Shown here piece after piece: positions 1 to 64,000 of a stretch of 64,000 bases of DNA. Source of the stretch: Candidatus Peribacteraceae bacterium. Lineage in GTDB: Bacteria; Patescibacteriota; Gracilibacteria; Peribacterales; Peribacteraceae. The notes under the pieces were generated by a model. The model made no database searches and was not told the DNA's origin. It worked only from the letters and a program-made list of their open reading frames with translations. The stretch lies in contig JBEBFT010000003.1 of the NCBI GenBank assembly GCA_040081825.1, positions 17,204 through 81,203 of the forward strand, given 5' to 3'. Positions within the stretch are counted from its first letter, which is position 1, and every line of letters starts with the position of its first letter. The position numbers were made by a program, and so were the translations under genes.

Positions 1-154
1 ATACCAACACACACAACCTATGACTAATTTTGACATTCATCAGTCGACCGCGGATTCCCAGGGTGCAACTTCGATTTCCAGTTCTCGCCAGGAGCACTGT
101 ACACTTCTCGGAAATCAGTCAGCACATCTCGTTCCTGCATTCACTGCTTCACCC

Positions 155-1435
155 ATGCGATACGTTTCCCTTCTGACTAAACTCTTCGTTCTTGCGACAC
201 TCACCTTCGTGGGAGTCCATGTGCAGGCACGATCTTTGGGTTCCCTACCACCTCCACCTATTACTCCTGAGTCAATGCCTGAGTATTTGGTCGAGAGTGG
301 TGTGATGCCACTACAAGAAGTTGCTGTCCTGTCTCCACTTGAGCGTATGCAGAAGAAGTTGGCAGATCGCCGAGCAGATCGAGCGAAAAAAGCACAGAAC
401 CGAGAGCCACTGCACAGTGCGGCACCTGAGCGACTCTCCCCTCAAGTCTTGAATCAGAATGGCATTTATCTTGGTGCTACGAGCATCAAGCGCACTGATT
501 TTTTCGATGACACACTCTCGCGTTTACAAGAGTCGAATGGCAATGCTGTGATCTTTGACGTGAAAGGTGGTGGCGTGCTGTATAGGTCCAGTGCACCAAT
601 CGCGACTGAGCTTGGCCTGGTGCGCTCCCATTACGATTTGCCAGCCGTCATTCAGAAACTCAAAGAGCAAAAAGTGCACGTCATGGGTCGCTTCGTTGCT
701 ATCAAAGATGAAGCATTCACTGCCAAGCGCCCCGATACACGCGTGAAGCATCCCACAAGTGGTCGCGTACTCAATCAGACGTGGATCGATCCTGCGAATG
801 ACGATGCGATCCAGTTCAACATGCAGATCATTTGTGAACTTGCCGCTGCGGGCATCGACGAGATCAATTTGGATTACATCCGTTTCTCTACTGCCGAAGT
901 AGGTGCACTGAGCGCGCTCGATCGTGAAGAGAAGTCAGCACGTGTTGAGAAATTCGTCAAAGCAGCACGCGAGACCATCGATCGCTGTGGCCCAGCAACT
1001 CGCCTTGGACTTTCTACCTATGCCATTTTGGGCTGGAGTTACGACGTCAACGTCGAGACGCTCGGACAGGACATCGTGAAACTTGCCCCGTACGTCGATG
1101 TGATTTCGCCGATGGCCTACCCTGCCACGTTCTCCGTGGATGGTGGTTACTACAATCCAGCCAAGCACGGCAGCAGCAGAATGTATCACCTCGTACACAG
1201 AACACTGACGGGGTATCAGGAGCTCCTGGGTGACCAGTCATGGAAGCTGCGTCCATGGATTCAGGGGTACGGTGTCACGACCAAGAACATGCAGGATCAG
1301 ATAGCAGCGGTCTACGATGCAGGTTTGTGTGGGTACCAGGTGTGGAATGCAAATAACAATTACGCACCAACCTATGCGGGGATGAAATCGACGGTCATTC
1401 CTGCCCATTGTCAGCAAGCAGTGGCAGTGCGTTAG
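155..1435 (+). CDS. Secreted DUF4015-like glycoside-hydrolase-like TIM-barrel protein
   Basis: ORF 20..1435. Family-typical blocks NAVIFDVKGGG, VMGRFVAIKDE and IDEINLDYIRFS. Start moved to Met155 because MRYVSLLTKLFVLATLTFVGVHVQA reads as a signal peptide. Confidence 0.7.
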   Translation: MRYVSLLTKLFVLATLTFVGVHVQARSLGSLPPPPITPESMPEYLVESGVMPLQEVAVLSPLERMQKKLADRRADRAKKAQNREPLHSAAPERLSPQVLNQNGIYLGATSIKRTDFFDDTLSRLQESNGNAVIFDVKGGGVLYRSSAPIATELGLVRSHYDLPAVIQKLKEQKVHVMGRFVAIKDEAFTAKRPDTRVKHPTSGRVLNQTWIDPANDDAIQFNMQIICELAAAGIDEINLDYIRFSTAEVGALSALDREEKSARVEKFVKAARETIDRCGPATRLGLSTYAILGWSYDVNVETLGQDIVKLAPYVDVISPMAYPATFSVDGGYYNPAKHGSSRMYHLVHRTLTGYQELLGDQSWKLRPWIQGYGVTTKNMQDQIAAVYDAGLCGYQVWNANNNYAPTYAGMKSTVIPAHCQQAVAVR

Positions 1436-1462
1436 TGACGACACTTCGCTAGACTGCGTTCT

Positions 1463-1741
1463 GTGACTACGATTCTCTACACACTTCTTTCCGTTGCATA
1501 CGCAGCGACTGGCGTCATTGGTGTGCTCGCATACTGGCCAACGATCAGGGACCTCTATCATCACAAAAAGAAGAGTGCCAACATATCTTCGTATGTGCTG
1601 TGGACATGGACCACGTGCATTGCGTTTTTGTATGCACTATTCATTATTCCTGACACGCTCCTTATTCTCGCATCTGGTTTTCAGTTCCTTGCGTGCTTGG
1701 TTGTTCTCATGCTCAGCGTCAACCTTTCTCGCGACAAGTAA
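1463..1741 (+). CDS. Small 3-TM membrane protein, PQ-loop/SemiSWEET-like
   Basis: 92 aa with a GTG start and three hydrophobic helices. A WPT motif sits where PQ-loop proteins carry PQ. Assignment rests on size and topology only. Confidence 0.4.
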
Positions 1742-1782
1742 TCGGTGTCGAGTGGCAGAGTGTTTTGGTGTACCATCATCGC

Positions 1783-2571
1783 ATGCAGCAGTATCTTGAT
1801 CTCCTACAGCATGTTCTAGATCATGGGACTAAAAAAGATGATCGAACGGGGACAGGAACACTTTCTGTTTTTGGCTACCAGATGCGGTTCGATCTCTCTG
1901 AAGGTTTCCCTCTTTTGACGACGAAGAAACTGCATACCAAGTCCATTTTTCATGAACTTCTCTGGTTTCTGAAGGGCGAGACGAACATCAAGTATCTGCA
2001 GGAGAACGGCGTCACAATCTGGGACGAGTGGGCAGACGAAAACGGAAATCTGGGTCCTGTGTATGGCAAGCAGTGGAGAGCGTGGCAGGGGGCGCTGGGT
2101 GTCTATGATCAGATCTCAGATCTGATCGAACAGATCAAAAAGAACCCCAACTCACGTCGCCTGATAGTGTCGGCATGGAACGTCGGCGATATTCCACGCA
2201 TGGCGCTGCCGCCATGCCACTGTCTCTTCCAGTTTTACGTCGCAGACGGGAAGCTCAGCTGTCAGCTGTATCAACGCAGTGCCGATATCTTCCTTGGTGT
2301 GCCGTTCAATATTGCGTCCTACGCACTATTTACACACATGATTGCGAGCGTGTGTGATCTCAAAGTTGGTGATTTTGTGCATACCCTCGGTGACGCACAT
2401 TTGTATCTGAACCACATCGAGCAGGCGAAGTTGCAGCTCACGCGTGACACTCGACCTCTGCCGATTCTGAAATTGGCAAAACGCAAATCGATCTTTGATT
2501 TTATTTACGAGGACATTGTCATTGAAGGATATGATCCACACCCAGGCATTAAAGCACCTATAGCAGTTTGA
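1783..2571 (+). CDS. thyA: Thymidylate synthase
   Basis: [42 protein letters not shown] and DAHLYLNH are canonical ThyA blocks. Start set at ATG 1783, not the ORF-track start at 1693. Confidence 0.95.
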
Positions 2572-2577
2572 ATCTTC

Positions 2578-2608
2578 GTTCTTTTTTGTCCGAGCGACAA
2601 AAAAGAAC
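2578..2608. terminator. Perfect 13-bp hairpin just after the thyA stop
   Basis: GTTCTTTTTTGTC-cgagc-GACAAAAAAGAAC followed by an A-run. The T/A runs lie inside the stem, so it could act on either strand. Confidence 0.4.
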
Positions 2609-2619
2609 CAAAAAAACGC

Positions 2620-2681
2620 GTGTGCGCCAATTCCCACGCTCGCGTTCGCTCGCTGCCGCACCCCCCACCTGTGGCGCACGC
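2620..2681. other. GC-rich closing stem around a 42-nt CGCT-rich segment in the thyA-folA spacer
   Basis: GTGTGCGCCA (2620-2629) pairs with TGGCGCACGC (2672-2681), including one G-U. The interior reads CGCTCGCGTTCGCTCGCTGCCGC. Confidence 0.3.
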
Positions 2682-2719
2682 CCACCCCTTTGGATGAAGT
2701 AGTAGGTGAAGTGTAGACT

Positions 2720-3211
2720 TTGCATATGATTCTCTCTCTGATCGCAGCGGCAGACGAAGGTAACTGCATTGGCGGGGAGAATCGGCTGCTTTGGGATTTG
2801 CCTGATGATCTGAAGCGATTTCGTACCATCACCAAGGGAAAGCCTGTGATCATGGGCAGAAAGACATACGACTCGATTGGTCGCCCGCTTCCGCATCGGC
2901 GCAATATCGTCATGACCAAGCGTTCTGACTGGGAGCGTGACGGAGTCGAAGTCGTTCACTCACTTGCGGATGCGATCGACCTCGTGCGCGATGAGCCAGA
3001 AGCCTTCATCATTGGCGGTGGATCGCTCTACCGCGATGGTATGGATTACGCACAGCGCATCTATCTCACCAGAGTGCATGTAACCCTGGAAGGGGACACG
3101 TACTTTCCAGTCATCGATCCTACTGTGTGGAAAGAAGTACGGCGCGAAGAGCATGCCGCAGATGCAGCGCATCAGTATGCGTTTACGTACATTGATTACG
3201 AGAGGGTCTAG
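2720..3211 (+). CDS. folA: Dihydrofolate reductase
   Basis: ILSLIAAADEGNCIGGENRLLWDLPDDLKRFRTITKGKPVIMGRKTYDSIGRPLPHRRNIV is a canonical DHFR N-terminus. The start may be Met at 2726. Confidence 0.9.
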   Translation: MHMILSLIAAADEGNCIGGENRLLWDLPDDLKRFRTITKGKPVIMGRKTYDSIGRPLPHRRNIVMTKRSDWERDGVEVVHSLADAIDLVRDEPEAFIIGGGSLYRDGMDYAQRIYLTRVHVTLEGDTYFPVIDPTVWKEVRREEHAADAAHQYAFTYIDYERV

Positions 3212-4251
3212 GCGGGTTGCTGCTGGGAGGCGCAATGGATCGAGCCGTATCCCCAAATGAGCTCTCTACAGTCGATGCCGATCACTTTGCGATCCGGAAA
3301 ACAACCTGCCAGAGTTTTAAGCGCGACTGCATCGGAGTCTTGCGCATATGTTGGAACCAATACAATGCCGTTTGCGATAAGGAAATTAGCGTAGCTAGCC
3401 GCCATTCTTCGTCCATCCACCGAAAATTCCTTGGGCATTGGTAGAGGAATGATAGTGAGGGGGTGACCTTGCTCATCTTTCATGTGCTGTAGTCTCCTTA
3501 GATTCTCTTGTAGAGGAGCGTAGTTCTCGTCTTTACTATTTTCTTCTACGACAGTCACCACGGTCGACTTTCCAACGAAGCGGGTCAGGTCATCCACGTG
3601 TCCGGTCGTATCGTCACCAGCGATGCCTTCCTTTAGCCACAAGACATTGGTGACACCCAAATATGCCTTCAGCATCTCCTCAATCTGCTCCTTCGTAAGC
3701 GTTGGATTTCGATCCGGAGAAAGGAGGCAGCTCTCGGTAGTGAGGAGCGATCCGGTTCCATTTACATCGATCGATCCGCCTTCCAAAATCATCCGAGTAT
3801 CGAAACGGCGAAGATTCGATAATGGCATCTGCAGAGGTACGCTGTCTCCGATCAGCAGATCATCCCACTTGCCGCCGTAGGCATTGTACTCCCAGTCGGT
3901 CCATGCGATTTCATCCGTCTTTTGGTGTTTGATGAAAATCGGACCGTAGTCGCGGATCCACACGTCACCGGATTCAATGTGATGAATAGATATATTGGCT
4001 GGCACTGCGGGAGACGCTTCAAGATTTTTTTTCGCCCGCTTCTCGATTGCGGCATCCGGTACTAGCAAATGGACATGCTCCACGTGCGAGAGGTGCGTGA
4101 TAATCTCCGTGAATGCTTTTTCCGCGCCCTCCAAGTGACCATCCCATGTTTCGAGATTGTACGGCCACGACATCCACATGGCGGATTGCTTTTCCCACTC
4201 CGCAGGCATGCGGTAACCAAGTTCGGCCGGAAATCCTGCAGCTTGCGTCAT
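3208..4251 (-). CDS. aguA: Agmatine deiminase
   Basis: GYRMPAEWEKQSAMWMSWP, VWIRDYGPIF and a C-terminal GSIHCASQQ catalytic Cys block. Start set at ATG 4251, which overlaps the aguB stop as ATGA. Confidence 0.9.
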   Translation of the reverse strand: MTQAAGFPAELGYRMPAEWEKQSAMWMSWPYNLETWDGHLEGAEKAFTEIITHLSHVEHVHLLVPDAAIEKRAKKNLEASPAVPANISIHHIESGDVWIRDYGPIFIKHQKTDEIAWTDWEYNAYGGKWDDLLIGDSVPLQMPLSNLRRFDTRMILEGGSIDVNGTGSLLTTESCLLSPDRNPTLTKEQIEEMLKAYLGVTNVLWLKEGIAGDDTTGHVDDLTRFVGKSTVVTVVEENSKDENYAPLQENLRRLQHMKDEQGHPLTIIPLPMPKEFSVDGRRMAASYANFLIANGIVLVPTYAQDSDAVALKTLAGCFPDRKVIGIDCRELIWGYGSIHCASQQQPA

Positions 4252-5120
4252 AGTTTTTTCGTGAGGTCTCCATACAGATCGGGCCTTCTCTCTCTCAGGA
4301 ATCGCCATGACTCTTGCATTTTCTTGGGATACGAGAGATCGATTGTGGTCATCAGAACCTGCTCGGTATCATCTCCCTTGCAGAGGATGCGTGCATTAGG
4401 GTCGGCAACGAAGGAGCCACCGAAGAAATGCGTTTTTCCTTCATCGCCTACACGATTGACCGCAGCAACATACACACAGTTAGCAGGAGCATGTCCTACC
4501 TGTGCAGAGCGCCACATCGTTTCCCAGTCCTCAGGAATAGAGGGATCGACAGGGGTCACATTTCCAGCATTGCCAATGGCTGTCGGATACACGAGCAGTT
4601 CCGCACCATTCAAAGTCGCAATACGAGCAAACTCTGGAAACCACTGGTCGTAACAGATGCCTACTGCAATTTTTCCGAATGGCGTGTCATGTACCTTGAT
4701 CGTTTCATTGCCACTGCCGAAGTAATTTTGCTCGTAGAATCCTGGATCATGCGGGATGTGAGCTTTACGATACGTTCCTATCAATTCCCCGTCCTGACCA
4801 AAGACACACGCGGTGTTGTAGCGCTTGCCTTTACTTACTTCATAGATTGATCCAGCGATCAATACTATTTTTAGCCTCTTCGCTAGTGCTCCGAGTCCCT
4901 CTGTTGAGAGTCCAGGAATTTCCTGTGCACGATCGAATTCCGATTCGTTCTTTTCATTGATGCAGAAATAGGGACCCAGAAAAAGCTCGGGGAGCACGAC
5001 AATATTGGCCCCCTTTTTTACGGCTTCTTCCGTCATCTTCGACGCCTTCTGCAGGTTTGCTTCAGCACTGTCCGTCATGGACATCTGTACGAGGCCGAGG
5101 GTGACTATGCGCTTTTCCAT
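4248..5120 (-). CDS. aguB: N-carbamoylputrescine amidase (CN-hydrolase family)
   Basis: VTLGLVQMSM...GANIVVLPELFLGPYFC, AVGICYDQWFPE and LLVYPTAIG. Sits directly upstream of aguA. Confidence 0.88.
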   Translation of the reverse strand: MEKRIVTLGLVQMSMTDSAEANLQKASKMTEEAVKKGANIVVLPELFLGPYFCINEKNESEFDRAQEIPGLSTEGLGALAKRLKIVLIAGSIYEVSKGKRYNTACVFGQDGELIGTYRKAHIPHDPGFYEQNYFGSGNETIKVHDTPFGKIAVGICYDQWFPEFARIATLNGAELLVYPTAIGNAGNVTPVDPSIPEDWETMWRSAQVGHAPANCVYVAAVNRVGDEGKTHFFGGSFVADPNARILCKGDDTEQVLMTTIDLSYPKKMQESWRFLRERRPDLYGDLTKKL

Positions 5121-5168
5121 CGATGGAAATTGTGCGTTTAATTCGGTAAAGAAGCAAACGTTCTCTTT

Positions 5169-5197
5169 CCACCCTCTTTTGACGCAAAAGAGGGTGG
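5169..5197. other. Perfect 12-bp hairpin in the divergent aguB / DHS-like promoter region
   Basis: CCACCCTCTTTT-gacgc-AAAAGAGGGTGG. Confidence 0.5.
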
Positions 5198-5219
5198 AGC
5201 CCAGAAAACAGTCGCTTAT

Positions 5220-5345
5220 GAAAAATTGCTACGGTTCAATCGCAACTCCGCTGCAAACGCGGACTCGCCCCTCGCCCCCGGCATCGGGGCTCAGACATGC
5301 GCGTTTGCGACGCTTCGTTCGCGAAGAACCGTAACGCAATTTTTC
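5220..5345. other. About 126-nt multi-stem structure (closing stem plus inner helices)
   Basis: GAAAAATTGCTACGGTTC (5220-5237) pairs with GAACCGTAACGCAATTTTTC (5326-5345). Inner helix GCAAACGCG (5253-5261) pairs with CGCGTTTGC (5300-5308). An apical hairpin CCCCG-gcat-CGGGG lies inside. Confidence 0.45.
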
Positions 5346-5401
5346 AAGGCGACAATGCTGGTATTCTTGCTGGGCATCAGTAGAATATCGTTCGTTTCCC
5401 T

Positions 5402-6499
5402 ATGAAGAAGTTTACAAAGCTCTCACCGGCACTCAAAAAGTTCATCGTTATGGAGGAAAAAGGAAAGTCTGGCAAAGGAACGATCGTAACACAGGTAAAG
5501 AAGAGCAAGAAACCGCTCACCACATTCGCTCACCGAACGTTGCAGCACTGCAACGGCGGTTCCACGATGCACGCCGCACTCTGGCTCAAGGATCATCTAA
5601 AAAACGGAGGCAAACTAGTGGTCACCCTTGCAGGTGCACTCAGCTCGTTCCAGGTTGGTGTGATGCTAGCTGAGCTCATCCGTCAGAAGAAGGTGCACTT
5701 GGTCTCGGCGACGGCTGCGAACCACGAGGAGTCGTACTATCGCTACGTTGCACACTCACACTACGCCTATATCCCTCGTTACACGGAGCTGACCCCCGAG
5801 CAGGAGGCGGAACTTCGTGATGCGGGCCTGAGGCGTATTACCGATACATTCTTACCTGAGGACGAGAGCGTGCGCATTATGGAGCCGCATCTCCTCAAAA
5901 TGTGGAAGGAGGCGGAGAAGAGCGGCAAGCGCTATTTCCCACACGAGTACTTCCGCCGCATGTACGCCGAGAACAAGATCAAACCCGATCCAGCCAGTAA
6001 CCCACTCGATTCATGGACCTACGCTGCGTACGAGCGCAACATTCCGATCGTCATTCCCGGATTCGAGGACTCCACGATGGGCAACATCTTCGCTAGCTAC
6101 ACCTATGGCGGGAAGCATAAGAAGAAAGGGGGAGTGACGGTTGATGGATCGGTCATGAAAGGCGGACTCGACTACTTCTCTTTCCTGTACGACTGGTACA
6201 TGAAGGAATCGAAAGATTCGCCGATTGCCTTCCTACAACTTGGTGGAGGCATCGCAGCTGACTTTCCGATCTGCGTCGTGCCGTCCCTGAAGCACGATCT
6301 TGGTCATCACAATGTGCGTGACTGGGCAGGTTTTGTGGAGATCGGTTCGTCACCGATGTCCTACGGTTCATACTCGGGTGCAGGCGGAAAAGAGAAGATC
6401 ACGTGGGACAAACTCAGTACCGAAAGTTACTACCAGGTCATTCAGAGTGATGTGACGGTTGCATTTCCGTGGATCGCGGCAGTGCTGCTCGATCTATAA
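5402..6499 (+). CDS. Deoxyhypusine synthase-like protein (candidate homospermidine synthase)
   Basis: 365 aa with DHS-family blocks LAGALSSFQVG, VSATAANHEES and LGGGIAADFPICVVP. Lies next to the putrescine-forming genes. Confidence 0.8.
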   Translation: MKKFTKLSPALKKFIVMEEKGKSGKGTIVTQVKKSKKPLTTFAHRTLQHCNGGSTMHAALWLKDHLKNGGKLVVTLAGALSSFQVGVMLAELIRQKKVHLVSATAANHEESYYRYVAHSHYAYIPRYTELTPEQEAELRDAGLRRITDTFLPEDESVRIMEPHLLKMWKEAEKSGKRYFPHEYFRRMYAENKIKPDPASNPLDSWTYAAYERNIPIVIPGFEDSTMGNIFASYTYGGKHKKKGGVTVDGSVMKGGLDYFSFLYDWYMKESKDSPIAFLQLGGGIAADFPICVVPSLKHDLGHHNVRDWAGFVEIGSSPMSYGSYSGAGGKEKITWDKLSTESYYQVIQSDVTVAFPWIAAVLLDL

Positions 6500-6572
6500 T
6501 CATGTAGATTTTCTCTTTACAGCTCTACGACGAACTCTATACTTACGCTCTGTTTGTTTTGTTTTTCTGAGA

Positions 6573-8072
6573 ATGCCGACTCGCGTAGCGGGCACCGCTC
6601 CAGCAAAGCGCACAAAAAGAAAAAAAGCGCCATCACGCTTCATTCGTCCACGGTGGGAACGTTTTATTAGTCACACCGATGACGGGATGATGACGATTGA
6701 AGGCGTTCCAGTCGACAAGATCGTCGCCAAGTACGGAACGCCAGTCTATGTCATGTCTGAGAGCGAAATCAGGCTCCGCATGCAGCGATTCATCAAAACG
6801 TTCGGTCATGCCATCGAGCTGCAGTACTGCGTCAAAACCAATAGCAACCTGCAGGTACTTCGCATGGCCCATGAGATGGGTTTTGGTCTCGATTGTTCTT
6901 CTGTAGGAGAGGTGATTCTGGGACTGCTTGCTGACTTCCATCCAAAGCAGCTGACACTCACCAACCTCTACAAGTCAGAGCAGGACATTCACTTCGTTGC
7001 CAAGATCGGTATCCAGTCCATTACGGCTGACAGCTTCGAAGATATCGAGAATATCGCACGTACGGCGAAGAAACTGCGAAAGCACGTTGATACGGTTATT
7101 CGTGTGAACCCGATGATCACGGTCGGTAACTACTCGACGCGTGGGAATAAGTACGGAATTCCCATTGGGTATCTGCAGCGTGCCATCGATCTTGCCCGCA
7201 AATCTCCCTATGTCGACTTCATGGGCTTTCACTTCATGGGTGGATACGTCTATCACCCTCGAGTGTACAAAGCGGCTGCACGAGCCTTCGCGAAGATCAC
7301 CAAAGAATGTCAGGATCGTGGGATTCCGGTGAAGAGCATTTCGCTCGGAGGTGGGTTTCCTGCTGCGATCGGCGATGAGTACGCATTCCCCATCGAAGAA
7401 ATGAAGGATTTCCCAAAGTACTGGGAAAGGCTGATGAAGCGACATGGCATCACGACCCCACCACGACTCATTTTCGAGCCCGGAAAGGCCATCGTCATGA
7501 ATGCAGGTATCGGACTCATGAGAGTCGTATCCAAGAAACGTCTTGGACGCAGTCACCGCATGGTTGTGTGTGACGGATCGACATATAATTTCGTCCCCGA
7601 TTTCTTCACGCTCCTCGATGGGAAGAGTAAGTACGACATTCTCCCTGCCTCCAAGATGACTGCGCGCCGCATTCACAAGGTTACGATCGGCGGTAACACA
7701 TGTGACTGTTGGGATTTGATCGTGAAAGATTCTCTGATGCCTAAGCTGAGAGCCGGCGATCTACTCGCTGCGATGGACGTGGGTGGCTACGCGCAGGTTC
7801 TGGCAAATAACTTCAACACCATTCGTCGTGCACCTGTTGTCCTCGTCCATTCCGATGGTACGATCAAACAGATCCGCCGACGCGACCGCTTCTCTGAAAT
7901 GTTTGCACCAGAACTCGACGTGCTGAAGATGGCTGGCCCAGATGAGCTGGAGAAGTATCACAACCTGTACCGCGTCAACATCGACAAAGTTTGGCGTGGA
8001 AAGAAAAAGAACGGAAATGGTAAACAAATGAGGGTTGTGACGATGAAGGAGGTACGAGGTCGCAAGCAGTAA
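6573..8072 (+). CDS. PLP-dependent Orn/DAP/Arg decarboxylase (fold type III), likely arginine decarboxylase by context
   Basis: KYGTPVYVMSE, LQYCVKTNSN, ISLGGGFP, EPGKAIV and GGYAQVLANNFN. Start at 6573 chosen to clear the upstream gene; Met 6687 is an alternative. Confidence 0.8.
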   Translation: MPTRVAGTAPAKRTKRKKAPSRFIRPRWERFISHTDDGMMTIEGVPVDKIVAKYGTPVYVMSESEIRLRMQRFIKTFGHAIELQYCVKTNSNLQVLRMAHEMGFGLDCSSVGEVILGLLADFHPKQLTLTNLYKSEQDIHFVAKIGIQSITADSFEDIENIARTAKKLRKHVDTVIRVNPMITVGNYSTRGNKYGIPIGYLQRAIDLARKSPYVDFMGFHFMGGYVYHPRVYKAAARAFAKITKECQDRGIPVKSISLGGGFPAAIGDEYAFPIEEMKDFPKYWERLMKRHGITTPPRLIFEPGKAIVMNAGIGLMRVVSKKRLGRSHRMVVCDGSTYNFVPDFFTLLDGKSKYDILPASKMTARRIHKVTIGGNTCDCWDLIVKDSLMPKLRAGDLLAAMDVGGYAQVLANNFNTIRRAPVVLVHSDGTIKQIRRRDRFSEMFAPELDVLKMAGPDELEKYHNLYRVNIDKVWRGKKKNGNGKQMRVVTMKEVRGRKQ

Positions 8073-8187
8073 CGCGTACTTCAGTACATCCTATACAAGG
8101 CTTGAGTAAGCCACATTCTCTGCTCTTACGTTGTTCGACTGTTCTTTGTGGTGTCATGCGCTTCGACTTCAGTGAAAGTATGCCCAC

Positions 8188-8901
8188 ATGGAACGCACCC
8201 CTTCATCTACCACCGGCAAGAGCGAGCTCGCAGAGTATATCGCAGAGCAGACCAAACAGAAGGCGCTTGAAGAGGCCGGGAAAAATGAGATGCGCGTCTC
8301 GAAAGTTTCTGGTGTGCAAAAACAGATGGTGCAAAACCTTCTGGCGGACAATGAAGGATCAGAAGAAAGCAGGACATTGATACTTGAAGTCAATCAGAAA
8401 ATTGAGAGGCAACATGCTGAGCGAATGCAGTCTATCCAAGCTGCACCAGATGCGCGGGTTTTCGAACGTACAGACAGCATGGCCGCGGTACAGGACGATA
8501 ATACGAGAGAGATTGGAATCGCCGATGACATACTTGCTGATGCAGATGCTGCAGAACGTGCAGCAATACACGAAGCAAAACATCGTGAGCAAGAAGAGGG
8601 TATGCAGACATTTTCATATATTGATGAAAATGATAAGCAATCTGAAGTGCGTCGTTTACCATTCCGTGAGGATGAATCAATTGAGGCAGAAGGCGGTCTA
8701 AAAGACCATACACCTGAATACCACGACTATGTAGCACATACGAAGGAAGTCGCAGAGAAGCTCAATGCAGCGGGAGAGAATGGACATGCTCTTACTCGCG
8801 AAGCAGCTCGTTCAGTCAAAGGATTCGAAAAAGTGCGGCAGAAACTAATCGAGCATAGTATTCGTACGCGGATGGAGAAAGAATTGGCGTTGGGAGCGTA
8901 G
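8188..8901 (+). CDS. Hypothetical acidic protein
   Basis: 237-aa ORF, E/D/K-rich, no recognisable motif. It ends just before a strong hairpin. Confidence 0.4.
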   Translation: MERTPSSTTGKSELAEYIAEQTKQKALEEAGKNEMRVSKVSGVQKQMVQNLLADNEGSEESRTLILEVNQKIERQHAERMQSIQAAPDARVFERTDSMAAVQDDNTREIGIADDILADADAAERAAIHEAKHREQEEGMQTFSYIDENDKQSEVRRLPFREDESIEAEGGLKDHTPEYHDYVAHTKEVAEKLNAAGENGHALTREAARSVKGFEKVRQKLIEHSIRTRMEKELALGA

Positions 8902-8905
8902 TCTC

Positions 8906-8935
8906 TGTAGAGACGCAAAATCTTGCGTCTCTACA
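8906..8935. terminator. Bidirectional hairpin between convergent genes
   Basis: Perfect 13-bp stem TGTAGAGACGCAA-aatc-TTGCGTCTCTACA. Confidence 0.6.
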
Positions 8936-8996
8936 CATATGTTCCTATCTTTCCCCACAATGGGAAAATACGAATGGGTTGTTGGTCGTAGCGACT

Positions 8997-9458
8997 CTAC
9001 AGCTTCCAATCGGTCTTCTCGCACTCTTGAGATCGCACAGTCCGGAGGTTCTCCTGAACCCACGGGGCATCGAGGAGCTCTGAGAGGGGTTCAAGTACGA
9101 AGCGTCGTTCCTTCATTCTGGGGTGGGGAACGGTGAGCGTGTCGGTGTGTATCGTGTCGTCTCCGAAGAGGAGAAGATCCAGATCGATCGTGCGTGGGCC
9201 AAAGCGTTCGGTGATGTTTTTGCCAAGTGACGCTTCGATCATGTCGAGCGTCTGCCTGATGACTTCGGGGCTGAGACTTGTCTCGAACCGAGCTACAGCA
9301 TTCAGAAACTCAGGCTGATCGGTGATGTGTCTCGGTGCGCTCGTATACACAGAAGAAAACTCGATCTCTGGCCATGCTTGCCGGAGCAGATCTGCCGCTG
9401 ACTCCAGATTTTCCTCGGCATCGATATTGGAGCCGAGGCCGAGGTAGACCGACTTCAT
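8997..9458 (-). CDS. folK: 2-amino-4-hydroxy-6-hydroxymethyldihydropteridine pyrophosphokinase
   Basis: VYLGLGSNI, GPRTIDLDLLLFG and LTVPHPRMKERRFVLEPL. Confidence 0.9.
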   Translation of the reverse strand: MKSVYLGLGSNIDAEENLESAADLLRQAWPEIEFSSVYTSAPRHITDQPEFLNAVARFETSLSPEVIRQTLDMIEASLGKNITERFGPRTIDLDLLLFGDDTIHTDTLTVPHPRMKERRFVLEPLSELLDAPWVQENLRTVRSQECEKTDWKL

Positions 9459-9589
9459 ACGGCTTCGCGAAGAAAGTACAATGATTCTTTTTCTCTTGCT
9501 TTACTCATATCGGCGCAGCGATATCGCTTTGCCGATATAGTATTTTTTCTACTTGCAACGGGCGTTGATGCGTATGTGCGGAGCCGTAT
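9457..9589 (-). other. folB-folK spacer enclosed by a 12-bp long-range stem with a nested palindrome
   Basis: ATACGGCTTCGC (9457-9468, overlapping the folK ATG) pairs with GCGGAGCCGTAT (9578-9589, abutting the folB stop). Inner ATATCGGC (9507-9514) pairs with GCCGATAT (9531-9538) around the 12-bp palindrome AGCGATATCGCT. Confidence 0.45.
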
Positions 9590-9933
9590 CATGGTCGTTC
9601 GATGGTGAGTGACACTGTTGCACCCAGGATGCGAGGCTTCTTCTTTACCGTGACGCGCACCCCACCTTCTAGCTTCCAGCGCTTCAGGATCGCTGACGCA
9701 ATATCTTCTGCTAGCCTTTCGATCGTCCAGCGTTCGACTGCTGCGAGTGTCTGCATCATCTCAACCATTTCCATGTAGTCGATCGCCTCATCCAGACGAT
9801 CGGTTTTGGCAACGTGCGCTGTAGGATGCCGAAACTCGGCAGTCACCACTATTTCCTGCGGATGCATTCGCTCTTCTTCGCTGCACCCGATCTTCGTCAG
9901 AATCCGATATTCCTGGAGTGTGATCGAGTCCAT
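9589..9933 (-). CDS. folB: Dihydroneopterin aldolase
   Basis: 114 aa. ITLQEYRILTKIGCSEEERMHPQEIVVTAEF is FolB-like. Co-oriented with folK. Confidence 0.8.
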   Translation of the reverse strand: MDSITLQEYRILTKIGCSEEERMHPQEIVVTAEFRHPTAHVAKTDRLDEAIDYMEMVEMMQTLAAVERWTIERLAEDIASAILKRWKLEGGVRVTVKKKPRILGATVSLTIERP

Positions 9934-9942
9934 GATGAAAGT

Positions 9943-12339
9943 TTAGGAACGAGGAGCTGACATCTTTTCTCCCAGAGGTGAGGCAGCGAGCTTCCTGCAC
10001 ATCCAGCGAGAGAGAACGACAGCAGTAAACATCGACGTGATGATACCAATCGAGAGTGCGACGGAGAATCCTTTGATGATGCTGGTACCAATCATGAAGA
10101 GGATGGCGCAGGTGATGAGCGTCGAGAAGTTTCCATCTCGGATACTCGGCCAAGCGCGCTTGAATCCAGTCTCGACAGCAGTTTTGATGAGCTTTCCTTT
10201 CTTCAGTTCTTCCCTGATGCGTTCGAAAATCAGCACGTTCGCGTCCACTGCCATACCCATACTCAAGATGAGTCCTGCGATACCCGCAAGCGTCAGTACG
10301 ATGTACTGGTTGCTGATAAGAAGGAGAGGCAATTTGATTGCTGTGACGAGCAATACGACGTACAGAGCAAGCGCGATCACAGCGATCACACCCAGAGTGC
10401 CGTAGATAGCGAGCAAGAAGACACTGAGGGCAACCAGTCCAATTCCTGCTGCAATAACAGATTGATGCAGTGCAGTTTTACCGAGTGTTGCTTCGACCGT
10501 GGTCTGACCAGACAAGAAGATCGGAGCGGGGATCGCACCCGTATTCAGATCCTGTGCCAGTGTTCGTGCCTCCTCATATGTCCTGCTGCCTGTGATGACA
10601 GCCGTTCCTCCGATGATCTCGGTTTGCACAGTCGGAGCAGATACCATCTCGCCTCCGACGAAAATGGCGATTGGCTTACCGATGTTTCGCTTCGTCAGTT
10701 CCTGGAAAATCTTTCCTCCCTCTTCGTCGAATTGGATCTGTACGACAGGGATATTGGTCGTCGGATCAACAGTCACGGATGCCGAGCGGAAGCGCTGACC
10801 ATTGAGAGCAGTGTCCTTCCATCCTGTTGGTCGTAGTGAGAAGAAGATGCTGCGTACGACAACTGCATCATCTTTCGTCATTACTTTGTTTTCTTCGATC
10901 TGTCCTTTCAGTGCAGCGACGTCTGTGCCCTGAGGAGCCGTGAGAGCTGTATACGATGCGGTGCCCCCCTCCTCGAAGGATGCTTTGTCAGCACGGATGA
11001 TGTGGAAGCCAAATGGTGTCTCGGTGACATTGCTCACACCTCCTACTGGAAGCGAGAACGCGACGTTATCGAATGCTGTTCCCATCACACCTGCGGCAAT
11101 CGTTCCGAGTGAACCTGCTTTCGCTTTGGATGGACCATCGGATTCAGCACGTGCGAGTGTTGCGAATGCAGTTCCTGCATCCAGTTGTGCCTTGAGTTCG
11201 TTTGCGCGCGTCTGTGCCTCTGCCTTGGTGCGCGTTACTGTCGGGTCAGCACGTTCAGCACCCTGGTACTGCACCAGGATATGAGAAGCCCCCATCTTTC
11301 TGACACTCTCTGTTTTGCCTGCGATGTAGACGAGTGCTGGCGCACCGTCGTCTGCCTTTGTTTCTGTCAGTGAACCGATCTCAGACGCTGCGATCACTGA
11401 CTGTACGTAGGAGGGGAGAGTAGCGAGATTCACAGCATTTTCTGTCTTCACAGTAGAACCAGCAACCGATGCGCTCACTGCCTTTAGCGCCTCGTCAGGA
11501 CTGGAGACTGGTCGCTCGGTTGGAAGACGTGGCACCAGAACCTCTGTCAGATAGATGCCAGGAATCTCAATGAGTTCTGCAGTTCCGTCATCGTTTTGCT
11601 GGACGGATTGGATGGAACCCTCTGTTCGACGCACACTGTCACCGGGTTGCATGGAAGCGATGCTTTCCAAGCCCTGTGGCAAATCGTTCACGTAGAGCGT
11701 GCGTTCATCGAAGTACGAAATACCAAGCTGGTCGCTCAAATCTTCACCTACGCGCTGCAGGCTGCCGCCCTCTTTCGTCGCTTCAGCAAACGACTTGTTT
11801 GCGCGTGCACGCATCTCTTCTGCATACCCCGTTTCTTCGCCTGTGAATTGTTCCTTGAACTCGAGCTGAATAGTTTTTCCGACTGTCTTCAAACACTTCT
11901 CTTTATCGACGATGCCAGGACACTCCACAAGCAAGTGCTTCTCATCTCCGAAGTATGAAGGAGTGATGGTCGCTTCGCTTACTCCGAGCGAGTTAATGCG
12001 GCGCTCCAGAACGGTGCGGATAGCCTCGACGATGTTTCGATGCTGCTCTTCAACGCTGAAGAGTTCATTTTGCTTGAGGAGAATTGCTTCGCCTGCAGCA
12101 TCAGCTGCTTTCATCGCTTCGATTTCCTGATTCAAGACATCTTTCCTGCGCACTAATTCATCCTCAGAAATACGGAAATCCAACTGTGTACCACCTGCCA
12201 GATCCAGCCCCAGATGGACGTCAGGCTTCAGGATTTTTGGTGCCCACGGCTTCCAATCGTTTGGCAGTGCGATGACGCATGCAACGACGAGTAGTAGGAC
12301 GAGGATGTGAGGACCAAAGGAACGCTTGGAGGAAGCCAT
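9943..12339 (-). CDS. secD: SecD translocon subunit with an embedded parvulin-type PPIase domain
   Basis: N-terminal TM plus LGLDLAGGTQL. The C-terminus has the six-TM SecD core (GAIPAPIFLSGQTTVEATLG...AVDANVLIFERIREE). Residues 373-476 of the ORF-track protein read ASHILV...GSLGTIAAGVMGTAFDNVAF...FGFHIIRADK, a PpiC/parvulin signature. Start set at Met 12339. Confidence 0.85.
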   Translation of the reverse strand: MASSKRSFGPHILVLLLVVACVIALPNDWKPWAPKILKPDVHLGLDLAGGTQLDFRISEDELVRRKDVLNQEIEAMKAADAAGEAILLKQNELFSVEEQHRNIVEAIRTVLERRINSLGVSEATITPSYFGDEKHLLVECPGIVDKEKCLKTVGKTIQLEFKEQFTGEETGYAEEMRARANKSFAEATKEGGSLQRVGEDLSDQLGISYFDERTLYVNDLPQGLESIASMQPGDSVRRTEGSIQSVQQNDDGTAELIEIPGIYLTEVLVPRLPTERPVSSPDEALKAVSASVAGSTVKTENAVNLATLPSYVQSVIAASEIGSLTETKADDGAPALVYIAGKTESVRKMGASHILVQYQGAERADPTVTRTKAEAQTRANELKAQLDAGTAFATLARAESDGPSKAKAGSLGTIAAGVMGTAFDNVAFSLPVGGVSNVTETPFGFHIIRADKASFEEGGTASYTALTAPQGTDVAALKGQIEENKVMTKDDAVVVRSIFFSLRPTGWKDTALNGQRFRSASVTVDPTTNIPVVQIQFDEEGGKIFQELTKRNIGKPIAIFVGGEMVSAPTVQTEIIGGTAVITGSRTYEEARTLAQDLNTGAIPAPIFLSGQTTVEATLGKTALHQSVIAAGIGLVALSVFLLAIYGTLGVIAVIALALYVVLLVTAIKLPLLLISNQYIVLTLAGIAGLILSMGMAVDANVLIFERIREELKKGKLIKTAVETGFKRAWPSIRDGNFSTLITCAILFMIGTSIIKGFSVALSIGIITSMFTAVVLSRWMCRKLAASPLGEKMSAPRS

Positions 12340-12349
12340 GAGAAAGGGG

Positions 12350-13003
12350 TTAGAAAGGGGTGAATGACACTCTTGTTCCGACATTGACGTCATCTGCGAA
12401 GACCTCGGCAATAGTGGTGGAAGGGATGCCGCCGATCAGCACATGGTCGGCGAATGATCCTGATTGGATCGTGAGCATGGACACGAGTATGTCGCGTACG
12501 AAAATACCCAAACGCTTGCCCTGCTTCGTTCGTGCCAGCTCTTCCAGGATCTTCTTTCCTTGATCGTTAAACTCCAGATCCATACTGATTTCCATCGTCT
12601 GCTTATTCCCAAGAGCCTGCACCCAGAGAAGATTCGATCCATCAACACCTGTCGATTCCCATTCACTTGCAGCCCAGTCTTCAGCCTGAAGCGTCTCCAG
12701 CTTCATTTCGAATGAGAAAGGATCGGTCATAATGTGTGTAACTGCATCCTGCATTTCTGAGGTTGTTGCTTTAACCGTTACGATAGCCGATGTTTGATTC
12801 TCTGGTACAACCGTCACAGCTGGATCCATGAAATTCATTGCTGCCAGACGACGAACGATCACACGTTCGATGGATTCGATCAGCACCGACGCGCGAGCGG
12901 GATCCTCCCATGTTGCGCGGTAGCGCATGGTTTTCGTCTCTCCACAGCCACTGAGTAGGAAGAGCGAGAGAGCCAGAGCCGTACTGGAAAGAAGGCGTTT
13001 CAT
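12350..13003 (-). CDS. Lipoprotein resembling the SecD periplasmic (P1-base) domain
   Basis: Lipobox LFLLSGC after MKRLLSSTALALS. LEFNDQGKKILEELARTKQGKRLGIFVRDILVSMLTIQSGSFADHVLIGG parallels IQFDEEGGKIFQELTKRNIGKPIAIFVGGEMVSAPTVQTEIIGG in the adjacent SecD. Confidence 0.5.
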   Translation of the reverse strand: MKRLLSSTALALSLFLLSGCGETKTMRYRATWEDPARASVLIESIERVIVRRLAAMNFMDPAVTVVPENQTSAIVTVKATTSEMQDAVTHIMTDPFSFEMKLETLQAEDWAASEWESTGVDGSNLLWVQALGNKQTMEISMDLEFNDQGKKILEELARTKQGKRLGIFVRDILVSMLTIQSGSFADHVLIGGIPSTTIAEVFADDVNVGTRVSFTPF

Positions 13004-13126
13004 GCCGGGAGAGTGTAGCGGGAACAGGGGGGTGGTTGAAAGGTTTAAATGTTGGAAAGCTACACGTTTGAAGGCATGGCCATCAATCTTGTATTTCGCA
13101 ACATTGTCACTCATTAGTCTTGTACT

Positions 13127-14071
13127 CTACTTTCTGAGCACCGTCCCTGCCCGAAGCATTTTTCCTTCCAGATCGATCCCTTCGAGTGTGCAGCCAGTAT
13201 CAACGATGCACTCACGCAGCACGCAATTGTTGATGGTTGTATCTCCAAAGACGATGCAGTCACTGAGAATCGAGTTCGTCACGGTCGTCCCAGCACCCAG
13301 ATCCACACTTCCATGACATTCTGTGCCTTCTATTTGTACTCCCGGTGCCTTCAAAACCTTTTCTCCCACCAGGGAACGATGAAGATCCAGATACGCCTCG
13401 AATGAACCGATGTCTTTCCAGAGTTCTGTGAACGTAAAACAATCAATCGTTGTGTTTTGTCTGAGTAGTTCCTCGAAAATGCCACCGATGTTATCGGGGT
13501 GCGTCTTGGCGTAGTCAGTGAGGATCGGCAGGGTTGCGCGAGGCAGGATCGACCAGCCAGTGGAGATGATGGTCGAGCGGGGATTCATCGGTTTTTCTTC
13601 GAAGCTCTGTACGGTTCCATCTCCGTTCATGACGACGGTACCGAAACTACTGGCTGCTTCTATAGAACCGATGTCGTATCCCGCGATCAGCGTCCTTCCT
13701 TTATATGCGCTCAGAAACTGAGACATCGGACAGCCGACAAAGTTATCGCCTGCGAGGAGCAGGATGTCATCGTCGATCTTCTGATTCAGAATCCACGCAC
13801 GCACAGCACCCAGTGCACCCAGCTTCTGACTGTCGTGCCCTGCATCTTCGATGAGGATCTCGACATCGCGACCGACCGTCTTTTTCCATGCACCGAAATC
13901 ATCAGCAAATGCAGCATTCGTACTGAGCGTGATCGGGATGTCCTTTGGGATTTGATGAGCGAGATACGACACGAGTGGTTTCCCTGCGACGGGAAGCAGT
14001 GGCTTCGCACGCTTCTCGGTCAGTGGCCAGAGACGAGTGGCAAATCCGCCGGCGAGAATGAAAGCTTTCAT
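13127..14071 (-). CDS. Sugar-1-phosphate nucleotidyltransferase with C-terminal left-handed beta-helix
   Basis: MKAFILAGGFATRLWPLTEKRAKPLLPVAGKPLV and LLLAGDNF. The C-terminus has hexapeptide-like repeats. Confidence 0.8.
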   Translation of the reverse strand: MKAFILAGGFATRLWPLTEKRAKPLLPVAGKPLVSYLAHQIPKDIPITLSTNAAFADDFGAWKKTVGRDVEILIEDAGHDSQKLGALGAVRAWILNQKIDDDILLLAGDNFVGCPMSQFLSAYKGRTLIAGYDIGSIEAASSFGTVVMNGDGTVQSFEEKPMNPRSTIISTGWSILPRATLPILTDYAKTHPDNIGGIFEELLRQNTTIDCFTFTELWKDIGSFEAYLDLHRSLVGEKVLKAPGVQIEGTECHGSVDLGAGTTVTNSILSDCIVFGDTTINNCVLRECIVDTGCTLEGIDLEGKMLRAGTVLRK

Positions 14072-14083
14072 TGAGGGTAGTTT

Positions 14084-14185
14084 AGCACCTCACCCCAATC
14101 AGCCCCGCATATGCGGGGCTGATTACCCCTCTCCGCTGTAGCGGAGAGGGGAAGACTTGCCGAAGGCAAGTCGGGGTGAGGTGCT
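14084..14185. repeat. Perfect 102-nt four-way cloverleaf of palindromes
   Basis: The outer 13-bp stem is 14084-14096 / 14173-14185. It encloses a 28-nt perfect palindrome (14097-14124), an 11-bp hairpin (14126-14151) and an 8-bp hairpin (14154-14172). No stem has a mismatch, and linkers are 0-2 nt. Confidence 0.75.
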
Positions 14186-14958
14186 TACTCCCTAATCATC
14201 GCCATCGCTTGCCCCTCAATCCGCACGAATTCCTCATTCTTTCCAAAGATTCCCAGCACCGAGGGGAGTAAGCAGTACGTGATCCCGTGATTGCGACAGA
14301 CGGAAATCAGGTTGATCGTGTGTTCAAGTGTCGAGGCCTGCACGAGAAACTTAGGTTTAACTTTTTTGATCGTCTCTTCCAGGACATTCAGCTTCCCGAG
14401 CACTGGCACACCCGCGATGTCCTTCTTCGATGTTCCTTGTGCGTCCAGAACTGCAACAGGTTTCAGTGGAGACTGTTTTTCATTGAGATGTCTGATCAAG
14501 TTCTCGGCATCGCGATTGGCACCGATGATGAGCACTGGGTACGCAGCAGGTTCACGCCTGAGAATGCGTCTCTGCCATGCGTCGAAAGCCAGATGCCAGA
14601 GTAGTGTCAGCACGAAGCTGAGTACGCCTGCGTAGACCAGAAGCAGGCGACTGAAGAATCGGTCGTGCAAGAAGTAGTACGCGAGCGTGAAGAGTGCGGA
14701 CGCGATGATGCAGCTAAACAGGATGTACAAAATATTCCTGAGTTCGGTCTGCACCCGGATCAAGCGAAAGACACCCAGCTCCGCCAGTACCAGTAGCCAC
14801 ACGGGCGTGATGATGATGACGGTTTGCAAATACAGATTGAGCGGAAAGTCAGTCGATACGATGAACCCGACGCGCAAAAAATATGCAGCAGCATACGCAC
14901 CGACGAGCAGTACAGCATCGGTGATGAGCCAAAGAGTCAGGAGGACGGTGCGGCGCAT
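14185..14958 (-). pseudogene. Truncated polyprenyl-phosphate glycosyl-phosphotransferase (TM plus CoA-binding-like domains only)
   Basis: The N-terminal four TM helices and VLIIGANRDAENL...VAVLDAQG...GVPVLG match WbaP-type sugar transferases. The ORF stops at 257 aa, before the Bac_transf catalytic domain. The stop codon overlaps the cloverleaf stem. Confidence 0.6.
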
Positions 14959-14984
14959 GTGCCTATCCTACAGTTTCTTGAGAC

Positions 14985-15416
14985 TTATTGCTGCCTCGAG
15001 TCGATAACCTGTTTCATCATCGCGGCAAATGCATAAAAGTCCAAAATTGGCTTCGCGATAACTCGAGTATTAGTGAGATCGATTCTTCTCGCTGTTGCGA
15101 TTTTACGCATCGTATCTTCTGCACCTGTGAGCATGACTCTTGGAATGTGTGCAAGCTCAGGATCATTCATCACATTCTGCATCAGCGTGAGTCCATTCAA
15201 CGCATGCTGTTCATTCGCATCGTTCCCACCCATCTGGAAGTCGCTTAAAATTGCTGAAAGTCGCTTTCGATGCTCACGAATCAGTGCAAGTGCTTCTCTG
15301 CCATCAGCAGCCTCTATCGTGTCGATTCCTGTATTCTTCAATGCTCTGCCGATCGTCATTCGGATGATCGGGTCATCGTCTGCATGAAGGATGGTTGGGC
15401 GTACTACATCGTTCAT
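14985..15416 (-). CDS. Single-domain response regulator (CheY-like receiver)
   Basis: ILHADDDPIIRMTIGRAL, phospho-acceptor context ILSDFQMGG, and a later VIAKP block. Confidence 0.8.
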   Translation of the reverse strand: MNDVVRPTILHADDDPIIRMTIGRALKNTGIDTIEAADGREALALIREHRKRLSAILSDFQMGGNDANEQHALNGLTLMQNVMNDPELAHIPRVMLTGAEDTMRKIATARRIDLTNTRVIAKPILDFYAFAAMMKQVIDSRQQ

Positions 15417-15447
15417 AGCGTAAGGGGGATTAATGAGAGAGGGGCAT

Positions 15448-16029
15448 TCACACAGCGCTAGATGGATTGTTCTTCAACAGGTCGCGCAATTTTTCTATCA
15501 TTCCTGATCGCCAAGCATCGATACGATCATACAATTCACTCATTTGTTCGCGGAGACCAGGTTCATTCGCCTGCGCTTGTTTTTTGGTTAACCAAGGGTT
15601 TTTCCAGCCTTCCCCATTCCCTGTTCTTTTTTCACGCGCTTTCAAATCCATTGCTTGCAGTTCTTTTGCAACTTCTTCACTTTGAGTCCGTTTAATCAGT
15701 CCATGCTGCAGCAGAATGCCTTCGACTTCTCGCATCATTGCTAATATTCCTGGATGATTCGCACTCTCATATTCCCATGTATGATAGCAGGCTATGTGCC
15801 TATCTTTATGCTCGCACTGATCATGCACAATCGGGAGTGCAGGTAAAGGCATTGACTCATCAGTTGGCTCATACGGAGGATTCATTTTTGGAGTTCCGTC
15901 ATTTGCATAACTTTTGCACGATTCATGGAAGAAGTAGCATCTACGAATCGGCTTACCCAGCATTTGCAGCGCGTTTCTGAGCACGCCCTTCTGCTCCACA
16001 TTTAGTTGTGTAGAACTCTTATTTGGCAT
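15448..16029 (-). CDS. Hypothetical protein
   Basis: 193-aa ORF with no recognised motif, packed in an operon-like run with its neighbours. Confidence 0.4.
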   Translation of the reverse strand: MPNKSSTQLNVEQKGVLRNALQMLGKPIRRCYFFHESCKSYANDGTPKMNPPYEPTDESMPLPALPIVHDQCEHKDRHIACYHTWEYESANHPGILAMMREVEGILLQHGLIKRTQSEEVAKELQAMDLKAREKRTGNGEGWKNPWLTKKQAQANEPGLREQMSELYDRIDAWRSGMIEKLRDLLKNNPSSAV

Positions 16030-16942
16030 GTAATTGATATGGTAACAGAGTCACATCCCATGGCGTTCGCAGCTCGCGTACGTAGGATCCTTCTGAAAGC
16101 GGGGGAGTGTTCTTGAAGACAACATCACGCATGAACTCGTACTTGGCCTTCAGTGCTGGATTTGTTTTCGCCAGTCTCTGGAACTCCTTATTCTGCAGCG
16201 CGAAGAATGCAAATGCTTCTGCAAAGCACTCGAAGATATCACTCGCGCCGTATCCTGAAACGAAGTCAGCTTCTTTTACAGACGTTTTCTTTGTATGTGC
16301 GTTGGTCCATGAGATGGAGTAGTACTGCACACTTGGGTCGTTGTTATACATCGGTGTCGATCCATCGACGAATGCTGACATACCACTTTCCTTTGTACCT
16401 CGGAGTGCTCCCAGATCGATCACGTGACCGCATTCATGCGTGATGAGTGCAGCAAATTCAGCGTCTGGAACATTGCCTGTGACGATGATCGTCGACGCAC
16501 CACCCAGTCCACGGTTCTTGGGGTTCAGTTCGTAGTTTACGTAAAAGTTTTTGAGATTGTCACGACATCCAGAGGGCAACGCACGGAGCACCTTGTCTGC
16601 CAACTTCTGATGTTCAGGCTTGATATCTTTTTGACGAACGACTGGGAGTAGATCTGAGTCATTGGTAGCGACAACTTTCGGCTGAACGGTCGGTACGGCA
16701 CTATACGTAGGCGTTGTGGTAGCACTTGTGAAACGCACCGTACGTGGTGGGTTCTGGAGCCTCTGCCCAAGTCTCACAAGACGTAACGATTCAGACTGTG
16801 GCGCCTCGTGAGCCGTTGCATCTGTGATGCCCTGTGGTACGATTGTCGCGCTCAGGAAGAGAGCGACTACCATCAGAAAGCCTGTCGTTCGGAGGACTTT
16901 TCGTTTTATCTGAGCCAAAATCGAGGAATTAGGGAGATGCAT
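16019..16942 (-). CDS. Secreted or membrane-anchored putative zinc metallopeptidase
   Basis: N-terminal TM (TTGFLMVVALFLSATIV) and an HExxH motif (ITHECGHVIDL). Confidence 0.45.
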   Translation of the reverse strand: MHLPNSSILAQIKRKVLRTTGFLMVVALFLSATIVPQGITDATAHEAPQSESLRLVRLGQRLQNPPRTVRFTSATTTPTYSAVPTVQPKVVATNDSDLLPVVRQKDIKPEHQKLADKVLRALPSGCRDNLKNFYVNYELNPKNRGLGGASTIIVTGNVPDAEFAALITHECGHVIDLGALRGTKESGMSAFVDGSTPMYNNDPSVQYYSISWTNAHTKKTSVKEADFVSGYGASDIFECFAEAFAFFALQNKEFQRLAKTNPALKAKYEFMRDVVFKNTPPLSEGSYVRELRTPWDVTLLPYQLHAK

Positions 16943-16981
16943 AGAGATGAAAGTAGTAATTTATACACTATTGTTATATTT

Positions 16982-18469
16982 ATGTCAAGTGACCCCCAAG
17001 ACGGCTCTCAGCCGTCTTCCATAGCTCCTGGACAGGCGCATACCCTGACAATCGAGAAGTTCGCCGAAGGCGGAGCAGGATTTGCGACCTTAGACGGCAA
17101 ACCCGTCTTTGTGACCGGTGCCATTCCTGGGCAGCGCGTTTCTGCGATCATCACCAAGAAGAAGGACTCTTTTTTTGAGGCTCGTGTCGAGAAGGTGATC
17201 ATGCGCTCCCGCGACGAGGTGCCCGCACGTTGCCCACACTTCGGAGTGTGCGGTGGATGTGTGTGGCAGAGCGTCAATTACAACAAACAGATTCAGTACA
17301 AAGAGGACATCGTGAAGGAAACTCTGGAGCACCTGACGCCGGTCGATGAGGCTGTACGAAAGACGCTCCCGGGTCGAGTGCTCAAAATCATTCCGAGTCC
17401 GCAAGTGTTTTATTATCGAAACAAGCTGGAGTTATCGTTTGGATACGGCAACATGCGCTTCGAAGAAAAGCCTCCACGCAATGAGGGCGGCAAATCCGAA
17501 CGCATCTACTTCGATGAACAACCAGGAATCGGTTTTCATCGTCCTGGCGATTGGGCGACCATTCTTCCGATCGGCGAGTGTCATCTGTATGACGAGCAAC
17601 TCCCCAGCCTCATCGCTGACGTGAACAGGTTCATGCAGTCGACCAAACTGCCTGTCTACAATCCCAAAACGCACAAAGGAATGCTCCGGCACCTTATCCT
17701 GCGTCGTGGCGTGCACACGGGTCAGAACATGATGTGTTTCGTCGTGCAGGCACGGAAGAAAGAATTGGAACCACTCTTCCAAAAGTTCATGCAGTTTGGT
17801 GGACGACCGGGACTCGTGTCTCTTCAGATCGTCGAACACATGGGACTAAGTGATAAGGTCGAGAACGAAAAGATTCACTCACTCATCGGTCAGCCATGGA
17901 TCGAGGAGCGACTCTTTGATCTCACATTCCAGGTGTCGCCGTTTTCTTTCTTCCAGACCAACACACTCGGTGCCGAGAAGCTCTATACCGCGATCGCGCA
18001 GGCTGCCGACCTCTCGCCACGCGATACAGTGCTGGACTGTTACTGCGGCATGGGAACCATCGGTCAGTATCTGGCTCGCTTCTGCGAGAGAGTGGTGGGT
18101 GTCGAGTCACATCCAGGAGCGATCGAAGATGCGCTCAAGAGTGCTGGCAGAAACCGCATTGGCAATATCAGTTTCTATAAGGGCAAGGCGGAGCAAGTCA
18201 TGAATCAACAACTGAAAGCGGGAGGGAAGTACGCGTTCAATACGATTGTTGTCGATCCGCCGCGCATGGGTCTGCACCCTGCGGCACTGGACGCGGTGCT
18301 CGCGCATCGAGCCGAGAAAGTGGTCTACGTCTCGTGCAATGTCTCGACATTCGCTCGTGACTTGGGTGCGTTCCTGAAAGCTGGTTACGAACTGCGTACG
18401 GTACAGCCCGTGGATATGTTCCCACATACGGCGCACATAGAACTCGTGGCATTGCTGCAGAGAAAGTAG
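16982..18469 (+). CDS. TRAM-domain 23S rRNA (uracil-C5)-methyltransferase, RlmD/TrmA family
   Basis: TRAM N-terminus, Fe-S Cys cluster CPHFGVCGGCVWQ, SAM motif VLDCYCGMGTIG, and C-terminal VYVSCN...VDMFPHTAHIE. Start at ATG 16982. Confidence 0.85.
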   Translation: MSSDPQDGSQPSSIAPGQAHTLTIEKFAEGGAGFATLDGKPVFVTGAIPGQRVSAIITKKKDSFFEARVEKVIMRSRDEVPARCPHFGVCGGCVWQSVNYNKQIQYKEDIVKETLEHLTPVDEAVRKTLPGRVLKIIPSPQVFYYRNKLELSFGYGNMRFEEKPPRNEGGKSERIYFDEQPGIGFHRPGDWATILPIGECHLYDEQLPSLIADVNRFMQSTKLPVYNPKTHKGMLRHLILRRGVHTGQNMMCFVVQARKKELEPLFQKFMQFGGRPGLVSLQIVEHMGLSDKVENEKIHSLIGQPWIEERLFDLTFQVSPFSFFQTNTLGAEKLYTAIAQAADLSPRDTVLDCYCGMGTIGQYLARFCERVVGVESHPGAIEDALKSAGRNRIGNISFYKGKAEQVMNQQLKAGGKYAFNTIVVDPPRMGLHPAALDAVLAHRAEKVVYVSCNVSTFARDLGAFLKAGYELRTVQPVDMFPHTAHIELVALLQRK

Positions 18470-18490
18470 TCGGGTGAAGGTTATCGAATT

Positions 18491-18550
18491 GTATGTTGTA
18501 TGTAGTATTTGGTATGTAGTATGAGAGCGCCATTCTTGGCGCGTTCATAC
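18491..18550. repeat. Heptad array GTATGTT GTATGTA GTATTTG GTATGTA GTATGAG merging into a hairpin
   Basis: Five 7-nt units at 18491-18525. The last unit forms the base of the hairpin GTATGAGAGCGCCA-ttc-TTGGCGCGTTCATAC (18519-18550). Located between rlmD-like and rlmH. Confidence 0.6.
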
Positions 18551-18561
18551 GCAGAACGATC

Positions 18562-19002
18562 ATGCAGAAGATTTCTCTGATTACGATTGGCAAGGTGAAG
18601 ACACCATGGATTTCTGAAGGATGTCAGGTCTATCTGGGTAGACTGAAGCATTCATTCGATCTGACTGAGCGAGTCCTTGCGGCTTCGAGTCAGAAAGAGG
18701 AAGAAGAGAAGCTTATGAAAGCACTGGAGAGTATCGACGGAACGGTGTTCGTCCTAGATGCCGCAGGCAAAGAGTACGCATCTGAAAGCTTCGCATCCTT
18801 GATTGCTGCTGAGAAAGATATGGGTCGGCCTCTCACGTTCGTCATTGCTGGAGCGTATGGATTGTCCTCCACATTCAAGAAGGGAAGAAAGCTCCTGTCA
18901 CTCGGTGCGATGACGTTTCCGCACGAGATCACCAAGCTCTTGTTGCTCGAGCAGCTATTCAGAGCCGATGCGATCACGAAAAACACCGGGTATCACCACT
19001 AG
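18562..19002 (+). CDS. rlmH: 23S rRNA pseudouridine-1915 N3-methyltransferase
   Basis: 146-aa SPOUT fold. KISLITIGKVK, FVIAGAYG and MTFPHEITKLLLLEQLFRA. Confidence 0.88.
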   Translation: MQKISLITIGKVKTPWISEGCQVYLGRLKHSFDLTERVLAASSQKEEEEKLMKALESIDGTVFVLDAAGKEYASESFASLIAAEKDMGRPLTFVIAGAYGLSSTFKKGRKLLSLGAMTFPHEITKLLLLEQLFRADAITKNTGYHH

Positions 19003-19060
19003 CATTTGCATTCTCCTTCGTTGCAGAGCGTCACCGTCACTGGTCCCCGCTCTGGAAATG

Positions 19061-19522
19061 TCACCAATTACCCCATCCGGTAGCCAAGTGCCGCACGTAG
19101 ATTCCGTGAGATGCCAGCATGGTGCCGATATTGTACCCAGTCATGCATGGCATGGAGTGGCAGTACACAACGATTGGCTTGTCTTGCGGGAGCGCCTTGA
19201 ACGCAGCAACGATACGATCTACTTCATCGTATTCGGAGTGGGATTGCTCGCTGTAGGCCGGGATATTGATGGCTCCCACGATGCTCTCTGTCTCGTACTC
19301 CTCTGCACTCCTCAGATCTACAATGGTGTATTCATTCTTCCCTTCAGCGACTTTTTCTCGTAGTTCAAGCGGACTTACGTGTACTGCACTCAAGGTCTGA
19401 TAGTACTCTGCGATCAGATCATTCGTATTTGTGGGAGCGATGATCGTAGTAAGGTTCCATCCGAGCATGCCTCCGATGAGTATGCCGATCAGGATGCTGA
19501 GTACGGTGCGTGCTGTGAACAT
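19061..19522 (-). CDS. Membrane-anchored rhodanese-domain protein, C-terminally decayed paralogue
   Basis: IVDLRSAEEYETESIVGAINIP and VVYCHSMPC. Start at Met 19522, by analogy with the paralogue. A premature TGA replaces the Arg codon seen in the neighbouring copy. Confidence 0.65.
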   Translation of the reverse strand: MFTARTVLSILIGILIGGMLGWNLTTIIAPTNTNDLIAEYYQTLSAVHVSPLELREKVAEGKNEYTIVDLRSAEEYETESIVGAINIPAYSEQSHSEYDEVDRIVAAFKALPQDKPIVVYCHSMPCMTGYNIGTMLASHGIYVRHLATGWGNW

Positions 19523-19627
19523 AGAAGGTAGCGGGAAATGTGTGCCAAGATAATACAGGAACGATTGTATCGATCCGCAAGATGAAATCCCCAAACTCTT
19601 GCACTTCGAGTAGCTAGTTCGAGCCTA

Positions 19628-20230
19628 TTAACAACCGAATTCGCCTTCGGTGCAGGGTGAAATCTTTACTGGTCCTTTGTACACACCAGGCTCTTTGCCG
19701 GTCGCGACGTAATCCATCACATTCGTTGTCTTCCACTCATGCTCGTGGTTCCAGAGTTGCCAGAAGTGTCGCCACTCATTCCATCCGATGCCCAAGTGCT
19801 GCACATAGATTCCGTTTTCTGCGAGCATCACGCCGACTTTTCGCCCCGTCATACAAGGAATGGAGTAGCAGTACACGATGATCGACTTATCTTGTGGTAG
19901 CGCCTTGAACGCAGCAACGATACGATCTACTTCATCGTATGCTGAGTGGTCTGGGTCGCTATAAGCAGGGATATTTACGGCTCCTACGATGTGCTCTTTT
20001 TCATACTCCTGTGCGCTTCGGAGATCCACGAGGATGGATTCATTTTTCCCTTCTGCGATTTTCTTACGTAGTCCATGCGGACTCACATGTACTGCACTCT
20101 CGGTCTGATAGTACTCTGCGATGAGATCATCGGTATTAGTGGGAGCGATGACTGTAGAGAGCCTCCCTCCGAGCATGCCTCCGATGAGACTGATAACGAG
20201 GATACTGAGTGAGGTGCGTGCTGTAGGCAT
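19628..20230 (-). CDS. Membrane-anchored rhodanese-domain protein
   Basis: LVDLRSAQEYEKEHIVGAVNIP and an active-site loop in IVYCYSIPCMTGRK. Carries an extra C-terminal W/H-rich tail ending CTEGEFGC. Confidence 0.75.
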   Translation of the reverse strand: MPTARTSLSILVISLIGGMLGGRLSTVIAPTNTDDLIAEYYQTESAVHVSPHGLRKKIAEGKNESILVDLRSAQEYEKEHIVGAVNIPAYSDPDHSAYDEVDRIVAAFKALPQDKSIIVYCYSIPCMTGRKVGVMLAENGIYVQHLGIGWNEWRHFWQLWNHEHEWKTTNVMDYVATGKEPGVYKGPVKISPCTEGEFGC

Positions 20231-20257
20231 AGAAGTGGGTGGAAAATTCGTGAGAAA

Positions 20258-20704
20258 TTATACAGGAATAATTTTTTGTCCCCAGGTTGCGATTCGTTCC
20301 TCTTGATCGTACGGTTCATTGACGATGATTAGAGGAGGGGAGAGCGGTTTTCCATTTGCAGTCTTGAGAAAACGCATGAAGTGTTCGGTGCATCGGGTCG
20401 TGAAGTAGTAGCGCGAGTCCCCCAGACTGATCAGTGCAACGGGCTTCTGACTCATGTCGATCGTAGTGAGCTTTTCAAAGAGCAACGTGTGCATATGAGG
20501 ATTGAGGTTTCCCTCCTGGCCGCCCGTGTTCCACGTTCCGGATGCGAGGACGAGCAGATCGCAGTCTTGGAAGTCATTCGCAGTCGATTTCTCGGCTCGC
20601 ACAAGGCGGCAGGTGTGACCCTTCGCTTCCCAGAGCGTCTTGAGTGCGTCGACAACGAACTGCGTATGACCGCTGGTGGAGGCAAAGATAATGCTGATCG
20701 TCAT
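20258..20704 (-). CDS. Flavodoxin
   Basis: MTISIIFASTSGHTQFV (FMN phosphate loop) and LLVLASGTWNTGG. Confidence 0.8.
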   Translation of the reverse strand: MTISIIFASTSGHTQFVVDALKTLWEAKGHTCRLVRAEKSTANDFQDCDLLVLASGTWNTGGQEGNLNPHMHTLLFEKLTTIDMSQKPVALISLGDSRYYFTTRCTEHFMRFLKTANGKPLSPPLIIVNEPYDQEERIATWGQKIIPV

Positions 20705-20715
20705 CGAGTGTCAGG

Positions 20716-21246
20716 CTACTCTGTATAACCCCACGCTTTCAACCATCCGTTCATCTGATCGATCTCGGTTTGCTGAGCACGGATGATCGCCCTCGCCATG
20801 TCCTTGATTTCCTGATGCTTGGCATCCGTGAGCGCTGCTCTAGCCATATCGATCGCCCCCTGATGGTGTGGGATCATCCCTTCGATGAATGCCTGGTCAA
20901 ACGCATCACCAGTCTTGCCTTCCAGCATCGCGGACATATCGTGCATGGACATGCTCATCGCATCATCCATGCCCTGGTCCATCATCTTCATCGATTCCAT
21001 GCCTTTATTCTTCATCATCATTCCACCGCCACTTCCCATACCACCCATCATGTTCCATCCAGCCATGCAGAGCAGGGCACTGATGACAAGCAGAACGATG
21101 CTCGTCTGAAGTAGCTGTTTATTTTTCATTGTGCGCGCAGCCCACAGGATGAGTAGCGAGATGCCTACAATGAAGAGTGTTGCGATTGTCATTGCGAGGA
21201 TGTGATGTGACCATGGCATCATGGTCATGGGAGAGAGCATATTCAT
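20716..21246 (-). CDS. DUF305-family protein with a Met-rich metal-binding stretch
   Basis: FIEGMIPHHQGAIDMA is the DUF305 signature. GGMGSGGGMMMKNKGMESMKMMDQGMDDAMSMSMHDM is a Met-rich tract typical of Cu(I) handling. Confidence 0.75.
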   Translation of the reverse strand: MNMLSPMTMMPWSHHILAMTIATLFIVGISLLILWAARTMKNKQLLQTSIVLLVISALLCMAGWNMMGGMGSGGGMMMKNKGMESMKMMDQGMDDAMSMSMHDMSAMLEGKTGDAFDQAFIEGMIPHHQGAIDMARAALTDAKHQEIKDMARAIIRAQQTEIDQMNGWLKAWGYTE

Positions 21247-21267
21247 AAAGAGAAAGGGGAAAAGAAA

Positions 21268-21540
21268 TTAGGAGCGACGTGAGAGCCCGATCGAACGGGC
21301 TATTTCCTCGATAAACGCATCGTACGATGTGCGTGACTTCATCTTTTGCTCTGCACATGTGTGCAGGTGACTGTTTAATACCTGATTTTGGATATGCTTG
21401 ATGTGTCCATGCATTGCGAGCAGATTCTCTAAGACATGGGGGCAATACGCATCTTCGTTCATCATCGTCTTCACCTTGGCAGACAGCCCATCCAGCCGTT
21501 TCAGTGCCTCGAGCGCTTTCTTTTTCTGAGTAGGTAGCAT
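21268..21540 (-). CDS. CsoR/RcnR/FrmR-family metal-sensing repressor
   Basis: 90 aa. L(x)RLxGxxxxV block, then YCPHVLENLLAMHGHIKHI...LHTC, which supplies the Cys/His ligands. Confidence 0.85.
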   Translation of the reverse strand: MLPTQKKKALEALKRLDGLSAKVKTMMNEDAYCPHVLENLLAMHGHIKHIQNQVLNSHLHTCAEQKMKSRTSYDAFIEEIARSIGLSRRS

Positions 21541-21542
21541 AA

Positions 21543-21566
21543 GGTATAGGGGGTAGGGGTACTATA
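21543..21566. promoter_or_regulatory. Candidate CsoR-family operator (G-tract site)
   Basis: GGTATAGGGGGTAGGGGTACTATA lies 3 nt upstream of the csoR-like start, in the divergent promoter region. Operators of this family are G/C tracts flanked by TA-rich arms. Confidence 0.35.
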
Positions 21567-21616
21567 TCTCTCCCGCCTCGCATCTGCAAGACTTTTTCTT
21601 CTTCCCTCACTATTCT

Positions 21617-22135
21617 ATGGATAACCCAGCAACAACTCTGGCTCCATCCAGTTTTAGCCTTTGGCAGTATCGTCCACTTTTCACGATAGTTGGCTTGATT
21701 GCCCTTGCCTCTATCGTGACCAGTGTCGACGGGTCAACAGTCGATTGGATGGGAGCGATGACTGCATTTATGGCTGGTTTTTTCCTTGTCTTTGCGGGAT
21801 TCAAGCTACTCGACGTTCCGGGTTTTGCACGCGGATATGCCAAGTATGACCTCCTCGCTATGCGCTGGAAGGGCTACGGATACCTCTATCCATTCATCGA
21901 GCTTGTGCTTGGTATTGGCTATCTCACCGTTCCATTGGATCCTACACTAAACATGATCACTGCTGCAGTCATGCTTTTCGGTGGCATCGGTGTCACGATT
22001 AAGCTGCTCAAGCGTGAGCAGTTTCAATGTGCGTGTCTGGGCACCTTCATCAAAGTTCCGCTCACTGCAATCACGTTCATCGAAGACTTTGGGATGGCAC
22101 TCATGGCACTCGGTCTGTTCTTTGGAATGATGTAG
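21617..22135 (+). CDS. MauE/DoxX-like 4-TM membrane protein
   Basis: Four TM helices and a QCACLG motif. Diverges from the metal-sensor gene. Confidence 0.5.
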   Translation: MDNPATTLAPSSFSLWQYRPLFTIVGLIALASIVTSVDGSTVDWMGAMTAFMAGFFLVFAGFKLLDVPGFARGYAKYDLLAMRWKGYGYLYPFIELVLGIGYLTVPLDPTLNMITAAVMLFGGIGVTIKLLKREQFQCACLGTFIKVPLTAITFIEDFGMALMALGLFFGMM

Positions 22136-22144
22136 CTCTACGCT

Positions 22145-22732
22145 GTGCGCATGCACACCACCCGACTAGAAGCGTTCAGTGACGGCGTCATCGCCATTAT
22201 TATCACCATCATGGTTCTGGAGCTGCACGCACCAGAAGCTGCGACACTGGAAGCACTGCGCCCCCTATTTCCGATGTTCCTCGCCTATGTGATGAGTTTT
22301 ATCTATCTTGGCATTTACTGGAACAATCATCATCACCTCTTCCATGCCACCGATCATCTGGACGGTCGCGTACTCTGGGCAAATTTGCACCTCCTCTTCT
22401 GGCTCTCGCTCGTTCCTTTTTCCACAGCGTGGCTTTCCGAGACGCATTTCGCCGCTGTTCCAACCGCTCTCTATGGGGCACTACTACTGTGTTCTGGGGT
22501 CGCGTACTTTTTACTCGTGCGTGCTATCGTTGCGCACTCTGATTCCAATCACGACGTACGAGAAGCGATCGGTAGCGACTACAAAGGCAAGCTCTCCATC
22601 TTTCTCTATGTGCTTGGGGTGATTGTTTCCTTTTGGGATGAGAGAGTTGCGATCGGCATCTATGCTCTTGTTGCCTTGATGTGGCTACTTCCTGATCAGA
22701 GAATCGAGAAGAAGCTTGGACATCGACACTAG
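22145..22732 (+). CDS. TMEM175-family (DUF1211) potassium channel
   Basis: RLEAFSDGVIAIIITIMVLEL signature, six TM helices, and a second-repeat helix. Confidence 0.8.
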   Translation: MRMHTTRLEAFSDGVIAIIITIMVLELHAPEAATLEALRPLFPMFLAYVMSFIYLGIYWNNHHHLFHATDHLDGRVLWANLHLLFWLSLVPFSTAWLSETHFAAVPTALYGALLLCSGVAYFLLVRAIVAHSDSNHDVREAIGSDYKGKLSIFLYVLGVIVSFWDERVAIGIYALVALMWLLPDQRIEKKLGHRH

Positions 22733-22784
22733 ATTCAAAAACACCCCCGGACTTCCGAGGGTGAAGTTTGAAATCGTAGTGGCA

Positions 22785-22979
22785 TTACGCTGCAACGACA
22801 TTGTCCGCCTTTGGGCCTTTTGGACCCTCTCCCATTTCGAACGTGACTGCCTGACCGACTTGCAAGCTGTCGAACTGACCGCCGCAAGCACTGTGGTGGA
22901 AGAATACGTCGTTGGAGCCCTCAACGGAAATGAAACCGAACCCTTTGTCGGTCTTGGTCTTAATAGTTCCTGACGCCAT
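22785..22979 (-). CDS. Cold-shock protein
   Basis: MASGTIKTKTDKGFGFISVEGSNDVFFHHS contains the RNP1/RNP2 motifs. Start at Met 22979. Confidence 0.9.
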   Translation of the reverse strand: MASGTIKTKTDKGFGFISVEGSNDVFFHHSACGGQFDSLQVGQAVTFEMGEGPKGPKADNVVAA

Positions 22980-23042
22980 ACTGGTAGGTAGAAAAAAGGT
23001 AAAAGTGTCTTGAGACAGCTTACTGTAGTGCACTTTTGCGGA

Positions 23043-23351
23043 TTATGCCATGGTTTTTTTACTTTTCTTGGGGTGCACCAGTCGTCGTCTACCTACGTTC
23101 TTTGGTCGTTTTGGCGAAACCAAGCCTTCTTTTTCCGATTTCCTCCATTTTTTTACTTCCGCTTCGCGTCGCCTTGCTTCACCGAGGGTTTTGAAGGATT
23201 CAGAGTAGATCATTCGCACAGGTTTTCGTGACCGCGTGTACTTTGCACCTTTTCCTTCGTTATGTGTCTTCTCGCGGTCCTTCAAATCAAGACAAGTTCC
23301 CGCATACAAGGAATCGTCACTGCAGCGGGCGAGGTAGAAGTAGTGTGACAT
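23043..23351 (-). CDS. GIY-YIG nuclease family protein (UPF0213-like)
   Basis: YFYLARCSDDSLYAGTCLDLKDREKTHNEGKGAKYT...EARRREAEVKKW. Confidence 0.85.
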   Translation of the reverse strand: MSHYFYLARCSDDSLYAGTCLDLKDREKTHNEGKGAKYTRSRKPVRMIYSESFKTLGEARRREAEVKKWRKSEKEGLVSPKRPKNVGRRRLVHPKKSKKTMA

Positions 23352-23394
23352 GGTGTCGCTTAGTATTATCTATTTTATGAAAGAACGCGCGACA

Positions 23395-23429
23395 CAATTG
23401 ACAATTGACAATGAACAATTGACAATTCA
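23395..23429 (+). repeat. Heptad array CAATTGA CAATTGA CAATGAA CAATTGA CAATTCA containing a promoter-like module for tRNA-Glu
   Basis: Five 7-nt units. TTGACA (23398-23403), a 17-nt spacer and GACAAT (23421-23426) end 13 nt before the tRNA. 28 of 29 nt match 43006-43034 on the minus strand. Confidence 0.6.
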
Positions 23430-23439
23430 CCGCGCAAAA

Positions 23440-23514
23440 GGCCTCATCGTCTAACGGTTAGGACACAGGATTCTCATTCCTGTAATCGGGGTTCGATTCC
23501 CCGTGGGGCTGCCA
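23440..23514 (+). tRNA. tRNA-Glu (anticodon CUC), CCA encoded
   Basis: GGCCTCA acceptor, D arm GTCT/GGAC, anticodon arm CAGGA-TTCTCAT-TCCTG, T arm CGGGG-TTCGATT-CCCCG, and 3' TGGGGCT-G-CCA. Confidence 0.9.
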
Positions 23515-23530
23515 ATTTTATTAAATTCCA

Positions 23531-24067
23531 TCATATACATTCCTCAATTTTCGAAATTCGGTACTCAACATATGGCGATACTTTTCCACTAGCTGTTTTC
23601 TTCTCATATTCTTTGTGTACCTTCCCGCTCAATGATTCTGCCAGCTTTCGACTTGGAGTATTCAGTGTGGCACATGGCCATATAATATAATCATATTCCA
23701 GATTTTTATCAGCCCATTGCTTCAGGGCAGCTGCTGCCTCTTGTCCATAACGATGACCATGAGCGGCTTTCTTAAGCCATCCACCCAATTCAGGATTCTT
23801 TTTATTGAGGTCTTCCAATGCAAAACATCCAAGTAATTCGCCAGACTCTTTTAGTAATGTTGCCATGAATAAATTGGTGCCCTGCTCCATATCGACTTCT
23901 CGTTCCTTTATTCGGCTCTCTAGAATTTCCAAGTTTTCCGGTGCACCATAGTTCATATAGTTAGTAACTGGCTCGCGGTATTCTAAAAATATCTGCTCCG
24001 CATATTTTGTTGATACCGGAACAAGCAATAGCCGCTTCGTTTCTATCTTAGTTTGGCGTAAATCCAT
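23531..24067 (-). CDS. GNAT N-acetyltransferase (RimJ/RimL-like) on an AT-rich islet
   Basis: TKRLLLVPVS, GCFALEDL...PELGGWLKKAAHGHRYGQEAAAAL and IWPCATLNTPSRKLAESLSG. Visibly lower GC than the flanks. The ORF track extends to 24100. Confidence 0.7.
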   Translation of the reverse strand: MDLRQTKIETKRLLLVPVSTKYAEQIFLEYREPVTNYMNYGAPENLEILESRIKEREVDMEQGTNLFMATLLKESGELLGCFALEDLNKKNPELGGWLKKAAHGHRYGQEAAAALKQWADKNLEYDYIIWPCATLNTPSRKLAESLSGKVHKEYEKKTASGKVSPYVEYRISKIEECI

Positions 24068-24179
24068 AGAAGAGATGCAATTACTGATACTGTATGCCAA
24101 TTATCTGCTTTCAGTAAACTTCTCAAGACTTTGTACCAATGAGTCATTTCATTGAAGACACCTGTTTGAGGACGTCCTC

Positions 24180-24191
24180 GGGCTGCCAATT
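24180..24191 (+). repeat. 12-nt direct copy of the tRNA-Glu(CUC) 3' end plus flank
   Basis: GGGCTGCCAATT at 24180-24191 is identical to 23506-23517. Confidence 0.6.
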
Positions 24192-24212
24192 ATTGCGTGT
24201 TACACTGACGGC

Positions 24213-24956
24213 ATGCCCGTCCCCACACCATTAGAGTTAAAGGCGCATCAGAAGAACGAATTGCACGGCTCCAATCTGGGTCCGTACATTCACGATATTG
24301 TCTACGGAGCCAACGACGGCATCGTAACTACGTTTGCGGTTGTATCGGGTGTTGCAGGTGCCGAACTCTCGGCGTCGATCGTCATTATTCTTGGTTTCGC
24401 CAACGTGCTAGCGGATGCGCTCTCCATGGGACTTGGGAATTATCTCTCGCTTCGCTCCAAAGAAGACAACTACACACGGATCTTTAAAGAAGAAATGCAC
24501 GAGATCGAGACGATTCCCGACATGGAGCGTGCGGAAATCAGAGAAGTGTATGAGAAGAAAGGTTTTTCCGGAACTGATCTGGACCGCGTGGTTGCCGTGC
24601 TTACCTCAGACAAAAAAATATGGGCAGACACCATGATGCGCGAAGAGCATGGACTCCTGCCGGAGGACTTTGGTCAGCCGAAGCTGCACGGCTTCATGAC
24701 ATTTGCATCCTTTATCGTGTTTGGCAGCATTCCCATTCTGCCGTATCTGTTGCCACTTACTCCTGGTAGCGAGTTTAGAGTGACGATCGTTAGTACGGGT
24801 GTTGCCCTCCTCCTCGTCGGTTTTCTTCGCAGTTACGTGACTCGTGAGCGACTGATCCGTGGCCCAGTTGAGATCTTTTCAGTCGGTATGTTTTGTGCCG
24901 CCGCTGCGTATTGGGTCGGGGTAATGCTGAAAGACATCGCGAGCGTTGCAATGTAG
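24213..24956 (+). CDS. VIT1/CCC1-family iron/manganese transporter
   Basis: IHDIVYGANDGIVTTFAVVSGVAGA, a cytosolic acidic helix bundle (EMHEIETIPDMERAEIREVYEKKG) and C-terminal TM helices. Confidence 0.85.
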   Translation: MPVPTPLELKAHQKNELHGSNLGPYIHDIVYGANDGIVTTFAVVSGVAGAELSASIVIILGFANVLADALSMGLGNYLSLRSKEDNYTRIFKEEMHEIETIPDMERAEIREVYEKKGFSGTDLDRVVAVLTSDKKIWADTMMREEHGLLPEDFGQPKLHGFMTFASFIVFGSIPILPYLLPLTPGSEFRVTIVSTGVALLLVGFLRSYVTRERLIRGPVEIFSVGMFCAAAAYWVGVMLKDIASVAM

Positions 24957-24977
24957 GAACCCTTCTTTCCTTGATTC

Positions 24978-25772
24978 TCATGCAAGACTGCTCGAGCATA
25001 TCTCACTGTAGGGACAGCGTTTGCATGCAATATGCGATGGAGTAGCTGCAAAATCCTGTGCGCTGATGCGTGTATCGATCTGGCTGATCGCAGCCTTTGC
25101 ATCTTCTAGCTGCGCAGAGGTGCGCGTTGTCAGTAGTTCCATGCATGCCTCTTCCCGTACAGAAAGCAGACTGAGGCTGGCGACGGGTTTCTGCCACAGG
25201 TTCTCCGCAGCAAGCGCGTAGATCGACAGTTGGAGATCTTCGTCGACTTGGCTTTTGTTCGGCAGGGATCCTGTTTTGAAATCGATGATATGCAATTGAT
25301 TGTTCTCGATCTCTACGCGATCGAAGCGACCACTGATCACTGTCTTGGTTTCGACACTATTCAATGAGAATCCTTTTTCCACTGCCAGTACTGTGCGCGG
25401 TTTCTGCATCCACCAATCGAAGAAGTGAACAAGAGCAGCCTCTCCACGCTTGAGTGCACAGTCCTGATCCGTACGTGATGCGTAGCCGTATCCCACAAAT
25501 GACTCTCGCCAGAGATTGACAAGCGTCCTTCTGTCCAACGATGCGTGCTGGTGATGTTCGTGCTCTTCGGTGAAGAGCGTCAGTCGCTCATCCGTTCGGT
25601 GCTCTTTCTGGTAACGCATCTCCAGTTCGCCCCACTTCTTCAGCGTCGAGTGCATGCTCACACCGTAGCTTTCACCCGCTGACATCTGCCGTTCGATGCC
25701 CTGCACGAACGCGTACTCATACTGCTTGGGGCAAGTACGGTACGTCGAAAGTTGAGAGTAGGAGAGTGGCAC
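24978..25772 (-). CDS. PD-(D/E)XK nuclease (RecB/Cas4-like, with Cys cluster)
   Basis: LSYSQLSTYRTCPKQYEY, GRFDRVEIENNQLHIIDFKTG, and C-terminal CKRCPYSEIC, the four Cys of a Cas4/AddB-type cluster. Confidence 0.8.
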   Translation of the reverse strand: MPLSYSQLSTYRTCPKQYEYAFVQGIERQMSAGESYGVSMHSTLKKWGELEMRYQKEHRTDERLTLFTEEHEHHQHASLDRRTLVNLWRESFVGYGYASRTDQDCALKRGEAALVHFFDWWMQKPRTVLAVEKGFSLNSVETKTVISGRFDRVEIENNQLHIIDFKTGSLPNKSQVDEDLQLSIYALAAENLWQKPVASLSLLSVREEACMELLTTRTSAQLEDAKAAISQIDTRISAQDFAATPSHIACKRCPYSEICSSSLA

Positions 25773-25797
25773 GACTGTATTCTATACCCTCCAATGA

Positions 25798-26748
25798 CTA
25801 CGTATTTTGCCCCGCATCATTGGCAGGAGACGTCGTGTTAGGTGTAGTGGTTGTTGCTGGAGGTGTGGTCGTGGGCTGAGTAGGCTGAGGAGCGCTATTC
25901 ACTGCCGGGGGATTGGGATTTGGTGTTGCTGCAGGTGCAGTGGCAGGTGCAGGCGCAGGAGCGGCAAGCTTGGGTTTCTCGTCATGAAACTTCAGTAAGT
26001 CTGGCAGTTTTATGACAATCTCTTTCTTCAGTGCTTCGCTCGCATCCACTTCGCCATCACTCTTCGTTGATTCCAGATTCTTTCCAAACGCATACGCGAT
26101 GTAGTCCTGCGTCAGGAGGTAGAGCGAGGTTCCATTGGAAGCGAGGCCATTCACCTTTGGCTTGAGTGGCGTCCACTCGTTACTTGTAATCCCTTCGAAT
26201 GTGATCTTCTTACCCTTCCCGCTATCACTTCCGATCGCATCGCGAATGTCCATCGTGGCGAGTTGCTGCTCAGCCATATTCTTGATGAAATCGATCCCTG
26301 ACCAGTCTCCTGCCATATTCCAAACCGATCGCTTGATCGCACTGAATGAGAAGCTCGAGAACCACTTAATGACAGGTCCGACCCATGCCACAGTTTCGTA
26401 CTGCTTGAAAAATCCACGCACTGTTCCTGCCGCCTTCTCGAAGTGCTGCTCCTCCTTTGATCCTGTTTCCGAGGTGCTTTCTCCCAAAAATTGCTGCAGT
26501 TCAATTTGTGACTTCAGTGTTTCCAAATCATTCTTTGCGAGCTGGTTAACTTTTGTTTCCACTGTGTCACGCTCTGTTTGTTCGATAGCGATATCATTCG
26601 TCGTGTCTTCATCCTCATTCACTTCGTGTACCGATTTTGCGAGTGTGTTCAGCTCCTCCAGCGTTGCATCTTTAAGATGATCTTCAGTCAGACCTTCTTG
26701 GTTTTGCATCGCTTCCTTTGCTTTTTCAACATCGAAATCGGGTGGCAT
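25798..26748 (-). CDS. Hypothetical protein with Pro/Thr/Ala-rich C-terminal tail
   Basis: Long ORF with no motif. Tail reads APAPAPATAPAATPNPNPPAVNSAPQPTQPTTTPPATTTTP. Start taken at Met 26748. Confidence 0.4.
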   Translation of the reverse strand: MPPDFDVEKAKEAMQNQEGLTEDHLKDATLEELNTLAKSVHEVNEDEDTTNDIAIEQTERDTVETKVNQLAKNDLETLKSQIELQQFLGESTSETGSKEEQHFEKAAGTVRGFFKQYETVAWVGPVIKWFSSFSFSAIKRSVWNMAGDWSGIDFIKNMAEQQLATMDIRDAIGSDSGKGKKITFEGITSNEWTPLKPKVNGLASNGTSLYLLTQDYIAYAFGKNLESTKSDGEVDASEALKKEIVIKLPDLLKFHDEKPKLAAPAPAPATAPAATPNPNPPAVNSAPQPTQPTTTPPATTTTPNTTSPANDAGQNT

Positions 26749-26855
26749 AGTGTGTGTTTTGGAATTCTCCTTATTATACCGCAAAAGCGCCTTTTTTGGT
26801 AGGTGCAAGTTACAGTCACTCTGGTAGTCTCTGCACGAACTTTACCCACTCTTCC

Positions 26856-27203
26856 ATGAACGTAGAACACTTCGAAAAAGGACTTCACTATAGCGATCAG
26901 GACCTTATCCTCCTCGCGACAAAGATCGGAAAACTGGCAACGTACTGCAAGAAACTGAAGGACGAAGGGTCATGGATTCGAGTAGAAGCGGAGAGGCGCG
27001 ATACGAAAAAGGCCAGCGATCAGACCAAGGTCATGATTACGGTTCATCTCCCAAAGAAAATGCTCCGTGTGGAGAGTAGGAAACTCAAAGCATTGGATGC
27101 GGTTGATAGTTGTATCGAGAAGCTGGAGAAGCAGATCAAGAGCTATAAGGAAATGCATACCGGCAAAGGACAGGCACAACTAGCGAGACGCAAGAGAAGC
27201 TAA
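26856..27203 (+). CDS. hpf: Ribosome hibernation factor (S30AE/RaiA/HPF family, short form)
   Basis: Start at ATG 26856. ITVHLPKKMLRVESRKLKALDAVDSCIEKLEKQIKSYKE matches the family C-terminal helix. Confidence 0.7.
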   Translation: MNVEHFEKGLHYSDQDLILLATKIGKLATYCKKLKDEGSWIRVEAERRDTKKASDQTKVMITVHLPKKMLRVESRKLKALDAVDSCIEKLEKQIKSYKEMHTGKGQAQLARRKRS

Positions 27204-27253
27204 AACTGACAGTCTCAATGCTCTCGAGACTTCCGTTCGTTTTGCATTCTTTG

Positions 27254-27931
27254 TTATTTCTTCTTTTCCTCTTTAGGAGCGTCTGCAGCAGGCGCAGCGC
27301 CAGCAGCTGGAGCGGCTCCTTCAGCAGGAGTGGCACCTGCAACGGCAGCAGCATCAGCGACAACTACTACCTCTTCCTTGCGTGGCTCTTGGATTGTCAC
27401 GAGCACTGTTTCAGCACCTTCCTTAATCTCGACACCCTTTGGTACCGCCACCATCGCAACTGTGATGCTATCGTGGAAGTTTTCGAGTTTGGAGATATCG
27501 AGAACGAATGCTTCTGGGATATCACCAGGAAGACAAGATACTTCCAATTCATCATGCACAGTTAGGAGCACGCCTCCCAGACCCTTCACAGCTGGTGATT
27601 CACCGTGAATCACGATTGGCACGTGTGTGGTCACCTTCTTGGTCATATCGACGGCGTAGAAATCGATATGTTCGTATGCACTGGTCACAGGGTCCAATGC
27701 GACTGCATGGATCAGGCATGGCACCTTCTTCCCTGCGACATCTACTTCCACGATCGTGTTCTGACCTGCCTCAGCGAATGCTTTGTGAAACTCCTTGCCG
27801 TTGCACTGAATCTGCGTGTTTTCCATCTTGTTTCCGTACACGATGCACGGCACAACACCCCCTTTTCGGAGGTCATTTGGCTTCTTGGATACATCGCGAG
27901 CCTGTACAGAGAGTGTTACGGACTTCTTCAT
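27254..27931 (-). CDS. rplY: Ribosomal protein L25/Ctc with Ala/Pro/Lys tail
   Basis: LSVQARDVSKKPNDLRKGGVVPCIVYG and IDFYAVDM. Start at Met 27931; the longer ORF-track N-terminus is coded by a repeat. Confidence 0.85.
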   Translation of the reverse strand: MKKSVTLSVQARDVSKKPNDLRKGGVVPCIVYGNKMENTQIQCNGKEFHKAFAEAGQNTIVEVDVAGKKVPCLIHAVALDPVTSAYEHIDFYAVDMTKKVTTHVPIVIHGESPAVKGLGGVLLTVHDELEVSCLPGDIPEAFVLDISKLENFHDSITVAMVAVPKGVEIKEGAETVLVTIQEPRKEEVVVVADAAAVAGATPAEGAAPAAGAAPAADAPKEEKKK

Positions 27932-27983
27932 AGCCGGACGAGTGTAGGGGGCAGGCTGGCTTTGGTCAAGATTCAACGCACAA

Positions 27984-28060
27984 AGTAGATAGTGGTTAGT
28001 GGGTAGTTCACACATGCGTTTTCTCCGCACTAGCCCCTAACCACTACCTACTAGCCACTA
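27984..28060. repeat. Heptad palindrome, AGTGGNT family (copy a)
   Basis: Left arm AGTAGAT AGTGGTT AGTGGGT AGTTCAC, right arm ACTAGCC CCTAACC ACTACCT ACTAGCC ACTAT. The right arm supplies the last codons and the stop (..IVASR*) of the GT2 gene. Confidence 0.7.
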
Positions 28061-28898
28061 TTTTGGGTTTACCTGCCATCACCCCCCACTTCCAAAAATA
28101 CTTCACCGCACTTGCAATATGTGTGCGACCAACAGGGCTCATGACAAGCGACCATGGCCCACCTTCGCTGAGGCGACTTTTGCGATCGGTGCCCGTAATC
28201 GATGGTGCGTACACGACACGTTTGCCTGCTTGCCAGACACGACGACAGAGATCGATGTCCTCGAAGAAAAGGAAGAAGCGCGGATCGAACCCCCCGATCT
28301 CAGTGAACAGATCTTTGCGAATCATCAGACACCCACCTGCGATCCAGTCAGAGTCGCGTTCGGATTCTGGATCACGATCCATATCCAGATAGCGACGCAT
28401 GCGACTAGGGAACCAACGCTTCAAAAATGTTCGCTTGCTGATGACATCCAGAGGACGTGGGAACGCTCTGGATGATTCTCGTACTGAGCCATCGGGATGG
28501 ATGAGCTTTGGTGCGATGATGCCAATCATCGGATCTTCCTGCATTTTTTTGACCATCTTTTCGACGCCAGTTTGTTCCAGCATCTTCACAGGATTATTAA
28601 TGAGAATGAACTGGCCTCGCGCCTGACGGATGCCCTCGTCATATCCTGTTCCAAATCCGAGGTTTGCTCTCGTCTCGACGATACGAACTGGTAATCCACG
28701 CAGGTTCGCACGCAAAAAGCCGATCGATTCACTATCCGAGTGATTATCGATCACGATGATCTCCATGTGATCGGCAATGCTTTGCTTCAGTAGTTGCGTA
28801 GCGCTGGCAACTGTCGCTCGGTGGGAGCGAAAATTGAGAATGACGGCCGAAACGAGGGGCGAATGAATAATTGACAATTGATAATTGATAATGACCAC
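28044..28898 (-). CDS. Family-2 glycosyltransferase
   Basis: VSAVILNFRS, IVIDNHSDSES, FILINNPV and FFLFFEDIDLCRR. GTG start. The first 13 codons (MVIINYQLSIIHS) lie in an AT-rich heptad repeat. Confidence 0.78.
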   Translation of the reverse strand: MVIINYQLSIIHSPLVSAVILNFRSHRATVASATQLLKQSIADHMEIIVIDNHSDSESIGFLRANLRGLPVRIVETRANLGFGTGYDEGIRQARGQFILINNPVKMLEQTGVEKMVKKMQEDPMIGIIAPKLIHPDGSVRESSRAFPRPLDVISKRTFLKRWFPSRMRRYLDMDRDPESERDSDWIAGGCLMIRKDLFTEIGGFDPRFFLFFEDIDLCRRVWQAGKRVVYAPSITGTDRKSRLSEGGPWSLVMSPVGRTHIASAVKYFWKWGVMAGKPKIVASR

Positions 28899-28941
28899 AG
28901 CATAGTATCAATTATTCCATTATTCATTATCAATTATTCAT
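28862..28941. repeat. AT-rich heptad palindrome, AATTGAT/AATGAAT family (copy a)
   Basis: Left arm AATGAAT AATTGAC AATTGAT AATTGAT AATGACC (28862-28896), right arm ATCAATT ATTCCAT TATTCAT TATCAAT TATTCAT (28907-28941). It fills the whole GT2/uvrC divergent spacer. Confidence 0.7.
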
Positions 28942-28942
28942 T

Positions 28943-31255
28943 TTGTCTGAATCAAAAAATCTCCTCAGCAAGCGCGTTTCCAGGGTCACAACCGACTCTG
29001 GCGTCTACCGCTGGCTGGATAAGAAGGGAGAGGTGCTGTACGTCGGCAAGGCAAAGAACCTCCGCAAACGCATGCATACGTACGTCGCCGGAAAGGCGAA
29101 GAACTCTGCGTGGACCGAGATCATGGTCAGGCAGATCGCCGATTTCGAAGTGACGGTCGTCAAAAGCGAGCTCGAGGCATTTATGCTTGAGTCGAATCTG
29201 ATCAAGGAACTAAAACCTAAATACAACATCATGCTCAAGGACGACAAAGGGTACGTCTACGTGCGTGTCTCCACTCACGAGCGCTATCCGCGTGTGGAGA
29301 TCGTGCGACGAATTGGTACGGACAAGGCTCGGTACTTCGGACCCTTCACAACAGGCTCGCAGATTACGGAGCGAACTGTCGAGATGCTGGATTCCATCCT
29401 TCGCTTCCGTGCGTGTGGACAATCTCTGGATGCACTGAATACTGGAAAGACGCTCGCAGGCACACCCTGTCTCGATCATCAGATCGGTCGATGTATCGGT
29501 CTCTGCATCGGAAGTGTCTCGGAAGAGGAATACCTGCGTCGTATCAAAGCTGTCATCAGTTTTTTCCGCGGCAACTTGGCTGACGTGAAGCGCGAAACAG
29601 TGTTGGCGATGAAAGCAGCTGCGGAGGATAAGAAGTTTGAAAAGGCAGCGCGACTTCGCGATGCACTCAGTTTCATCGAGGATCTGGAGAAGCGGCAGTC
29701 GATTTCCGATACGTCTGGCGAGGACATCGATGTCTTCGGTCTCGCGGCACGCGCAGGCAAGTGGCAGGCAGTCGTCCTTCGCCAACGCGATGGCAGACTG
29801 ATTCAGGAGCTTTCCTTTGCGCTCCGCGGCGATGCTGAGACTGTCCCCGACGCTCTCTCGCAACTGATCGCACAGTTTTATACTGAAACAACTGATGTGC
29901 CGTCGATGCTTCTGATCGGCGAACCGATCCTTGACCAGGAAGTGCTGGAAGAGTGGCTGACTGGCATGAAGGGTACGGGAGTAAAGATCCGAGTACCCGA
30001 ACGTGGTCGCAAGTCTGCGCTGCTCACGATGGCTGAGAAGAATGCTGACGAAAAAGTGCAGCAACAGTTTGCCGCGTGGGAATCGGAAGCGAGGAAAGTC
30101 GAGGATGCGTTAGCGGGACTGACTAAAATTCTTTCACTCTCAGAAAAACCAAAACGTATTGAGGGTTATGACATCTCGCATCTCGGTGGGACTGCGACAG
30201 TTGGCAGCATGGTCGTGTTCGAGAACGGCAAACCAAAGCGCGAGCACTATCGCAGTTTCAATATCACGACAGTTCGCGAAGGTGACATCGATGATTACAA
30301 ATCGCTCGCCGAAGTATTAAGGCGACGTCTCAAGTATCTGACAGATGATCTGAAAACTCTTGAAGCGAAGTGGCAGGAGAAGGGCGTGACCATAGGCAAG
30401 GCGAAGAAGGCTGAGCAGCCTTTCATTGTCGATACGTCTACGAAGAATGAAGACACGATCAGTGCTGACAATATTTCGTACAAGGATTACCTCGTTGTCA
30501 GGGCTCAGGATCAGATTATTGGATTTGGTAGACTGTTTGCATACGACGGAGTCATGGCGCTTCGATCAGTATGGCTTGAAGAGAGATACAGAGGGCAGCA
30601 GCTCGGAGCCTTTCTCGTTCGGTCTCTTCTTGCGAAAGTAAAAAAGGGCAAGATCTATGTTCAGTCCATGCCATCGCTGGTCGAATGGTATCAGTCACTC
30701 GGCTTTCAGATCGTGCGGGAACCGCCTGAGGTGCTCAGAAAAAAAAGAGAGTTGTGGCAATCATCGCATCCGGATCAGATTGCCGGAGAGATCATGGTGT
30801 ACATCGTGCATAAGCAGAAACCCGAGGCGTCGTTTACGTCACACCCAGACCTTCTCCTGATCGACGGTGGAAAAGGTCAGCTCTCCGCGGTTGTCTCGGT
30901 GCTTGATGAGCTAGAAATGACGATCCCTGTCGCTGGACTCGCCAAGCGAGAGGAGGAAATCTTCCTGCCTGGGCAATCTCTTCCTGAGGTCGTTCCCAAA
31001 GATTCCGAAGCGCGATTCCTGCTCCAGCGTGTCCGTGACGAAGCGCATCGATTCGCAAACAGTAAACGCGAGAAGCGACTCGCCGCAGTCCTTACCCAGT
31101 CAGCAGTCGATGACATGGCTGGTATCGGAGACATCACAAAGGCAAAACTCGTCCAAAAATTCGGTTCGCTTGCCAAGGCGAAGAATGCGAGTGAGGAGCA
31201 GCTGGCGGAAGTGTTAACCGAGAGACAGTTGAAAGAGTTTCGCAAAAGTGATTAG
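28943..31255 (+). CDS. uvrC: Excinuclease ABC subunit C with an inserted GNAT-like domain
   Basis: GIY-YIG (GVYRWLDKKGEVLYVGKAKNLRKRM), UVR motif, IEGYDISHLGG, PDLLLIDGGKGQL and a C-terminal HhH. About 165 extra residues (aa 466-632) include RSVWLEERYRGQQLGAFLVRSLL. TTG start. Confidence 0.9.
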   Translation: MSESKNLLSKRVSRVTTDSGVYRWLDKKGEVLYVGKAKNLRKRMHTYVAGKAKNSAWTEIMVRQIADFEVTVVKSELEAFMLESNLIKELKPKYNIMLKDDKGYVYVRVSTHERYPRVEIVRRIGTDKARYFGPFTTGSQITERTVEMLDSILRFRACGQSLDALNTGKTLAGTPCLDHQIGRCIGLCIGSVSEEEYLRRIKAVISFFRGNLADVKRETVLAMKAAAEDKKFEKAARLRDALSFIEDLEKRQSISDTSGEDIDVFGLAARAGKWQAVVLRQRDGRLIQELSFALRGDAETVPDALSQLIAQFYTETTDVPSMLLIGEPILDQEVLEEWLTGMKGTGVKIRVPERGRKSALLTMAEKNADEKVQQQFAAWESEARKVEDALAGLTKILSLSEKPKRIEGYDISHLGGTATVGSMVVFENGKPKREHYRSFNITTVREGDIDDYKSLAEVLRRRLKYLTDDLKTLEAKWQEKGVTIGKAKKAEQPFIVDTSTKNEDTISADNISYKDYLVVRAQDQIIGFGRLFAYDGVMALRSVWLEERYRGQQLGAFLVRSLLAKVKKGKIYVQSMPSLVEWYQSLGFQIVREPPEVLRKKRELWQSSHPDQIAGEIMVYIVHKQKPEASFTSHPDLLLIDGGKGQLSAVVSVLDELEMTIPVAGLAKREEEIFLPGQSLPEVVPKDSEARFLLQRVRDEAHRFANSKREKRLAAVLTQSAVDDMAGIGDITKAKLVQKFGSLAKAKNASEEQLAEVLTERQLKEFRKSD

Positions 31256-31256
31256 T

Positions 31257-31273
31257 GCGGCTCTTCGAGCCGC
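31257..31273 (+). terminator. Hairpin 2 nt after the uvrC stop
   Basis: GCGGCTC-ttc-GAGCCGC. The same arm sequence recurs at 47739-47757. Confidence 0.5.
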
Positions 31274-31274
31274 T

Positions 31275-31321
31275 GGTGGTTAGTGACTAGTTTTCTCGCT
31301 AATCACTAGCCACTAAGCACT
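31275..31321. repeat. Heptad palindrome, AGTGGNT family (copy b)
   Basis: GGTGGTT AGTGACT AGT ... ACT AGCCACT AAGCACT. Confidence 0.6.
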
Positions 31322-31363
31322 CGTCTCTGTTATAGTTGCACCCTCATTTCCCAGACCCTTTCT

Positions 31364-31720
31364 ATGAAGAAACTCTCCCTTCTCCTCGGTACCGTTGGCG
31401 GCGCGCTCGCGGGATACGTTTTCTCTAACAAGAAACTTCGTTCCGAGCTCAGTAAAGCGAAGGACGCAACAGAGGCGGCACAGGTCCTGGGCAAGCATCT
31501 CTCCAAAGATGGTCAGACTGTTGCGAAGGAAGTAGGGGAGCTCGCTGAGCAGTACCATCTGGATGACAAGGTGGAGCAGGGCAAGACATTTGTGACCAAG
31601 TACTACAAGTCAGCCAAGGCAGAGGCTGAGAAGTTCCTGGGCAAGAAGGTAAAGGAGGCGACCACAGCGATCAAAAGTGCCAAGGGCAAGGTGGCGGGGA
31701 AGGTCAGGGGCAAGAAGTAG
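31364..31720 (+). CDS. YtxH-like small stress protein
   Basis: N-terminal helix LLLGTVGGALAGYVFS followed by a Lys/Ala/Glu-rich helical region. Confidence 0.5.
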   Translation: MKKLSLLLGTVGGALAGYVFSNKKLRSELSKAKDATEAAQVLGKHLSKDGQTVAKEVGELAEQYHLDDKVEQGKTFVTKYYKSAKAEAEKFLGKKVKEATTAIKSAKGKVAGKVRGKK

Positions 31721-31761
31721 TTTCCTTTCACAAGTACGTATCTGCTATTCGAGTGATCTCG

Positions 31762-32946
31762 CTACAGCAGGCGCTTGTGTCTTGATACTGCGCTACGGAT
31801 TCCTTCGGTTTCTGGAATGCCATAATATTCCAAGTAAGCGTAGAGAGCGTCAATTTCACTGCATTCATCTTTCATAACAAAAAAGTCCACATCTTTAGGC
31901 GATATCGTTTCTAATTTAAGCATCATTGATAGTAATTCTTTTATTACTGCTCTCATTTCCGCTCCCAACACAATAATGGGCAGTGACTTCATTTTTCTGC
32001 ACTGCAAAAGCGTTGCCGCTTCCCACATTTCATCCAAGGTTCCAAAACCTCCAGGGGCTACAAAGATTGCTGGATGCCTTTTATGTCTCTTCATGTGGGT
32101 ATCGTCCCCATTGTCCTGTGTAGTGCGTCCTATCGTAGGAGCAAGAAGTGCTAATTTTCTTGCGAAGAATGACTGCAATGTTAGGTTCAATTGTAGAAAT
32201 GGGTTGAAGGTTTGTTCGAATGGAAGATCGATGCGTATACCCATACTGTGAGTGCTACGAGCCACTGTATCGAGCTGAATTTTTGCGATACCGTCTCCCA
32301 ATTGCGCTTGCTCTTTCAGCTGTCTTATTCTTTCAATGCGACCCTCCATCGCACCTTTGTTTGCTGCCTCCATGATGCCCGGTCCCGCACCCGAATGTGC
32401 ACATTCCATTGTGCCGTCATCCTGCATCAATTCTTGAACGAGTGTTTTGTTCAGCCAACGAACTGCTTCGTATCTTGGGTCACCTTCGCGTGTTCGTGCA
32501 CTACCAAATGTTGTGATAGCGCCGCCGAAATGCTCAGGGAGTAGCTGCTGAGCTACGAAAATGTCTTGCATGTTTTTCAGCCCCTTTGGATCCTGCGCGA
32601 AACTTTGCCATCGTACTTGCTCACTCTGAATCTTCGTTCTTATTTCATCACAATACTCCAGAACTTGAACGGACATCGCATCATCAGTTATTTCCGCTGT
32701 TTCAGCCAACTCGTCGATGTCGGCAGAAGTAGGGTGAACGCCTTCATATGCGACCGAGCGATGCATGGTGAGCAGCGAAAGAGTTTCCGGCTCCATCTTC
32801 TTCCTATTATCACTATCGAGGAAATTGTGCTTCATTTGTGCAGTTTGCACTGCTAGTGCAATGATATTGTTGGTATGACCAGCGGTTCGTAGTTCGTTTA
32901 GAACGTACGAAGGCTGCTGCGGTGGTGAGATGGCTGGAGTTTCCAA
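31762..32946 (-). CDS. LOG-family (TIGR00730 Rossmann) protein with a long N-terminal extension
   Basis: ITTFGSARTREGDP, SGAGPGIMEAANKGA and FVAPGGFGTLDEMWEA. The C-terminal half of the gene is visibly AT-rich. Confidence 0.72.
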   Translation of the reverse strand: METPAISPPQQPSYVLNELRTAGHTNNIIALAVQTAQMKHNFLDSDNRKKMEPETLSLLTMHRSVAYEGVHPTSADIDELAETAEITDDAMSVQVLEYCDEIRTKIQSEQVRWQSFAQDPKGLKNMQDIFVAQQLLPEHFGGAITTFGSARTREGDPRYEAVRWLNKTLVQELMQDDGTMECAHSGAGPGIMEAANKGAMEGRIERIRQLKEQAQLGDGIAKIQLDTVARSTHSMGIRIDLPFEQTFNPFLQLNLTLQSFFARKLALLAPTIGRTTQDNGDDTHMKRHKRHPAIFVAPGGFGTLDEMWEAATLLQCRKMKSLPIIVLGAEMRAVIKELLSMMLKLETISPKDVDFFVMKDECSEIDALYAYLEYYGIPETEGIRSAVSRHKRLL

Positions 32947-33101
32947 AGTCCTTCATTTTCCTGATACTGAGTGCATTTGTCTAGTGACGAAACTGCGTCA
33001 ATTTTTTCTTGCCTTTTTTCTTCAAATCAATAGAATACTGGCGGGCTCGAGAAATCAGGGTGATGGGTTCCCCCGCACGGAACCTTCCTCCCCATTTTCC
33101 T

Positions 33102-34796
33102 ATGAAATCTCGATCCAAAAAATCACGCGGTCCGAAATACATTATCGTCACAGGAGGTGTTTGTAGTTCGCTTGGGAAGGGGATCGCAGCCGCATCGATC
33201 GGTGCAATCATGAAGGCAGCAGGCTTCAAAGTATTCGTGCAAAAGCTGGATCCCTACCTAAACGTCGATCCTGGAACCATGAGTCCATTTCAACATGGCG
33301 AGGTGTTCGTCACGGACGATGGAGCGGAGACCGATCTGGACCTCGGGCATTACGAGCGTTTCATTGATGAGCCGATGAGTAAGCTGAGCACGATCACGAC
33401 TGGAAAGATCTACACCGAGGTGCTCGCGAAGGAGAGAAAAGGAGATTTCCTCGGACGCACCATTCAGGTTGTGCCGCACATTACTGATGCCATCAAAGCA
33501 TCCATTACCGGGGCAGCGAAGAAGAGTGGTGCCGAGATCATGATGGTGGAAGTAGGTGGGACGGTCGGCGACATCGAAGGAGAGCCGTATCTGGAGGCGA
33601 TCAGGCAGCTACGTTCCGAGCTTGGATCCACGAATATTTTTCACGTGCATCTGACACTGCTTCCATTCCTCGCAGGTTCCAAAGAACTAAAGACAAAACC
33701 GACACAGCTCTCCGTTCGTGAACTTCGTCGTATCGGGCTGCACCCCGATATGATTCTGGCGCGTGCTGATCAGGATATTCCTGCCGATCTCCTCGATAAA
33801 ATCAGCAAGTTCTGCGACGTGAAGAGGGAAGCCGTGATTCCCGCGCCGACCGTAAAGTCTATCTACGATGTTCCGCTCAATTTCCAAGAGCACGGCATCG
33901 CGAAAGTCATCGGACAGTCACTCAGTCTCGGCAATCTGCGTCCGAATATGAAGGAGTGGGAAGAGGGCAGGAAGCGCTATACGAACGCAAAAAAGCCGAT
34001 CAAGATCGCTCTTGTTGGAAAGTATACGAACTTAGACGATGCGTACTTAAGCGTTATCGAATCCATCAAGTCTGCTGCAGTCTTCCATGGTAGGAAAGCA
34101 GAGATCGTCTGGGTGGATAGTGAGAAATTGGAAGACCCTTCGACTCGCTCCGCTCGCTCAGGGCAGCAGAGTCTAAAGGAGTGGGCGAAACTCAAGTCAG
34201 TCGCCGGCATCATCGTTCCGGGTGGGTTTGGAACACGAGGCATCGAGGGCAAGATCCTCGCTGCCAACTACGCACGTACGAAAAAAGTTCCATACCTCGG
34301 ACTCTGTCTCGGTTCGCAGTTACTCGCGATCGAATTTGCGCGTGATGCTCTCAAGAATCCAAAACTGACGAGCCAAGAGTTTGATGAAGCGGAAAAACTG
34401 ACCGACGCTGAATACATCGTGCATTTCCTTCCAGATCAACATAAAGGAAGGAGCAAGGGTGGCACGCTCAGGCTCGGTGCGTACCGTTGCAAAGTGAAGA
34501 AGGGGACGAAAGCGTACGCGGCATACAAGGAAGCAGGGCAATTACTGGCTGGCGATTTTGTTTCCGAGCGTCATCGACATCGCTACGAATTTAATAATAA
34601 ATTTAAGAAACGGCTGGAAGATGCGGGACTCGTCTTCTCTGGCGAGTGGCTTGAGTCGGGGCTCATGGAGATTGTCGAAATAAAAGATCATCCCTTTATG
34701 GTGGGGTCGCAGTTTCATCCGGAGTTTAAGAGCAGGCCGCATCGCCCACAGGCGCTCTTTGCTGGGTTTATGAAAGTAGCTGCGAAAAATAAATAA
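33102..34796 (+). CDS. pyrG: CTP synthase
   Basis: [58 protein letters not shown] and HRHRYEFN. Start at ATG 33102. Confidence 0.95.
34136..34163 (+). repeat. 28-nt element inside pyrG shared with the tRNA-Glu(UUC) flank
   Basis: CCCTTCGACTCG-ctccg-CTCGCTCAGGG here, against CCCTTCGACTCG-tcgcttcgctc-CTCGCTCAGGG at 42779-42812. In pyrG it is read as PSTRSARSG. Confidence 0.55.
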
Positions 34797-34812
34797 TATT
34801 TGTAATCCGCAG

Positions 34813-35346
34813 CCGGCACGCCGCGTGCCGGATGACGATAAATAGATCAGACCCAGATTTCTAGTGGATCACAGACATCGAGAAAATGTAACGATGTCCA
34901 TGGCCAATCGGTGACTTCTCGAACGAGTTTATGTTTCATAGCATTGCCCTGAATATAGCCAACGACGCTACCTCTCTGTTTTGCATCTCGAATTCGTTCG
35001 TCATAAAATCCTGTCTGCCAGCCGATCGCGGGATCCATCCTTCGAAATTCTTTTGAACTGCACGATTTGAAACTCCGCATGAAGCTACTTAAACCCTTTG
35101 GGCCGGGAGAGAGAAGAAGATGCAGATGATTCGGAAGAATGCAAAAGGCATGAAGGAACGCTTTATGAATGTCCCTTGTCACGCGAAGATGATCGATGAG
35201 TCGTTCGGGGATGCTTTCGCGCGTACACCAACGAATGGAATCCTTTGTTTTTGTAATGACATGGAATAGCCCAAACTGTTGGTAGTGAATCTGCGGCATG
35301 AGGTTTGCGATTGTAGCATTAGTGGCACCGAGACGCGGCGTCTCGG
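34813..35346 (-). mobile_element. RAYT gene bracketed by two 19-nt palindromes (REPtron-like unit 1)
   Basis: CCGGCACGC-c-GCGTGCCGG (34813-34831) and CCGAGACGC-g-GCGTCTCGG (35328-35346) share the pattern CCGnnACGC-n-GCGTnnCGG, with compensated arm changes. Confidence 0.6.
34847..35299 (-). CDS. REP-associated tyrosine transposase (IS200-like HUH Y1 family)
   Basis: HUH motif LPNHLHLLLSP, WQTGFYDERI, and the catalytic-Tyr block VVGYIQGNAMKHKLV. Start at Met 35299. Confidence 0.75.
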   Translation of the reverse strand: MPQIHYQQFGLFHVITKTKDSIRWCTRESIPERLIDHLRVTRDIHKAFLHAFCILPNHLHLLLSPGPKGLSSFMRSFKSCSSKEFRRMDPAIGWQTGFYDERIRDAKQRGSVVGYIQGNAMKHKLVREVTDWPWTSLHFLDVCDPLEIWV

Positions 35347-35393
35347 CTGCGGGGAGCAAAAAAGAGGAGTAGCGTGAAGTTGCTGGATAATGT

Positions 35394-36338
35394 ATGATGA
35401 CGCCAATGACAACGAAGACTCAGATCGCCGGAGTCTCTCTCGACTCCTACGTTTTTAACGCTGCCGGACCGAAGGATGTCACACTCGATGAGCTCCGTAC
35501 GATTGGTGCATCGGGCTCTGCTGCCATCGTCATGAAGTCGTGCACGATCGAACCAAGACAAGGAAACGAGGAGCCACGGTACGTCGATGTTCCGCTTGGC
35601 TCCATCAACAGCATGGGACTGCCGAATCTGGGATACAAAGCATATTTGGACATGCTCGGGACACTGAAGTCAGAGTTTCGTACCAAGCCAATTGTCGCGA
35701 GTCTGGCAGGCATGTCTCCGGAGGACATTCCGGTACTGGTTGATGCATTTAACGCAAGCGCAGTCGATATTATCGAGCTCAACCTATCGTGTCCGAATCT
35801 GAAGGGTAAGCCACAAATCGCCTATGACTTCGAGATGACCGACAAAATTTTGAGCGATGTCACCAAGCATCTGAAAAAGCCGTTTGGTATCAAGCTACCA
35901 CCGTACTTAGACCCTGTGCACTGGGACACCGCAGCAGCGATCTTCAAAAAGTATCCGATCAACTTCCTCTGTTGCATCAATTCTGTTGGCAACACTCTGA
36001 TTATCGACGGAGAAACAGAGAAGCCACTCATCAAACCCAAAGGGGGATTCGGCGGACTGGGTGGAGACTTCATCAAGCCCGTAGCGCTCGCGAATGTTCG
36101 TGCCTTTAGCCAACTGCTTGGCGATCGTATGAGTATCGTTGGTGTTGGTGGTATCAAATCTGGCATGGACGCATTCGAGTTCCTGCTTGCGGGAGCAGAC
36201 TCCGTGCAGATTGGCACACAGTTCATGAAGGAGGGGCCCGGGTGCTTTGGTAGGATAGATGCTGAGCTTGCGCAGATAATGAAACGAAAGGGGTACAAAG
36301 AAATTTCATCCGCAAAAGGGCAATTAAAGGTACTCTGA
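35394..36338 (+). CDS. pyrD: Dihydroorotate dehydrogenase, class 1
   Basis: VFNAAGPKD, SINSMGLPN, IELNLSCPN, CINSVGN and GVGGI. Confidence 0.9.
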   Translation: MMTPMTTKTQIAGVSLDSYVFNAAGPKDVTLDELRTIGASGSAAIVMKSCTIEPRQGNEEPRYVDVPLGSINSMGLPNLGYKAYLDMLGTLKSEFRTKPIVASLAGMSPEDIPVLVDAFNASAVDIIELNLSCPNLKGKPQIAYDFEMTDKILSDVTKHLKKPFGIKLPPYLDPVHWDTAAAIFKKYPINFLCCINSVGNTLIIDGETEKPLIKPKGGFGGLGGDFIKPVALANVRAFSQLLGDRMSIVGVGGIKSGMDAFEFLLAGADSVQIGTQFMKEGPGCFGRIDAELAQIMKRKGYKEISSAKGQLKVL

Positions 36339-36342
36339 GCCC

Positions 36343-36371
36343 TTGACATTAGTTTAGACATGAACTAATAT
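36343..36371 (+). promoter_or_regulatory. Near-consensus sigma-70-type promoter
   Basis: TTGACA (36343-36348), exactly 17 nt, then TAATAT (36366-36371). Confidence 0.55.
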
Positions 36372-36375
36372 GAAG

Positions 36376-36444
36376 ATGTTCTACTTATTCCCACATATTC
36401 TTATGATCGGTGGTTCAGGTTGCGGTTGCGGCGGCTCTTGCTAG
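36376..36444 (+). CDS. Candidate 22-aa Cys/Gly-rich micro-ORF (MFYLFPHILMIGGSGCGCGGSC)
   Basis: The ATG lies 5 nt after the -10 box, so it could be leaderless. An in-frame internal ATG at 36403 would give MIGGSGCGCGGSC. Stop is at 36442-36444, 28 nt before a strong terminator. No homology evidence. Confidence 0.3.
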   Translation: MFYLFPHILMIGGSGCGCGGSC

Positions 36445-36471
36445 TCGACAACGAACCCAAATAACGAGAAA

Positions 36472-36500
36472 GCTCGGGTCCATTGGATCCGGGCTTTTTT
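36472..36500 (+). terminator. Rho-independent terminator
   Basis: GCTCGGGTCC-att-GGATCCGGGC (10 bp, two G-U pairs) followed by TTTTTT. Confidence 0.7.
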
Positions 36501-36617
36501 CGATGGTGTTCTACCGTGACGTAGAACATTGTTCATGCGACTACGCTCAACAAAACAAGATGTTGCCTTTCTCATCGACTAGTCATCGGGAGCAATCTGA
36601 CTATACTACTCAGTGCA

Positions 36618-39600
36618 ATGCGTGAGCCCTCCGCTGACATCCTGCTGGCAGCGTGTAAACATCTGACTGAGGGTGAGCAGAGCGACATCGAGGAGGCGTA
36701 TGCATTTGCGCTCGAAAAACATGCATCTCAAACCCGAGAGGACGGTTCGCCGTACGTTTTGCACGTTATTGATACGGCAACGATCGTTGCGAACTGGGGT
36801 GCCGATCGCGATACAATCATTGCAGCACTTCTGCACGATGTGCTTGAGGATACCGCAGTCACAAAGAGCGACCTCCTCGAACGATTTGGCAAACGAGTAG
36901 CACTTCTCGTCGAGGCGACGACCAAGTTCACGGCAGCAGATCTGAATCCTGCACTAGACTTGGAGCGAAAAACAGAAACACTTCGCAAACTCTTCGACGT
37001 GATGCGTATGGACACGCGTTGCATCGTCATCAAGCTCGCTGATCGATTGCACAATGTACTGACCATCGACGCGTTGCCGGACGAACGGCGTGAGCGGTTC
37101 GCACGTGAGACGATGAATGTGTATTACAAGATTGCATTTCATCTCGGTATGCGAGAAGTCAGAAGGCAGTTTGCCGAGCACTGTGTTCCGTATGTGTATC
37201 CCGAAGGGGCAACAGATATTCGTGAGCGTGATCGACTCTGTCAGCAGTTCCAGTCGCTTCCGCATACAATCGAAAGGGTACTCAAGGCACAGGAAAGTGA
37301 ATCCTCAGGGATTGATCGTATTTTCCTTCAGCCGCGCAATGCCCAGATTTTTCATGACAAACGCACTGCTCGTGGCGGTACAGCTGCTTCACAAGACGCG
37401 TTCTCATTGATTGCCATCGTCACTGATGAGGAGCACTGTTATCACTTCCTCAAGTCCATTCACACTCTCTACAGACCAGTCGTTGGTCAGTTTCGCGATT
37501 ACATCGCAGCTCCCAGCGACTCTGGCTATCAGAGCTTACACACACATGTTTCGCTCCCTGATGGTCAAATCGTGGAAATACGTATCTACACAGAAAGCAT
37601 GTTCAAACGCGCAATGATGGGCATCATCGGCTCTTTGTTTGGTCATGGTGCTGCCAGTCCTGGCTTTGCGTGGCTGAAGCGTACTGAGGAACTGGATGTT
37701 CGCACTCGCGAAAGCAGTAGTGCCTTTTGGGAGGCTCTCGAGTCAGACATTTTACGCGAAACAATATCCATCAGCATCGATCAGCGTCGCTTGTCACTTC
37801 CCATGGGTTCCACGGCTCTCGATGCTGCTTTTGCACTGTACGAACAACGGGCTTCCTGCACCACCAGAATTGCGGTCAATGGTATCCAGTCTTCGTTTTC
37901 ACATGTCCTCAAAGAGGATGACAATGTACATGTCACTCTGGATTCTGTTCATCACGTCACGTTCGAATGGTTGGACGCAGTCTCAACCAGACATGCTCGC
38001 TTTCTGATCTCTGAAGAGTTGAAGCATCACTCTCGTGCTGAAAAAATAGCGCTTGGTTCGCGCATCTTGCAGCGTGAGTTGGATCACTACGGTAAAGGGC
38101 TCATCCAGCATCTGACTAGGTCGCAGTGTCAGGCTGCTGCAACCAAGTACAGTCGTCGTTCGTTCGATCAGGTTCTTTCGATGATCGGAGAAGGGGTACT
38201 GCGGTCGCGAGACGTTGTATTCTTCCTTTTCCCCGAAGAGAGGCGCACGCCGTTATTTATGGGCAGACTGGACGATTTTTATCGCTTCCGTATTGTCATT
38301 TCTTTCACTGATAGACCAAGCGATCCTCTCGCAGATCTTTCGAAGTTGGCAAAAATTCACAGCATCCATATCGATGCCCTCACACAAGAACATGGAAAGT
38401 CAGAGGTCGTGCTACATGTCGTTGGACACTCTGATACTCGTCAGCAGTTTGCAGATTTCGTCGAAGCACTGGAACGTCATGAGCACTGTTTGGGAGTGCA
38501 GACACTGATTCCCGCTCTGAAGAAATCTATATTAGTGGGGTCATTCCTTCTTGCGGGCATCGTGCTACTCGTCGATGTCATACTGCTTCCCTGGTATCAG
38601 GATGTATTTGAGGGGATTCCATACATACCTCGATTACTACTGCAGGCTGTGCCGCTGGTTCCTGTGCTCGTTGCAAACTTGTATCTTTTGCGACTACTGC
38701 GTCAGTACATCGTGCGCATGCGGACGGATCGATGGTACTTGGTTGTCGGCTTAGTTCTAAACGTTGGTAGCTTGGGTGTGCTGGTTGGTCAGATGATGCT
38801 GAATACCAAGGGTCATACTCTGTTGCCATTGATTGGGTTTTTTACGCTCTTTCTTGTGTATATGGGCTACAGGTTTCTGCGCACCGAGGCCCTGTTTGCA
38901 CCATTTGATGAGAAGAGGATGACCCCACTCTCTGATGTCGAGTGGCAGAGTCGTCGGCGACGAAAGATGATGGGGTACTGCATTCGTCTGTGTGGAGTGT
39001 TTATTTGGGGCATTCAACCAATTGTCATTCGATACACTCCAGCGAATGATCTGTCCCCATTCTTGCGTACATTTCTCTACGGCCTCGGAGCCATGTCACT
39101 CATGGTGATTGCATACTTGCTGCCGACACTACTCCGACGTGGACGCTTGCCCTCTCTCAAGCTTCCCTACAATCACGCCTTTTTGATGATCGTATTCGGA
39201 CAAGTTGGTTTCTACTACTTCCTGAATGCGAGCTTGCTCTACACGAGCGCCACGAACCTACTTCTGTTCAACACATTCGCTCCCGTCATTGCGCTCATCA
39301 TTGCCGCATTCTTCTGGCGAAAGGATATTCCGTACCTGCGTGACCCCAAGGTCATGTTGGGCATTTTCCTTCTCGCTGTAATGGCAACCATCGGTAGCAC
39401 GCTCCTGATTCAAAATAGTAGTGCATCCGATCGTCCTTTCTCTCTTTTTGGCGACATGCTGGCAATGGTCGCGATGTTTTTCGATGTTCTGTTTGTCATT
39501 GGACAGATCGAGTACGTCAAACACTTTGCAAAATCCAACGTGCTCCTCCTCAATCTGCATGTGTACTCATTTGTCCTCCTGTGCCTTGCACCCGTTATTG

Positions 39601-39908
39601 TTCTTGGAACAGTGCTCGGTACATCCATTCTTGCGGGGCTCACGCAGACATCGCTTCTCTTCGGTCTGGGAATTGGCGTCATGATCGGTGTGGGGCAACT
39701 ACTCAATTACGAGGCGTTTAAACGTATCGACGGATACTTAGCGTTTATGATGTTCAATATTTCGGTGCTGATTACATTCGTGATCGAGACATTCCTCCTT
39801 CGTTCGGTACAACCGACACCACTACTCATCGTGAGCGGCCTCTTCATCATCGGCGCCTCCGTTATTGCTGAAATAATGAATTCGAGATGCGAAAAGAAGG
39901 GCGCATAG
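36618..39908 (+). CDS. rel: Bifunctional (p)ppGpp synthetase/hydrolase fused to a multi-TM EamA/DMT permease domain
   Basis: HD hydrolase (LLHDVLEDT), synthetase (RDYIAAPSDSGYQSLHTHV), TGS- and ACT-like segments up to about aa 635. Then about 460 aa of TM helices with EamA-like repeats (CGVFIWGIQPIVIRY...; LLNYEAFKRIDGYLAFMMFNISVLITF). Confidence 0.85.
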   Translation: MREPSADILLAACKHLTEGEQSDIEEAYAFALEKHASQTREDGSPYVLHVIDTATIVANWGADRDTIIAALLHDVLEDTAVTKSDLLERFGKRVALLVEATTKFTAADLNPALDLERKTETLRKLFDVMRMDTRCIVIKLADRLHNVLTIDALPDERRERFARETMNVYYKIAFHLGMREVRRQFAEHCVPYVYPEGATDIRERDRLCQQFQSLPHTIERVLKAQESESSGIDRIFLQPRNAQIFHDKRTARGGTAASQDAFSLIAIVTDEEHCYHFLKSIHTLYRPVVGQFRDYIAAPSDSGYQSLHTHVSLPDGQIVEIRIYTESMFKRAMMGIIGSLFGHGAASPGFAWLKRTEELDVRTRESSSAFWEALESDILRETISISIDQRRLSLPMGSTALDAAFALYEQRASCTTRIAVNGIQSSFSHVLKEDDNVHVTLDSVHHVTFEWLDAVSTRHARFLISEELKHHSRAEKIALGSRILQRELDHYGKGLIQHLTRSQCQAAATKYSRRSFDQVLSMIGEGVLRSRDVVFFLFPEERRTPLFMGRLDDFYRFRIVISFTDRPSDPLADLSKLAKIHSIHIDALTQEHGKSEVVLHVVGHSDTRQQFADFVEALERHEHCLGVQTLIPALKKSILVGSFLLAGIVLLVDVILLPWYQDVFEGIPYIPRLLLQAVPLVPVLVANLYLLRLLRQYIVRMRTDRWYLVVGLVLNVGSLGVLVGQMMLNTKGHTLLPLIGFFTLFLVYMGYRFLRTEALFAPFDEKRMTPLSDVEWQSRRRRKMMGYCIRLCGVFIWGIQPIVIRYTPANDLSPFLRTFLYGLGAMSLMVIAYLLPTLLRRGRLPSLKLPYNHAFLMIVFGQVGFYYFLNASLLYTSATNLLLFNTFAPVIALIIAAFFWRKDIPYLRDPKVMLGIFLLAVMATIGSTLLIQNSSASDRPFSLFGDMLAMVAMFFDVLFVIGQIEYVKHFAKSNVLLLNLHVYSFVLLCLAPVIVLGTVLGTSILAGLTQTSLLFGLGIGVMIGVGQLLNYEAFKRIDGYLAFMMFNISVLITFVIETFLLRSVQPTPLLIVSGLFIIGASVIAEIMNSRCEKKGA

Positions 39909-39975
39909 ACTTGCCTTCCAATATTTTTGCGAAGTATTTGCATATATCGAAAACACCAGGTACTCTAGGTTGGTC

Positions 39976-40386
39976 ATGGACTTTCCTTCGCTTCTCGCTC
40001 GTGCGAATCTCAGCAATACCGTGCAACGTCGCGCGATTCTTTCGTTACTGTCTTCATCGACCACGCCGCTCTCGCATGCCGATATGGCGTTGGCACTTCG
40101 AAAGAAAAAAGTCAGCATCGATACGGCAACCATCTATCGCATCTTCAAGCAGTTTCTGGAAAAGGGGATCGTGCATCGACATCCCAGTACTGGCGCATAC
40201 GTACTGTGTGCACTGCCGTCGTGTACGGGTCATCACGGGTTTCTGACGTGTAGTGAGTGCCACTCCGTCACCGAATTCGCCGACACAGCACTCTGTCAGG
40301 CGGAACATGCGGTTGCACGTTCGTTTAAGTTTAAACCACAGAAGCATGTGACCGATGTCGTCGGACTCTGTGCCTCCTGTCAGTAG
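39976..40386 (+). CDS. Fur-family regulator (likely Zur by context)
   Basis: TVQRRAILSLL, ATIYRIFKQFLEKGIV, and CxxC pairs CSECH...CASC. Immediately upstream of a ZIP transporter. Confidence 0.82.
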   Translation: MDFPSLLARANLSNTVQRRAILSLLSSSTTPLSHADMALALRKKKVSIDTATIYRIFKQFLEKGIVHRHPSTGAYVLCALPSCTGHHGFLTCSECHSVTEFADTALCQAEHAVARSFKFKPQKHVTDVVGLCASCQ

Positions 40387-40404
40387 CCACCTTCCTCCAT
40401 TCTT

Positions 40405-41259
40405 ATGTTTTCCACCCCTGCAGCCTTCAGTATTCTTAGCGTTCTGATCGTCAGCGCCGTATCTGCGTCCGGCATTATCTTTTTGATGCTGGCTACTTCC
40501 TCACTTCAGAGGATTATTTTCCTCTTTGTGAGCTTCGCTACCGGTGCCATTCTTGGCAACGTGTTCTTTCATCTTTTCCCAGAGATGATCGAACATGCAG
40601 ATGAGGTCAATGTTTCACTCCTCGTCTTCTTAGGGATTCTGGGATCCTTCATTGTCGAGAAGTTCATCCACTGGCACCACTGTCATGATGTGCACTGCAA
40701 AGAGCGGTCGAACGCTGTTGGTTCAATGGTGCTGATCGGAGATGCAGTGCATAACATCATGGACGGTATTCTGATTGCTACTGCGTATCTGGTCGATGTG
40801 CAGCTGGGTATCGCAACGACGATTGCTGTCGTGCTGCATGAGATTCCTCAAGAGATAGGGGATTATGCGATCCTGCTCCATAGCGGCTATTCAAAAATGA
40901 AGGCACTGCTATGGAATTTCTTTTCTGCATTAACAGCCATACTGGGTGCGCTCTTCGTACTGATCGCGGGTCAGTGGGTCCACGACATAGAGATCGTTTT
41001 ACTTCCGATTGTTGTTGGTAACTTTCTCTACATCGCTCTCGCGGACTTGATCCCGGAACTTCACCGAGAGGTACGCCCCAGTCGTGCACTTCTACAATTT
41101 GTCTGTGTCGTCCTCGGAGGTATGTTGCTCTATGTCATCTCAACGAATACTACACATCCGCATGTGGATGAACCTCGTGATGAACATGTAGAGGAAGGCG
41201 TGGATGAGCACGCTACGCGCTCAATGCCGTTTTCAGGTGACGGGTTACCGCTTTCATAA
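40405..41259 (+). CDS. ZIP-family zinc transporter
   Basis: HNIMDGILIA, VLHEIPQEIGDYAILLHSG and a His-rich loop (HWHHCHDVHC). Confidence 0.85.
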   Translation: MFSTPAAFSILSVLIVSAVSASGIIFLMLATSSLQRIIFLFVSFATGAILGNVFFHLFPEMIEHADEVNVSLLVFLGILGSFIVEKFIHWHHCHDVHCKERSNAVGSMVLIGDAVHNIMDGILIATAYLVDVQLGIATTIAVVLHEIPQEIGDYAILLHSGYSKMKALLWNFFSALTAILGALFVLIAGQWVHDIEIVLLPIVVGNFLYIALADLIPELHREVRPSRALLQFVCVVLGGMLLYVISTNTTHPHVDEPRDEHVEEGVDEHATRSMPFSGDGLPLS

Positions 41260-42223
41260 ACAGCGTCCACTGCCCTGCAAACTCGTGACCCTCACCGACA
41301 AGTTCCAGGTATTCCACATTCTTGCCGGCATCGACGAGTGTCGACGCCCATCGGTCAGACCATTCTTTTGGTACATCGCTGTCTCGGTCTCCGTGCACAA
41401 GTAGGATCGGAGCCTTGATGCTCTCTACGAATGACGCAGGTGAGAGTTCGTTCCAGATTTCCGGGTTGGTATCTGGAGTGCCAAAAATAGCACGCGTGTT
41501 ATCTCCTTCTTCTCGTAGCGATCTCCAGCGAGTGAAGTTGTCGAACACCCAGGCACTGACGGGAGCGTACAGCACTGCCGCGTCGACCAGATGCGGATGC
41601 GCGGTGAGGATTGCCATAGTCACACCGCCGCCGAGCGAATGCCCCATCATGCCGACATGTTCGGTGTCGATCGTCGGAAATTCCGACTTCGCTGCACGCA
41701 TCGCCAGAATCGCATTGATGCTGTCCATCGCATACTCCAGATTGCCGTCGTAAATCTTGGTAGTCATTGGGCTCGGATCGCTCCCTGCATGACCACGATA
41801 ATCTGTATGGAGAACCGCGAATCCTTCCCTCGCCAGATAGTCCTGCTCTCGGCGCAGTCCGCGGCCACGCGTGTAGACAACAGGATCGATGTATCCATGA
41901 TTCAGAATCACCAACGGAAATGGTCCTTCGCCCTTTGGTATCAGTAGCACGCCGGTGATCTTCAGCCCATTACTTGTGTAGTTGATGGCATAACGCGTGT
42001 AGACGGCGTTCTCGGATTCCACACTCTCGAGCGTGAGATTCGTGCCCTCTAGTCTCATGCTGGATAGAGAGGGGATACTGATGGGATCAGGAATCTGGAA
42101 TAGTGAAAGATTGGATACAGAAGACTGACTTGTCGTTATTCTTTCATCTGCTTCAGCTGGCCGAGGGTCATCAACACACCCACTGAGCAGAAGTAGGCAA
42201 CCTATGATCCATAGTCGACGCAT
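41213..42223 (-). CDS. Lipoprotein alpha/beta hydrolase (prolyl oligopeptidase / dienelactone hydrolase type)
   Basis: Lipobox LLLLSGC, nucleophile elbow GMMGHSLGGG, and LVHGDRDSDVP...GEGHEF. The 3' end overlaps the convergent ZIP gene by 47 nt. Confidence 0.75.
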   Translation of the reverse strand: MRRLWIIGCLLLLSGCVDDPRPAEADERITTSQSSVSNLSLFQIPDPISIPSLSSMRLEGTNLTLESVESENAVYTRYAINYTSNGLKITGVLLIPKGEGPFPLVILNHGYIDPVVYTRGRGLRREQDYLAREGFAVLHTDYRGHAGSDPSPMTTKIYDGNLEYAMDSINAILAMRAAKSEFPTIDTEHVGMMGHSLGGGVTMAILTAHPHLVDAAVLYAPVSAWVFDNFTRWRSLREEGDNTRAIFGTPDTNPEIWNELSPASFVESIKAPILLVHGDRDSDVPKEWSDRWASTLVDAGKNVEYLELVGEGHEFAGQWTLFMKAVTRHLKTALSA

Positions 42224-42246
42224 GCACTGGAGCGTACCATAGTTGC

Positions 42247-42596
42247 ATGCCTTACGACGCAGCACTAGCCGAGCGGATACGTCCTGCATTTCTGCCGCGT
42301 GCAGGAGCAGGAGAGAAGAATATGCCTGCCTGCCGGCAGGCAGGTTCGGTGGGATCGGATTCTTTGTCTACGGCAATATGTGCTGTGGTATTTGGAAGGA
42401 CTTGATGGTTGTTCGTCTCTCGCCAGAAGAAGGCTCAGAGGCGCTGAAGGAGAAACATGTACGTGTCATGGATATCACAGGTAAGCCGATGAAAGAGTGG
42501 CTCTTCATTGAACCTGCTGGCATCGAGAATGATGCTGACCTCCTTCGATGGATAGATCGTGAGTATGCGTTTGCGGCGTCGTTGCCGAGAAAGTGA
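42247..42596 (+). pseudogene. TfoX N-terminal-domain gene interrupted by a 20-bp palindrome
   Basis: Frame 1 from ATG 42247 gives MPYDAALAERIRPAFLPRAGAGEKNM. After the 20-nt insert, the frame of ORF 42243 continues FGGIGFFVYGNMCCGIWKDLMVVRL...AFAASLPRK. Joined, they make a complete TfoX_N-like protein. Confidence 0.75.
42325..42344. repeat. Perfect 20-bp palindrome CCTGCCTGCCGGCAGGCAGG
   Basis: Lies exactly between the Met and Phe codons of the conserved KxMFGG block. 20 nt is not a multiple of 3. Confidence 0.85.
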
Positions 42597-42668
42597 GAAC
42601 AGTCACCTTTCTTTGATCTCATTGTATTTGAGTTATGGTAGGTAGACAGAAAATCGAAAAAAAATGTT

Positions 42669-42754
42669 CCGAAGTCGGGCTTTGCCCGACTGGAGGAACT
42701 CCTCACAGGGAAAGGAGAGCTCGTGAGAGGAAAACCGTAGGTTTTTCTTTCACG
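42669..42754 (+). repeat. Two-hairpin structured element, copy A
   Basis: GTCGGGC-ttt-GCCCGAC (42674-42690) and CGTGAGAGGAAAACC-gta-GGTTTTTCTTTCACG (42722-42754, with two G-U pairs on this strand). Aligns with the reverse complement of 47585-47670. Confidence 0.6.
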
Positions 42755-42759
42755 CTTAT

Positions 42760-42779
42760 TGGCAGCCCCACGGAGAATC
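42760..42779 (-). repeat. Duplicated 3' end of tRNA-Glu(UUC)
   Basis: TGGCAGCCCCACGGAGAATC is identical to 42879-42898, which covers the T-arm 3' half, the acceptor 3' strand and CCA. Confidence 0.7.
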
Positions 42780-42812
42780 CCTTCGACTCGTCGCTTCGCT
42801 CCTCGCTCAGGG
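42779..42812. repeat. 34-nt copy of the CCCTTCGACTCG...CTCGCTCAGGG element
   Basis: Shares a 12-nt and an 11-nt exact block with pyrG 34136-34163. Confidence 0.55.
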
Positions 42813-42878
42813 TAAACTTCAATTCTCCTGTGCCGGTCATCAAATCCGTCGGCGCGCAAAAGCGCACCGCCGTATTTG

Positions 42879-42953
42879 TGGCAGCCCCACGGAGAATCGA
42901 ACTCCGATTACAGGAATGAAAATCCTGTGTCCTAACCGTTAGACGATGGGGCC
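42879..42953 (-). tRNA. tRNA-Glu (anticodon UUC), CCA encoded
   Basis: The reverse complement reads GGCCCCATCGTCTAACGGTTAGGACACAGGATTTTCATTCCTGTAATCGGAGTTCGATTCTCCGTGGGGCTGCCA, a canonical cloverleaf. Confidence 0.9.
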
Positions 42954-43006
42954 GGAGAGAGAAAAGAACTGACGAACTGCACCTTTTTTCGTTCAGGGCG
43001 TACGGA

Positions 43007-43055
43007 TTGTCATTTGTTCATTGTCAATTGTCAATTCATCTGTCAATTGTCAATT
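43007..43055 (-). repeat. Heptad array (TTGACAA family) with a promoter-like module upstream of tRNA-Glu(UUC)
   Basis: The minus strand reads AATTGACAATTGACAGATGAATTGACAATTGACAATGAACAAATGACAA. TTGACA (43034-43029), 17 nt, then GACAAT (43011-43006). Confidence 0.6.
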
Positions 43056-43107
43056 TTTCTCATGCGGGGGAATATAGTCTCCACATCAATCTTTTCCGCC
43101 TTTTCTC

Positions 43108-43506
43108 ATGTCTCTCGCAGTATTTTCCCTAACGCTCGGCGTGTTCTGCTATGCCGCTGGTTTCCCTATGGTGATGAACGACAAAAAGCACATCGCCTGG
43201 AGAAAGAAACTCCTTGCGGATACGAATGTCATTCGCTCTTTTTCCATCATCGTTGCGGTGATTGCGCTCGCAACCCTCAAGATGCAGTGGGAAATCACGC
43301 CCGACGGTGAAGGTGTGATGGTTGTCCTGGCATGGCTCATGCTTCTGGAGTCGGCGTTCATGCTCCTTTTTCCCGCACGCTACAGTGAGGTGAAACTGAA
43401 GGTGATGAATGCACTCATGCCAAATGAAGCAATGCAGTCCTTCTTTGGATTCGTTGCAATCTTGTTTGGCGCACTGCTCACCTACATGGGGCTGATGCTT
43501 CCGTAG
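43108..43506 (+). CDS. Hypothetical 4-TM membrane protein
   Basis: 132 aa with four hydrophobic helices and no recognisable motif. Confidence 0.45.
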   Translation: MSLAVFSLTLGVFCYAAGFPMVMNDKKHIAWRKKLLADTNVIRSFSIIVAVIALATLKMQWEITPDGEGVMVVLAWLMLLESAFMLLFPARYSEVKLKVMNALMPNEAMQSFFGFVAILFGALLTYMGLMLP

Positions 43507-43507
43507 C

Positions 43508-44077
43508 ATGGAACCAGCACTCGCGTATGCGATTCAGCACACAACATCTGTTGTGGTTTTGGGTTTGGGTCTCATAGCACTCTCGGGTGCGCTCTTTCAT
43601 CTGAGGCAGCAGGTCGCGTTCGTGCCGAGCAGTCGCAGAGTGGTCCAGAAGATGCTCGCACTTGCTCGCCCGAAGCACGGGGAAACGATCGTCGATCTGG
43701 GAGCAGGGGATGCGCGCTTTCTCATCACTGCTATGCGCCTGTTTCCTGAGTGCCGTGTCCTCGGGTACGAGGGCGCATGGTGGGTCTGGCTTCTCGGATG
43801 GATACGGCTACGTCTTTCAGGGGGTACAGCGCTCCTTCTGCATCGTGATTTCTTCTCGGTGTCACTGCGTGATGCCGACGTCGTGTGTTGTTATCTGTCG
43901 ATTCCTGCGATGAAGAGACTCCTTCCAAAACTCATACAAGAACTGAAGCCAGGTGCGCGCGTTGTCTCTCACGCTTTTTCACTCCCTGGCATTCAGCCAA
44001 CTGAGACGGTGCGCCTTCCGATGCCAATCGGTGGCGAAGCGGTCATCCGTCTCTACACCGTGCCGTTCACCATGTGA
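43508..44077 (+). CDS. Class I SAM-dependent methyltransferase
   Basis: IVDLGAGDARFL (motif I) and VVCCYL. Has an N-terminal TM helix. Confidence 0.65.
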   Translation: MEPALAYAIQHTTSVVVLGLGLIALSGALFHLRQQVAFVPSSRRVVQKMLALARPKHGETIVDLGAGDARFLITAMRLFPECRVLGYEGAWWVWLLGWIRLRLSGGTALLLHRDFFSVSLRDADVVCCYLSIPAMKRLLPKLIQELKPGARVVSHAFSLPGIQPTETVRLPMPIGGEAVIRLYTVPFTM

Positions 44078-45458
44078 TCTGCGCGTACGGCACCAGTGCA
44101 GTCAGATGCACTGCTCGCAGGATCCATTCCAGAAATGCCCACGTAATGTAGGCGGTAGGCAGTCCAAGTGCAGTGGTGACGAGACTGACGAGTACAGAGA
44201 TCATGCCAGTTGCCATCGCAAGTGGGATGAAGGGCGCGATGAGTATGTTGGTGAGTGGAGAAATCAGTGAGAGTTGCTTGAACGTGAGCGCCGAAACAGG
44301 CAGCGTTGCGATCTGTGCCGCACATGTTGCGATGAGTGAATCCTGGACTCCTAGTGTCTTGGGTACACGTGAAAACATACGTCCGAGTGGCGCACTGAGG
44401 AGGATGAGCCCGGCAACCGAGAGAAACGACAGCTGCATTCCAGGGTCATGCCACAGGTCCACAGGATCGAGAAGCGTCATGATGGCAGCAGTCCAGAGTA
44501 GTCCGAGGATAGGAATGGTGCTCCGTCCAAGTTGTAGTGCGAGTAGACCGAGTAGACCCATGATCGATGCGCGTACGACCGGTGCGTCTGCACCCGTGAG
44601 CAGCATGTACAGCACGATGCCAATCGAGAGCGGCAGGAATCGTCTCTTCATCGGCATCCACCAGAGAAGTGAAGATGCGATAGCGAGCACGAGTGTCACG
44701 TTGTAGCCAGACACCGCAACAATGTGCGAGGTTCCGGTGACCCGAAACTCCTGGTTTACGTTCTCAGGCAGTCCACTTCTACTTCCCGTGATAAATCCGA
44801 TGAGGAGTGAAGCATGTGGCTCCGGGAGTAACACTTGGATCTGCGTTTCCAGCGCTACTCTGAAGCGAAACAGAAAACGGAAACACTGACTGGTCCACGA
44901 GAGAGGGCGGGCTGCCTCCGCAGACACTGATGCATACGACATCAGCGCATCGATGTGCTGGGTTTTCAGGTACGCCGGATAGTCGAATGTGTCTGCGGCT
45001 TCCGGTGATCGCAGTTTCCCTTCCACTCGCACGCGGTCTCCATACTCGTAGATCGGTGCCCCTGCACCATCCGTGATCTGTACGCGACCCCGCACAGGTG
45101 AGCCATCGATCGTCTCAACCTGAAGCACGTATCTATTATTAGTCGGGCGGATGTCGGGGATCGTATCAACTGTTCCGATAAGTGTGCGCTTCTCATTGGT
45201 ACTAAAGTCTGCGAGTGGTGAGGCTGCGAGATGAGTGTGGATACGGCCGATTGTGCTGAGCCCGAGCACGGTCCCTAAGGTCACAGCACACATCACGAGT
45301 GACACTTTTCTTTTCCAGGGTAAAAATACGAGCAAGGAGAGGATTCCGGTACTCGCGATGATCCACAAATGTACTTCATCAATGGGGATCCATCGACCAA
45401 GGAGTGTGACAGACAGAAATGTACCGATCCCTATCGCGGTGAGATATGCCCTGTTCAT
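44067..45458 (-). CDS. comEC: ComEC/Rec2 DNA-uptake channel (no metallo-beta-lactamase domain)
   Basis: DUF4131-like N-terminus plus the competence domain LLIGFITGSRSGLPENVNQEFRVTGTSHIVAVSGYNVTLV. Start at Met 45458, overlapping the rsmA stop as ATGA. Confidence 0.85.
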   Translation of the reverse strand: MNRAYLTAIGIGTFLSVTLLGRWIPIDEVHLWIIASTGILSLLVFLPWKRKVSLVMCAVTLGTVLGLSTIGRIHTHLAASPLADFSTNEKRTLIGTVDTIPDIRPTNNRYVLQVETIDGSPVRGRVQITDGAGAPIYEYGDRVRVEGKLRSPEAADTFDYPAYLKTQHIDALMSYASVSAEAARPLSWTSQCFRFLFRFRVALETQIQVLLPEPHASLLIGFITGSRSGLPENVNQEFRVTGTSHIVAVSGYNVTLVLAIASSLLWWMPMKRRFLPLSIGIVLYMLLTGADAPVVRASIMGLLGLLALQLGRSTIPILGLLWTAAIMTLLDPVDLWHDPGMQLSFLSVAGLILLSAPLGRMFSRVPKTLGVQDSLIATCAAQIATLPVSALTFKQLSLISPLTNILIAPFIPLAMATGMISVLVSLVTTALGLPTAYITWAFLEWILRAVHLTALVPYAQITW

Positions 45459-46279
45459 GCCGCGGACAAAAACACTGTAGCAAGTGCGACCCATTCATCG
45501 ACTGTGAGTGTCTGTGGTCGTCTGGTGGGTTCGATATTCAGCGAACTCAGCGCATCCATTCCTCCGGGTAGACTGCCGATCGTATTTCTGAGCATTTTAC
45601 GTCGCTCGCGCCCCGCGTGCTTGAGAAGTGTTAGTGCTTTCTCCATAACAGATCGACTCGCCTTCGGCTCGTCGTACAGATCGATGTGTAGCACTGCCGA
45701 ATCGACTTTCGGAGGTGGTAGGAATGCCGCTGGCGGCACCTGCAAAACGAGCGAGGGATGACCGAAGAGCTGCACGAGCAAGGTGAGCACACTTTCGGTT
45801 CCGTCTGACACGATGTTTTCCGCAACTTCACGTTGGATCAGGAGCGTCATGGACGTTGGTCGACGTTTTTCCTCCATCAGAAACCGATGCAAGAGTGGCG
45901 AGGTAATGTGATACGGAATATTGGCGACGATCTTGTATGGATCCTCAGTCGGGAGTGTGCTGTGCAGTGCGTTCCCTTGGATGATGTCTAGATTTTTTGG
46001 ATGCTCGGTAAATTCCTTTAGTAGTGGAGGGAAACGCGGATCGATCTCCACTGCGGTTACGTGCTCTGCTCGATGCACGAGCTCACGTGTCAGAATCCCA
46101 ATGCCGGGACCGATTTCGATCACCTTGTCACGATTGTTCACGTTAGCCGTCTCAACTATTGCTTCCAATGCGTCATCACTCACTAAAAAATGCTGACCCA
46201 AATCCGTCGAAAGACGGATGCCGTGGCCTGCGAGGAAAGACTGGACTTCCTGACGGAGCATGCCTCCAGTATGCCTCAT
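45455..46279 (-). CDS. rsmA: 16S rRNA adenine-1518/1519 dimethyltransferase
   Basis: LGQHFLVSDDALEAIV, VIEIGPGIGILTREL and IVANIPYHITSPLL. Confidence 0.9.
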   Translation of the reverse strand: MRHTGGMLRQEVQSFLAGHGIRLSTDLGQHFLVSDDALEAIVETANVNNRDKVIEIGPGIGILTRELVHRAEHVTAVEIDPRFPPLLKEFTEHPKNLDIIQGNALHSTLPTEDPYKIVANIPYHITSPLLHRFLMEEKRRPTSMTLLIQREVAENIVSDGTESVLTLLVQLFGHPSLVLQVPPAAFLPPPKVDSAVLHIDLYDEPKASRSVMEKALTLLKHAGRERRKMLRNTIGSLPGGMDALSSLNIEPTRRPQTLTVDEWVALATVFLSAA

Positions 46280-46299
46280 TTTTGGTACGCTGTGCGCCC

Positions 46300-47583
46300 G
46301 TGAAGTTCCTGATTCCCCTGATCCTCATTGGAGGGCTCCTTGCCTCACAAATGGTGCTGGCAGCACCTGAACGCGTCCCGTGCTTTACGAGCATTGAGCG
46401 CATCCAGGCTGAGAGACTGGTTGAAAACGGACGCACCGCACAGTGCGACCCCACATTCGTCCCATCCCAAGGCGAGCTTCGTCTCTGTCCTCATTCGCGA
46501 GCACGATCGATTGCACGCAGGGCAATCAGAAAAGACCGATTGCCACTGTGCCTGCCGACAGCATCAGCAACAAAAGAGAGTTCATCTTCCGTTTCTTCGT
46601 CGCTGTCCAGTAGCACGTCTTCTTCTGTTTCCTCTTCATCGTCATCAGCCTCTGCGACTATTGATACACGAGACACAGAGCTCCGTTCGCAGTTACTACT
46701 TCTCGGAGAGGTCAGTCCGATCATCGGTGCTGCCACTATCTTCAGCAATGATGAAGCACTGAACGTCCGTACCGTCACGATCCCTCTCACCAATGCAGTT
46801 CCTACAGTTCAGAGCTTGCTCGTGTATGACGATCAAGGACGGTTACTCGGTCGTGCTGTGCAGACGCCATCCATTTCTGACAAACACTATGTACTGACGC
46901 TGACGCCGGGTACGTACAGCGTTCCGAGACGCGAAAACCGCGGCGTGTACACCCGTGCAGAGTTGCTGTCATTCACCACGGGGGGTCAGTCAGGTACCGA
47001 TATTCAGATCGCTTCGGTTACGATCGCAGGAACAGGGGAGTGGACCAGTCGCAATTACTCGGTGCAGTCCACGACCAACACATTCCCACGTTTTCGTAGT
47101 GCGCGATCTGCGATCATGAGTGTCACCAACCCTCTTTCCATAGCAGCTCCCCTTACTCCCGGCTTACAGCAGGTGATTGGCGCATTCCGTTTCGCGGCAC
47201 GTACCACTGATTCGCAGGCGAAGGTGGAACTATCTAGCATTCAGTTTTCGCTCTCGACCAACAACGTGTCGCTGATGAACGTGCGGCTAGGAGCAGACGG
47301 CACGACTGATCGCGTGGATTGTTCTGTCGGAGCGTCGACAGTTACGTGTAACAGTTTGCCACTCTCACATGGCACGCTCACCGATGCCTTTCGCACACTG
47401 ACACTCTACGGTGACGTGACAGTCACAGGTGGTACGAGTGCTGGGTTGCAACTCAGTCTCAATGAACAAGGCACTGCAACGAGCGCAGGAGCTATCACGT
47501 GGACGGACGGAACGACGACCTTTACGTGGGTACCGCTTGTGGGTGTTGGGGGAGTTGCGAATGGGACGTACTATTCTTATTAG
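46300..47583 (+). CDS. Secreted hypothetical protein with a poly-Ser linker
   Basis: A GTG start gives the signal peptide VKFLIPLILIGGLLASQMVLAAP. SSSSVSSSLSSSTSSSVSSSSSSAS linker, then a beta-rich C-terminal region. Confidence 0.45.
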   Translation: MKFLIPLILIGGLLASQMVLAAPERVPCFTSIERIQAERLVENGRTAQCDPTFVPSQGELRLCPHSRARSIARRAIRKDRLPLCLPTASATKESSSSVSSSLSSSTSSSVSSSSSSASATIDTRDTELRSQLLLLGEVSPIIGAATIFSNDEALNVRTVTIPLTNAVPTVQSLLVYDDQGRLLGRAVQTPSISDKHYVLTLTPGTYSVPRRENRGVYTRAELLSFTTGGQSGTDIQIASVTIAGTGEWTSRNYSVQSTTNTFPRFRSARSAIMSVTNPLSIAAPLTPGLQQVIGAFRFAARTTDSQAKVELSSIQFSLSTNNVSLMNVRLGADGTTDRVDCSVGASTVTCNSLPLSHGTLTDAFRTLTLYGDVTVTGGTSAGLQLSLNEQGTATSAGAITWTDGTTTFTWVPLVGVGGVANGTYYSY

Positions 47584-47584
47584 G

Positions 47585-47670
47585 CGCGAAAGGGTCACCT
47601 ACGGTGTCCCTCTCGCGGACTCACCCTTCCCTTATTTGTGGCACTCAGACCGGAGCAAGTCCGGTCTTCG
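47585..47670 (-). repeat. Two-hairpin structured element, copy B
   Basis: CGCGAAAGGGTCACC-tac-GGTGTCCCTCTCGCG (47585-47617) and AGACCGG-agcaagt-CCGGTCT (47647-47667). Both stems differ from copy A by paired substitutions. Confidence 0.6.
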
Positions 47671-47738
47671 TGCGTATTTTTACAGTTTTCCCGCTGAATA
47701 CTTATCTATCACTTCAGCGCGCCTTTCCAAGGCGCATA

Positions 47739-47757
47739 CGCGGCTCGGAGAGCCGCG
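47739..47757. other. Hairpin after the pcrA stop
   Basis: CGCGGCTC-gga-GAGCCGCG, the same arms as the uvrC terminator hairpin. Confidence 0.45.
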
Positions 47758-47766
47758 CTGAGGTGA

Positions 47767-49998
47767 TTAATGTGCGATCTTGATCGGTGCGATGCCGACT
47801 GCCAGCTTTTTCGTCTGGCCGGCGTCGAATTTCACATCGATCACATCTCCGCTGCGCCTGAGTACCGTGCCAATACCGAGTGTTTTGTGCTCGATCCGCG
47901 TTCCTTCTTCTAGTGCATGCTCCAGATGCTCCATCCAGTCCTGGTTTTCATCTTCCGCCTCGAATCCGTGACTGATGCGGGGGCGTGCCACCGGCTTCGG
48001 AGCGGGGGAGTGACTGCTCGCGATCCAGGCGTAGCGACTGGTCATGCTGTCACTCTGCGGTTCGATGACTGCGACTGGCACGTCATCTAAGAATCGGCTT
48101 CTCAGATTTTGCTGTGTGTTACCCCACAGCGTTCTTTGCATTGCATAGAGCAATGTCAGATGTGATTTCGCTCGTGTCATGCCGACGTACATGAGGCGCC
48201 TCTCCTCTTCCAGCTGCTCGCGATCGAAATCCGCCGAACTATGTGGGAGTAGTCCCTCTTCACACCCGACAATCGTGACACGCTCGAACTCCAATCCTTT
48301 GCAGAGATGCAGCGTCATGAGTGTCAGCGCATCGCTTCCTATTCCCACATTATCGGTTTCGGAAATCAGTGATACTTCTTCCAGGAAACTCATGAGTGAT
48401 TCCTGTGGCAACAGGTGATCGTACTTCTTTGTCACGGAGAGCAGTTCCTGCACGTTCTCCCAACGCGTCTCGCCTTCTTCAGTGTCATCTCGCAGCCATG
48501 ACTCAAGACCGATGTCATGGATGATGACGCGCGTGAGTTCGCCTACCGTGTGCGTCTCCGCCTTGGCGCGGAATTGCACGATTTTCTCGCGGAAGTCACT
48601 GAGCCTGCGTATTGTGGGTTCATTCAGTTCCGGAATCGACGCCACTTCGCCAAGCGATCCCCAGAGCGAGATCGCACGATCGTTTGCGAATTGCTGCAGC
48701 TTCTCGAGCGTCGTCGCACCGATCTTTCTGGATGGCACGTTGATGATTCTGAGTAAGGCAATCGTATCCTGCGGATTCTGCACGAGCGAAAGATAGGCGA
48801 GCACATCTTTCACTTCTCTACGTGCGTAAAATTTCACTCCTCCGATAATGCGATACGGTACACCCGCGCGCATGCATGCTTCTTCCAGCAGACGTGACTG
48901 CGCATTCGTGCGGTAGAGAACGACCTGATCTTGTAACGGGATAGCGTTACGCACTTGTTGTACCGATGCCTCAACTGCGAGCTCGGCTTCGCGGCGTTCG
49001 TCCGATACTTCACGCACCAGTACCTTTGCGCCATCGGTACGATCGGTCCACATCTTCTTCTTCGGACGATTGGGATTCACTTGGATCACTCCGTCTGCTG
49101 CGTCCAGCACTTGCTGCGTTGATCTGTAGTTTCGTTCCAGCTTGATCGCTACGGCATCGCCGTACTCTTTCGTAAAATCCAGAATGTTCCTGATGTCCGC
49201 TCCGCGAAATGCGTAGATGGACTGATCTGGGTCACCAATCACGCACAGGTTACGGTGCTTACCGGCAAGAAGCTGCAGGAGTAGATACTGCACATGGTTC
49301 GTGTCCTGATACTCATCGACGTGTAGGTACTTCCACGTATTCTGATATCGCTCCAGCACCTGAGGGTGACTACGAAACAGGCGCACAGTCAGTAGGAGCA
49401 GGTCATCGAAGTCGACGGCGTTACTGGTTTTCAGCATCTCGTTATAGGTCTGATAGACAGCGACGATTTTCAGTTCATCACCCGAGACTGCTTTCACTTT
49501 GGCTTCACTGGGCTCTATCGCTTCGGATTTATATCGACTGATGTGTCCGAGCGCGGTTTTGGGTTTCATTTCCTCGGGTGCAATCTTATGAAATGCGAGC
49601 GCCTCCTTCATCAGCTTCTCCTGATCGTCCGAGTCGTAGATGACGAAGTCTCGGTTTCGCCCGATGTGTTCGATATCGCGTCTCAGGATCCGTACACAGA
49701 TGGAGTGGAACGTTCCTGATACCGGCAGGTGTGTGGGGTCCGTTCCCTGTTCGCTACTCAGCTTCAGAATGCGTGCAATGCGCTCCTTCAGTTCCTTCGC
49801 GGCACGGTTGGTAAATGTGACTGCCAGAATTTCCCACGGACGAACGCCCTGATTCATCAGGTACGCGATGCGATGCGTAATCGTGCGCGTCTTGCCTGAT
49901 CCCGCACCGGCGAGGATGAGCACGGGTCCATGCAGTGTTTCCACAGCCCGTTTCTGTTCGTCATTGAGGCCGGAGAAGATGGGATCAATTACCTGCAT
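47767..49998 (-). CDS. pcrA: UvrD/PcrA-type ATP-dependent DNA helicase
   Basis: LNDEQKRAVE, AGAGSGKTRTITHR, VDEYQDTN, RNYRST, VLYRTNAQSR and LMTLHLCKGLEF. Confidence 0.9.
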   Translation of the reverse strand: MQVIDPIFSGLNDEQKRAVETLHGPVLILAGAGSGKTRTITHRIAYLMNQGVRPWEILAVTFTNRAAKELKERIARILKLSSEQGTDPTHLPVSGTFHSICVRILRRDIEHIGRNRDFVIYDSDDQEKLMKEALAFHKIAPEEMKPKTALGHISRYKSEAIEPSEAKVKAVSGDELKIVAVYQTYNEMLKTSNAVDFDDLLLLTVRLFRSHPQVLERYQNTWKYLHVDEYQDTNHVQYLLLQLLAGKHRNLCVIGDPDQSIYAFRGADIRNILDFTKEYGDAVAIKLERNYRSTQQVLDAADGVIQVNPNRPKKKMWTDRTDGAKVLVREVSDERREAELAVEASVQQVRNAIPLQDQVVLYRTNAQSRLLEEACMRAGVPYRIIGGVKFYARREVKDVLAYLSLVQNPQDTIALLRIINVPSRKIGATTLEKLQQFANDRAISLWGSLGEVASIPELNEPTIRRLSDFREKIVQFRAKAETHTVGELTRVIIHDIGLESWLRDDTEEGETRWENVQELLSVTKKYDHLLPQESLMSFLEEVSLISETDNVGIGSDALTLMTLHLCKGLEFERVTIVGCEEGLLPHSSADFDREQLEEERRLMYVGMTRAKSHLTLLYAMQRTLWGNTQQNLRSRFLDDVPVAVIEPQSDSMTSRYAWIASSHSPAPKPVARPRISHGFEAEDENQDWMEHLEHALEEGTRIEHKTLGIGTVLRRSGDVIDVKFDAGQTKKLAVGIAPIKIAH

Positions 49999-50018
49999 TG
50001 TTGAGAGATTAGCGGAGA

Positions 50019-50078
50019 AATTGATAATTAATAATGAACAATGAATAATTATTCATTATCAATTATTCATTATTCATT
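50019..50078. repeat. AT-rich heptad palindrome, AATTGAT/AATGAAT family (copy b)
   Basis: AATTGAT AATTAAT AATGAAC AATGAAT - AATT - ATTCATT ATCAATT ATTCATT ATTCATT. The arms match at 24 of 30 positions. 50049-50071 is identical to 28920-28942. Confidence 0.7.
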
Positions 50079-51247
50079 CAAAGTAGTTTCTGACTCATTG
50101 CTTTCTCTGCTGCTTCAATCATGTTCTTTCCAATCGATGCTTTGGGAGCAGCCAGCGAAGCGATCTCGGCATTCTGCTCGGTCAGACTCTGCGCAATGCG
50201 TTTGATGTCCGATGGAGCAAGAGCGGCGAGTTTCTTCTCGCTTCGTTTCTGATCGACTTCGGCTGCTAGTGACGGATCGGTCCTTGCAACACGTTCCAAT
50301 GTCTCTGCACCCATCTTGGTGAGGATCAGCTCATGAGCGTTGCGATAGCTGATGTGGGTCGCGAGTTCTGCCAGCATGTTGATGATGTTCTCGCGCTTCT
50401 GTGGATCGAGTGTTTCTGCAAGTTCATACGTCGAGATACGCTTGAGTGAAGAGAGAATAGGAGCCAGCGCTTCCTGTGACACGACGTAGAAGTAGTACTG
50501 ATCGACGGGGAAGATCAGTTTTTTGAGTTCTGAAATGGCTTCAGTTGGCACGACCAAGAACACGTGTGGATAAATCTGATCGTTCTTCTTGATCTTTGCT
50601 GCAGTTTTTTTCACCTGTTCATCGATGTACGTCTGCAGGCTCTGCGCTTTGCTGACTTTCGCATCGAAGATGACGTACTGCCCCAGGAAATCGATCAGGA
50701 AATCAGGTTTCAGGCTGCCGTCGAAATCATCAGGCAGTTTGTTATTGGAGTACGTCGTGAATTGTAGGTGCGGCTGCTTGCAGAGATCAGAAAGGAGAGC
50801 GATGACAGTGTTTTCATGATCATTCCACAGTCGATCGCGTTCGGCATCGGCTGCAGTGCGCGCCCGCTCTTCATCCTTAATCACGCGCTGCCTCTCTTTC
50901 TCCAGTGCTCTCTCTGCATTCTCTAGCTTCTGCACCATGTCACGATGTTCCTTCTCTCGATGTTCAGCGGATGTTTCAAACTTTGTGATCGTCTTCTGTA
51001 GTCCATCTCGCTCTTTGATGGTCGCTTTGTACTCCGATTCCAGATTCTTGAACTGACTAAAGAGCTCCTTTCCTTTTCCTGCGAGCTCATTTCGTTCGCG
51101 CTTCTCTTGGTCTAGTTCTTTTCTTAGGCTCGCGACTTCAGCACTGAGATCCGGAGCAGAGGAAGGTGAACGTCGTAGCTGCAGCAGTACAGTTAATCCA
51201 AGACCGAGGAGAACGATGATGCCGAAGGCGATCTCGAATGGAGTCAT
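50078..51247 (-). CDS. rmuC: DNA recombination protein RmuC
   Basis: N-terminal TM and a long coiled coil, then PDFLIDFLGQYVIFDAKVS and YPHVFLVVPTEAI, which match RmuC nuclease-domain blocks. Confidence 0.7.
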   Translation of the reverse strand: MTPFEIAFGIIVLLGLGLTVLLQLRRSPSSAPDLSAEVASLRKELDQEKRERNELAGKGKELFSQFKNLESEYKATIKERDGLQKTITKFETSAEHREKEHRDMVQKLENAERALEKERQRVIKDEERARTAADAERDRLWNDHENTVIALLSDLCKQPHLQFTTYSNNKLPDDFDGSLKPDFLIDFLGQYVIFDAKVSKAQSLQTYIDEQVKKTAAKIKKNDQIYPHVFLVVPTEAISELKKLIFPVDQYYFYVVSQEALAPILSSLKRISTYELAETLDPQKRENIINMLAELATHISYRNAHELILTKMGAETLERVARTDPSLAAEVDQKRSEKKLAALAPSDIKRIAQSLTEQNAEIASLAAPKASIGKNMIEAAEKAMSQKLL

Positions 51248-51284
51248 GCGCTCATGCTAGCACAGGGTGGACGATTGTCCACTA

Positions 51285-51503
51285 TTAACGATGACCTAGC
51301 TCTTCAAAGGGGAGCTCAATATCATGTTCATTTGCAATAGTACTTAGAACGAGATCTATTTCGGTGCGACCTTTCGTCCCTGCTTCGATGATTCGAAGCC
51401 GTGCTGCATGCTGATCAGCAGATGTCACATTTGCTTCAGAGAGCGTGACAACGACTTTATCGGCAATTTCTGTTGTAGATCCTGGAAGACGAAAACGACT
51501 CAT
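51285..51503 (-). CDS. Hypothetical small protein
   Basis: 72-aa ORF with no motif. Confidence 0.3.
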   Translation of the reverse strand: MSRFRLPGSTTEIADKVVVTLSEANVTSADQHAARLRIIEAGTKGRTEIDLVLSTIANEHDIELPFEELGHR

Positions 51504-51592
51504 AGACTACTATCGTACACTCACTTCTATTGATGTCAAATTTTCTACACTTCCTTTCATTATCATTTAAATACCTGATTCAAGCCCCAGAC

Positions 51593-51620
51593 TTGACATT
51601 TTACGAGACGCGAGTACACT
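51593..51620 (+). promoter_or_regulatory. Candidate rpsO promoter
   Basis: TTGACA, 16 nt, then TACACT. It leaves a GC-rich leader of about 80 nt before the rpsO ATG. Confidence 0.35.
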
Positions 51621-51703
51621 TCCCCGGCTGCCGCGCTTCTCTGAGAGGGTCTTTCCCCAGCGAGGCTCGGAACTTCTTTTCTGGCGGCGGCACCCCCACT
51701 TCT

Positions 51704-51973
51704 ATGGCTCTTAAGAAAGCATCCAAGACCAAGATCATCGGAAAGTTTCAGACCCACAAAAAGGACACTGGCTCTCCACAAGTACAGGTTGGCATTCTGA
51801 CGAAGCGTATCGATCAGGTGACCAAGCACCTTAAGGATCATAAGAAAGACAACTCTGCTCGTCGCGGACTGCTCGCAATGGTTGCTACACGCCGCAAACT
51901 GCTCACGTATCTGAAGATGAATGAGCCAAAGCAGTACGACAAGCTCCTGAAGGGCTTGAAGATGGATGCGTAA
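51704..51973 (+). CDS. rpsO: Ribosomal protein S15
   Basis: GSPQVQVGILTKRIDQVTKHLKDHKKDNSARRGLLAMVATRRKLLTYL. Start at ATG 51704. Confidence 0.9.
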   Translation: MALKKASKTKIIGKFQTHKKDTGSPQVQVGILTKRIDQVTKHLKDHKKDNSARRGLLAMVATRRKLLTYLKMNEPKQYDKLLKGLKMDA

Positions 51974-52059
51974 GCGGTCAATGACTCCGCGAGCGAGTTT
52001 GTGTTGATGGGTGGTTTGCTGTACTATTACCACACGCTCCTTCCACACTCATCGGATTC

Positions 52060-52122
52060 TTGATTGGATTTACATATGAGTGCCGCTAATGCGGTATTGA
52101 TATCTACATCCAACCCAATCAA
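52060..52122 (+). other. Long imperfect hairpin in the pnp leader
   Basis: TTGATTGG (52060-52067) pairs with CCAATCAA (52115-52122). The helix continues, with several mismatches and G-U pairs, to the apical CCGC-taat-GCGG. Confidence 0.4.
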
Positions 52123-52178
52123 CAAAGAGTCCACCTGCGTGCGGAAGGTTGCGAACTATTCGCTTACCCTTCCTTATT

Positions 52179-54401
52179 ATGAAAGAATATTCACTTACCC
52201 TCGGTGACGCACCGTTGATTGTCAAAACTGGACAGCTCGCCACACAGGCGAATGCGTCGGTTATTTGTCAGATGGGCGACACGGTCGTCCTCGGCAACTG
52301 CACAGTCTCACGCAAGGCACGCGACGGCGTCGACTTCCTGCCACTGCAGGTTGTCTATCAGGAAAAATACTACGCCGGAGGCAAGATCGCCGGTTCCAGA
52401 TTCCGCAAGCGCGAGGGTCGTCCATCCGATGACTTCGTTCTTCTCGCTCGTGTCATCGATCGCGGACTCCGTCCGATGTTCCCCAAGTACCTCCGCAATG
52501 ACATTCAGGTATTTGCAACTGTCCTCTCGTACGATTTCGAGAATGAGCACGATATCGCAGCAGCAAACGCTGCGAACCTAGCATGTGCACTCTCCGATTG
52601 TCCTGTGGACGGTCCACTCGGCACCGTTCGTGTGGGTCTTATCGGTGGAGAGCTGGTCCTCAACCCTTCAATGGAAGCGAGAAAAAAGTCCGATCTCGAC
52701 ATGTTCGTGACGGCTTCTCTCGAGCGTATCGTGATGATCGAAGCAGGTGCCAATCAGGTTCCTGAAGAGGAGATCCTCCGTGCCATCGACTTCGGTAAGA
52801 AGTGGGCACAGAAAATCGCTAAGTTCTTCGAGGGCATCCAGAAAGAAATCGGCAAAAAGAAGTTCGAAGTCGAAAAGCCTTTCAGTTTAAACGATGCTGA
52901 CTGTGCACACCTCGAGTCATGGGCGAAGCCCACTGTCACCAAAGCGATCAAGGACAAGCTCGGGAAACTGGAGCGACGTGCAATTTTCAACGGTCTGATG
53001 GACGATGCTGCTGCGAAGCTGGAGGAGAAGAACGGACCTGCAGGCGATGATGAGTATCTGACGAGTGCCTACGCAAAGGCCAAGGATTGCGTGGACAAGG
53101 TCATCAAGAATGAAATGCGACGACTCATTCTGGAAGAAGGAATCCGCATGAGCAGCCGCAAGGTCGATGAAATTCGTGAACTCTCAGCTATCGTTGAGAT
53201 TTTGCCGAAGCGCGTTCACGGTTCTGCATTGTTCCAGCGTGGCGAGACACAAGGACTCACGACTTGCACACTCGGTTCACCGGGCAGCAAGCAGCTCGTC
53301 GAAGGAATGGAAGGTGAGCATGAACTTCGCTACATGCATCACTACAACTTCCCACCATTCTCCGTTGGTGAGACCAGCAACCGACTCTTCGTCGGTAACC
53401 GCGAGATCGGACACGGGAATTTGGCACAGCGCGCTCTGGAGCCAGTACTGCCAGATGCTGAGAAATTCCCATACACGATTCGCACTGTGACCGAGATCCT
53501 GGAAAGCAACGGTTCATCGTCCATGGCGGCGACATGTGGATCGACATTGGCTCTGATGGACGCAGGTGTACCGATCTCTGCACCAGTATCGGGTATTGCA
53601 CTCGGATTGATAGCCGATGAAGAAAAGGGAAAGTACATCATTCTCTCTGATCTTCAGGACGAGGAAGACTTCGGAGGAGACATGGACTTTAAACTTGCAG
53701 GCACTGCCAAGGGTGTCACTGCGATTCAGATGGATATCAAGATCAAGGGTCTGCCAGACTCTGTCTTCAAAGACGCATTGGAGCGCTCCAAGACCGGACG
53801 CGCAACGATCCTAGCTGCGATGCTGAAGGGTATTGCAGAGCCACGTGCAGAACTCTCGCCATACGCACCGCGTATCGAGACGATTCACGTCAACCCAGAG
53901 GATATTCGCCTTGTGATCGGTAAGGGTGGCGAGACGATTCAGAAAATCACAAAGGAATTGAACGTTGAGATCGATATCGAAGATTCTGGACTGGTATTCG
54001 TCACTGCTCCAGATGGCGACACAATGAACAAGGCCAAGGAATGGATTCTCGGCATCGTCGAGAAGCCAGAGGTTGGCAAAGTCTACGACGCGACGGTCAC
54101 GCGCATCATTGATGGTACGGGTGCGATCGTCGAATTTGCACGCGGCAAGGATGCGATGATCCACATCTCAGAGTTGCAGTGGGCACGTACGGAGAAAGTC
54201 GAAGATATCCTGAAAGTAGGCGACAAAATCCAGGCGAAGTGTGTCGAGTTCGATGCCGCTGAAGGCAAGACGCGACTCTCGCTCAAGCAGATGACTGAGC
54301 CACCTGCAGGATGGACACCGCCACCACCACGAACAGGAGGTTTCCGAAGCGGCCCACCACGCCACGGAGGCGGAGGGTTCAATCGTGGACCACGACGTTA
54401 G
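52179..54401 (+). CDS. pnp: Polyribonucleotide nucleotidyltransferase (PNPase)
   Basis: Two RNase PH domains (FLPLQVVYQEKYYAGGKI; GSSSMAATCGSTLALMDAGVP), KH (IGKGGETIQKI), S1, and a Gly/Arg/Pro tail. Start at ATG 52179. Confidence 0.95.
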   Translation: MKEYSLTLGDAPLIVKTGQLATQANASVICQMGDTVVLGNCTVSRKARDGVDFLPLQVVYQEKYYAGGKIAGSRFRKREGRPSDDFVLLARVIDRGLRPMFPKYLRNDIQVFATVLSYDFENEHDIAAANAANLACALSDCPVDGPLGTVRVGLIGGELVLNPSMEARKKSDLDMFVTASLERIVMIEAGANQVPEEEILRAIDFGKKWAQKIAKFFEGIQKEIGKKKFEVEKPFSLNDADCAHLESWAKPTVTKAIKDKLGKLERRAIFNGLMDDAAAKLEEKNGPAGDDEYLTSAYAKAKDCVDKVIKNEMRRLILEEGIRMSSRKVDEIRELSAIVEILPKRVHGSALFQRGETQGLTTCTLGSPGSKQLVEGMEGEHELRYMHHYNFPPFSVGETSNRLFVGNREIGHGNLAQRALEPVLPDAEKFPYTIRTVTEILESNGSSSMAATCGSTLALMDAGVPISAPVSGIALGLIADEEKGKYIILSDLQDEEDFGGDMDFKLAGTAKGVTAIQMDIKIKGLPDSVFKDALERSKTGRATILAAMLKGIAEPRAELSPYAPRIETIHVNPEDIRLVIGKGGETIQKITKELNVEIDIEDSGLVFVTAPDGDTMNKAKEWILGIVEKPEVGKVYDATVTRIIDGTGAIVEFARGKDAMIHISELQWARTEKVEDILKVGDKIQAKCVEFDAAEGKTRLSLKQMTEPPAGWTPPPPRTGGFRSGPPRHGGGGFNRGPRR

Positions 54402-54476
54402 TCACAAAAGTAATAAATGAAAGAGCCGCGAACGAAGCGGCTCTTTTTATTGCGTCCTTTGATCACTCTTGCACCC

Positions 54477-55283
54477 TTATTCTTTTTGAGCCTCGATGAG
54501 CCATGGGGTCTGGCTACTCACTGACCTCCACACACCGCATTCGCGCATTGGTTGGCATGATCTTGTGAACTCTAGTCGACCGTCCGGAAGCCAAGTGACG
54601 GTGTCATTCCCTGTGTTTGATTCGTACATTTTGCTTGTTTCAAGGTCGTACACATGGAGACAGGCGATTTCCCAGCAGTCGAATGGCATCGCGATATAGC
54701 GACCATTGGGCGAGAGGACAGCATCTGTATACCTCGTGGTACCAGTTGGTAGATGTCCCTCCTCCTTCCTGACACCTTCTTTTGATTCGGCGATGAGTCT
54801 TCGAACGCCGTCCTTATTTGTGTAGTACACATCGCTGTACCAGTTGTCGCTTTCTTCGATATTCAATACAACTTCTACAAAAGGCAGTGCTCTTTTCTGT
54901 TCAATGACTACCGATGATTCTGATAATGTAGCCGATACAGAAGATGCAGATGATTGCTGCTTGTATGTTTTGTTGATTCCGAGATTCATATCGTGCGCTA
55001 ACCAGTCTTCGTATTCTATGAGCACGCCGGTTTTTTGGATTGCGTAGACGTTGATCAAACCGATCACTCCGAGGATCAGAGCAAGCCAGGAAAGAAGCAC
55101 TTTTTTGTTTATTGCTCGCAATGCAGCGACGGCAATGATTATTGCAAAGATCCAGTACAGAAGCTGCAGATCGAAGCCAGTGTGCCCAGATGTGTTAAAT
55201 AGGAACGCGTACGTGTTCAGCGACACGAGTACGACCATGGCTGCAATAATCAGCAAAAGGTCGATGAGTTTCGTCGTGTGCAT
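54477..55283 (-). CDS. Hypothetical membrane protein with a beta-propeller-like C-terminal domain
   Basis: Four N-terminal TM helices. The C-terminus has LSPNGRYIA / WLPDGRLEF repeats. Start at Met 55283. Confidence 0.45.
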   Translation of the reverse strand: MHTTKLIDLLLIIAAMVVLVSLNTYAFLFNTSGHTGFDLQLLYWIFAIIIAVAALRAINKKVLLSWLALILGVIGLINVYAIQKTGVLIEYEDWLAHDMNLGINKTYKQQSSASSVSATLSESSVVIEQKRALPFVEVVLNIEESDNWYSDVYYTNKDGVRRLIAESKEGVRKEEGHLPTGTTRYTDAVLSPNGRYIAMPFDCWEIACLHVYDLETSKMYESNTGNDTVTWLPDGRLEFTRSCQPMRECGVWRSVSSQTPWLIEAQKE

Positions 55284-55287
55284 GCGA

Positions 55288-56124
55288 TTAGTGTAACACC
55301 ATCTTTGCCAAACGACTGACGAGTGCATGGATAGAGTCGAGCCTTGCTTCTGCCTCCTGATCCGTACCGATTTTCCATTTTGGCAGTACTGCCTGAGTGA
55401 TATCGATCAGCTCATCCAAGCTACGGACGACACTTCTCTGCCCACGCCATTCCAGTTTGTGTTTATCCAATACTTCCAACGTATGGATGAGGCGATCGAA
55501 AGTGCGTTGGACAGCTTCGGCGAGCAGCATCTCTCGTCTTGCATCCAGACCCGAAATATGACGATCAATATCGTAAAAAGTTGGAATGTCCTCCATCAGA
55601 ATCTGACCTTGCCCCAGAGCCACTGCGAAATTTCGGAGTAGAGCATCATCCAATTTGCCATCAGCGGCATCCTGCATCAGATTATCGAAATCCTTTCGCA
55701 TGAGAAAAAACCCTTCACGAATGTTTGTGAGCATACTGTCGAGAGTGAGCTTGTGAGTGCGCAACAACGTACGCTCCTGACGCTCTGAGATTGGCTTACT
55801 GACCAAGATCGCAAAGATAGACAGTCCCAGGATTACTTCCAGCGCTGCGAGGAGTTTGGAGATGCCCTGTGGCAGGATGTCGCCGTATCCAACGGATGTA
55901 GCTGTGATGACACTGAAGTAGAGCGCATCCAAAAACTCGCTCACGATGGTTCCATGTCTCAGAGTTGGTGCGTGCTCAGGTGCCAGGTGGAAAAGCACGG
56001 TGTACAAGGCCGAGCATCCCAAAATCATGGTTGCGTAGATCAAGCCGAGGCGGATATAGCTCATCCCGATGACGTACTCCACGATCGACTGGGTCTTGCG
56101 AGTGAAAGAGAATGTATTGCTCAT
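55288..56124 (-). CDS. Two-TM potassium channel with a cytoplasmic C-terminal domain
   Basis: Selectivity filter TATSVGYGD between two TM helices. Confidence 0.8.
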   Translation of the reverse strand: MSNTFSFTRKTQSIVEYVIGMSYIRLGLIYATMILGCSALYTVLFHLAPEHAPTLRHGTIVSEFLDALYFSVITATSVGYGDILPQGISKLLAALEVILGLSIFAILVSKPISERQERTLLRTHKLTLDSMLTNIREGFFLMRKDFDNLMQDAADGKLDDALLRNFAVALGQGQILMEDIPTFYDIDRHISGLDARREMLLAEAVQRTFDRLIHTLEVLDKHKLEWRGQRSVVRSLDELIDITQAVLPKWKIGTDQEAEARLDSIHALVSRLAKMVLH

Positions 56125-56369
56125 GATGCAGATGGAGAAGGGGAGGACGGTGTGACTTTTGATGTTGTACCAGAACTTTCTGGCTTCTGCTTACTTGCCG
56201 CATCAGTTTTATAGAATCCGCCACCCTTAAATTGCACGTGTGGCGCCTTAATGAACTTCACCATCGGCTTGCTGCAGGTGTCGCAACTGGGCTTCTCTTC
56301 CGAGCCAAAGGGCAGTTTTCTGTCAGCGACCGTTGCGCACGTGTCACAGCGAAAATGGTAGGTGGGCAT
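56121..56369 (-). CDS. FmdB-family zinc-ribbon protein
   Basis: MPTYHFRCDTCATV...PSCDTCSKP (CxxC...CxxC). The stop overlaps the next start. Confidence 0.75.
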   Translation of the reverse strand: MPTYHFRCDTCATVADRKLPFGSEEKPSCDTCSKPMVKFIKAPHVQFKGGGFYKTDAASKQKPESSGTTSKVTPSSPSPSAS

Positions 56370-56386
56370 ACCTACGTATTGTACCC

Positions 56387-56803
56387 TTACGCAGAGAGAG
56401 AAAGCGATTCCACTCTCCTTCGTGTGAAACCAGTAATGGCATCCAAGCCACCTGTTGTCAGCGTTCCTGGCGCTCGTATGATATCTGTCGCAAGCTTCAA
56501 AGGTCGAGGAGGGAGCACATGGCCAGGAATCAATTTTGCATCTCGTCTTGTTTCTGCAAATGTCCCGTCAGGAATATCTATTTCCTGATCTGCAACTCCT
56601 GCAAATACGGCATCAATTGCTCGCTGCGAGCCATTGATGATCGCAAGCGGGATTCCCAGCAATAGTCTTTCAGGGTGACCGCTTTCGACTGGCGAGACAA
56701 GGTATCGGTTCAATGTGTCATCAGCGACTTTCCCAAGATTTTCTGTAACCTTCATGTTCAGCAGTCTTTTTTCCTTAGCCGATGCGTGGAAGAAGGATTT
56801 CAT
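56387..56803 (-). CDS. Hypothetical protein
   Basis: 138-aa ORF with no motif, tightly packed with the downstream genes. Confidence 0.4.
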   Translation of the reverse strand: MKSFFHASAKEKRLLNMKVTENLGKVADDTLNRYLVSPVESGHPERLLLGIPLAIINGSQRAIDAVFAGVADQEIDIPDGTFAETRRDAKLIPGHVLPPRPLKLATDIIRAPGTLTTGGLDAITGFTRRRVESLSLSA

Positions 56804-56869
56804 GAGATAGTTATTCTAGCACACTTTATGACGAATGATGAGGACATTTCTTTCATTTTTCGGTTCGTA

Positions 56870-56933
56870 GCGGCGATTCGACAATCGCCGCGTTGATAGG
56901 CGGTCGGTGACGCCGAGGTATTTGAACCTCGGC
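56870..56933. other. Two GC hairpins in an otherwise AT-rich spacer
   Basis: GCGGCGATT-cgac-AATCGCCGC (56870-56891) and GCCGAGGT-atttga-ACCTCGGC (56912-56933). Confidence 0.5.
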
Positions 56934-56950
56934 TCTTGCAATCGTAAAAC

Positions 56951-56982
56951 CCCCGTTCATCATCAAATGATGATAAACGGGG
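56951..56982 (-). terminator. Terminator of the 57006..57329 ORF
   Basis: A 15-bp stem with one mismatch, CCCCGTTCATCATCA-aa-TGATGATAAACGGGG. On the minus strand it is followed by GTTTTAC. Confidence 0.55.
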
Positions 56983-57005
56983 AATCCTCCCACCACTAGT
57001 TGCAG

Positions 57006-57329
57006 TTAAGAAGTAATGACCAAATATTTGGGGCTGTTCACTTCCCCCACATTGAGCACGGATGTAATTGTCGGTTTTTTATGATGCTCACCGTAGTAAC
57101 GCGACGACCATTCCGACAAGACCGTAGCGGTCAGCATCGCTTTGTCTACGAAATTAAAAACATGAGTATGATCCCGATTTACCGATGAATCATGCAATTC
57201 CTCGGGTTGGAGCACGAAAATCCCGTTCGGGAACTCTTGCATTTTTACCCGATAATTCATTGCTTTCAATTTAAAAGTAACCATTAATCTCTCCTGCAAA
57301 CGGTGTGTGAAAGGAACGAGACCAGTCAA
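57006..57329 (-). CDS. Hypothetical protein in an AT-rich patch
   Basis: 107-aa ORF with its own terminator and no motif. Confidence 0.35.
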   Translation of the reverse strand: MTGLVPFTHRLQERLMVTFKLKAMNYRVKMQEFPNGIFVLQPEELHDSSVNRDHTHVFNFVDKAMLTATVLSEWSSRYYGEHHKKPTITSVLNVGEVNSPKYLVITS

Positions 57330-57515
57330 AGGACTGGTAATTATTATAATAAATCATTAATATACTTATGTCAAGTATTCCCATAATACTTTTCTATTCA
57401 AAGTGTCACGTTCCGTTCGTGGGGAATCGAGACGAAAAAACTCCAAGGCGACAAATACCCATTTCACTACGTAAGCCTCTCTCCTTTCCTCATTATTTTG
57501 TATAGACTATAACCA

Positions 57516-60269
57516 ATGCTCGATAAGGCTTATAATCCACAGGCAGTCGAAGATGCGCTTTACAAGAAGTGGGAGGAGAGCGGGGCCTTTCGTCCTGAAT
57601 CGTGTGACCCAAAGGGTGAGCCCTTTACGATAGCAATGCCGCCACCGAATGCGACGGGGCAGCTGCATCTCGGACATGCGGTGATGCTCGCACTCCAGGA
57701 CATCTTCACGCGTTTTGCGCGAATGCGGGGTAAGAAGGCACTGTGGTTGCCGGGTACTGATCACGCAGCGATCGCGACCGAGAACGTTGTCATCAAGAAG
57801 CTGCAGAAAGAAGGCATGAAAGATCCGCGCAAAGAACTGGGGCGTGAGAAGTTGGTGCAGACGATTGCGGAGTTTGTCGAAGAGAGCAAAGCGACCATCC
57901 GTGGGCAGGTCAGAAAAATGGGTGCCAGCTGTGACTGGACTCGTGAACGCTACACATTTGAGCCGACACTCAACCGTGCGGTAAATGAAGTGTTTTGCAA
58001 AATGAAGAATGACGGACTCATCTATCGTGGGCATCGCATCGTGAACTGGGATCCGAAGTTGCAGACGACTGTTTCCGACGATGAGCTGGTATACAAGGAA
58101 GAGAAGGGTGCGTTCTATACGTTTCAGTACGGCCCGTTCCAGATCGGAACTGCCAGGCCTGAGACCAAATTCGGTGACAAGTACGTTGTGATGCATCCGA
58201 AAGACAAGAGGTACTCGAAATTCAAACATGGCGATTCATTCGATGCTGAGTGGATCAACGGTCCCGTGCGTGCGACGGTTATTAAAGATGAATCCATCGA
58301 TATGGAGTTCGGCACGGGTGTTATGACCATCACGCCGTGGCACGATCATACCGATTTTGAGATTGCAGAACGTCATGGCCTAGAAAAAGAACAGATCATT
58401 GACTTCCACGGTCGGCTTTTGGACGTCGCCGGTGAGTTCAAAGGCATGAAGATTGACGAAGCGCGTCCCCTCATCGTCGGAAAGCTTGCATCGAAAGGAC
58501 TGCTCGTGAAGACGGACGAGAACTATGTTCATAACAAGGCAGTCAGCCAGCGTGGCGGGGGATCGATCGAGCCACAGATCAAGTTACAGTGGTTCATCGA
58601 TGTGAAGAAGCAGGTTGTTCCTTGGAAGGGGCAGAAGATGAGCCTGAAGGAGATCATGCATGACGTGATTCATCATGGAGATATCAAGATCATTCCAGAT
58701 CGATTCAATAAAACGTATTTTCACTGGATCGATAATCTTCGTGACTGGTGTATCAGTCGCCAGATTTGGTGGGGACATCGAGTGCCGGTTTGGTATTGTG
58801 GGAAGTGTGTAGATGAAAAAGGAAAGTCGAAGGAAGTGATAAGTGGGGAGTGGTTAGTGGCTAGTACGGCTACTCATCACTCGCCACTAACCACTAACCA
58901 CTGTCCCGATTGTGGGAGTTCTATGGATCAGGATTCCGACACCCTCGACACATGGTTCAGCTCCGCGATGTGGACGTGGTCAACGCTACTTGATCCTCAA
59001 AAAGCAGCTGACCCAGCTTTGTCTCTTGCTGAAATGCTGAAGTCGAGTCCCGATTTTCAGAAATTTCATCCGACTTCGGTCATGGAAACGGGCTACGACA
59101 TTCTGTTTTTCTGGGTTGCACGCATGATTCTCATGACGACGTACGCGACAGGACAGATTCCATTTAAAACGGTGTACCTCCACGGACTCATTCGCACGCG
59201 TGATGGACGCAAGATGAGTAAGTCGGATCCGGATACGATGATCGATCCTCTGGATATGATCGCGAAGTACGGAGCAGATGCTCTGCGTCTCAGTATGATC
59301 GTCGGCCAAAGTCCGGGTAACGATTCTCGGCTCTACGAAGAGAAAATCGCGGGGTACCGAAACTTTATTAATAAGCTCTGGAATGCCAGTCGTTTTGTGC
59401 TGATGCAGTGTGAGGAGAAAGGTGTTGATCCCAAAAAAGTGGTCAGTGGTCAGTGGTCAGTGGATAGTTTGTCTTTAGCTGACCGGGCACTACTTCATAG
59501 CTTGCAAACGTTGATTGCTGATGTGACCAGTGGTCTGGAAACGTATGATCTGAGTGCGACGGGAGACCGGCTCTACAGCTTCGTGTGGGATTTCTTCTGC
59601 GACTGGTATTTGGAGCTCAGTAAAGGCGAAGCGAATCCCGAGGTGCTCGTCCATGCACTTCGAACGATCTTGCAGCTCCTGCATCCGTACTGTCCATTTG
59701 TGACCGAAGAGCTCTGGTCGCACGTAGGGCTGAAAGGCGCGCAGAGCCTGATAGCTCATCCGTGGCCTAAGGAAGAGAAAAAGCTGCATGACGAGAGTGC
59801 GTTTGCTGATTTGCACGTTATCATCGAAACGGTGACTGCGATCCGAAGACTGCGAGCAGAAAATGACATCGAAGCGGGTAAAAAAATTACGGTATTCATT
59901 CATTCCAAGAAACAAGTGGCCCTGCTTACATCACAGCAAGAACACTTGTTGCGCATGACCAATGCTGAGTCACTGACAATCGATGCGAAGTCAGCCAAGC
60001 ACGAAAATGCAGCGAGTGCCTTCCTGGCAGATATCGAGATTCATCTTTCGCTTGCGGGCCTCTTCGATCCTGTAAAACTCAAAGCGAGTCTCCTGAAGGA
60101 ACAGGCTGACCTCTCGAAGTATGTGACGATGCTCAAAGGAAAACTGAGTAACAATAGTTTTACTGACAAGGCTCCTCAGGAGCTCGTAGATGCCGAGAAA
60201 CAGAAACTAGAGGCGGCGGAGGAGAAGCTGAAGAAGATCGAGGAGAGACTACTTGGTATTACTGGCTGA
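57516..60269 (+). CDS. valS: Valyl-tRNA synthetase
   Basis: PPPNATGQLHLGH (HIGH), WCISRQIWWGHRVPVWYC, DTLDTWFSS, KMSKS, and a C-terminal coiled coil. Confidence 0.95.
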   Translation: MLDKAYNPQAVEDALYKKWEESGAFRPESCDPKGEPFTIAMPPPNATGQLHLGHAVMLALQDIFTRFARMRGKKALWLPGTDHAAIATENVVIKKLQKEGMKDPRKELGREKLVQTIAEFVEESKATIRGQVRKMGASCDWTRERYTFEPTLNRAVNEVFCKMKNDGLIYRGHRIVNWDPKLQTTVSDDELVYKEEKGAFYTFQYGPFQIGTARPETKFGDKYVVMHPKDKRYSKFKHGDSFDAEWINGPVRATVIKDESIDMEFGTGVMTITPWHDHTDFEIAERHGLEKEQIIDFHGRLLDVAGEFKGMKIDEARPLIVGKLASKGLLVKTDENYVHNKAVSQRGGGSIEPQIKLQWFIDVKKQVVPWKGQKMSLKEIMHDVIHHGDIKIIPDRFNKTYFHWIDNLRDWCISRQIWWGHRVPVWYCGKCVDEKGKSKEVISGEWLVASTATHHSPLTTNHCPDCGSSMDQDSDTLDTWFSSAMWTWSTLLDPQKAADPALSLAEMLKSSPDFQKFHPTSVMETGYDILFFWVARMILMTTYATGQIPFKTVYLHGLIRTRDGRKMSKSDPDTMIDPLDMIAKYGADALRLSMIVGQSPGNDSRLYEEKIAGYRNFINKLWNASRFVLMQCEEKGVDPKKVVSGQWSVDSLSLADRALLHSLQTLIADVTSGLETYDLSATGDRLYSFVWDFFCDWYLELSKGEANPEVLVHALRTILQLLHPYCPFVTEELWSHVGLKGAQSLIAHPWPKEEKKLHDESAFADLHVIIETVTAIRRLRAENDIEAGKKITVFIHSKKQVALLTSQQEHLLRMTNAESLTIDAKSAKHENAASAFLADIEIHLSLAGLFDPVKLKASLLKEQADLSKYVTMLKGKLSNNSFTDKAPQELVDAEKQKLEAAEEKLKKIEERLLGITG
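58835..58904 (+). repeat. Heptad palindrome, AGTGGNT family (copy c), translated inside valS
   Basis: Ten 7-nt units, including the perfect 13-bp inverted repeat AGTGGTTAGTGGC (58849-58861) / GCCACTAACCACT (58883-58895). Read as EVISGEWLVASTATHHSPLTTNHC. Confidence 0.75.
59438..59466 (+). repeat. Tandem heptads AGTGGTC x3 plus AGTGGAT inside valS (copy d, left arm only)
   Basis: AGTGGTCAGTGGTCAGTGGTCAGTGGAT is read as VVSGQWSVDS, parallel to SGEWLVAS in copy c. Confidence 0.65.
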
Positions 60270-60764
60270 GGCGCTTTTAAACGGCCATTTTTCTTGGCCT
60301 ACGTCACCCAATGCAGTGGCTGTTTGCTCAGCTTCTGTTACAAGTAACTGTGCATCCATCAATTTTTTTCTTTGGTTGAGAATTCCTTGTGTGAAAATAC
60401 GCAATTTATTCCATTCTCCTTTGCTTAGCTTTCTTCGGCTCATACCTAGTGCTGACATACCTTCTTTCAATTCAACTTTTCGCTGATTCCCCCTTGCATC
60501 GTCTGCATAATGATCACATTGATTAATGGCTTGTCTGGCAAAGACACGAAGAAGCCTTTCGCGATTTGCCTGTATATCTGGACTAAGCACTCGAGGTATA
60601 TGCGCTGCACCATCAATAATTGGTACAAGGTACGTATCATTCTCCAGTTCATCTGCTAAGAGCTTCAGGTTATCGACTGACCAATCGTCAACTGGAAAAC
60701 CTTCTGGCCAGAAGGTCCGTCGCACAAAGTCAGGTGTATCGAATTCTTGTGGGGAGTTTTCCAT
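60249..60764 (-). CDS. Hypothetical protein in an AT-rich patch
   Basis: 171-aa ORF with no motif. Overlaps the valS 3' end by 21 nt (convergent). Confidence 0.4.
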   Translation of the reverse strand: MENSPQEFDTPDFVRRTFWPEGFPVDDWSVDNLKLLADELENDTYLVPIIDGAAHIPRVLSPDIQANRERLLRVFARQAINQCDHYADDARGNQRKVELKEGMSALGMSRRKLSKGEWNKLRIFTQGILNQRKKLMDAQLLVTEAEQTATALGDVGQEKWPFKSASASNTK

Positions 60765-60854
60765 AGTAAAGTATTCTAGGCTTTATTGACTATTCGTCAA
60801 TATGCGAATATTTGAGTACTGCAGCTCGTTGTACGTGCTATTCTATCTTTCGCT

Positions 60855-62204
60855 ATGAGCATTCCGCCTCGCATCCTCGTTCCTGTCATTCTGGCAGCTC
60901 TGCTTAGTACCGGTATCGGTGGAGTGTTCTTCTGGCAGATCAAACATTCCGTCGATGTGATCGAGTCATCGTTTCAGGGAACGGGGTCTGATGCGTCATT
61001 CCTCAAATCGATATTAGGCGGTCGCAAATTGCCGACACTCGCTGAAGGGAATCAATCCGAAGCACTACTACTTCTGAAGCAGGGAGAACTCTTTGAGTAC
61101 CGAGGAGAGTGGAAGAAGGCCGAGGAGAAGTATCAGCGAAGTAGCGAAGTGGGTGGGGGAGTGCTGGCACTCAAGAAGCTGGCTGCGATCCAGCTCCAGC
61201 GCAGAAGTTATGACGCAGCGAAGAGCACGATCGACCATCTAGAAGATGGAGGAGCATCGCGCGAAGATATCCAGTTTCTGCGCGGTATTCTGGCACTCCG
61301 CAGTGGTAAACCTTCTGACGCGTCTTCGGCATTTCGTGCGATCGAGAGTGATCCCAAAGGAATCTATGGGCAGGCACTCGTTGCCATCGCTCGCAAAGAT
61401 ATGGAAGGAGCAAAGACGTTCTTAGTCTCAGCACAGGCAAGTGCGGATCCTACGATTCGGAGTTATGCCACGACGATGCTGGAAGCGATTGCAGAGTTTG
61501 CACTCTTTCCCGAGAGCTCGGATGCGCATCTCATGACACTCGTTGCCCGTGCGCTGGCCGAGACGAATGAGTGTGAAGTTGCACTCTCGCTCGTTCTTCC
61601 GGTGACCAATGCCAAGCCACAGTACCGAGACGCGTGGATCGTGCGTGGCTTCTGCGAATTCACCACTGAGCGTACGACCGAAGCGCTCGCATCGCTCGAG
61701 CGTGCGTATTCACTGGATCCAGAAAAGCCCGAGATCCAGTACTTCCTCGCGCGCACCCACGCGGCCCTCGGCGACCCTGACAATGCTGTGACGTATTTGC
61801 AGTACGCGATTCTCAATGGATTCAAACCTGAGCGTGATGCGCGTGAACTGCTGGCGGAGTACGCGAAGGAACTCGGTCAGACCGAGCTAGCACTCACGCA
61901 GTACACGATCATTGCTGAGGAGAATGATGGCGGTATCGAGGAGTACGGACGCGCCATCGAGCTTGCGGCGTCAACCGACGTGCATGCACTGGATGCACTG
62001 GATTTGGCAAAAAAGGCGCAGAAGAAGTGGCCAGATGATGCTCAGGTGATCGCGCTACTCGCAGTTGCCTCGCATAACGCTGGACTGCCAGAGGATGCCA
62101 AGCGCTATGCCGATCGATCAATCGCGATCGATCCCAAAAATGAACTAGCTCGTGCGGTGCTGAATGGGTTGGATTTAGAGAGAGAGGTCGAAGTGAGGCC
62201 GTAA
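60855..62204 (+). CDS. Membrane-anchored TPR-repeat protein
   Basis: N-terminal TM (ILVPVILAALLSTGIGGVFFW), then repeated A/L/Y-rich 34-residue helical pairs (WKKAEEKYQRS..., DAWIVRGFC..., AVTYLQYAI...). Confidence 0.7.
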   Translation: MSIPPRILVPVILAALLSTGIGGVFFWQIKHSVDVIESSFQGTGSDASFLKSILGGRKLPTLAEGNQSEALLLLKQGELFEYRGEWKKAEEKYQRSSEVGGGVLALKKLAAIQLQRRSYDAAKSTIDHLEDGGASREDIQFLRGILALRSGKPSDASSAFRAIESDPKGIYGQALVAIARKDMEGAKTFLVSAQASADPTIRSYATTMLEAIAEFALFPESSDAHLMTLVARALAETNECEVALSLVLPVTNAKPQYRDAWIVRGFCEFTTERTTEALASLERAYSLDPEKPEIQYFLARTHAALGDPDNAVTYLQYAILNGFKPERDARELLAEYAKELGQTELALTQYTIIAEENDGGIEEYGRAIELAASTDVHALDALDLAKKAQKKWPDDAQVIALLAVASHNAGLPEDAKRYADRSIAIDPKNELARAVLNGLDLEREVEVRP

Positions 62205-62251
62205 TATCCGCACAACAAAAAAGCCATCTGCGTGGTCTTTGCTTGTGCTTC

Positions 62252-62322
62252 GCGCGGGTCTGTAGACCCACGCATCGCAATATCTTGCGCCTTCACCGTA
62301 GCGCAGGTCTACTGACCTGCGC
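62252..62322. repeat. REP doublet downstream of RAYT-2
   Basis: GCGCGGGTC-tgta-GACCCACGC (62252-62273, one mismatch) and GCGCAGGTC-tact-GACCTGCGC (62301-22), in mutually inverted loop orientation. Confidence 0.7.
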
Positions 62323-62344
62323 GCCCTCGTTCCTTGCATCCAAA

Positions 62345-62842
62345 TTATGTGACTAGCGAATCGTGTAGCGGTGTCACATCCCATTTTCTGGATGCTGAGG
62401 ACCATCGATATTCCTTTGGATCTTCAACCAATCCTGCATCGATGGGATTATGGTGAATGTATCGAAGTGCGTGCCACGGCTTGTCAGGAATCAGTATATG
62501 AAATCGTGGTTGCCACAGTTTTCCGTTACCAATCGCATATGTTACTCCCGCTTTATAGCTTTTCATGATGGATGAAATCTTTTCAGGCTTGCGAACACGT
62601 ATCAGAAAGTGGCAGTGGTCAGGCATGATGACAAAGCCATGTAAGAAAAAAGGTCGTAATGATTGCACACGGTACAAGCATTCAACAGCTTCACGGGCAA
62701 GGGCATCATCAAGGAAGTAGGGAATGCGATCACGTGTCACGGTTGTGATGAACATCACTGAATCATTCTGGATTGGATGTCTTTGGGTCATGAATGTATT
62801 GTGTGGATATTGATGACGCTTTGGAATCGTAGATGCACACAT
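62345..62842 (-). CDS. REP-associated tyrosine transposase (IS200-like HUH Y1 family)
   Basis: HUH motif MPDHCHFLIRV, WQPRFHILI, and the catalytic-Tyr block LRYIHHNPIDAGLV. The true start is probably Met 62791 (MTQRHPIQ...). Confidence 0.78.
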   Translation of the reverse strand: MCASTIPKRHQYPHNTFMTQRHPIQNDSVMFITTVTRDRIPYFLDDALAREAVECLYRVQSLRPFFLHGFVIMPDHCHFLIRVRKPEKISSIMKSYKAGVTYAIGNGKLWQPRFHILIPDKPWHALRYIHHNPIDAGLVEDPKEYRWSSASRKWDVTPLHDSLVT

Positions 62843-62850
62843 TGAACGAC

Positions 62851-62872
62851 GCGCGGGTCAGTAGACCCGCGC
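62851..62872. repeat. REP hairpin upstream of RAYT-2
   Basis: GCGCGGGTC-agta-GACCCGCGC is perfect. Its reverse complement equals the 62301 hairpin except for one compensated base pair. Confidence 0.7.
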
Positions 62873-63027
62873 TAGATGTGGGAAATTATGTTCTGATGTA
62901 TAGCAGAACGTTTCATGATTTTTCGTACATCAACTTACATATGTCTATTCTCATTTGCCCGTTCTGAGACATTATTTTTCATTCGTTCATTCCCATGAAC
63001 ATATTTCAGACACCCTTTCAATCACTA

Positions 63028-63049
63028 GCGCAGGTCTACCGACCTGCGC
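63028..63049. repeat. REP hairpin upstream of RAYT-2 (distal)
   Basis: GCGCAGGTC-tacc-GACCTGCGC, in direct orientation relative to the 62301 copy. The shared flank reads TAGCGCAGGTCTAC. Confidence 0.7.
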
Positions 63050-63424
63050 GCAGGCATTCAATCAATAGTCGCATAACAAAAAAGCCACCTGCGTGGCCTT
63101 TTTGTGTATGTGTTCGCCTCCTTAGCGATGAGTGAGCTCTGAAGATGAGAGTCATCACTCCGCCTACGAGCGGAGGGTGCACGGTGGGGGAGAAAGCCCC
63201 GATTCTCTGCCTTGCTCTGGCACTTATTTCTCCTCGCTACCTCACGAGGTCCCCGTACCGGTTCACACGCGGTGCATAAAGCGCCGGGAGAACACTGGGG
63301 AGGAAGGAATGCGCCCTCGTCACGATCTTTCTCTTTCGTACATGGGCGACATCGCAGAGCAGAGAGGATGGCAATCGCTGTGGATAATGAATGCAGCAAC
63401 GGCTGCTATCCTCTCTACGAAGAA

Positions 63425-63510
63425 GTACGTAGTACGTGGTATGTCGTACGTGGTATGAGAATTTTCTTTCGTTTCGTATACAACGTACTACGTACTACAT
63501 ACTCGATACT
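63425..63510. repeat. Heptad palindrome, GTACGTA/GTATGTA family
   Basis: Left arm GTACGTA GTACGTG GTATGTC GTACGTG GTATGAG, a 16-nt spacer, then right arm GTATACA ACGTACT ACGTACT ACATACT CGATACT. Confidence 0.65.
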
Positions 63511-63811
63511 ATTCGGTGACATTGATGTGAATGAGCAGATGTCTTCCGGTTCATGTTTGTGTTGGTGGCTCCGGAGCCATGCCCTCCCCCTAAGAGAGCG
63601 TTTCCTATGTGTGTATGTGTATTCTGATTTCTTCCTGAGATATTTGCTCCTGAAGAAATCATGCCATTGTATCCACCCAGAGAATATCCGCAAGTAAGTA
63701 GACTAGTGTGAATCTAGAAATGTGTTGTTGATCAACTTCTGTATACAGCTCTACTTTGATGTTTTTGGCTTCTCTTCCACGTTTCCTGTCTTTCCTCTAC
63801 ACTTTCTTTCG

Positions 63812-64000
63812 ATGTCTTCTTTGAAGCTTTCATTACCTCTCGGAATCGCAGCTGTGTTGATTGTGGCCTTTTTGGCACTGCTTCCATTCACCCTATCGTC
63901 CGTTGAATCGGTGATGAGCGCGCGTGATGCAGGTGGCCTGGCAGCGATGGTAGACCGGGGCCACGTCCAGGCCTTTGCACGTACACGTTCTCCCTCACTC
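63812..64000 (+). CDS. Partial CDS (5' end), signal- or TM-anchored protein
   Basis: The reading frame from ATG 63812 stays open to the window end. MSSLKLSLPLGIAAVLIVAFLALLPF is a hydrophobic N-terminus. Not in the ORF track because it has no stop. Confidence 0.3.
   Translation, partial: MSSLKLSLPLGIAAVLIVAFLALLPFTLSSVESVMSARDAGGLAAMVDRGHVQAFARTRSPSL

Follow-up and report, generated by a model that had tools for sequence, protein, structure and literature searches.

BoxC/PIT/TM motifs have been known since the 1990s, and to our knowledge there is no agreed function for them. They are not the only bacterial repeats that form hairpins. REP/BIME sequences are short intergenic palindromes that often lie right after stop codons and affect mRNA stability in E. 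coli; REPs occur in many near-identical copies, and these match the hairpins that flank their RAYT gene. Rickettsia palindromic elements (RPE) are hairpin-forming repeats able to insert in frame into protein-coding genes.

In the excerpts of Holder 2015 on which we draw, the BoxC/PIT/TMECO motif is given as CCCTCNCCC N3-6 GGGNGAGGG N3 GGGNGAGGG (PMC4666352). These excerpts count it 3,610 times in 262 proteobacterial genomes, mention related G/C-rich motifs that are abundant in cyanobacteria, and cite earlier BoxC/PIT work by Bachellier and by Hoyne/Maher (PMC4666352). In TMECO, the second G block is described as folding back onto the hairpin, antiparallel to its purine arm, which yields a purine-motif triplex. 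The same excerpts report a stable in vitro triplex for single-stranded TMECO DNA and a higher variability of TM loci from strain to strain (PMC4666352). In E. coli, neither duplex DNA nor in vivo footprinting revealed a triplex, and PIT elements had neither promoter nor terminator activity (PMC4666352). The E. coli motif is described there as always intergenic, and no phage association was found (PMC4666352). For E. coli, decay products such as partial deletions in which a hairpin survives have also been reported. Purine-motif triplexes do not form in RNA, as stated in the part of the literature excerpted here.

We analysed a 64 kb stretch of DNA (64,000 nucleotides, hereafter the window) from a drinking-water metagenome (X1), in which a 102-base palindromic cloverleaf stands out. 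Our preferred reading, to which we give a probability of about 0.6, is that the cloverleaf is a palindromic, two-sided variant of the BoxC/PIT/TMECO intrastrand-triplex repeat that was recently inserted between two genes of an operon.

Results

Structure of the element

The initial annotation, made from the letters of the sequence, had described a mismatch-free four-way cloverleaf of 102 nucleotides, and folding with RNAfold bore this out, with a perfect junction on either strand. The 102 bases at 14084-14185 of the window read AGCACCTCACCCC + AATCAGCCCCGCATATGCGGGGCTGATT + A + CCCCTCTCCGCTGTAGCGGAGAGGGG + AA + GACTTGCCGAAGGCAAGTC + GGGGTGAGGTGCT, and the parts are listed in Table 1. With RNA parameters the four-way junction is predicted at -87.9 and -87.5 kcal/mol on the two strands (z -13.3 and -15.2), an energy that 0 of 200 shuffles matched; with DNA parameters the value is -53 kcal/mol (z -14). 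The junction contains no mismatch and no G-U pair. It counts 44 pairs if the loops are taken as 4 nt, and 46 if each palindrome is paired up to its centre. When segments of 110 nt were folded along the whole 64 kb, the cloverleaf reached -88.4 against a mean of -27.4 (sd 6.4) and a second-best peak of -50.5, which makes it by far the strongest structure in the window.

Sequence identical to the element is present in independent assemblies (X1/L001 and X2/X3, and partly X6). As these assemblies come from other samples, the cloverleaf is real and is not an assembly artefact. It fits a reading as a DNA cruciform or other non-B-DNA structure, and a G-quadruplex (Kaplan 2016) is possible as a two-tetrad structure only.

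Set against MITEs, which have terminal inverted repeats, a target-site duplication and several copies with the same interior, the element has a terminal inverted repeat of 13 bp and is flanked on both sides by TAA in the window; no copy with the same interior turned up in the window or the X1 contigs. A target-site duplication (TAA + element + TAA) was considered and dropped, as it occurs in the window only: no TAA-type duplication was seen around the copies in a Peribacteria relative (L006) and in a metagenome contig (L085) that are described below. We likewise rejected the sequestration of a Shine-Dalgarno sequence (GAGGTG in the 3' arm), which fails on its spacing of 14-16 nt to the ATG.

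Table 1. Positions of the element, its parts, the adjacent genes and the tandem-heptamer hairpins. Coordinates are those of the window unless a locus is named.
Feature	Position	Strand	Remarks
Whole element	14084..14185	both	two-sided (palindromic) triplex-motif repeat folding as four-way junction
Closing stem, 5' arm AGCACCTCACCCC	14084..14096	+	core CCTCACCCC at 14088-14096
Hairpin A, AATCAGCCCCGC-ATAT-GCGGGGCTGATT	14097..14124	.	perfect 28-nt palindrome; minus-strand 'loop 2'; private to locus
Hairpin B, CCCCTCTCCGC-TGTA-GCGGAGAGGGG	14126..14151	both	C-rich and G-rich Watson-Crick blocks, common to both strands
Hairpin C, GACTTGCC-GAA-GGCAAGTC	14154..14172	.	plus-strand 'loop 2'; private to locus
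Closing stem, 3' arm GGGGTGAGGTGCT	14173..14185	+	core GGGGTGAGG at 14173-14181 = third-strand block
Upstream gene, 257-aa CoA_binding_3 protein	14185..14958	-	full length; stop TAA 14187-14185
Downstream gene, 314-aa NTP_transferase	13127..14071	-	ATG at 14071
Tandem-heptamer hairpins, window	27984-28052, 28862-28942, 50019-50078, 58842-58902, 63424-63503		
Tandem-heptamer hairpins, relatives	L003:1165-1225; L144:8161-8270, 9281-9390		

Other hairpins are frequent in this DNA. The window holds 19 perfect hairpins with a stem of at least 9 bp, against 2-3 in shuffles. The modules at 5220-5345 and 9457-9589, which had been singled out as similar to the cloverleaf, are real long hairpins (z -7.7 and -5.6), but they are imperfect and have no motif in common with the element. 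Within the second of them, positions 9459-9588 form a hairpin module of ~130 nt at the junction of the FolB and HPPK genes; as these two genes overlap or lie at most 30 nt apart in L003, L137, L141 and L144, this module also looks like an insertion at an operon junction. Three further perfect hairpins of 13-14 bp have unique sequences (5168-5198, 8906-8935 and 2578-2608). The first of these, with pyrimidine/purine arms CCACCCTCTTTT/AAAAGAGGGTGG, lies between divergently transcribed genes and so cannot be a terminator. A three-way junction that the initial annotation had not listed is found between convergent genes at 47708-47767, where a closing stem ATCACTTCAGCGC/GCGCTGAGGTGAT with one T-G pair surrounds two inner GC hairpins. 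Finally, several hairpins in the window and its relatives have arms of 3-4 tandem heptamers (e.g. AGTGGTT, AATTGAT) that face complementary heptamers, and the heptamer differs from site to site. Those of L003 and L144 sit at the junction that holds the cloverleaf in the window. We found no description of Peregrinibacteria/Peribacteria repeats, including these tandem-heptamer hairpins, in the literature searched.

Private hairpins and a shared unit

The four arms were searched for one by one, as had been suggested in the initial annotation. With up to 3 mismatches allowed, the 64 kb contained no second copy of any of them. There was likewise no half-arm copy of hairpin C in the window and no exact copy of it in IMG/VR. 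Contigs of X1 and six other runs returned only the locus itself and its strain variants, in a search where matches below ~30 nt probably went unreported. Among 185,579 GTDB species representatives, which do not include the window's own genome, the 22-nt core of hairpin A has exactly 10 matches, one each in 10 unrelated genomes, and most of these sit between A-rich and T-rich flanks. To judge from its sequence, this core is a generic (bidirectional) terminator-type hairpin of convergent origin and belongs to no family. Hairpin B behaves differently from the other arms in that its stems, with any loop, are widespread in metagenomes (at least 120 contigs).

These metagenome contigs show what surrounds the middle hairpin elsewhere. 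Among the 125 matches listed, 90 have CCTCACCC upstream and/or GGGTGAGG downstream of hairpin B on the correct side, and boxes on the wrong side number 3 + 3. Taken by itself, CCTCACCC is on the correct side of a B-type hairpin in 51 of these 125 matches and on the wrong side in 3; in 23 of the 125, both boxes are present and pair as a closing stem. The distance between box and hairpin B is usually 3-4 nt in the metagenome matches listed. The presence of boxes beside hairpin B in 90 of 125 matches indicates that the closing stem and the middle hairpin belong together. We read the closing stem (CCTCACCCC/GGGGTGAGG) and the middle hairpin (CCCCTCTCC...GGAGAGGGG) as one co-evolving unit that comprises the three blocks of the BoxC/PIT/TMECO motif. 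The 9-nt blocks are kept in sequence across contigs that range from 33 to 74% GC.

The relation between the blocks is that of a putative third strand to its duplex. The block GGGGTGAGG mirrors the purine arm GGAGAGGGG (14143-14151). Set antiparallel to that arm, it gives allowed purine-motif triads at 9/9 positions (G*G, T*A, A*A) as read from the sequence, in the same pattern as E. coli TMECO; the third block is thus antiparallel and uses only G*G-C, A*A-T and T*A-T triads, as in the class II purine motif. Elsewhere, the lengths of the G-runs in purine arm and third block tend to agree at the mirror position (3/3 in 10, 4/4 in 6 and 5/5 in 75 of 126 cases among the matches listed), a correlation that is confounded by the kinship of the contigs and is gone in the short-linker subset (rho 0.17). 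These matched runs point to a mirror repeat and not to a direct repeat.

In the window, the motif is present on both strands (plus, 14127-14181; minus, 14088-14150), with three consecutive blocks that end in a second G-rich block of the GGGNGAGGG type on each. The 5' core CCTCACCCC is the complement of the minus-strand motif's third-strand block GGGGTGAGG. With a third block on either strand, these two blocks complement each other and so form the closing stem. Where the classical motif has a 3-nt linker, the plus strand has the perfect hairpin C and the minus strand the perfect hairpin A, so that a single strand folds four-way.

The published motif and its register

The strict published regular expression had 0 matches in the window and 155 kb of Peribacteria loci. 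The register is shifted in the window (GGAGAGGGG/GGGGTGAGG) relative to E. coli (GGGAGAGGG/GGGTGAGGG), so that the published expression fails; loop 2, with 21 and 29 nt, departs from it as well. The purine arm is displaced by one base, and the displacement is mirrored in the third block. A relaxed motif was matched 6 times (4 loci) in the 155 kb of Peribacteria DNA and 0 times in 100 dinucleotide-preserving shuffles; the 64 kb window contains one copy. The loops also set the element apart from the ITxF definition, which has short loops of 1-6 nt: loop 1 has 4 nt, and the place of loop 2 is taken by a hairpin. Long linkers occur elsewhere in a minority of matches, with linkers of ~16-32 nt in about 10% of the metagenome matches listed and of at least 18 nt in 3 of 161 matches in IMG/VR (~2%).

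These 161 occurrences of GGAGAGGGG-N-GGGGTGAGG in viral and proviral contigs of IMG/VR are spread over at least 111 stretches (e.g. L223, L156, L162), with up to 7 copies per stretch. In 99 of the 161 the linker between the G blocks is 3 nt long (TCG, CCG or TTA).

Other copies of the design

The four-way design recurs at a different locus of a syntenic Peribacteria relative (L006:252-366, -92 kcal/mol), whose homologue of the flanking 257-aa protein is 78% identical to that of the window. The closing stem GCCTCACCCC/GGGGTGAGGC and the central hairpin CCCCTCTC/GAGAGGGG are as in the window, and the two outer hairpins are of unrelated sequence. The genes beside this copy are convergent, and it adjoins the stop codon of each. 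An unrelated contig of 67% GC (L070) contains a four-way junction with hairpins in both linkers, L085 a three-way version, and L141 a copy with expanded loops. L085 and other low-GC metagenome contigs gave no tblastn match to the Peribacteria loci. Two-sided TM elements also occur in high-GC contigs from soil and sediment metagenomes, and we found no name for such elements in the literature searched.

The initial annotation had held that the element would be a one-off if each arm were unique in the genome and the locus absent from close relatives. Formally this applies to hairpins A and C and to the locus; the element nevertheless is no one-off, because the B hairpin and the closing-stem core belong to a widespread family.

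A compact TM, CCCTCTCCC-ATC-GGGAGAGGGG-CAG-GGGGTGAGG, was observed at L144:8755-8788 and also at L145:1605, in two independent assemblies. It lies in frame within the NTP-transferase gene, where it adds the peptide HPPSPIGRGAGGEG in a variable loop of the protein.

The gene junction in relatives

Both flanking genes are on the minus strand. The initial annotation placed the stop codon of the upstream gene inside the stem, and the two do overlap, but only by the last base of the TAA. The start of the nucleotidyltransferase gene does adjoin the stem, at 12 nt from the ATG and not 13. The upstream gene was also taken for a truncated sugar transferase, which is wrong: in a comparison resting on more than 100 homologues listed, protein length ranges from 241 to 293 aa and is mostly 255-260 aa, and CoA_binding_3 is again the single domain. 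Several of the listed homologues are labelled Candidatus Peribacteria or Peribacteraceae; Peribacteria are a class of the CPR phylum Peregrinibacteriota.

The junction itself differs from one relative to the next (percentages are amino-acid identities of the 257-aa protein). It is 5 nt long in L137 (73%) and L141 (70%), where it reads TAG-TTTTT-ATG, about 9 nt long in a relative from run X5, and 43 nt long and unstructured in L006 (78%). It holds unrelated hairpins made of tandem heptamers in L003 (86%) and L144 (72%), a simple GC hairpin in L005 (84%), and a different small hairpin in a second X2 strain. Among the relatives compared, the cloverleaf is at this junction only in the closest strains, X1, X2/X3 and X6. 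Comparing the locus across related genomes, a check that had been proposed with the initial annotation, found the element absent from the junction outside these strains. A junction of 5-10 nt or with unrelated hairpins in the relatives, and a cloverleaf confined to the closest strains, mark it as a recent insertion at a junction of fast turnover.

The same comparison supplies the main argument for the strongest rival explanation, in which selection maintains a hairpin cluster as terminator, attenuator or mRNA-stabilising barrier, any strong hairpin would serve, and the likeness to TM sequences is incidental. What makes it the strongest is that the closest relatives all keep some hairpin at the junction: hairpins of unrelated sequence are found in the three closest (L003, L005 and the second X2 strain), and the more distant L144 has one too. 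The position of the L006 copy at two convergent stop codons fits such a role, as do the junction-type modules between convergent genes of the window at 8906-8935 and 47708-47767, and clusters of hairpins have been proposed as terminators (PMC8355165, in the excerpt used here). However, no T/U tract follows the stem on either strand, a consensus terminator scan does not call the element, and the relatives with a 5-nt junction do without any hairpin. The lack of terminator activity of E. coli PIT/BoxC elements, as given in the excerpts cited above, also counts against a terminator, as does the compact copy within a coding gene of L144, and the conservation of the 9-nt blocks between contigs of such different GC is left unexplained. 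A search for RNA-seq runs containing the sequence returned none. We consider this explanation unlikely, if a serious one.

A further possibility, which we regard as improbable, is that two-sided TMs with hairpin-filled linkers constitute a distinct element, a four-way junction whose core is fixed and whose outer arms are free, and which is kept by selection or spread by a mechanism that targets sites near stop codons and can even insert in frame into genes. A DNA junction or triplex that is recognised by a replication or recombination factor could be one example. Such elements are known from the window, one Peribacteria relative and one unrelated high-GC contig. If this possibility were true, it would give the 30-year-old BoxC/PIT motif a mechanism.

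A transposase gene with REP-like flanks

The window contains a RAYT/REP-like module in a CPR genome (62252-63049). An ORF of 165 aa on the minus strand (62345-62842) encodes a Y1_Tnp protein (IS200-like, PF01797; E 2.5e-7), and the palindrome GCGCRGGTC-N4-GACCYGCGC occurs at 62252, 62301, 62851 and 63028. No further copy of this palindrome was found in the rest of the window or in the other loci searched.

The initial annotation had raised the possibility of a nested insertion of REP-like palindromes into a terminator hairpin, and that of a recognition site for an HUH transposase. In this explanation, independent mobile palindromes would have entered a prior hairpin, moved by an HUH (Y1/RAYT) transposase that acts on single-stranded hairpins. 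A Y1_Tnp gene flanked by four REP-like palindromes is indeed encoded in the window, modules of a closing stem with inner hairpins recur in this genome, and hairpins A and C sit flush in the loop positions. But the REP-like sequence beside the transposase gene resembles neither the closing stem nor any of the hairpins A, B and C, and it does not occur in the other loci searched; it lends the idea of a recognition site no support. No second copy of any arm exists in the window, and no second X1 contig matches the element over more than a short stretch. The core of hairpin A, single in each of 10 unrelated genomes and of a generic terminator type, represents no family, and the closing stem and hairpin B occur together as a unit in many unrelated contigs. 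Part of the idea survives, in that A and C are private inserts in a larger unit; the closing stem and B are one BoxC/PIT/TM unit, not a terminator plus a REP. As a whole, we hold nested insertion of mobile palindromes to be quite improbable.

The weakest rival, a functional structured RNA on one strand (tRNA-like, riboswitch, ribozyme or protein-binding four-way junction), of the kind that the initial annotation had entertained, could appeal to the extremely stable fold and to the return of the four-way architecture in L006 and L070, but we consider it very unlikely, close to negligible: the element belongs to no Rfam family (best match sX4, 14.1 bits against a gathering score of 70; at gathering thresholds, Rfam over the window yields only two ordinary tRNAs, elsewhere), ARAGORN calls no tRNA or tmRNA, the structure is equally perfect on both strands without G-U pairs, hardly any nucleotides stay unpaired that could make up a conserved core, two inner hairpins out of three have unrelated sequences from copy to copy, and among the matches listed most members of the family have one box and no junction. 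As the outer hairpins are not conserved, conservation lends a structured RNA no support.

Discussion

The element is no new RNA gene and no stack of independent palindromes. Under our preferred reading, a two-sided BoxC/PIT/TMECO variant was inserted recently between the stop codon of the 257-aa gene and the start of the NTP-transferase gene. In the mRNA, it would form an extremely stable junction right after the stop codon and uncouple the two cistrons; there it may also shield the 3' end of the upstream message or hinder the polymerase. Unwound DNA of the element would fold into a hairpin or cruciform, perhaps also into a purine-motif triplex. Stalled replication and local indels may result from such structures and would account for the fast turnover at the junction. 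Stalling and small rearrangements at such structures fit both the variability of TM loci in E. coli and the turnover seen here. The DNA-level mechanism has to be called putative even for the type member, given that no triplex was detected in E. coli duplex DNA or in vivo. Most likely, the element is a non-coding repeat prone to form structure, with no gene-like function of its own.

The finding bears on how the motif is understood and annotated. The motif lies here in a CPR bacterium of tiny genome whose genes are closely spaced, with 5-10 nt at junctions in relatives; a neutral insert of 100 nt should not last long in such a genome. The purine arm and the third block shift register together, in mirror fashion, in contigs of widely differing G+C; this is comparative support for an antiparallel triplex geometry, and a simple direct repeat fits it badly. 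The replacement of the 3-nt linker by a whole hairpin on both strands makes the element a natural construct for setting triplex against four-way junction. For annotators, the reading accounts for a 'cloverleaf' that might otherwise pass for a new RNA gene. As far as the excerpted literature allows the comparison, BoxC/TM motifs are extended here to a CPR lineage, with examples of linkers filled by hairpins and of a coding insertion in frame; what the motif does is not revealed by the element itself.

How, then, does the element compare with known systems? It resembles REP/BIME sequences as a short intergenic palindrome with a RAYT-like gene and REP-like flanks in the same window, but unlike REPs it has no near-identical copies, nor does it match the hairpins that flank the Y1 gene. 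With RPE it shares the in-frame placement, as seen in the compact TM within the NTP-transferase gene of L144/L145; the sequences are unrelated, however, and the copy in the window is intergenic.

The high-GC two-sided TM elements are closer. There, too, terminal inverted boxes (GT)CCTCACCCCC...GGGGGTGAGG(AC) form a closing stem that encloses B-type hairpins, and in the high-GC contigs L040, L119 and L133 a single central hairpin is shared, as in the window. Most of these elements have two B-type hairpins with a spacer of 40-80 nt and runs of 5 G, whereas the window has one B hairpin, runs of 4 G and two private hairpins.

With BoxC/PIT/TMECO, finally, the element shares three blocks: one rich in C, the G-rich block that is its Watson-Crick complement, and a further G-rich block GGG(G)TGAGG that mirrors the first G-rich one. 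Like those motifs, as far as the excerpts of Holder 2015 describe them, it is intergenic, present or absent between close strains and without a link to a transposase, and inverted 'palindromic' pairs are described for E. coli TMECO as well. The arrangement of the pairs differs: the two inverted motifs of the window share one central hairpin and have their third-strand blocks outermost, whereas in E. coli TMECO 1 + 2 (Table 1 of that paper, as excerpted) the third-strand blocks face each other centrally. The second loop, 3 nt in TMECO, is a perfect hairpin of 21 nt (C) or 29 nt (A) here, linker bases included. The host is a member of the Peribacteria (CPR), and among the organisms that the excerpts of PMC4666352 name for TMECO we found no CPR bacterium.

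What the first reader, a model, noticed from the sequence alone, without database searches (positions are those of the whole stretch)
38530..39908. Rel/SpoT alarmone enzyme fused to an EamA/DMT-type permease
The 1096-aa protein has intact hydrolase (HD), synthetase, TGS-like and ACT-like regions. It then continues without a stop into about 460 residues of transmembrane helices, with two EamA-like repeats. Long RSH enzymes are normally soluble and ribosome-associated. A covalent link to a metabolite exporter or importer domain would couple (p)ppGpp metabolism to membrane transport or sensing.
Basis: partly seen in the sequence, partly recalled or inferred. Interest (0 to 1): 0.65.

Follow-up and report, generated by a model that had tools for sequence, protein, structure and literature searches.

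The report
Membrane-embedded SpoT-like enzyme fused to transporter
A candidate-phyla (Peribacteria) bacterium encodes its stress-alarmone (ppGpp) enzyme as one 1096-residue membrane protein joined to a 14-helix anchor-plus-transporter module; the enzyme has lost the parts that normally read the ribosome, so it may take its cue from the membrane instead.

Summary
ORF 36618-39908 (+) encodes one 1096-aa protein: a cytoplasmic long RelA/SpoT homologue (residues 1-630), then 14 TM helices (633-1093). It is not a frameshift or misassembly. Four independent assemblies cross the junction without indels, and about 57 orthologues (36-69% identity; the four that carry names are from Peregrinibacteria/Peribacteria) keep the architecture.

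1. The membrane part is a 4-TM module plus a 10-TM DMT/EamA domain (fold match to YddG, TM-score 0.77-0.79).
2. The synthetase domain is not intact. ATP/GTP-coordinating arginines and the catalytic Gln are replaced family-wide, much as in the experimentally synthetase-dead A. baumannii SpoT. The hydrolase motifs are invariant.
3. The ribosome-reading parts are gone: there is no zinc-finger/RIS domain, and the tRNA-CCA histidine of TGS is Tyr.

The protein belongs to a wider, undescribed clade of membrane-bound long RSHs in CPR bacteria. The same 4TM+DMT module also occurs behind a winged-helix DNA-binding domain and as free-standing tandem paralogues.

Best reading: a membrane-tethered, SpoT-like (p)ppGpp hydrolase whose activity is set by the transporter-like module. 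The coupling is inferred, not shown. It is a new variant of a known kind and of moderately high interest.

The parts
36618..39908 (+). Complete gene for the 1096-aa RSH-4TM-DMT fusion protein (stop codon 39906-39908)
   Evidence: ORF list; 57 full-length orthologues; contigs from 4 runs without indels
36675..37217 (+). HD (p)ppGpp hydrolase domain, residues ~20-200; catalytic residues R40, H49, H73-D74, E77-D78, D142, N146
   Evidence: Pfam HD_4 1.4e-34; all listed residues invariant in 46 aligned orthologues; motifs HDVLEDT and KLADRLHN kept; fold match to Rel/SpoT catalytic domains, TM-score 0.8-0.9
37305..37652 (+). Degenerate synthetase (pseudo-SYNTH-like) domain, residues ~230-345
   Evidence: Pfam RelA_SpoT 54 bits, profile positions 24-102 of 113, against 154 bits for canonical Rel; motif changes GRPK->LQPR, DxxAxR->DAFSLIA, RFKD->QFRD, EVQIRT->EIRIYT, AAHWxYK lost; 0 of 57 family members keep E.QIRT or RxKDY
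37653..37757 (+). Core helix-turn-helix between the catalytic and regulatory halves, residues 346-380; highly conserved (W352, R355, S367, D377 invariant)
   Evidence: Per-domain conservation 0.73; invariants; helices 351-362 and 367-377 in the model; role of Core in SpoT (PMC9974481)
37758..37952 (+). TGS-like domain, residues 381-445, with Tyr408 in place of the tRNA-CCA-stacking His (B. subtilis Rel H420)
   Evidence: Pfam TGS E=0.004, below cut-off; beta-rich fold in the model; alignment to 6yxa puts y408 opposite h420; His column: canonical 15/15 H, this family 13/57 H and 36/57 Y
37965..38237 (+). Alpha-helical (AH/HEL) domain, residues 450-540; the following zinc-finger/RIS domain is absent
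   Evidence: Pfam RelA_AH_RIS matches profile positions 4-88 of 185 only, against 3-170 in canonical Rel; CCxPxPGD motif in 0/57 family members and 4/4 canonical Rel; model goes from helix 530-537 through a disordered stretch at 542-551 into the ACT-like domain
38280..38507 (+). ACT/RRM-like beta-alpha-beta-beta-alpha-beta domain, residues 555-630, ending a few residues before TM1
   Evidence: Secondary structure E555-564, H570-580, E584-592, E596-605, H608-619, E624-629; BLASTP to a Rel-ACT-4TM protein extends to residue 620; no Pfam ACT hit
38514..38897 (+). 4-TM module, residues 633-760, with a conserved basic cytoplasmic loop (LLRxYxVRMRxDRW; R702, W706 and N715 invariant)
   Evidence: Hydropathy; helices; invariants; matched alone by the 769-aa RSH-4TM protein P0203, E=7e-8; no Pfam family
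38898..38972 (+). Cytoplasmic basic linker / N-terminal tail of the DMT module, residues 761-785 (..EWQSRRRRKMM)
   Evidence: 7 K+R; low conservation 0.35; a similar basic tail precedes TM1 in stand-alone paralogues
38973..39413 (+). DMT/EamA repeat 1 (TM5-TM9), residues 786-932
   Evidence: Pfam EamA 2.3e-9, 38 bits against a cut-off of 28.2; 13 invariant residues
39441..39896 (+). DMT/EamA repeat 2 (TM10-TM14), residues 942-1093
   Evidence: Pfam EamA weak on its own (E=0.51), but counted as a second stretch in the C-terminal scan; clear in relatives; the whole 10-TM domain matches YddG 5i20 at TM-score 0.77-0.79 over ~310 columns
36465..36502 (+). Intrinsic-terminator-like hairpin plus U-run after pyrD, separating it from the RSH gene
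   Evidence: MFE -24.3 kcal/mol, z = -4.33, 0 of 200 shuffles fold as well; sequence
36580..36607 (+). Promoter-like site (TAGTCA-16-TATACT) 11 nt upstream of the start codon; weak evidence only
   Evidence: Consensus scan, 9 of 12 matches; the number of sites equals the shuffle expectation

Best explanation
Shown:
- The gene encodes a genuine, conserved, single-chain integral membrane long RSH of a Peribacteria-type CPR bacterium.
- Topology is N-in/C-in with 14 TM helices, so the whole RSH part (HD, degenerate SYNTH, Core, TGS, helical and ACT-like domains) lies in the cytoplasm. Its ACT-like domain is tied within a few residues to TM1 of a 4-TM module, which is followed by a 10-TM DMT/EamA transporter domain.
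- The hydrolase catalytic residues are invariant.
- The synthetase has lost several nucleotide-coordinating and catalytic residues.
- The zinc-finger/RIS domain is absent, and the tRNA-CCA-reading histidine is replaced.

Inferred:
- The protein works as a SpoT[Hs]-like enzyme, predominantly or exclusively a (p)ppGpp hydrolase. The pseudo-SYNTH, Core, TGS, helical and ACT domains serve as the allosteric 'cap' that switches the HD domain on or off, as in A. baumannii SpoT.
- The enzyme no longer monitors deacylated tRNA on the ribosome.
- Instead, the 4TM+DMT module provides the input. Substrate occupancy or the transport cycle of the DMT domain (substrate unknown; DMT members carry amino acids, metabolites and nucleotide derivatives) would be passed through the 4-TM bundle and the directly attached ACT-like domain to the hydrolase. 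Alarmone breakdown would then follow nutrient flux at the membrane.
For: Real fusion:
-.

Topology:
- 25 K+R in predicted cytoplasmic loops against 4 outside.
- No TM segment before residue 633.

Hydrolase intact:
- R40, H49, H73, D74, E77, D78, D142 and N146 are invariant in 46 orthologues (motifs).

Synthetase degenerate:
-.
- The experimentally SYNTH-dead SpoT of A. baumannii differs from active Rel at the equivalents of R241, R269, Y308, D264 and Q326 (PMC9974481). The window protein has changed three of these five (Q238, I265, R322), and R322 is invariant in the family.

Ribosome and tRNA sensing lost:
- ZFD motif in 0 of 57 members; AH_RIS profile truncated.
- H420 equivalent is Y408. 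H420E abolishes tRNA activation, and deleting the ZFD-RRM compromises synthesis while raising hydrolysis (PMC7797070).

ACT as hydrolase switch:
- C. crescentus SpoT needs its ACT domain for hydrolysis and is inhibited through it (PMC6344854).

Membrane module is more than an anchor:
- 23 invariant residues in the DMT domain and 5 in the 4-TM module, many polar or charged (R702, N715, T876, T879, N880, D946, D1038, N1047, E1057, E1085).
- DMT fold match to YddG, LicB, TPT and SLC35.
- The same 4TM+DMT subfamily is fused to a different output domain, a winged helix (P0136), in complete genes on two contigs.
- Free-standing paralogues lie in tandem right after a fusion gene and are 68.5% and 47% identical to its DMT domain.

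Evolutionary pattern:
- DMT-fused types B and C form one clade (100/100 bootstraps) and are the ones with degenerate SYNTH and lost His. The 4TM-only type A keeps them more often.
Against: - No biochemical data exist for any member.
- D260 and E320, equivalents of the Mg-binding and catalytic D264 and E324, are retained in the window protein (88% and ~70% of the family). Y304 is also retained, so residual or altered synthetase activity cannot be excluded.
- It could not be determined whether the same genome encodes another (p)ppGpp synthetase. There is none in the 64-kb window. If there is none at all, a hydrolase-only reading is awkward.
- Free-standing, recently duplicated DMT paralogues show the DMT domain can act as an ordinary transporter. 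That fits a simple co-localisation model as well as a sensor model.
- 13 of 57 family members still have His at the TGS position.
- The DMT substrate is unknown: there is no NCBIfam subfamily hit.
- AlphaFold inter-domain geometry (pTM 0.52) is not reliable enough to show an ACT-membrane interface.
Confidence: 0.55

Rival explanations
1. Tether or co-expression only. The DMT domain is an ordinary, autonomous metabolite transporter, and the RSH is an ordinary regulator that is simply anchored at the membrane (already so in the 4TM-only ancestors). The fusion secures co-localisation or stoichiometry without any allosteric communication.
For: - Membrane anchoring by 4 TM helices alone is widespread in related Rel proteins (117 clusters, 105 with 4 predicted TM).
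- P0203, nested inside the family, has lost the DMT domain yet keeps RSH+4TM.
- Free-standing DMT paralogues exist, some in unrelated contexts.
- The linker between the 4TM module and the DMT domain is poorly conserved, at 0.35.
Against: - The fusion has been kept over deep divergence, down to ~24-30% identity in the membrane half.
- The same module also recurs on a winged-helix DNA-binding protein, a pattern typical of input-output modules.
- Loss of the ribosome and tRNA sensing elements coincides with the DMT fusion, which leaves the enzyme without a known input.
Confidence: 0.27
2. A bifunctional membrane Rel. The divergent synthetase is still active with a variant active site, and the protein both makes and degrades (p)ppGpp in response to a membrane or transport signal. 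It would be the cell's only alarmone enzyme.
For: - D260, E320, Y304 and the YQSLHT motif are kept.
- The SYNTH domain is as conserved as other domains (0.62, 11 invariant residues).
- No other RSH lies in the window.
- CPR genomes are small and usually carry few paralogues (general knowledge).
Against: - Loss of both ATP/GTP-coordinating arginines, of the catalytic Gln (now an invariant Arg) and of the AAHWxYK helix parallels a tested synthetase-dead SpoT.
- 0 of 57 members keep E.QIRT or RxKDY.
- A pseudo-SYNTH domain is expected to stay conserved as a regulatory domain (PMC9974481).
- Intact-SYNTH Rel-ACT-4TM proteins exist in bacteria labelled Peregrinibacteria/Peribacteria and could supply synthesis, although co-occurrence in one genome was not tested.
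Confidence: 0.15
3. Substrate channelling. The DMT domain moves a guanine nucleotide or alarmone-related compound across the membrane, as SLC35-type DMT carriers move nucleotide sugars or ATP/ADP, and the attached HD domain processes it directly, for example in scavenging by an episymbiont.
For: Fold hits include nucleotide-sugar and ATP/ADP carriers of the DMT superfamily (CST 6oh3/6i1r, SLC35B1 9i20). The gene sits next to pyrG and pyrD in two distant genomes.
Against: - The best fold matches are bacterial amino-acid/metabolite and choline carriers (YddG, LicB).
- Sequence identity to all of these is 10-17%, so substrate cannot be inferred.
- The same module is also fused to a DNA-binding domain, which is hard to reconcile with enzymatic channelling.
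- The synteny with pyr genes is not kept in other members.
Confidence: 0.02
4. Artefact. Two adjacent genes (an RSH and a DMT permease) were merged by a sequencing, assembly or frameshift error.
For: None found. Some database entries are shorter (609-933 aa), but they lie on short contigs.
Against: - A contig at 51.6x depth shows no differences, and three other runs cross the junction without indels.
- 57 orthologues and 35 cluster representatives share the architecture.
- The reading frame stays continuous through the conserved ACT-TM1 junction.
Confidence: 0.01

Closest known systems
Monofunctional long-RSH hydrolase SpoT[Hs] of Acinetobacter baumannii (PDB 7qpr; PMC9974481)
   Same: It is the best full-length fold match (Foldseek E=3e-25). 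It has an intact HD domain and a retained but degenerate pseudo-SYNTH domain changed at the equivalents of R241, R269 and Q326. Core, TGS, helical and ACT/RRM domains are present. The expected logic is that the C-terminal domains allosterically control hydrolysis.
   Different: SpoT_Ab is soluble and keeps a zinc-finger domain. It has also lost the catalytic Asp and the stacking Tyr, both of which the window protein retains. The window protein lacks the ZFD and carries 14 TM helices. It is not a proteobacterial SpoT orthologue: it clusters with CPR membrane RSHs, and TIGR00691 scores 344 bits against a cut-off of 499.
Bifunctional Rel (B. subtilis Rel 6yxa/6htq; S. equisimilis Rel 1vj7)
   Same: Best sequence match among solved structures (6yxa, E=2.8e-64, residues 12-542). 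The domain order HD-SYNTH-TGS-helical is the same, and the HD motifs are identical.
   Different: Rel is soluble and ribosome-associated. It reads tRNA through H420 and the ZFD/RRM domains and has an active synthetase (PMC7797070). Here the His is Tyr, the ZFD is missing, the SYNTH motifs are altered, and the C-terminus is a membrane module.
DMT superfamily / EamA transporters (YddG 5i20, LicB 7paf, plastid TPT 5y78, SLC35 carriers)
   Same: 10 TM helices in two 5-TM repeats. The Pfam EamA hit is above threshold. TM-scores are 0.74-0.79 to YddG and LicB over ~305-318 columns.
   Different: Sequence identity is only 10-17%, and there is no NCBIfam subfamily hit. It is a distinct small subfamily, with only 100 relatives at E<=1e-3 among 1.84 billion representatives. 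It is preceded by an extra 4-TM module and fused to signalling domains.
Rel-ACT-4TM proteins of Peregrinibacteria/Gracilibacteria/Patescibacteria (e.g. L003 2188-4545, L002 5956-8337, P0231-P0349)
   Same: They belong to the same clade of membrane-bound long RSHs (100/100 bootstraps). They also lack the ZFD (0/117), and their ACT domain is followed directly by 4 TM helices.
   Different: They have no DMT domain. Synthetase motifs and the TGS His are largely retained (E.QIRT in 74/117; His in 51/60). Homology between the two kinds of 4-TM module is only suggestive (hhalign probability 34%, E=4e-4; control 17%).
Transporter-fold sensor domains fused to signalling outputs (e.g. SLC5-type CbrA/CrbS histidine kinases, the Amt-fused kinase Ks-Amt5). 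Recalled from general knowledge, not tested here.
   Same: A full transporter-fold membrane domain is covalently linked to a cytoplasmic signalling output. The same input module is combined with alternative outputs (RSH here, a winged helix in P0136).
   Different: The transporter superfamily is different (DMT), and so is the output (an alarmone hydrolase). Signalling has not been demonstrated for this module.

Membership tests
Long RelA/SpoT homologue (long RSH) | N-terminal HD hydrolase domain with the H..HD..ED..D..N catalytic set | tested here: met
   Pfam HD_4 1.4e-34. R40, H49, H73, D74, E77, D78, D142 and N146 are invariant. Fold TM-score 0.8-0.9 to Rel N-terminal catalytic structures.
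Long RelA/SpoT homologue (long RSH) | SYNTH domain fold following the HD domain | tested here: met
   Pfam RelA_SpoT 2.5e-14, above the cut-off. Beta-sheet/helix core at 232-341 in the model. Aligned with Rel structures.
Long RelA/SpoT homologue (long RSH) | Complete synthetase catalytic motifs (GRxK, DxxAxR, RxKD, YQSLHT, ExQIRT, AAHWxYK) | tested here: not met
   Only D260, Y304/YQSLHT and E320 are kept. R241, R269, R295, Q326 and R328 equivalents are replaced, and AAHWxYK is lost. 0 of 57 members have E.QIRT or RxKDY.
Long RelA/SpoT homologue (long RSH) | Regulatory C-terminal region: TGS, helical, ZFD/RIS and ACT/RRM domains | tested here: inconclusive
   TGS-like (Pfam E=0.004, fold present), helical (AH_RIS profile 4-88) and ACT-like (fold only) domains are present. 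The ZFD/RIS domain is absent.
Long RelA/SpoT homologue (long RSH) | Score above the curated cut-off of TIGR00691 (spoT_relA) | tested here: not met
   343.8 bits against a cut-off of 499.2; the match covers residues 27-542 only.
Long RelA/SpoT homologue (long RSH) | (p)ppGpp hydrolysis and/or synthesis activity | not testable with these tools
   Needs enzyme assays or complementation of E. coli relA spoT strains.
DMT superfamily / EamA (PF00892) | EamA profile match above the gathering threshold | tested here: met
   38.1-39.3 bits against 28.2 for repeat 1. Relatives of the same subfamily score 47-65 bits with two stretches.
DMT superfamily / EamA (PF00892) | Ten TM helices arranged as two 5-TM repeats | tested here: met
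   Ten hydropathy peaks at 786-1087. Ten helices in the model. Repeat 2 alone is weak, at E=0.51.
DMT superfamily / EamA (PF00892) | DMT fold | tested here: met
   Foldseek hits: YddG 5i20 (E~1e-5, TM-score 0.77-0.79), LicB 7paf (0.74), TPT 5y78, CST, SLC35B1.
DMT superfamily / EamA (PF00892) | Transport of a defined substrate | not testable with these tools
   No characterised subfamily match; identity to solved DMTs is 10-17%.
Transporter-like sensor ('transceptor') signalling proteins (functional analogy only) | A transporter-fold domain covalently joined to a cytoplasmic signalling output, and reused with different outputs | tested here: met
   RSH output in the window and 35 cluster representatives. 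Winged-helix output in P0136, a complete gene on two contigs.
Transporter-like sensor ('transceptor') signalling proteins (functional analogy only) | Ligand- or transport-dependent control of the output domain | not testable with these tools
   Needs reconstitution assays.

The most novel reading that the evidence does not exclude
In Peribacteria and related CPR bacteria, the ribosome has been replaced by the cell membrane as the place where starvation is sensed. A DMT transporter-fold domain (with its 4-TM adaptor) would act as a transceptor that reads nutrient flux and directly sets (p)ppGpp hydrolysis through the attached ACT-like domain. That would be a ribosome-independent, transport-coupled stringent control, and part of a modular system in which the same sensor also drives a membrane-tethered transcription factor.
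Probability: 0.3. Interest if true: 0.8.

Novelty: new variant of a known kind. Interest (0 to 1): 0.64.

Why it matters
All mechanistic models of long RSH enzymes (Rel, RelA, SpoT) treat them as soluble proteins. Their C-terminal domains read the ribosome and deacylated tRNA, or soluble partners such as ACP, EIIA-Ntr and DarB.

This family is integral to the membrane, has shed the ribosome and tRNA reading elements, and has gained a transporter-fold domain. It would be a natural example of an alarmone enzyme wired to a membrane input.

It appears in CPR bacteria, whose physiology and dependence on hosts for nutrients are poorly understood. It also shows that ordinary-looking 'RelA/SpoT family' annotations in Peregrinibacteria and Gracilibacteria hide membrane anchors in more than 100 protein clusters.

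The hypothesis can be tested heterologously with the established E. coli ppGpp0 and RelA-toxicity assays. A positive result would add a new regulatory principle to the stringent response and a new role for DMT domains.

Tried and rejected
- **Frameshift or misassembly:** rejected.
- **Genome-contig scan with the family alignment:** It still yielded L001-L003, which revealed architectures A and B.
- **Word-index homologue search with the membrane half alone:** only 4 hits, all on short contigs. The exhaustive representative search was needed.
- **PDB sequence search with the membrane half:** no hit. Only the fold search worked.
- **Homology of the 4-TM module between the 4TM-only Rel type and the window family:** BLASTP found nothing. 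hhalign gave probability 34%, E=4e-4, in register, against a 17% control, so the result is left as inconclusive.
- **DMT subfamily or substrate assignment with NCBIfam:** nothing usable.
- **Riboswitch or leader upstream:** no Rfam family near the gene.
- **Second RSH or SAS in the window:** none. Whether the genome has another synthetase could not be tested with the tools.
- **Contig-length cross-matching of type A and type C hits:** no shared contig; this is a weak test.
- **'Stand-alone' DMT relatives as possible split versions next to an RSH:** true in L086 but not in L081, L092 or L095. P0135 is a fragment at a contig end.
- **Literature:** no description of a transmembrane long RSH or an RSH-EamA fusion was found. 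The library is incomplete, so this is absence of evidence only.

Full report
**1. The observation**

The window holds one uninterrupted ORF, 36618-39908 on the + strand, encoding 1096 aa. Pfam places HD_4 (27-178, 1.4e-34), RelA_SpoT (259-336, 2.5e-14), a weak TGS (389-438, E=0.004), RelA_AH_RIS (455-543, 1e-5) and EamA (785-904, 2.3e-9; 38 bits against a cut-off of 28.2) in this single polypeptide.

The flagged interval 38530-39908 is residues 638-1096. Hydropathy finds 14 TM-like peaks there and none before residue 637. The coordinates and the description of an RSH that continues without a stop into TM helices are therefore correct.

**2. Not an artefact**

The sequence occurs in drinking-water and freshwater metagenomes. 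A contig at 51.6x depth matches 37900-39950 with no difference. Short contigs from three other runs cross 38486-38756 with substitutions only and no indels.

57 database proteins of 1071-1130 aa align over 97-100% of the query at 36-69% identity. The four that carry names are from Candidatus Peregrinibacteria, Peribacteria or Peribacteraceae, and are annotated merely as 'HD domain-containing protein'.

An exhaustive HMMER scan of 1.84 billion cluster representatives with the membrane half alone found only 100 relatives. 35 of these are proteins of 1080-1145 aa that carry the match at their C-terminus. 28 of the 35 keep strict hydrolase motifs. Six of the other seven still show an HDxxE(D/E)-type motif. 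Every one scanned with Pfam, including the motif-less P0129, is HD_4 + EamA, with RelA_SpoT detected in five of six.

**3. Anatomy**

An AlphaFold2 model built on 46 orthologues (mean pLDDT 81.5) gives the following layout.

| Region | Residues | Notes |
|---|---|---|
| HD | ~20-200 | |
| SYNTH-like | ~230-345 | |
| Core helix-turn-helix | 346-380 | conserved |
| TGS-like beta domain | 381-445 | |
| Helical domain | 450-540 | |
| Disordered linker | 542-551 | |
| ACT/RRM-like (βαββαβ) | 555-629 | |
| Four TM helices | 633-758 | begin almost immediately after the ACT-like domain |
| Basic linker | 761-785 | |
| Ten TM helices | to 1093 | |

- Charged residues follow the positive-inside rule: 25 K+R in predicted cytoplasmic loops against 4 outside. 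The topology is N-in/C-in, and the entire RSH part is cytoplasmic.
- Foldseek against the PDB matches the N-terminal ~630 residues to full-length SpoT (7qpr, E=3e-25), B. subtilis Rel (6yxa) and ribosome-bound RelA (5iqr).
- The last ~310 residues match DMT-superfamily transporters: YddG 5i20 (TM-score 0.77-0.79), LicB 7paf (0.74), the triose-phosphate translocator 5y78, the CMP-sialic acid transporter and SLC35B1.
- The second EamA repeat is weak by profile in this protein (E=0.51) but clear in relatives.
- The 4-TM module has no Pfam family.
- All domains are similarly conserved across the family (column identity 0.54-0.73), and only the two linkers are loose at 0.27 and 0.35.
- The membrane half has 28 invariant residues, many of them polar or charged: R702, W706, N715, T876, T879, N880, D946, D1038, N1047, E1057, E1085.

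**4. Catalytic state**

The hydrolase signature is fully intact and invariant: R40, H49, H73-D74, E77-D78, D142, N146, with the motifs HDVLEDT and KLADRLHN.

The synthetase is not intact. The residue-by-residue alignment to B. subtilis Rel and the mapping give:

| B. subtilis Rel | Window protein | Comment |
|---|---|---|
| R241 | Q238 | replaced |
| K243 | R240 | conservative |
| K251 | K248 | kept |
| D264 | D260 | kept |
| R269 | I265 | replaced |
| R295 | Q291 | replaced |
| K297 | R293 | conservative |
| Y308 | Y304 | kept |
| E324 | E320 | kept |
| Q326 | R322 | replaced; invariant Arg in the family |
| R328 | Y324 | replaced |

- The MH..AEYG(I/V)AAHWxYK helix is replaced.
- These changes are family-wide: 0 of 57 members keep E.QIRT or RxKDY.
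- The Pfam RelA_SpoT score is 54 bits over profile positions 24-102, compared with 154 bits over 1-111 for a canonical Rel.
- The tested benchmark is A. baumannii SpoT, which is hydrolase-active and synthetase-dead. It differs from active Rel at the equivalents of R241, R269, Y308, D264 and Q326 (PMC9974481).
- The window protein shares three of those five changes and keeps the Asp and the Tyr. Loss or strong impairment of synthesis is therefore likely but not proven.

**5. Loss of the ribosome and tRNA reading parts**

- Canonical Rel has a zinc-finger/RIS domain (CCxPxPGD...C) between the helical and ACT domains. The motif is present in 4 of 4 canonical references and in 0 of 57 family members.
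- The AH_RIS profile is matched only over positions 4-88 of 185, against 3-170 in canonical Rel.
[quoted passage not shown] H-to-E at this position abolishes tRNA activation (PMC7797070).
- Across groups, that column is His in 15 of 15 canonical Rel proteins and in 13 of 57 family members, where Tyr occurs in 36.

**6. A wider clade of membrane-bound long RSHs**

Related sequences reveal three architectures.

| Type | Architecture | Length | Key features |
|---|---|---|---|
| A | Rel-ACT-4TM | 765-800 aa | Synthetase motifs largely kept. At least 117 clusters named Peregrinibacteria, Gracilibacteria or Patescibacteria and annotated as ordinary RelA/SpoT. 105 of 117 have four predicted TM helices. 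No ZFD (0/117). TGS His kept in 51 of 60. |
| B | RSH-ACT-DMT | 920-975 aa | No 4-TM module. Strongly degenerate synthetase. His kept in 1 of 11. |
| C | RSH-ACT-4TM-DMT | 1071-1130 aa | The window's type. |

- A rough NJ tree of the first ~560 aligned positions, with 100 bootstraps, puts A+B+C in one clade apart from the sampled soluble Rels (100). B+C form a clade (100), and A and C are each monophyletic (100). B is unresolved (37).
- P0203, a 769-aa protein with RSH-ACT-4TM but no DMT domain, nests inside C, so its loss of the DMT domain is secondary.
- Degeneration of the synthetase and of the tRNA-reading His thus coincides with the DMT fusion.
- Whether the 4-TM modules of A and C are homologous is only suggested: the hhalign alignment is in register, with probability 34% against a 17% control.
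- The DMT domain of type B was not retrieved by the window's DMT domain, so one fusion event versus two remains open.

**7. The membrane module as a reusable unit**

- P0136 (780 aa) is a complete gene on two independent contigs. It carries a winged-helix TrmB/MarR-like N-terminus (weak Pfam hits, E~0.002-0.003) followed by the same 4TM+DMT module, 38% identical.
- Free-standing 10-TM members of the same DMT subfamily (301-349 aa, up to 43% identity) exist.
- In L086, two of them lie in tandem immediately downstream of a 1113-aa RSH-DMT fusion. They are 68.5% and 47% identical to its DMT domain.
- Others sit in unrelated contexts.
- The DMT domain is therefore a bona fide transporter-type unit. 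It can stand alone, and it can be attached, through the 4-TM module, to two different cytoplasmic output domains.

**8. Genomic context**

- The gene follows pyrG (33009-34796), an IS200-like Y1 transposase on the opposite strand (34847-35359) and pyrD (35394-36338). It is followed by a Fur-family regulator (39970-40386) and a ZIP transporter (40405-41259).
- The order uvrC...pyrG-x-pyrD-RSH_DMT is kept in a 46%-identity orthologue on a 1.39-Mb contig (L088) but not in more distant members.
- A strong hairpin plus U-run (36465-36502; -24.3 kcal/mol, z = -4.3) lies between pyrD and the gene. A promoter-like site lies at 36580-36607, though this is weak evidence because the number of sites equals the shuffle expectation. 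The gene is probably its own transcription unit.
- No Rfam family is nearby.
- No other RSH or DMT paralogue lies in the window.

**9. Mechanism**

The shown facts are set out in sections 1-8. What follows is inference.

- The protein is a SpoT[Hs]-like, hydrolase-dominant alarmone enzyme held at the membrane.
- In SpoT, the pseudo-SYNTH, Core, TGS, helical and RRM/ACT domains form a cap that allosterically switches the HD domain (PMC9974481).
- Here the ACT-like domain is joined within a few residues to TM1. Conformational changes in the 4TM+DMT module, caused by substrate binding or the transport cycle, are therefore well placed to reach the hydrolase.
- With the ZFD gone and the CCA-reading His replaced, the ribosome is unlikely to be the input.

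I put about 0.95 on the fusion being real and composed as described, about 0.65-0.7 on an impaired or lost synthetase, and about 0.35-0.4 on actual sensor coupling. The combined statement is given 0.55.

The main rival is a passive tether, or co-expression of an autonomous transporter with the RSH. Next comes a still-bifunctional enzyme. Nucleotide channelling and an assembly artefact are unlikely.

**10. Comparison with what is known, and novelty**

- The protein meets the defining features of a long RSH for the HD, SYNTH-fold, TGS-like, helical and ACT-like parts. It fails on complete synthetase motifs, on the ZFD and on the TIGR00691 cut-off (344 against 499 bits).
- It meets the DMT/EamA criteria by profile, helix count and fold.
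- The RSH classification papers of 2011 and 2020 mention no transmembrane long RSH. Full-text searches for RSH/SpoT with EamA, transmembrane, Peregrinibacteria, CPR or Patescibacteria found no description.
- The sequences are in public databases under generic names.
- I rate it a new variant of a known kind: known catalytic and transporter folds in an undescribed, conserved, membrane-integral architecture with a changed regulatory logic.

**11. Limits**

- There is no biochemistry for any member.
- The DMT substrate is unknown.
- The tree is a quick NJ with limited outgroup sampling.
- Inter-domain geometry of the model is uncertain (pTM 0.52).
- The presence of another synthetase in the same genome could not be checked.

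Noticed in passing
L003 2188-4545; L002 5956-8337; proteins P0231-P0349: Rel-ACT-4TM proteins: apparently bifunctional Rel with four C-terminal TM helices and no zinc-finger domain. They are abundant (at least 117 clusters) in Peregrinibacteria, Gracilibacteria and Patescibacteria, and are annotated as ordinary soluble RelA/SpoT proteins.
   Followed up: partly
L084 6001-8343 and L085 1948-4290 (protein P0136): A 780-aa protein with a winged-helix (TrmB/MarR-like) N-terminus fused to the same 4TM+DMT module, which makes it a candidate membrane-tethered transcription factor. An SLH-domain protein gene lies directly downstream, as it does downstream of the DMT-less RSH-4TM gene P0203 (L083). The two loci may be syntenic, with swapped N-terminal domains.
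   Followed up: partly
L086 3612-9008: A 1113-aa RSH-DMT fusion gene is followed on the same strand by two free-standing DMT paralogues (326 and 335 aa). They are 68.5% and 47% identical to the fused DMT domain, pointing to tandem duplication of the transporter part.
   Followed up: yes
L001 5926-8700; proteins P0064-P0067, P0069, P0071, P0076, P0083, P0109: A third architecture of 920-975 aa: RSH with a strongly degenerate synthetase (for example IRCKIRT in place of EVQIRT) and an ACT-like domain joined directly to a ~10-TM EamA domain, with no 4-TM module. The window's DMT domain did not retrieve this DMT domain in the exhaustive search.
   Followed up: partly
protein P0129 (1118 aa): A distant member of the fusion family lacks a recognisable HDxxED motif and has a much weaker HD_4 score (64 bits). 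In some lineages both catalytic domains may be degenerate.
   Followed up: no
window 34847-35359 (-): An IS200-like Y1 transposase gene (Pfam Y1_Tnp, 1.7e-10) sits between pyrG and pyrD. The syntenic orthologous locus L088 has an SBF-family transporter gene at that position instead.
   Followed up: partly
window 28943-31252 (+): The UvrC homologue (770 aa) appears to carry a GNAT acetyltransferase domain (residues ~514-593) inserted in or next to its RNase H-like endonuclease region. The orthologue in L088 is of similar length (775 aa).
   Followed up: no
window 36370-36444 (+): A tiny ORF in the pyrD-RSH intergenic region encodes MKMFYLFPHILMIGGSGCGCGGSC (hydrophobic start, Gly/Cys-rich end). 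It lies just upstream of the terminator hairpin at 36465-36502. It may be a chance ORF.
   Followed up: no
window 39970-41259 (+): A Fur-family regulator (138 aa) and a ZIP metal transporter (284 aa) lie directly downstream on the same strand, likely a Zur/zinc-uptake pair. The arrangement is not conserved next to the orthologue in L088.
   Followed up: partly
window 23440-23511 (+) and 42882-42953 (-): Two tRNA genes are the only Rfam matches in the window.
   Followed up: no

Follow-up and report, generated by a model that had tools for sequence, protein, structure and literature searches.

Can a palindrome assembled from seven-nucleotide units lie within the reading frame of an essential gene, and, if so, is it a mobile insertion, a selected structure, or a repeat that evolves where it stands? 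The question is raised by valS, the valyl-tRNA synthetase (ValRS) gene in the window analyzed here, a whole stretch of 64,000 nucleotides from a Candidatus Peribacteria genome of about 1.2 Mb. The host is a member of the Candidate Phyla Radiation (CPR), whose genomes of this size are usually called streamlined. The answer that we favor, and consider rather probable, is that the valS element is one in-frame representative of heptanucleotide simple-sequence arrays that occur lineage-wide, often paired in Peribacteria as complementary arms, and that it evolves in place, with no discrete transposon involved.

The valS hairpin and its reading frame

We identified the host gene by its Pfam architecture (tRNA-synt_1, Anticodon_1, and Val_tRNA-synt_C) and by thousands of ValRS matches. 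It is intact, with both the HIGH-type (HLGH) and KMSKS motifs, the AF2 model of its product has a mean pLDDT of 79.4, and it is evidently functional with the in-frame heptad palindrome. The features of the gene considered here are as follows.

57516-60269 (+): valS, encoding a ValRS of 917 aa, the host gene (open reading frame list, homologues, and Pfam architecture)
58797-58808 (+): first zinc knuckle, CGKC (Cys428-Cys431), which pairs in the alignment with CEDC of Thermus thermophilus ValRS (1GAX)
58835-58865 (+): 5' arm of the hairpin, AGTGATA AGTGGGG AGTGGTT AGTGGCT AGT, with one AGTG core per 7 nt
58866-58871 (+): apical loop, ACGGCT (codons Thr-Ala), which the two closest orthologues lack in the alignment
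58872-58902 (+): 3' arm of the hairpin, ACTCATC ACTCGCC ACTAACC ACTAACC ACT, with one CACT core per 7 nt
58902-58913 (+): second zinc knuckle, CPDC (Cys463-Cys466), which directly abuts the 3' arm
59438-59463 (+): direct-repeat array, (AGTGGTC)x3.7, encoding VVSGQWSV in the valS frame (TRF)

Ten consecutive 7-nt units occupy positions 58835-58904 (AGTGATA AGTGGGG AGTGGTT AGTGGCT AGTACGG CTACTCA TCACTCG CCACTAA CCACTAA CCACTGT) and form two complementary arms of 31 nt each around a 6-nt loop. They include a perfect 13-bp inverted repeat, AGTGGTTAGTGGC at 58849-58861 and GCCACTAACCACT at 58883-58895. This anatomy agrees in sequence and coordinates with that given in an earlier note on this DNA, and the fold is non-random (z = -5.3): for the 81-nt region, the folding energy is -36.4 kcal/mol when computed for RNA (z -5.27, 0 of 200 shuffles) and -19.3 kcal/mol when computed for DNA (z -5.30). 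The palindrome is also translated, as had been claimed, with the frame open throughout from knuckle to knuckle. Its peptide, (E)VISGEWLVASTATHHSPLTTNHC, is bounded by CGKC on one side and CPDC on the other, the final base of the 3' arm being the first base of the TGT codon for Cys463. Only one of the six frames is open across the element, namely that of valS. Putting consensus units back at two places of the element produces an in-frame TAG or TAA; in the last 3'-arm position, the family unit CCACTAA gives an in-frame TAA.

The linker between the knuckles, hereafter loop 1, was described in the earlier note as much shorter in other ValRS proteins, and it is indeed shorter elsewhere: the knuckles of the T. 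thermophilus enzyme (1GAX) are separated by 14 residues fewer, and in many Peribacteria ValRS the loop at the site is short and free of Cys. In the AF2 model, pLDDT falls below 50 nowhere but at residues 442-459, which places the insert in a predicted disordered surface loop where a low-complexity peptide would be tolerated. The same loop accommodates a His_Phos domain of ~200 aa in other Peribacteria and direct-only arrays in several species, and the peptides found there in other species are unrelated. In a neighbor-joining ValRS tree built with the loops masked, heptad/zinc-knuckle loop forms are scattered among short-loop forms, and the internal branches are too short for gains and losses to be counted.

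The array at 59438-59463, a second in-frame heptad array that the earlier note had missed, lies in what we call loop 2, which joins helix 604-634 to helix 654-675 in the anticodon-binding domain (AF2 secondary structure). It has no hairpin fold (z +1.2). Across species the units of loop 2 stand in register, with (AAATGGA)3 in L009, (CAGTGGA)3 in L084, (CAGTGGT)3 in the window, and (AGATGGA)3 in L034; this is textbook concerted evolution at constant length. The two ValRS loops are hot spots in many Peribacteria, which had likewise gone unnoticed.

Heptad arrays in the window and across Peribacteria

Periodicity in the window is specific to seven nucleotides. A lag scan returned eight arrays at lag 7, none at lags 3-6 and 8-11, and none in 50 Markov shuffles. 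The unit families comprise an AGTGGTT type at four loci, an ACAATTG/ATAATTG type at five, and a GTAYGTA type at two. The longest exact word common to copies is the 12-mer AGTGGTTAGTGG, which occurs four times in the window; with up to two mismatches it occurs 18 times against 3.1 expected, a count reached in 0 of 100 shuffles. The earlier note had passed over the other heptad families of the window. The arrays outside valS, together with a transposase gene discussed below, are listed here with the strand where one is assigned.

18488-18517: direct (GTATGTA)n array just 3' of the stop codon of a tRNA-U5-methyltransferase-like gene, followed by a GC-rich stem-loop
23392-23427 (+): direct (ACAATTG)n array immediately upstream of tRNA-Glu(CTC) (lag scan)
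27984-28060: AGTGGTT/AACCACT-family heptad hairpin between a glycosyltransferase gene and rplY (L25/TL5) (z -4.78; neighbors by Pfam)
28862-28955: AT-rich-family heptad hairpin (ATAATTG/ACAATTG against CAATTAT) in an intergenic spacer (z -3.59)
31247-31321: AGTGGTT/AACCACT-family heptad hairpin directly 3' of the stop codon of a uvrC-GNAT fusion gene, 28943-31255 (z -6.74; Pfam)
43006-43055 (-): direct ACAATTG array immediately upstream of tRNA-Glu(TTC), 42879-42953 (-)
50018-50078: AT-rich-family heptad hairpin between uvrD (47767-49998, minus strand) and the next gene (z -2.74; Pfam)
62345-62842 (-): RAYT (REP-associated tyrosine transposase) gene, 2 kb downstream of valS (NCBIfam NF047646 at 90.2 bits, cutoff 80)
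63424-63511: third-family heptad hairpin, AGTACGT/ACGTACT (z -4.83)

The five intergenic heptad hairpins have z values from -2.7 to -6.7. Two of them, 27984-28060 (z -4.8) and 31275-31321 (z -6.7), had been put forward as further copies of the valS family and are real heptad hairpins, each with stop codons in all six frames. The description of both as clearly non-coding needs one correction: 27984-28060 is partly coding, as its right arm overlaps the last glycosyltransferase codons and supplies the TAG stop at 28044-28046. The 31247-31321 hairpin encloses a GC-rich stem-loop (GCGGCTC-TTC-GAGCCGC). It also contains an exact E. coli Chi octamer, which we take to be a coincidence.

A lag scan of 1.39 Mb of Peribacteria loci assigns the element to a widespread class of heptanucleotide arrays. 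Lag 7 gave 104 arrays there, compared with 15, 17, and 34 at lags 6, 8, and 9. For 35 of the 104, an inverted partner lies no more than 120 nt away (control, 2). Units are shared within genomes: an identical unit occurs in 10.8% of within-genome pairs more than 300 nt apart and in 0.7% of pairs between genomes (permutation 0/500). The valS loops carry their own genome's unit family in the window and in L163, L023, L060, and L066. Other proteins are affected as well, with in-frame arrays in the DinB linker (three species), PNPase, and UvrD.

Loop 1 in related genomes

Both of the closest orthologues (~80% ValRS identity) carry the element where the window has it, and a related array reaches much more distant lineages. 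All three of the closest sequences have the element, and distant ValRS have other loop forms on a poorly resolved tree. Relatives above about 80% ValRS identity were found in none of the collections, and a scan of metagenome contigs for nearer valS relatives returned none above 75% identity. The orthologue alignment suggested by the earlier note shows the heptad signature at one site with differing units: (AGTGGCC)x4 with a degenerate 3' arm in L001, AGTGATG/CATCACT in L002, and AGTGGTT/AACCACT in the window.

Conservation in the element follows the heptad and not the codon. Between orthologues, 33-37 of 38 positions in the AGTG/CACT cores are identical (87-97%) regardless of codon phase, compared with 84-90% at first and second codon positions, and 10-11 of the 24 variable unit positions are identical (42-46%); the gene-wide identity of third codon positions is 0.49-0.51. 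Inside the element the motif sets the codons: Val is always encoded by GTG and Thr by ACT, a codon that accounts for only 9-16% of Thr codons elsewhere in valS.

The arms match within species and not between species. For the two-armed loop-1 elements of seven species, the mean duplex energy is -30.1 kcal/mol with native arms and -18.0 kcal/mol with chimeric pairs of arms, and the native assignment of arms is the best of 5040 permutations. The arms were picked by eye, and only arm duplexes were compared since whole-loop chimera folding is confounded by unequal lengths and by structure within each half. At the level of single pairs, the three sequences of the immediate clade show three compensatory and five one-sided changes. 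The fold is strong in L002 (z -7.0) and decayed in L001 (z -1.3), which, together with the direct-only arrays in the same loop and the hairpin-free array of loop 2, indicates that the hairpin is not indispensable.

The occupation of an orthologous site, together with related arrays in distant lineages, argues for evolution in place rather than for presence or absence of an insertion. The proposal that this is a mobile element in the manner of the Rickettsia palindromic elements (RPEs) is not supported as it stands: no conserved element sequence, termini, or target duplication was seen, and the element occupies the same site in orthologues. The further suggestion that it is recombinogenic is plausible, given units homogenized within arrays and families common to the loci of one genome.

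We propose that the element has long resided in the variable loop that separates the ValRS zinc knuckles. Its units would turn over and be homogenized through replication slippage or intra-array conversion, and the imperfect complementarity of its arms would be upheld through template switching (hairpin-templated repair), weak selection on the fold, or both. Translation would act as a filter, holding the net length to a multiple of three and replacing units that give an in-frame TAG or TAA with variants, and the disordered surface loop would let the low-complexity peptide pass. We infer both the molecular mechanism, whether slippage, conversion, or template switching, and a lack of benefit to ValRS. 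In the Ripley model, quasipalindromes are corrected through intramolecular template switching, which can drive imperfect inverted arms towards complementarity, and in the concerted evolution of satellite repeats a change spreads across all units of an array. Both are general mutational mechanisms, and the valS arms and units may be analogous to them.

Local slippage alone would leave unexplained why a few unit families recur at many loci of one genome and why, in the window and in the four loci named above, the unit family of the valS loops is that of the genome itself. In an essential gene, slippage by one unit shifts the frame with lethal effect, so homogenization at constant length would need conversion or steps of three units. 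In the 5' arm of the window, the cores are identical and the variable positions differ from unit to unit, a pattern that runs counter to simple whole-unit homogenization and hints at selection on the AGTG/CACT cores. One speculative extension, unlikely in our judgment though not far-fetched, is that heptad hairpins form an actively maintained genome-wide population kept uniform across dispersed loci by a sequence-directed process. That process may be ectopic conversion, an enzyme acting on single-stranded DNA hairpins, or a protein reading 7-nt-phased AGTG/CACT cores. If so, it would rewrite orthologous arrays in essential genes to the genome's current unit, and a non-coding 'repeat ecology' would continually overwrite the coding loops of ValRS, DinB, PNPase, and UvrD.

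Competing explanations and known repeat systems

The heptad hairpins could instead be non-autonomous mobile elements of the REPIN or MITE kind, copied in trans, possibly by a RAYT, with the valS copy an RPE-like in-frame insertion. Family-specific units at several loci of one genome, both valS loops included, would fit such copying, as would the common architecture of four to five units, a short loop, and four to five complementary units. The window does hold a bona fide RAYT near valS, and one heptad hairpin (63424-63511) lies in its 5' extragenic region. The REP center of this RAYT, GGTCAGTAGACC, contains GGTCAGT, a rotation of the unit AGTGGTC. Like REPs and REPINs, the heptad hairpins are short palindromes dispersed in extragenic space, with inverted pairs among the arrays (35 of the 104) and five intergenic hairpins in the window, and the RAYT gene is conserved in Peribacteria. 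The RAYT, however, is flanked by GC-rich 22-nt palindromes of its own (GCGCRGGTC-N4-GACCYGCGC), in four copies with none elsewhere in the 64 kb. The same holds for L085. Other Peribacteria RAYTs have flanks with species-specific GC-rich hairpins in place of heptads, a pattern seen at five RAYT loci besides that of the window. These 22-mers differ in build from the heptad hairpins, which have no abundant conserved 16-mer and also occur inside genes. The RAYT loci L165 and L167 are free of heptad arrays over 20 kb. No copy of the heptad element has conserved termini, loop, or length, a flanking duplication was seen at none, the window contains no insertion sequence with matching ends, and the valS arrays are orthologous over deep divergence. 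We consider mobility improbable on these grounds and reject the RAYT as the main explanation, since the repeats that belong to it are GC-rich REPs and loci with a RAYT are not rich in heptads; the RAYT is probably unrelated to the hairpins.

A comparably improbable alternative is that the hairpin is a selected nucleic-acid structure, either an mRNA stem or a protein-bound AGTG/CACT motif spaced at 7 nt, with the peptide as a by-product. An mRNA stem could serve in processing, stability, or translational pausing. Cores conserved in any codon phase beside neighboring positions that diverge like synonymous sites, arms that match within species only (1/5040 permutations), the strong folds of the window and L002, and intergenic relatives at gene ends, such as 31247-31321, would all be expected of such a structure. 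Against this, the fold of the L001 orthologue is decayed, the site in many Peribacteria ValRS has either no insert or direct-only arrays, and several unrelated unit families per genome fit one specific binding protein poorly. Rfam recognized no heptad hairpin family at gathering score in the whole window, where it returned two tRNAs only, and no relevant family at E <= 1 around 62850-63760. A role as intrinsic terminators likewise finds no support: no T-runs follow the heptad hairpins, and a terminator consensus scan of positions 18000-32000 flagged none of them.

Selection on the protein is far less probable still. The repeat would then encode a 7-residue-periodic ValRS peptide that, for example, contacts tRNA or stabilizes the knuckles, with the DNA periodicity being secondary. 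The insert does lie between conserved knuckles, and orthologues have some residues in common (V-x-S-G-x-W in loop 1; G, W, and D in loop 2). These residues show no synonymous variation, however, and the cores are conserved at all three codon positions; this codon-phase and synonymous-codon evidence largely refutes the idea. Reverse complementarity of the arms moreover makes no sense at the protein level, and identical units are found in non-coding DNA where every frame has stops. Disorder is predicted for the segment, and the peptides at the site are unrelated in other species. Misassembly or misbinning of a repeat inside valS, to which metagenome assemblers can be prone with short repeats, has a negligible chance of being correct, as homologous in-frame arrays occur at both sites in independent Logan, JGI, and GenBank MAG assemblies, the contig of the closed Ca. 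Peribacter riflensis genome (L131) among them, and the reading frame is kept in every assembly.

With evolution in place as the preferred reading, the closest known counterparts are heptanucleotide simple sequence repeats (SSRs). These are the most abundant class of long-unit SSR in prokaryotes, with polymerase slippage as their proposed cause, and include STRR1-3 of Calothrix/Nostoc, GGGAATC of Xanthomonas, and TAACTGA of Beggiatoaceae; such repeats are sometimes translated, as in the LSVISYQ repeats of hypothetical proteins (PMC4679880, PMC4692102). The parallel with cyanobacterial STRRs drawn in the earlier note is borne out at the level of this class: the units are tandem and head to tail above chance, a few families per genome recur at many dispersed loci, some form inverted pairs able to fold into stem-loops, and orthologous sites differ in both length and sequence. 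L049 carries units identical to those of STRR2 (TTGGTCA), and the valS loop of L011 has them in reverse orientation. In the strict sense, STRRs belong to heterocystous cyanobacteria and have the units CCCCAGT, TTGGTCA, and CAACAGT, whereas the host here is a CPR (Peribacteria) genome, neither a cyanobacterium nor a proteobacterium, and the unit is AGTGGTT. The present arrays also differ in that they lie within the reading frames of essential, conserved genes (two sites in ValRS, the DinB linker, PNPase, and UvrD), and the valS copy forms a hairpin with two arms, which co-vary from species to species.

RPEs, reportedly described by Ogata and colleagues in 2000 and in later Rickettsia genome papers, are palindromic repeats that occur both between genes and as in-frame insertions within conserved protein genes, where their positions allow the protein to function. 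They are 100-150 bp long, with family consensus sequences and an insertion-like pattern of presence and absence. The heptad palindromes resemble them in being both intergenic and in frame at a permissive site of a conserved gene, but have no fixed consensus beyond a 4-nt core per 7 nt. They consist of tandem units that turn over in place, and the three copies differ in loops, unit numbers, and unit variants, in contrast to an RPE consensus of ~100-150 bp.

The earlier note knew of no description of this combination, and our literature search gave the same outcome, with no account of heptad repeats either from CPR genomes or as in-frame parts of housekeeping genes; they go unmentioned in the Peribacteria genome paper (PMC4736985). 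These arrays extend heptanucleotide (STRR-like) repeats to the Candidate Phyla Radiation. For those who work with such genomes, heptad inserts inflate and distort marker-gene alignments in CPR phylogeny and may break assemblies. The valS element is an unusually clean case in which part of the gene for an essential, universal enzyme is ruled by DNA-level repeat dynamics and not by protein selection. STRRs were described in 1990, and the questions of how heptads originate, why the unit has its size, and how the arms are kept up date from then. As recurrent landing or retention sites, the ValRS loops and the DinB linker provide a natural, alignable time series that bears on the origin of heptads, the reason for a 7-nt unit, and the upkeep of complementarity in inverted arrays.

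A heptad hairpin in the valS reading frame

The host ORF (57516-60269, plus strand, 917 aa) encodes a valyl-tRNA synthetase (ValRS) of normal domain architecture, and named ValRS homologues together with 80 genome loci place the host in Candidatus Peribacteria (Peregrinibacteria, CPR). The earlier note had located the element between the two ValRS zinc knuckles, and it does lie there, between CGKC (58797-58808) and CPDC (58902-58913), in what we call loop 1. The ten consecutive 7-nt units at 58835-58904 read as that note wrote them and do include its perfect 13-bp inverted repeat (58849-61 / 58883-95). We nevertheless prefer an arm-loop-arm parse (31 + 6 + 31 nt) to the ten-unit one:

58835-58865, plus strand: 5' arm, 31 nt, AGTGATA AGTGGGG AGTGGTT AGTGGCT AGT
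58866-58871, plus strand: apical loop, 6 nt, ACGGCT
58872-58902, plus strand: 3' arm, 31 nt, ACTCATC ACTCGCC ACTAACC ACTAACC ACT

The periodicity of the arms also allows pairing that is shifted by one unit. Folding is much stronger than expected by chance, at -36.4 kcal/mol as RNA (z -5.27) and -19.3 kcal/mol as DNA (z -5.30); none of 200 dinucleotide shuffles was as good.

Only one of the six frames through the element is open, and it is that of valS, in agreement with the claim that the gene tolerates the element in frame. The predicted peptide across the segment is EVISGEWLVASTATHHSPLTTNH, and the 3' arm ends on the first base of the Cys463 codon, TGT. Putting the family unit back creates an in-frame TAG in the second 5' unit and an in-frame TAA in the last 3' unit. 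T is avoided where unit position 7 starts a codon in all three close orthologues, namely the window gene and those on L001 and L002, the contigs traced for the closest ValRS proteins (80% and 79% identity). Intergenic copies of the same family carry stops in all six frames. From the single open frame, the stop avoidance and the stops in intergenic copies we infer, with good support, that the element is translated by read-through, and translation acts as a filter on its sequence.

In an AlphaFold2 model of the ValRS (47 orthologues as input, mean pLDDT 79.4), residues 442-459 form the only segment with pLDDT below 50; they lie within the element (residues 440-463) and have no secondary structure. 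The linker is indeed shorter elsewhere, as the earlier note had it: Thermus thermophilus ValRS (1GAX) aligns over both knuckles minus 14 element residues, and many other Peribacteria ValRS have a short, Cys-free loop 1. In some Peribacteria ValRS (P0033, P0048, P0049, L132), exactly the loop holding the window's hairpin contains a histidine-phosphatase domain of ~200 aa (His_Phos, PF00300).

Two heptad loops in ValRS of relatives

L001 and L002 carry a heptad element at the same valS site and in the same frame, built of different units. In farther Peribacteria the position following the first knuckle holds either a two-armed element built of other units or an array of direct repeats only.

Loop-1 heptad elements in relatives of the window
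L001: (AGTGGCC)x4, then AGT ACTGATC ACCGATT ACCGACT ACTGACC
L002, 5' part: AGTGATG AGTGATG AGTGGCA AGTGACA
L002, 3' part: ACT ACTGATC ACTCATC ACTGATC ACTCATC ACT
L009, L033, L103: two-armed, GAGCGAT-type arms against AAAGCTC/ACAGCTC
L131 (contig of the closed Ca. Peribacter riflensis genome, 1.25 Mb): two-armed, AGGAATT against AATTCCT
L011, L023, L030, L031, L066, L090, L163 and the distant L120: direct-only

The distant CPR ValRS on L120 (45% identity) has (AAATCCG)x4 in frame (1507-1623) at the first-knuckle position, and the loop-1 hot spot therefore reaches beyond Peribacteria.

Among the three close orthologues, gene-wide nucleotide identity in valS is 0.84 at first, 0.90 at second and 0.50 at third codon positions. 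Within the element, 33-37 of the 38 positions in AGTG/CACT cores are identical, although the cores fall on all codon phases, and just 10-11 of the 24 non-core unit positions are. The motif also sets the codons: Val is always GTG, Ser AGT and Thr ACT, a codon that accounts for only 9-16% of Thr in the rest of valS. These comparisons point to constraint at the DNA level, not the protein level.

With the arms set in the symmetric register, each of the three sequences has 24-25 paired positions out of 31. Single pairs, with 3 compensatory and 5 one-sided changes, offer modest evidence suggesting that the arms co-evolve. At the level of whole units the evidence is strong: in a set of seven species whose loop-1 element is two-armed, the mean duplex energy is -30.1 kcal/mol for native arm pairs and -18.0 for chimeric ones, and the native arm assignment is the best among all 5040 permutations. 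The fold itself is nevertheless dispensable. The L001 hairpin has decayed: homogenisation has left four identical units in its 5' arm with no matching change in the 3' arm, and its z of -1.3 is no better than shuffles.

A second in-frame array lies in the loop after NKLWNASRFVLMQCE, with two anticodon-binding-domain helices on either side (loop 2):

59438-59463, plus strand: second in-frame valS heptad array, (AGTGGTC)x3.7, encoding VVSGQWSV

It has no inverted partner (fold z +1.2). Loop 2 is 7-nt periodic at one fixed length in eleven loci, 41 aa by our own anchors against 40 aa in the common non-periodic form. The units are species-specific, and every substitution is common to all units of its species.

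Loop-2 units in register
L009: (AAATGGA)3
L084: (CAGTGGA)3
window: (CAGTGGT)3
L034: (AGATGGA)3
L013: AAATTGA
L002: CAATTGA
L001: GAATGAA

Loop 2 is a heptad hot spot of fixed length in many Peribacteria ValRS, and the sharing of substitutions among units amounts to concerted evolution at constant length.

Heptad arrays across the window and Peribacteria

A lag scan of the window found eight arrays with a 7-nt lag; lags 3-6 and 8-11 gave none, nor did Markov shuffles; a TRF run recovered the same 7-nt arrays. They form three unit families:

AGTGGTT type: 27984-28060, 31247-31321 and the two valS arrays
ACAATTG/ATAATTG type: 23392, 28862-28955, 43006, 50018-50078
GTAYGTA type: 18488, 63424-63511

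The two AGTGGTT-type copies outside valS bear out the proposal that the element belongs to a dispersed DNA family, and five intergenic copies in the window are two-armed hairpins (z -2.7 to -6.7). The right arm of the 27984-28060 hairpin (28044-28060) forms the last codons and TAG stop of a glycosyltransferase gene (28044-28898, minus strand). An exact E. coli Chi octamer, GCTGGTGG, at 31271-31278, where a GC-rich stem-loop joins the heptad hairpin, is probably a coincidence. The UvrC-like protein at 28943-31255 (plus strand), with GIY-YIG, UVR and UvrC RNase H domains, is an unusual fusion in which a GNAT acetyltransferase domain is embedded (residues 514-593).

Both tRNA-Glu genes of the window directly follow an (ACAATTG)n array in the same relative orientation: 23392-23427 (plus) before tRNA-Glu CTC (23440-23514, plus), and 43006-43055 (minus) before tRNA-Glu TTC (42879-42953, minus). 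TTGACA hexamers recur in phase within these arrays, which could be promoter-related; the array at 23392-23427 sits inside a GCGCG/CGCGC clamp (z -6.3).

In Peribacteria loci totalling 1.39 Mb, lag 7 yields 104 arrays, compared with 15 at lag 6, 17 at lag 8 and 34 at lag 9. An inverted partner lies no more than 120 nt away for 35 of these 104 arrays; the control gave 2. Unit families are genome-specific, with identical units in 10.8% of within-genome array pairs >300 nt apart versus 0.7% between genomes (matched by 0 of 500 label permutations). Approximate ORF assignment of the first 86 arrays gave 43 ORF-internal, 29 at ORF edges and 14 intergenic, which, in genomes so densely coding, may point to depletion from coding DNA. 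In-frame arrays of different units occupy the same DinB/Pol IV linker (IMS/IMS_C) in three species, and others lie in PNPase and UvrD:

L053 13353-13393, L058 5102-5138, L064 14174-14202: DinB linker
L021 6889-6919, L041 142-179: PNPase, two species
L053 1083-1122, L035 2413-2440: UvrD

Arrays of TTGGTCA, the cyanobacterial STRR2 unit, or its complement AATGACC occur at L049 16659-16689 and L011 11317-11346, the latter in frame in ValRS loop 1.

Origin of the heptad elements

The best-supported reading of the element is an STRR-like heptanucleotide array in hairpin form; its tandem 7-nt units and the specificity of the arrays for lag 7 agree with the likeness to STRRs drawn in the earlier note. 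On this reading it is a long-standing resident of a permissive ValRS loop, driven by repeat dynamics: units within an arm change by slippage or conversion, the two arms are kept alike by templating or weak selection, and the requirement for an open frame filters the sequence. Heptanucleotide SSRs are an established prokaryotic class, for which slippage has been proposed as the cause (PMC4692102, PMC4679880).

The arrays could instead derive from a REP-associated tyrosine transposase (RAYT), one of which is encoded near valS at 62345-62842 on the minus strand (NCBIfam NF047646, 90.2 bits versus a cutoff of 80; Pfam Y1_Tnp), with an HUH-like DHCHF motif and the Tyr motif YIHHNP. Four GC-rich 22-nt palindromes, GCGCRGGTC-N4-GACCYGCGC, flank it and have no copies elsewhere in the 64-kb window:

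62252-62273, 62301-62322, 62851-62872, 63028-63049: RAYT-flanking palindromes

At their centre the REPs hold GGTCAGT, which is the AGTGGTC unit rotated, a match with a few-percent chance of coincidence as estimated by hand; an origin driven by the RAYT therefore stays in play, but only as a rival of low probability. Many Peribacteria have RAYT homologues, each flanked by its own GC-rich hairpins, and at two other Peribacteria RAYT loci 20 kb of sequence is free of heptad arrays. REP-RAYT systems in CPR seem to have no earlier description. The same RAYT gene and REPs occur on L085, and the intergenic stretch ~63079-63330, in the right flank of the RAYT, is conserved between the window and L085 at the level of DNA. 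The minus strand of this stretch ends in a terminator-like hairpin, AAAAAGGCCACGCAGGTGGCTTTTTT, has no Rfam match at E <= 1 and may be a candidate unannotated small RNA.

A mobile element of the Rickettsia palindromic type, the other precedent raised, was not borne out, as the valS arrays sit at the same site in orthologues with differing units.

Repeat dynamics leave unexplained why few unit families are common to dispersed loci of one genome and why 4-nt cores are kept while neighbouring positions drift, and on both counts an agent that disperses the units or reads their sequence may be at work. Our literature search found no account of heptanucleotide repeats for CPR genomes or housekeeping genes. 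Published work on STRR and other heptanucleotide SSRs covers cyanobacteria, Xanthomonas and Beggiatoaceae (PMC4692102, PMC4679880), whereas the valS element belongs to a housekeeping gene of a CPR bacterium.
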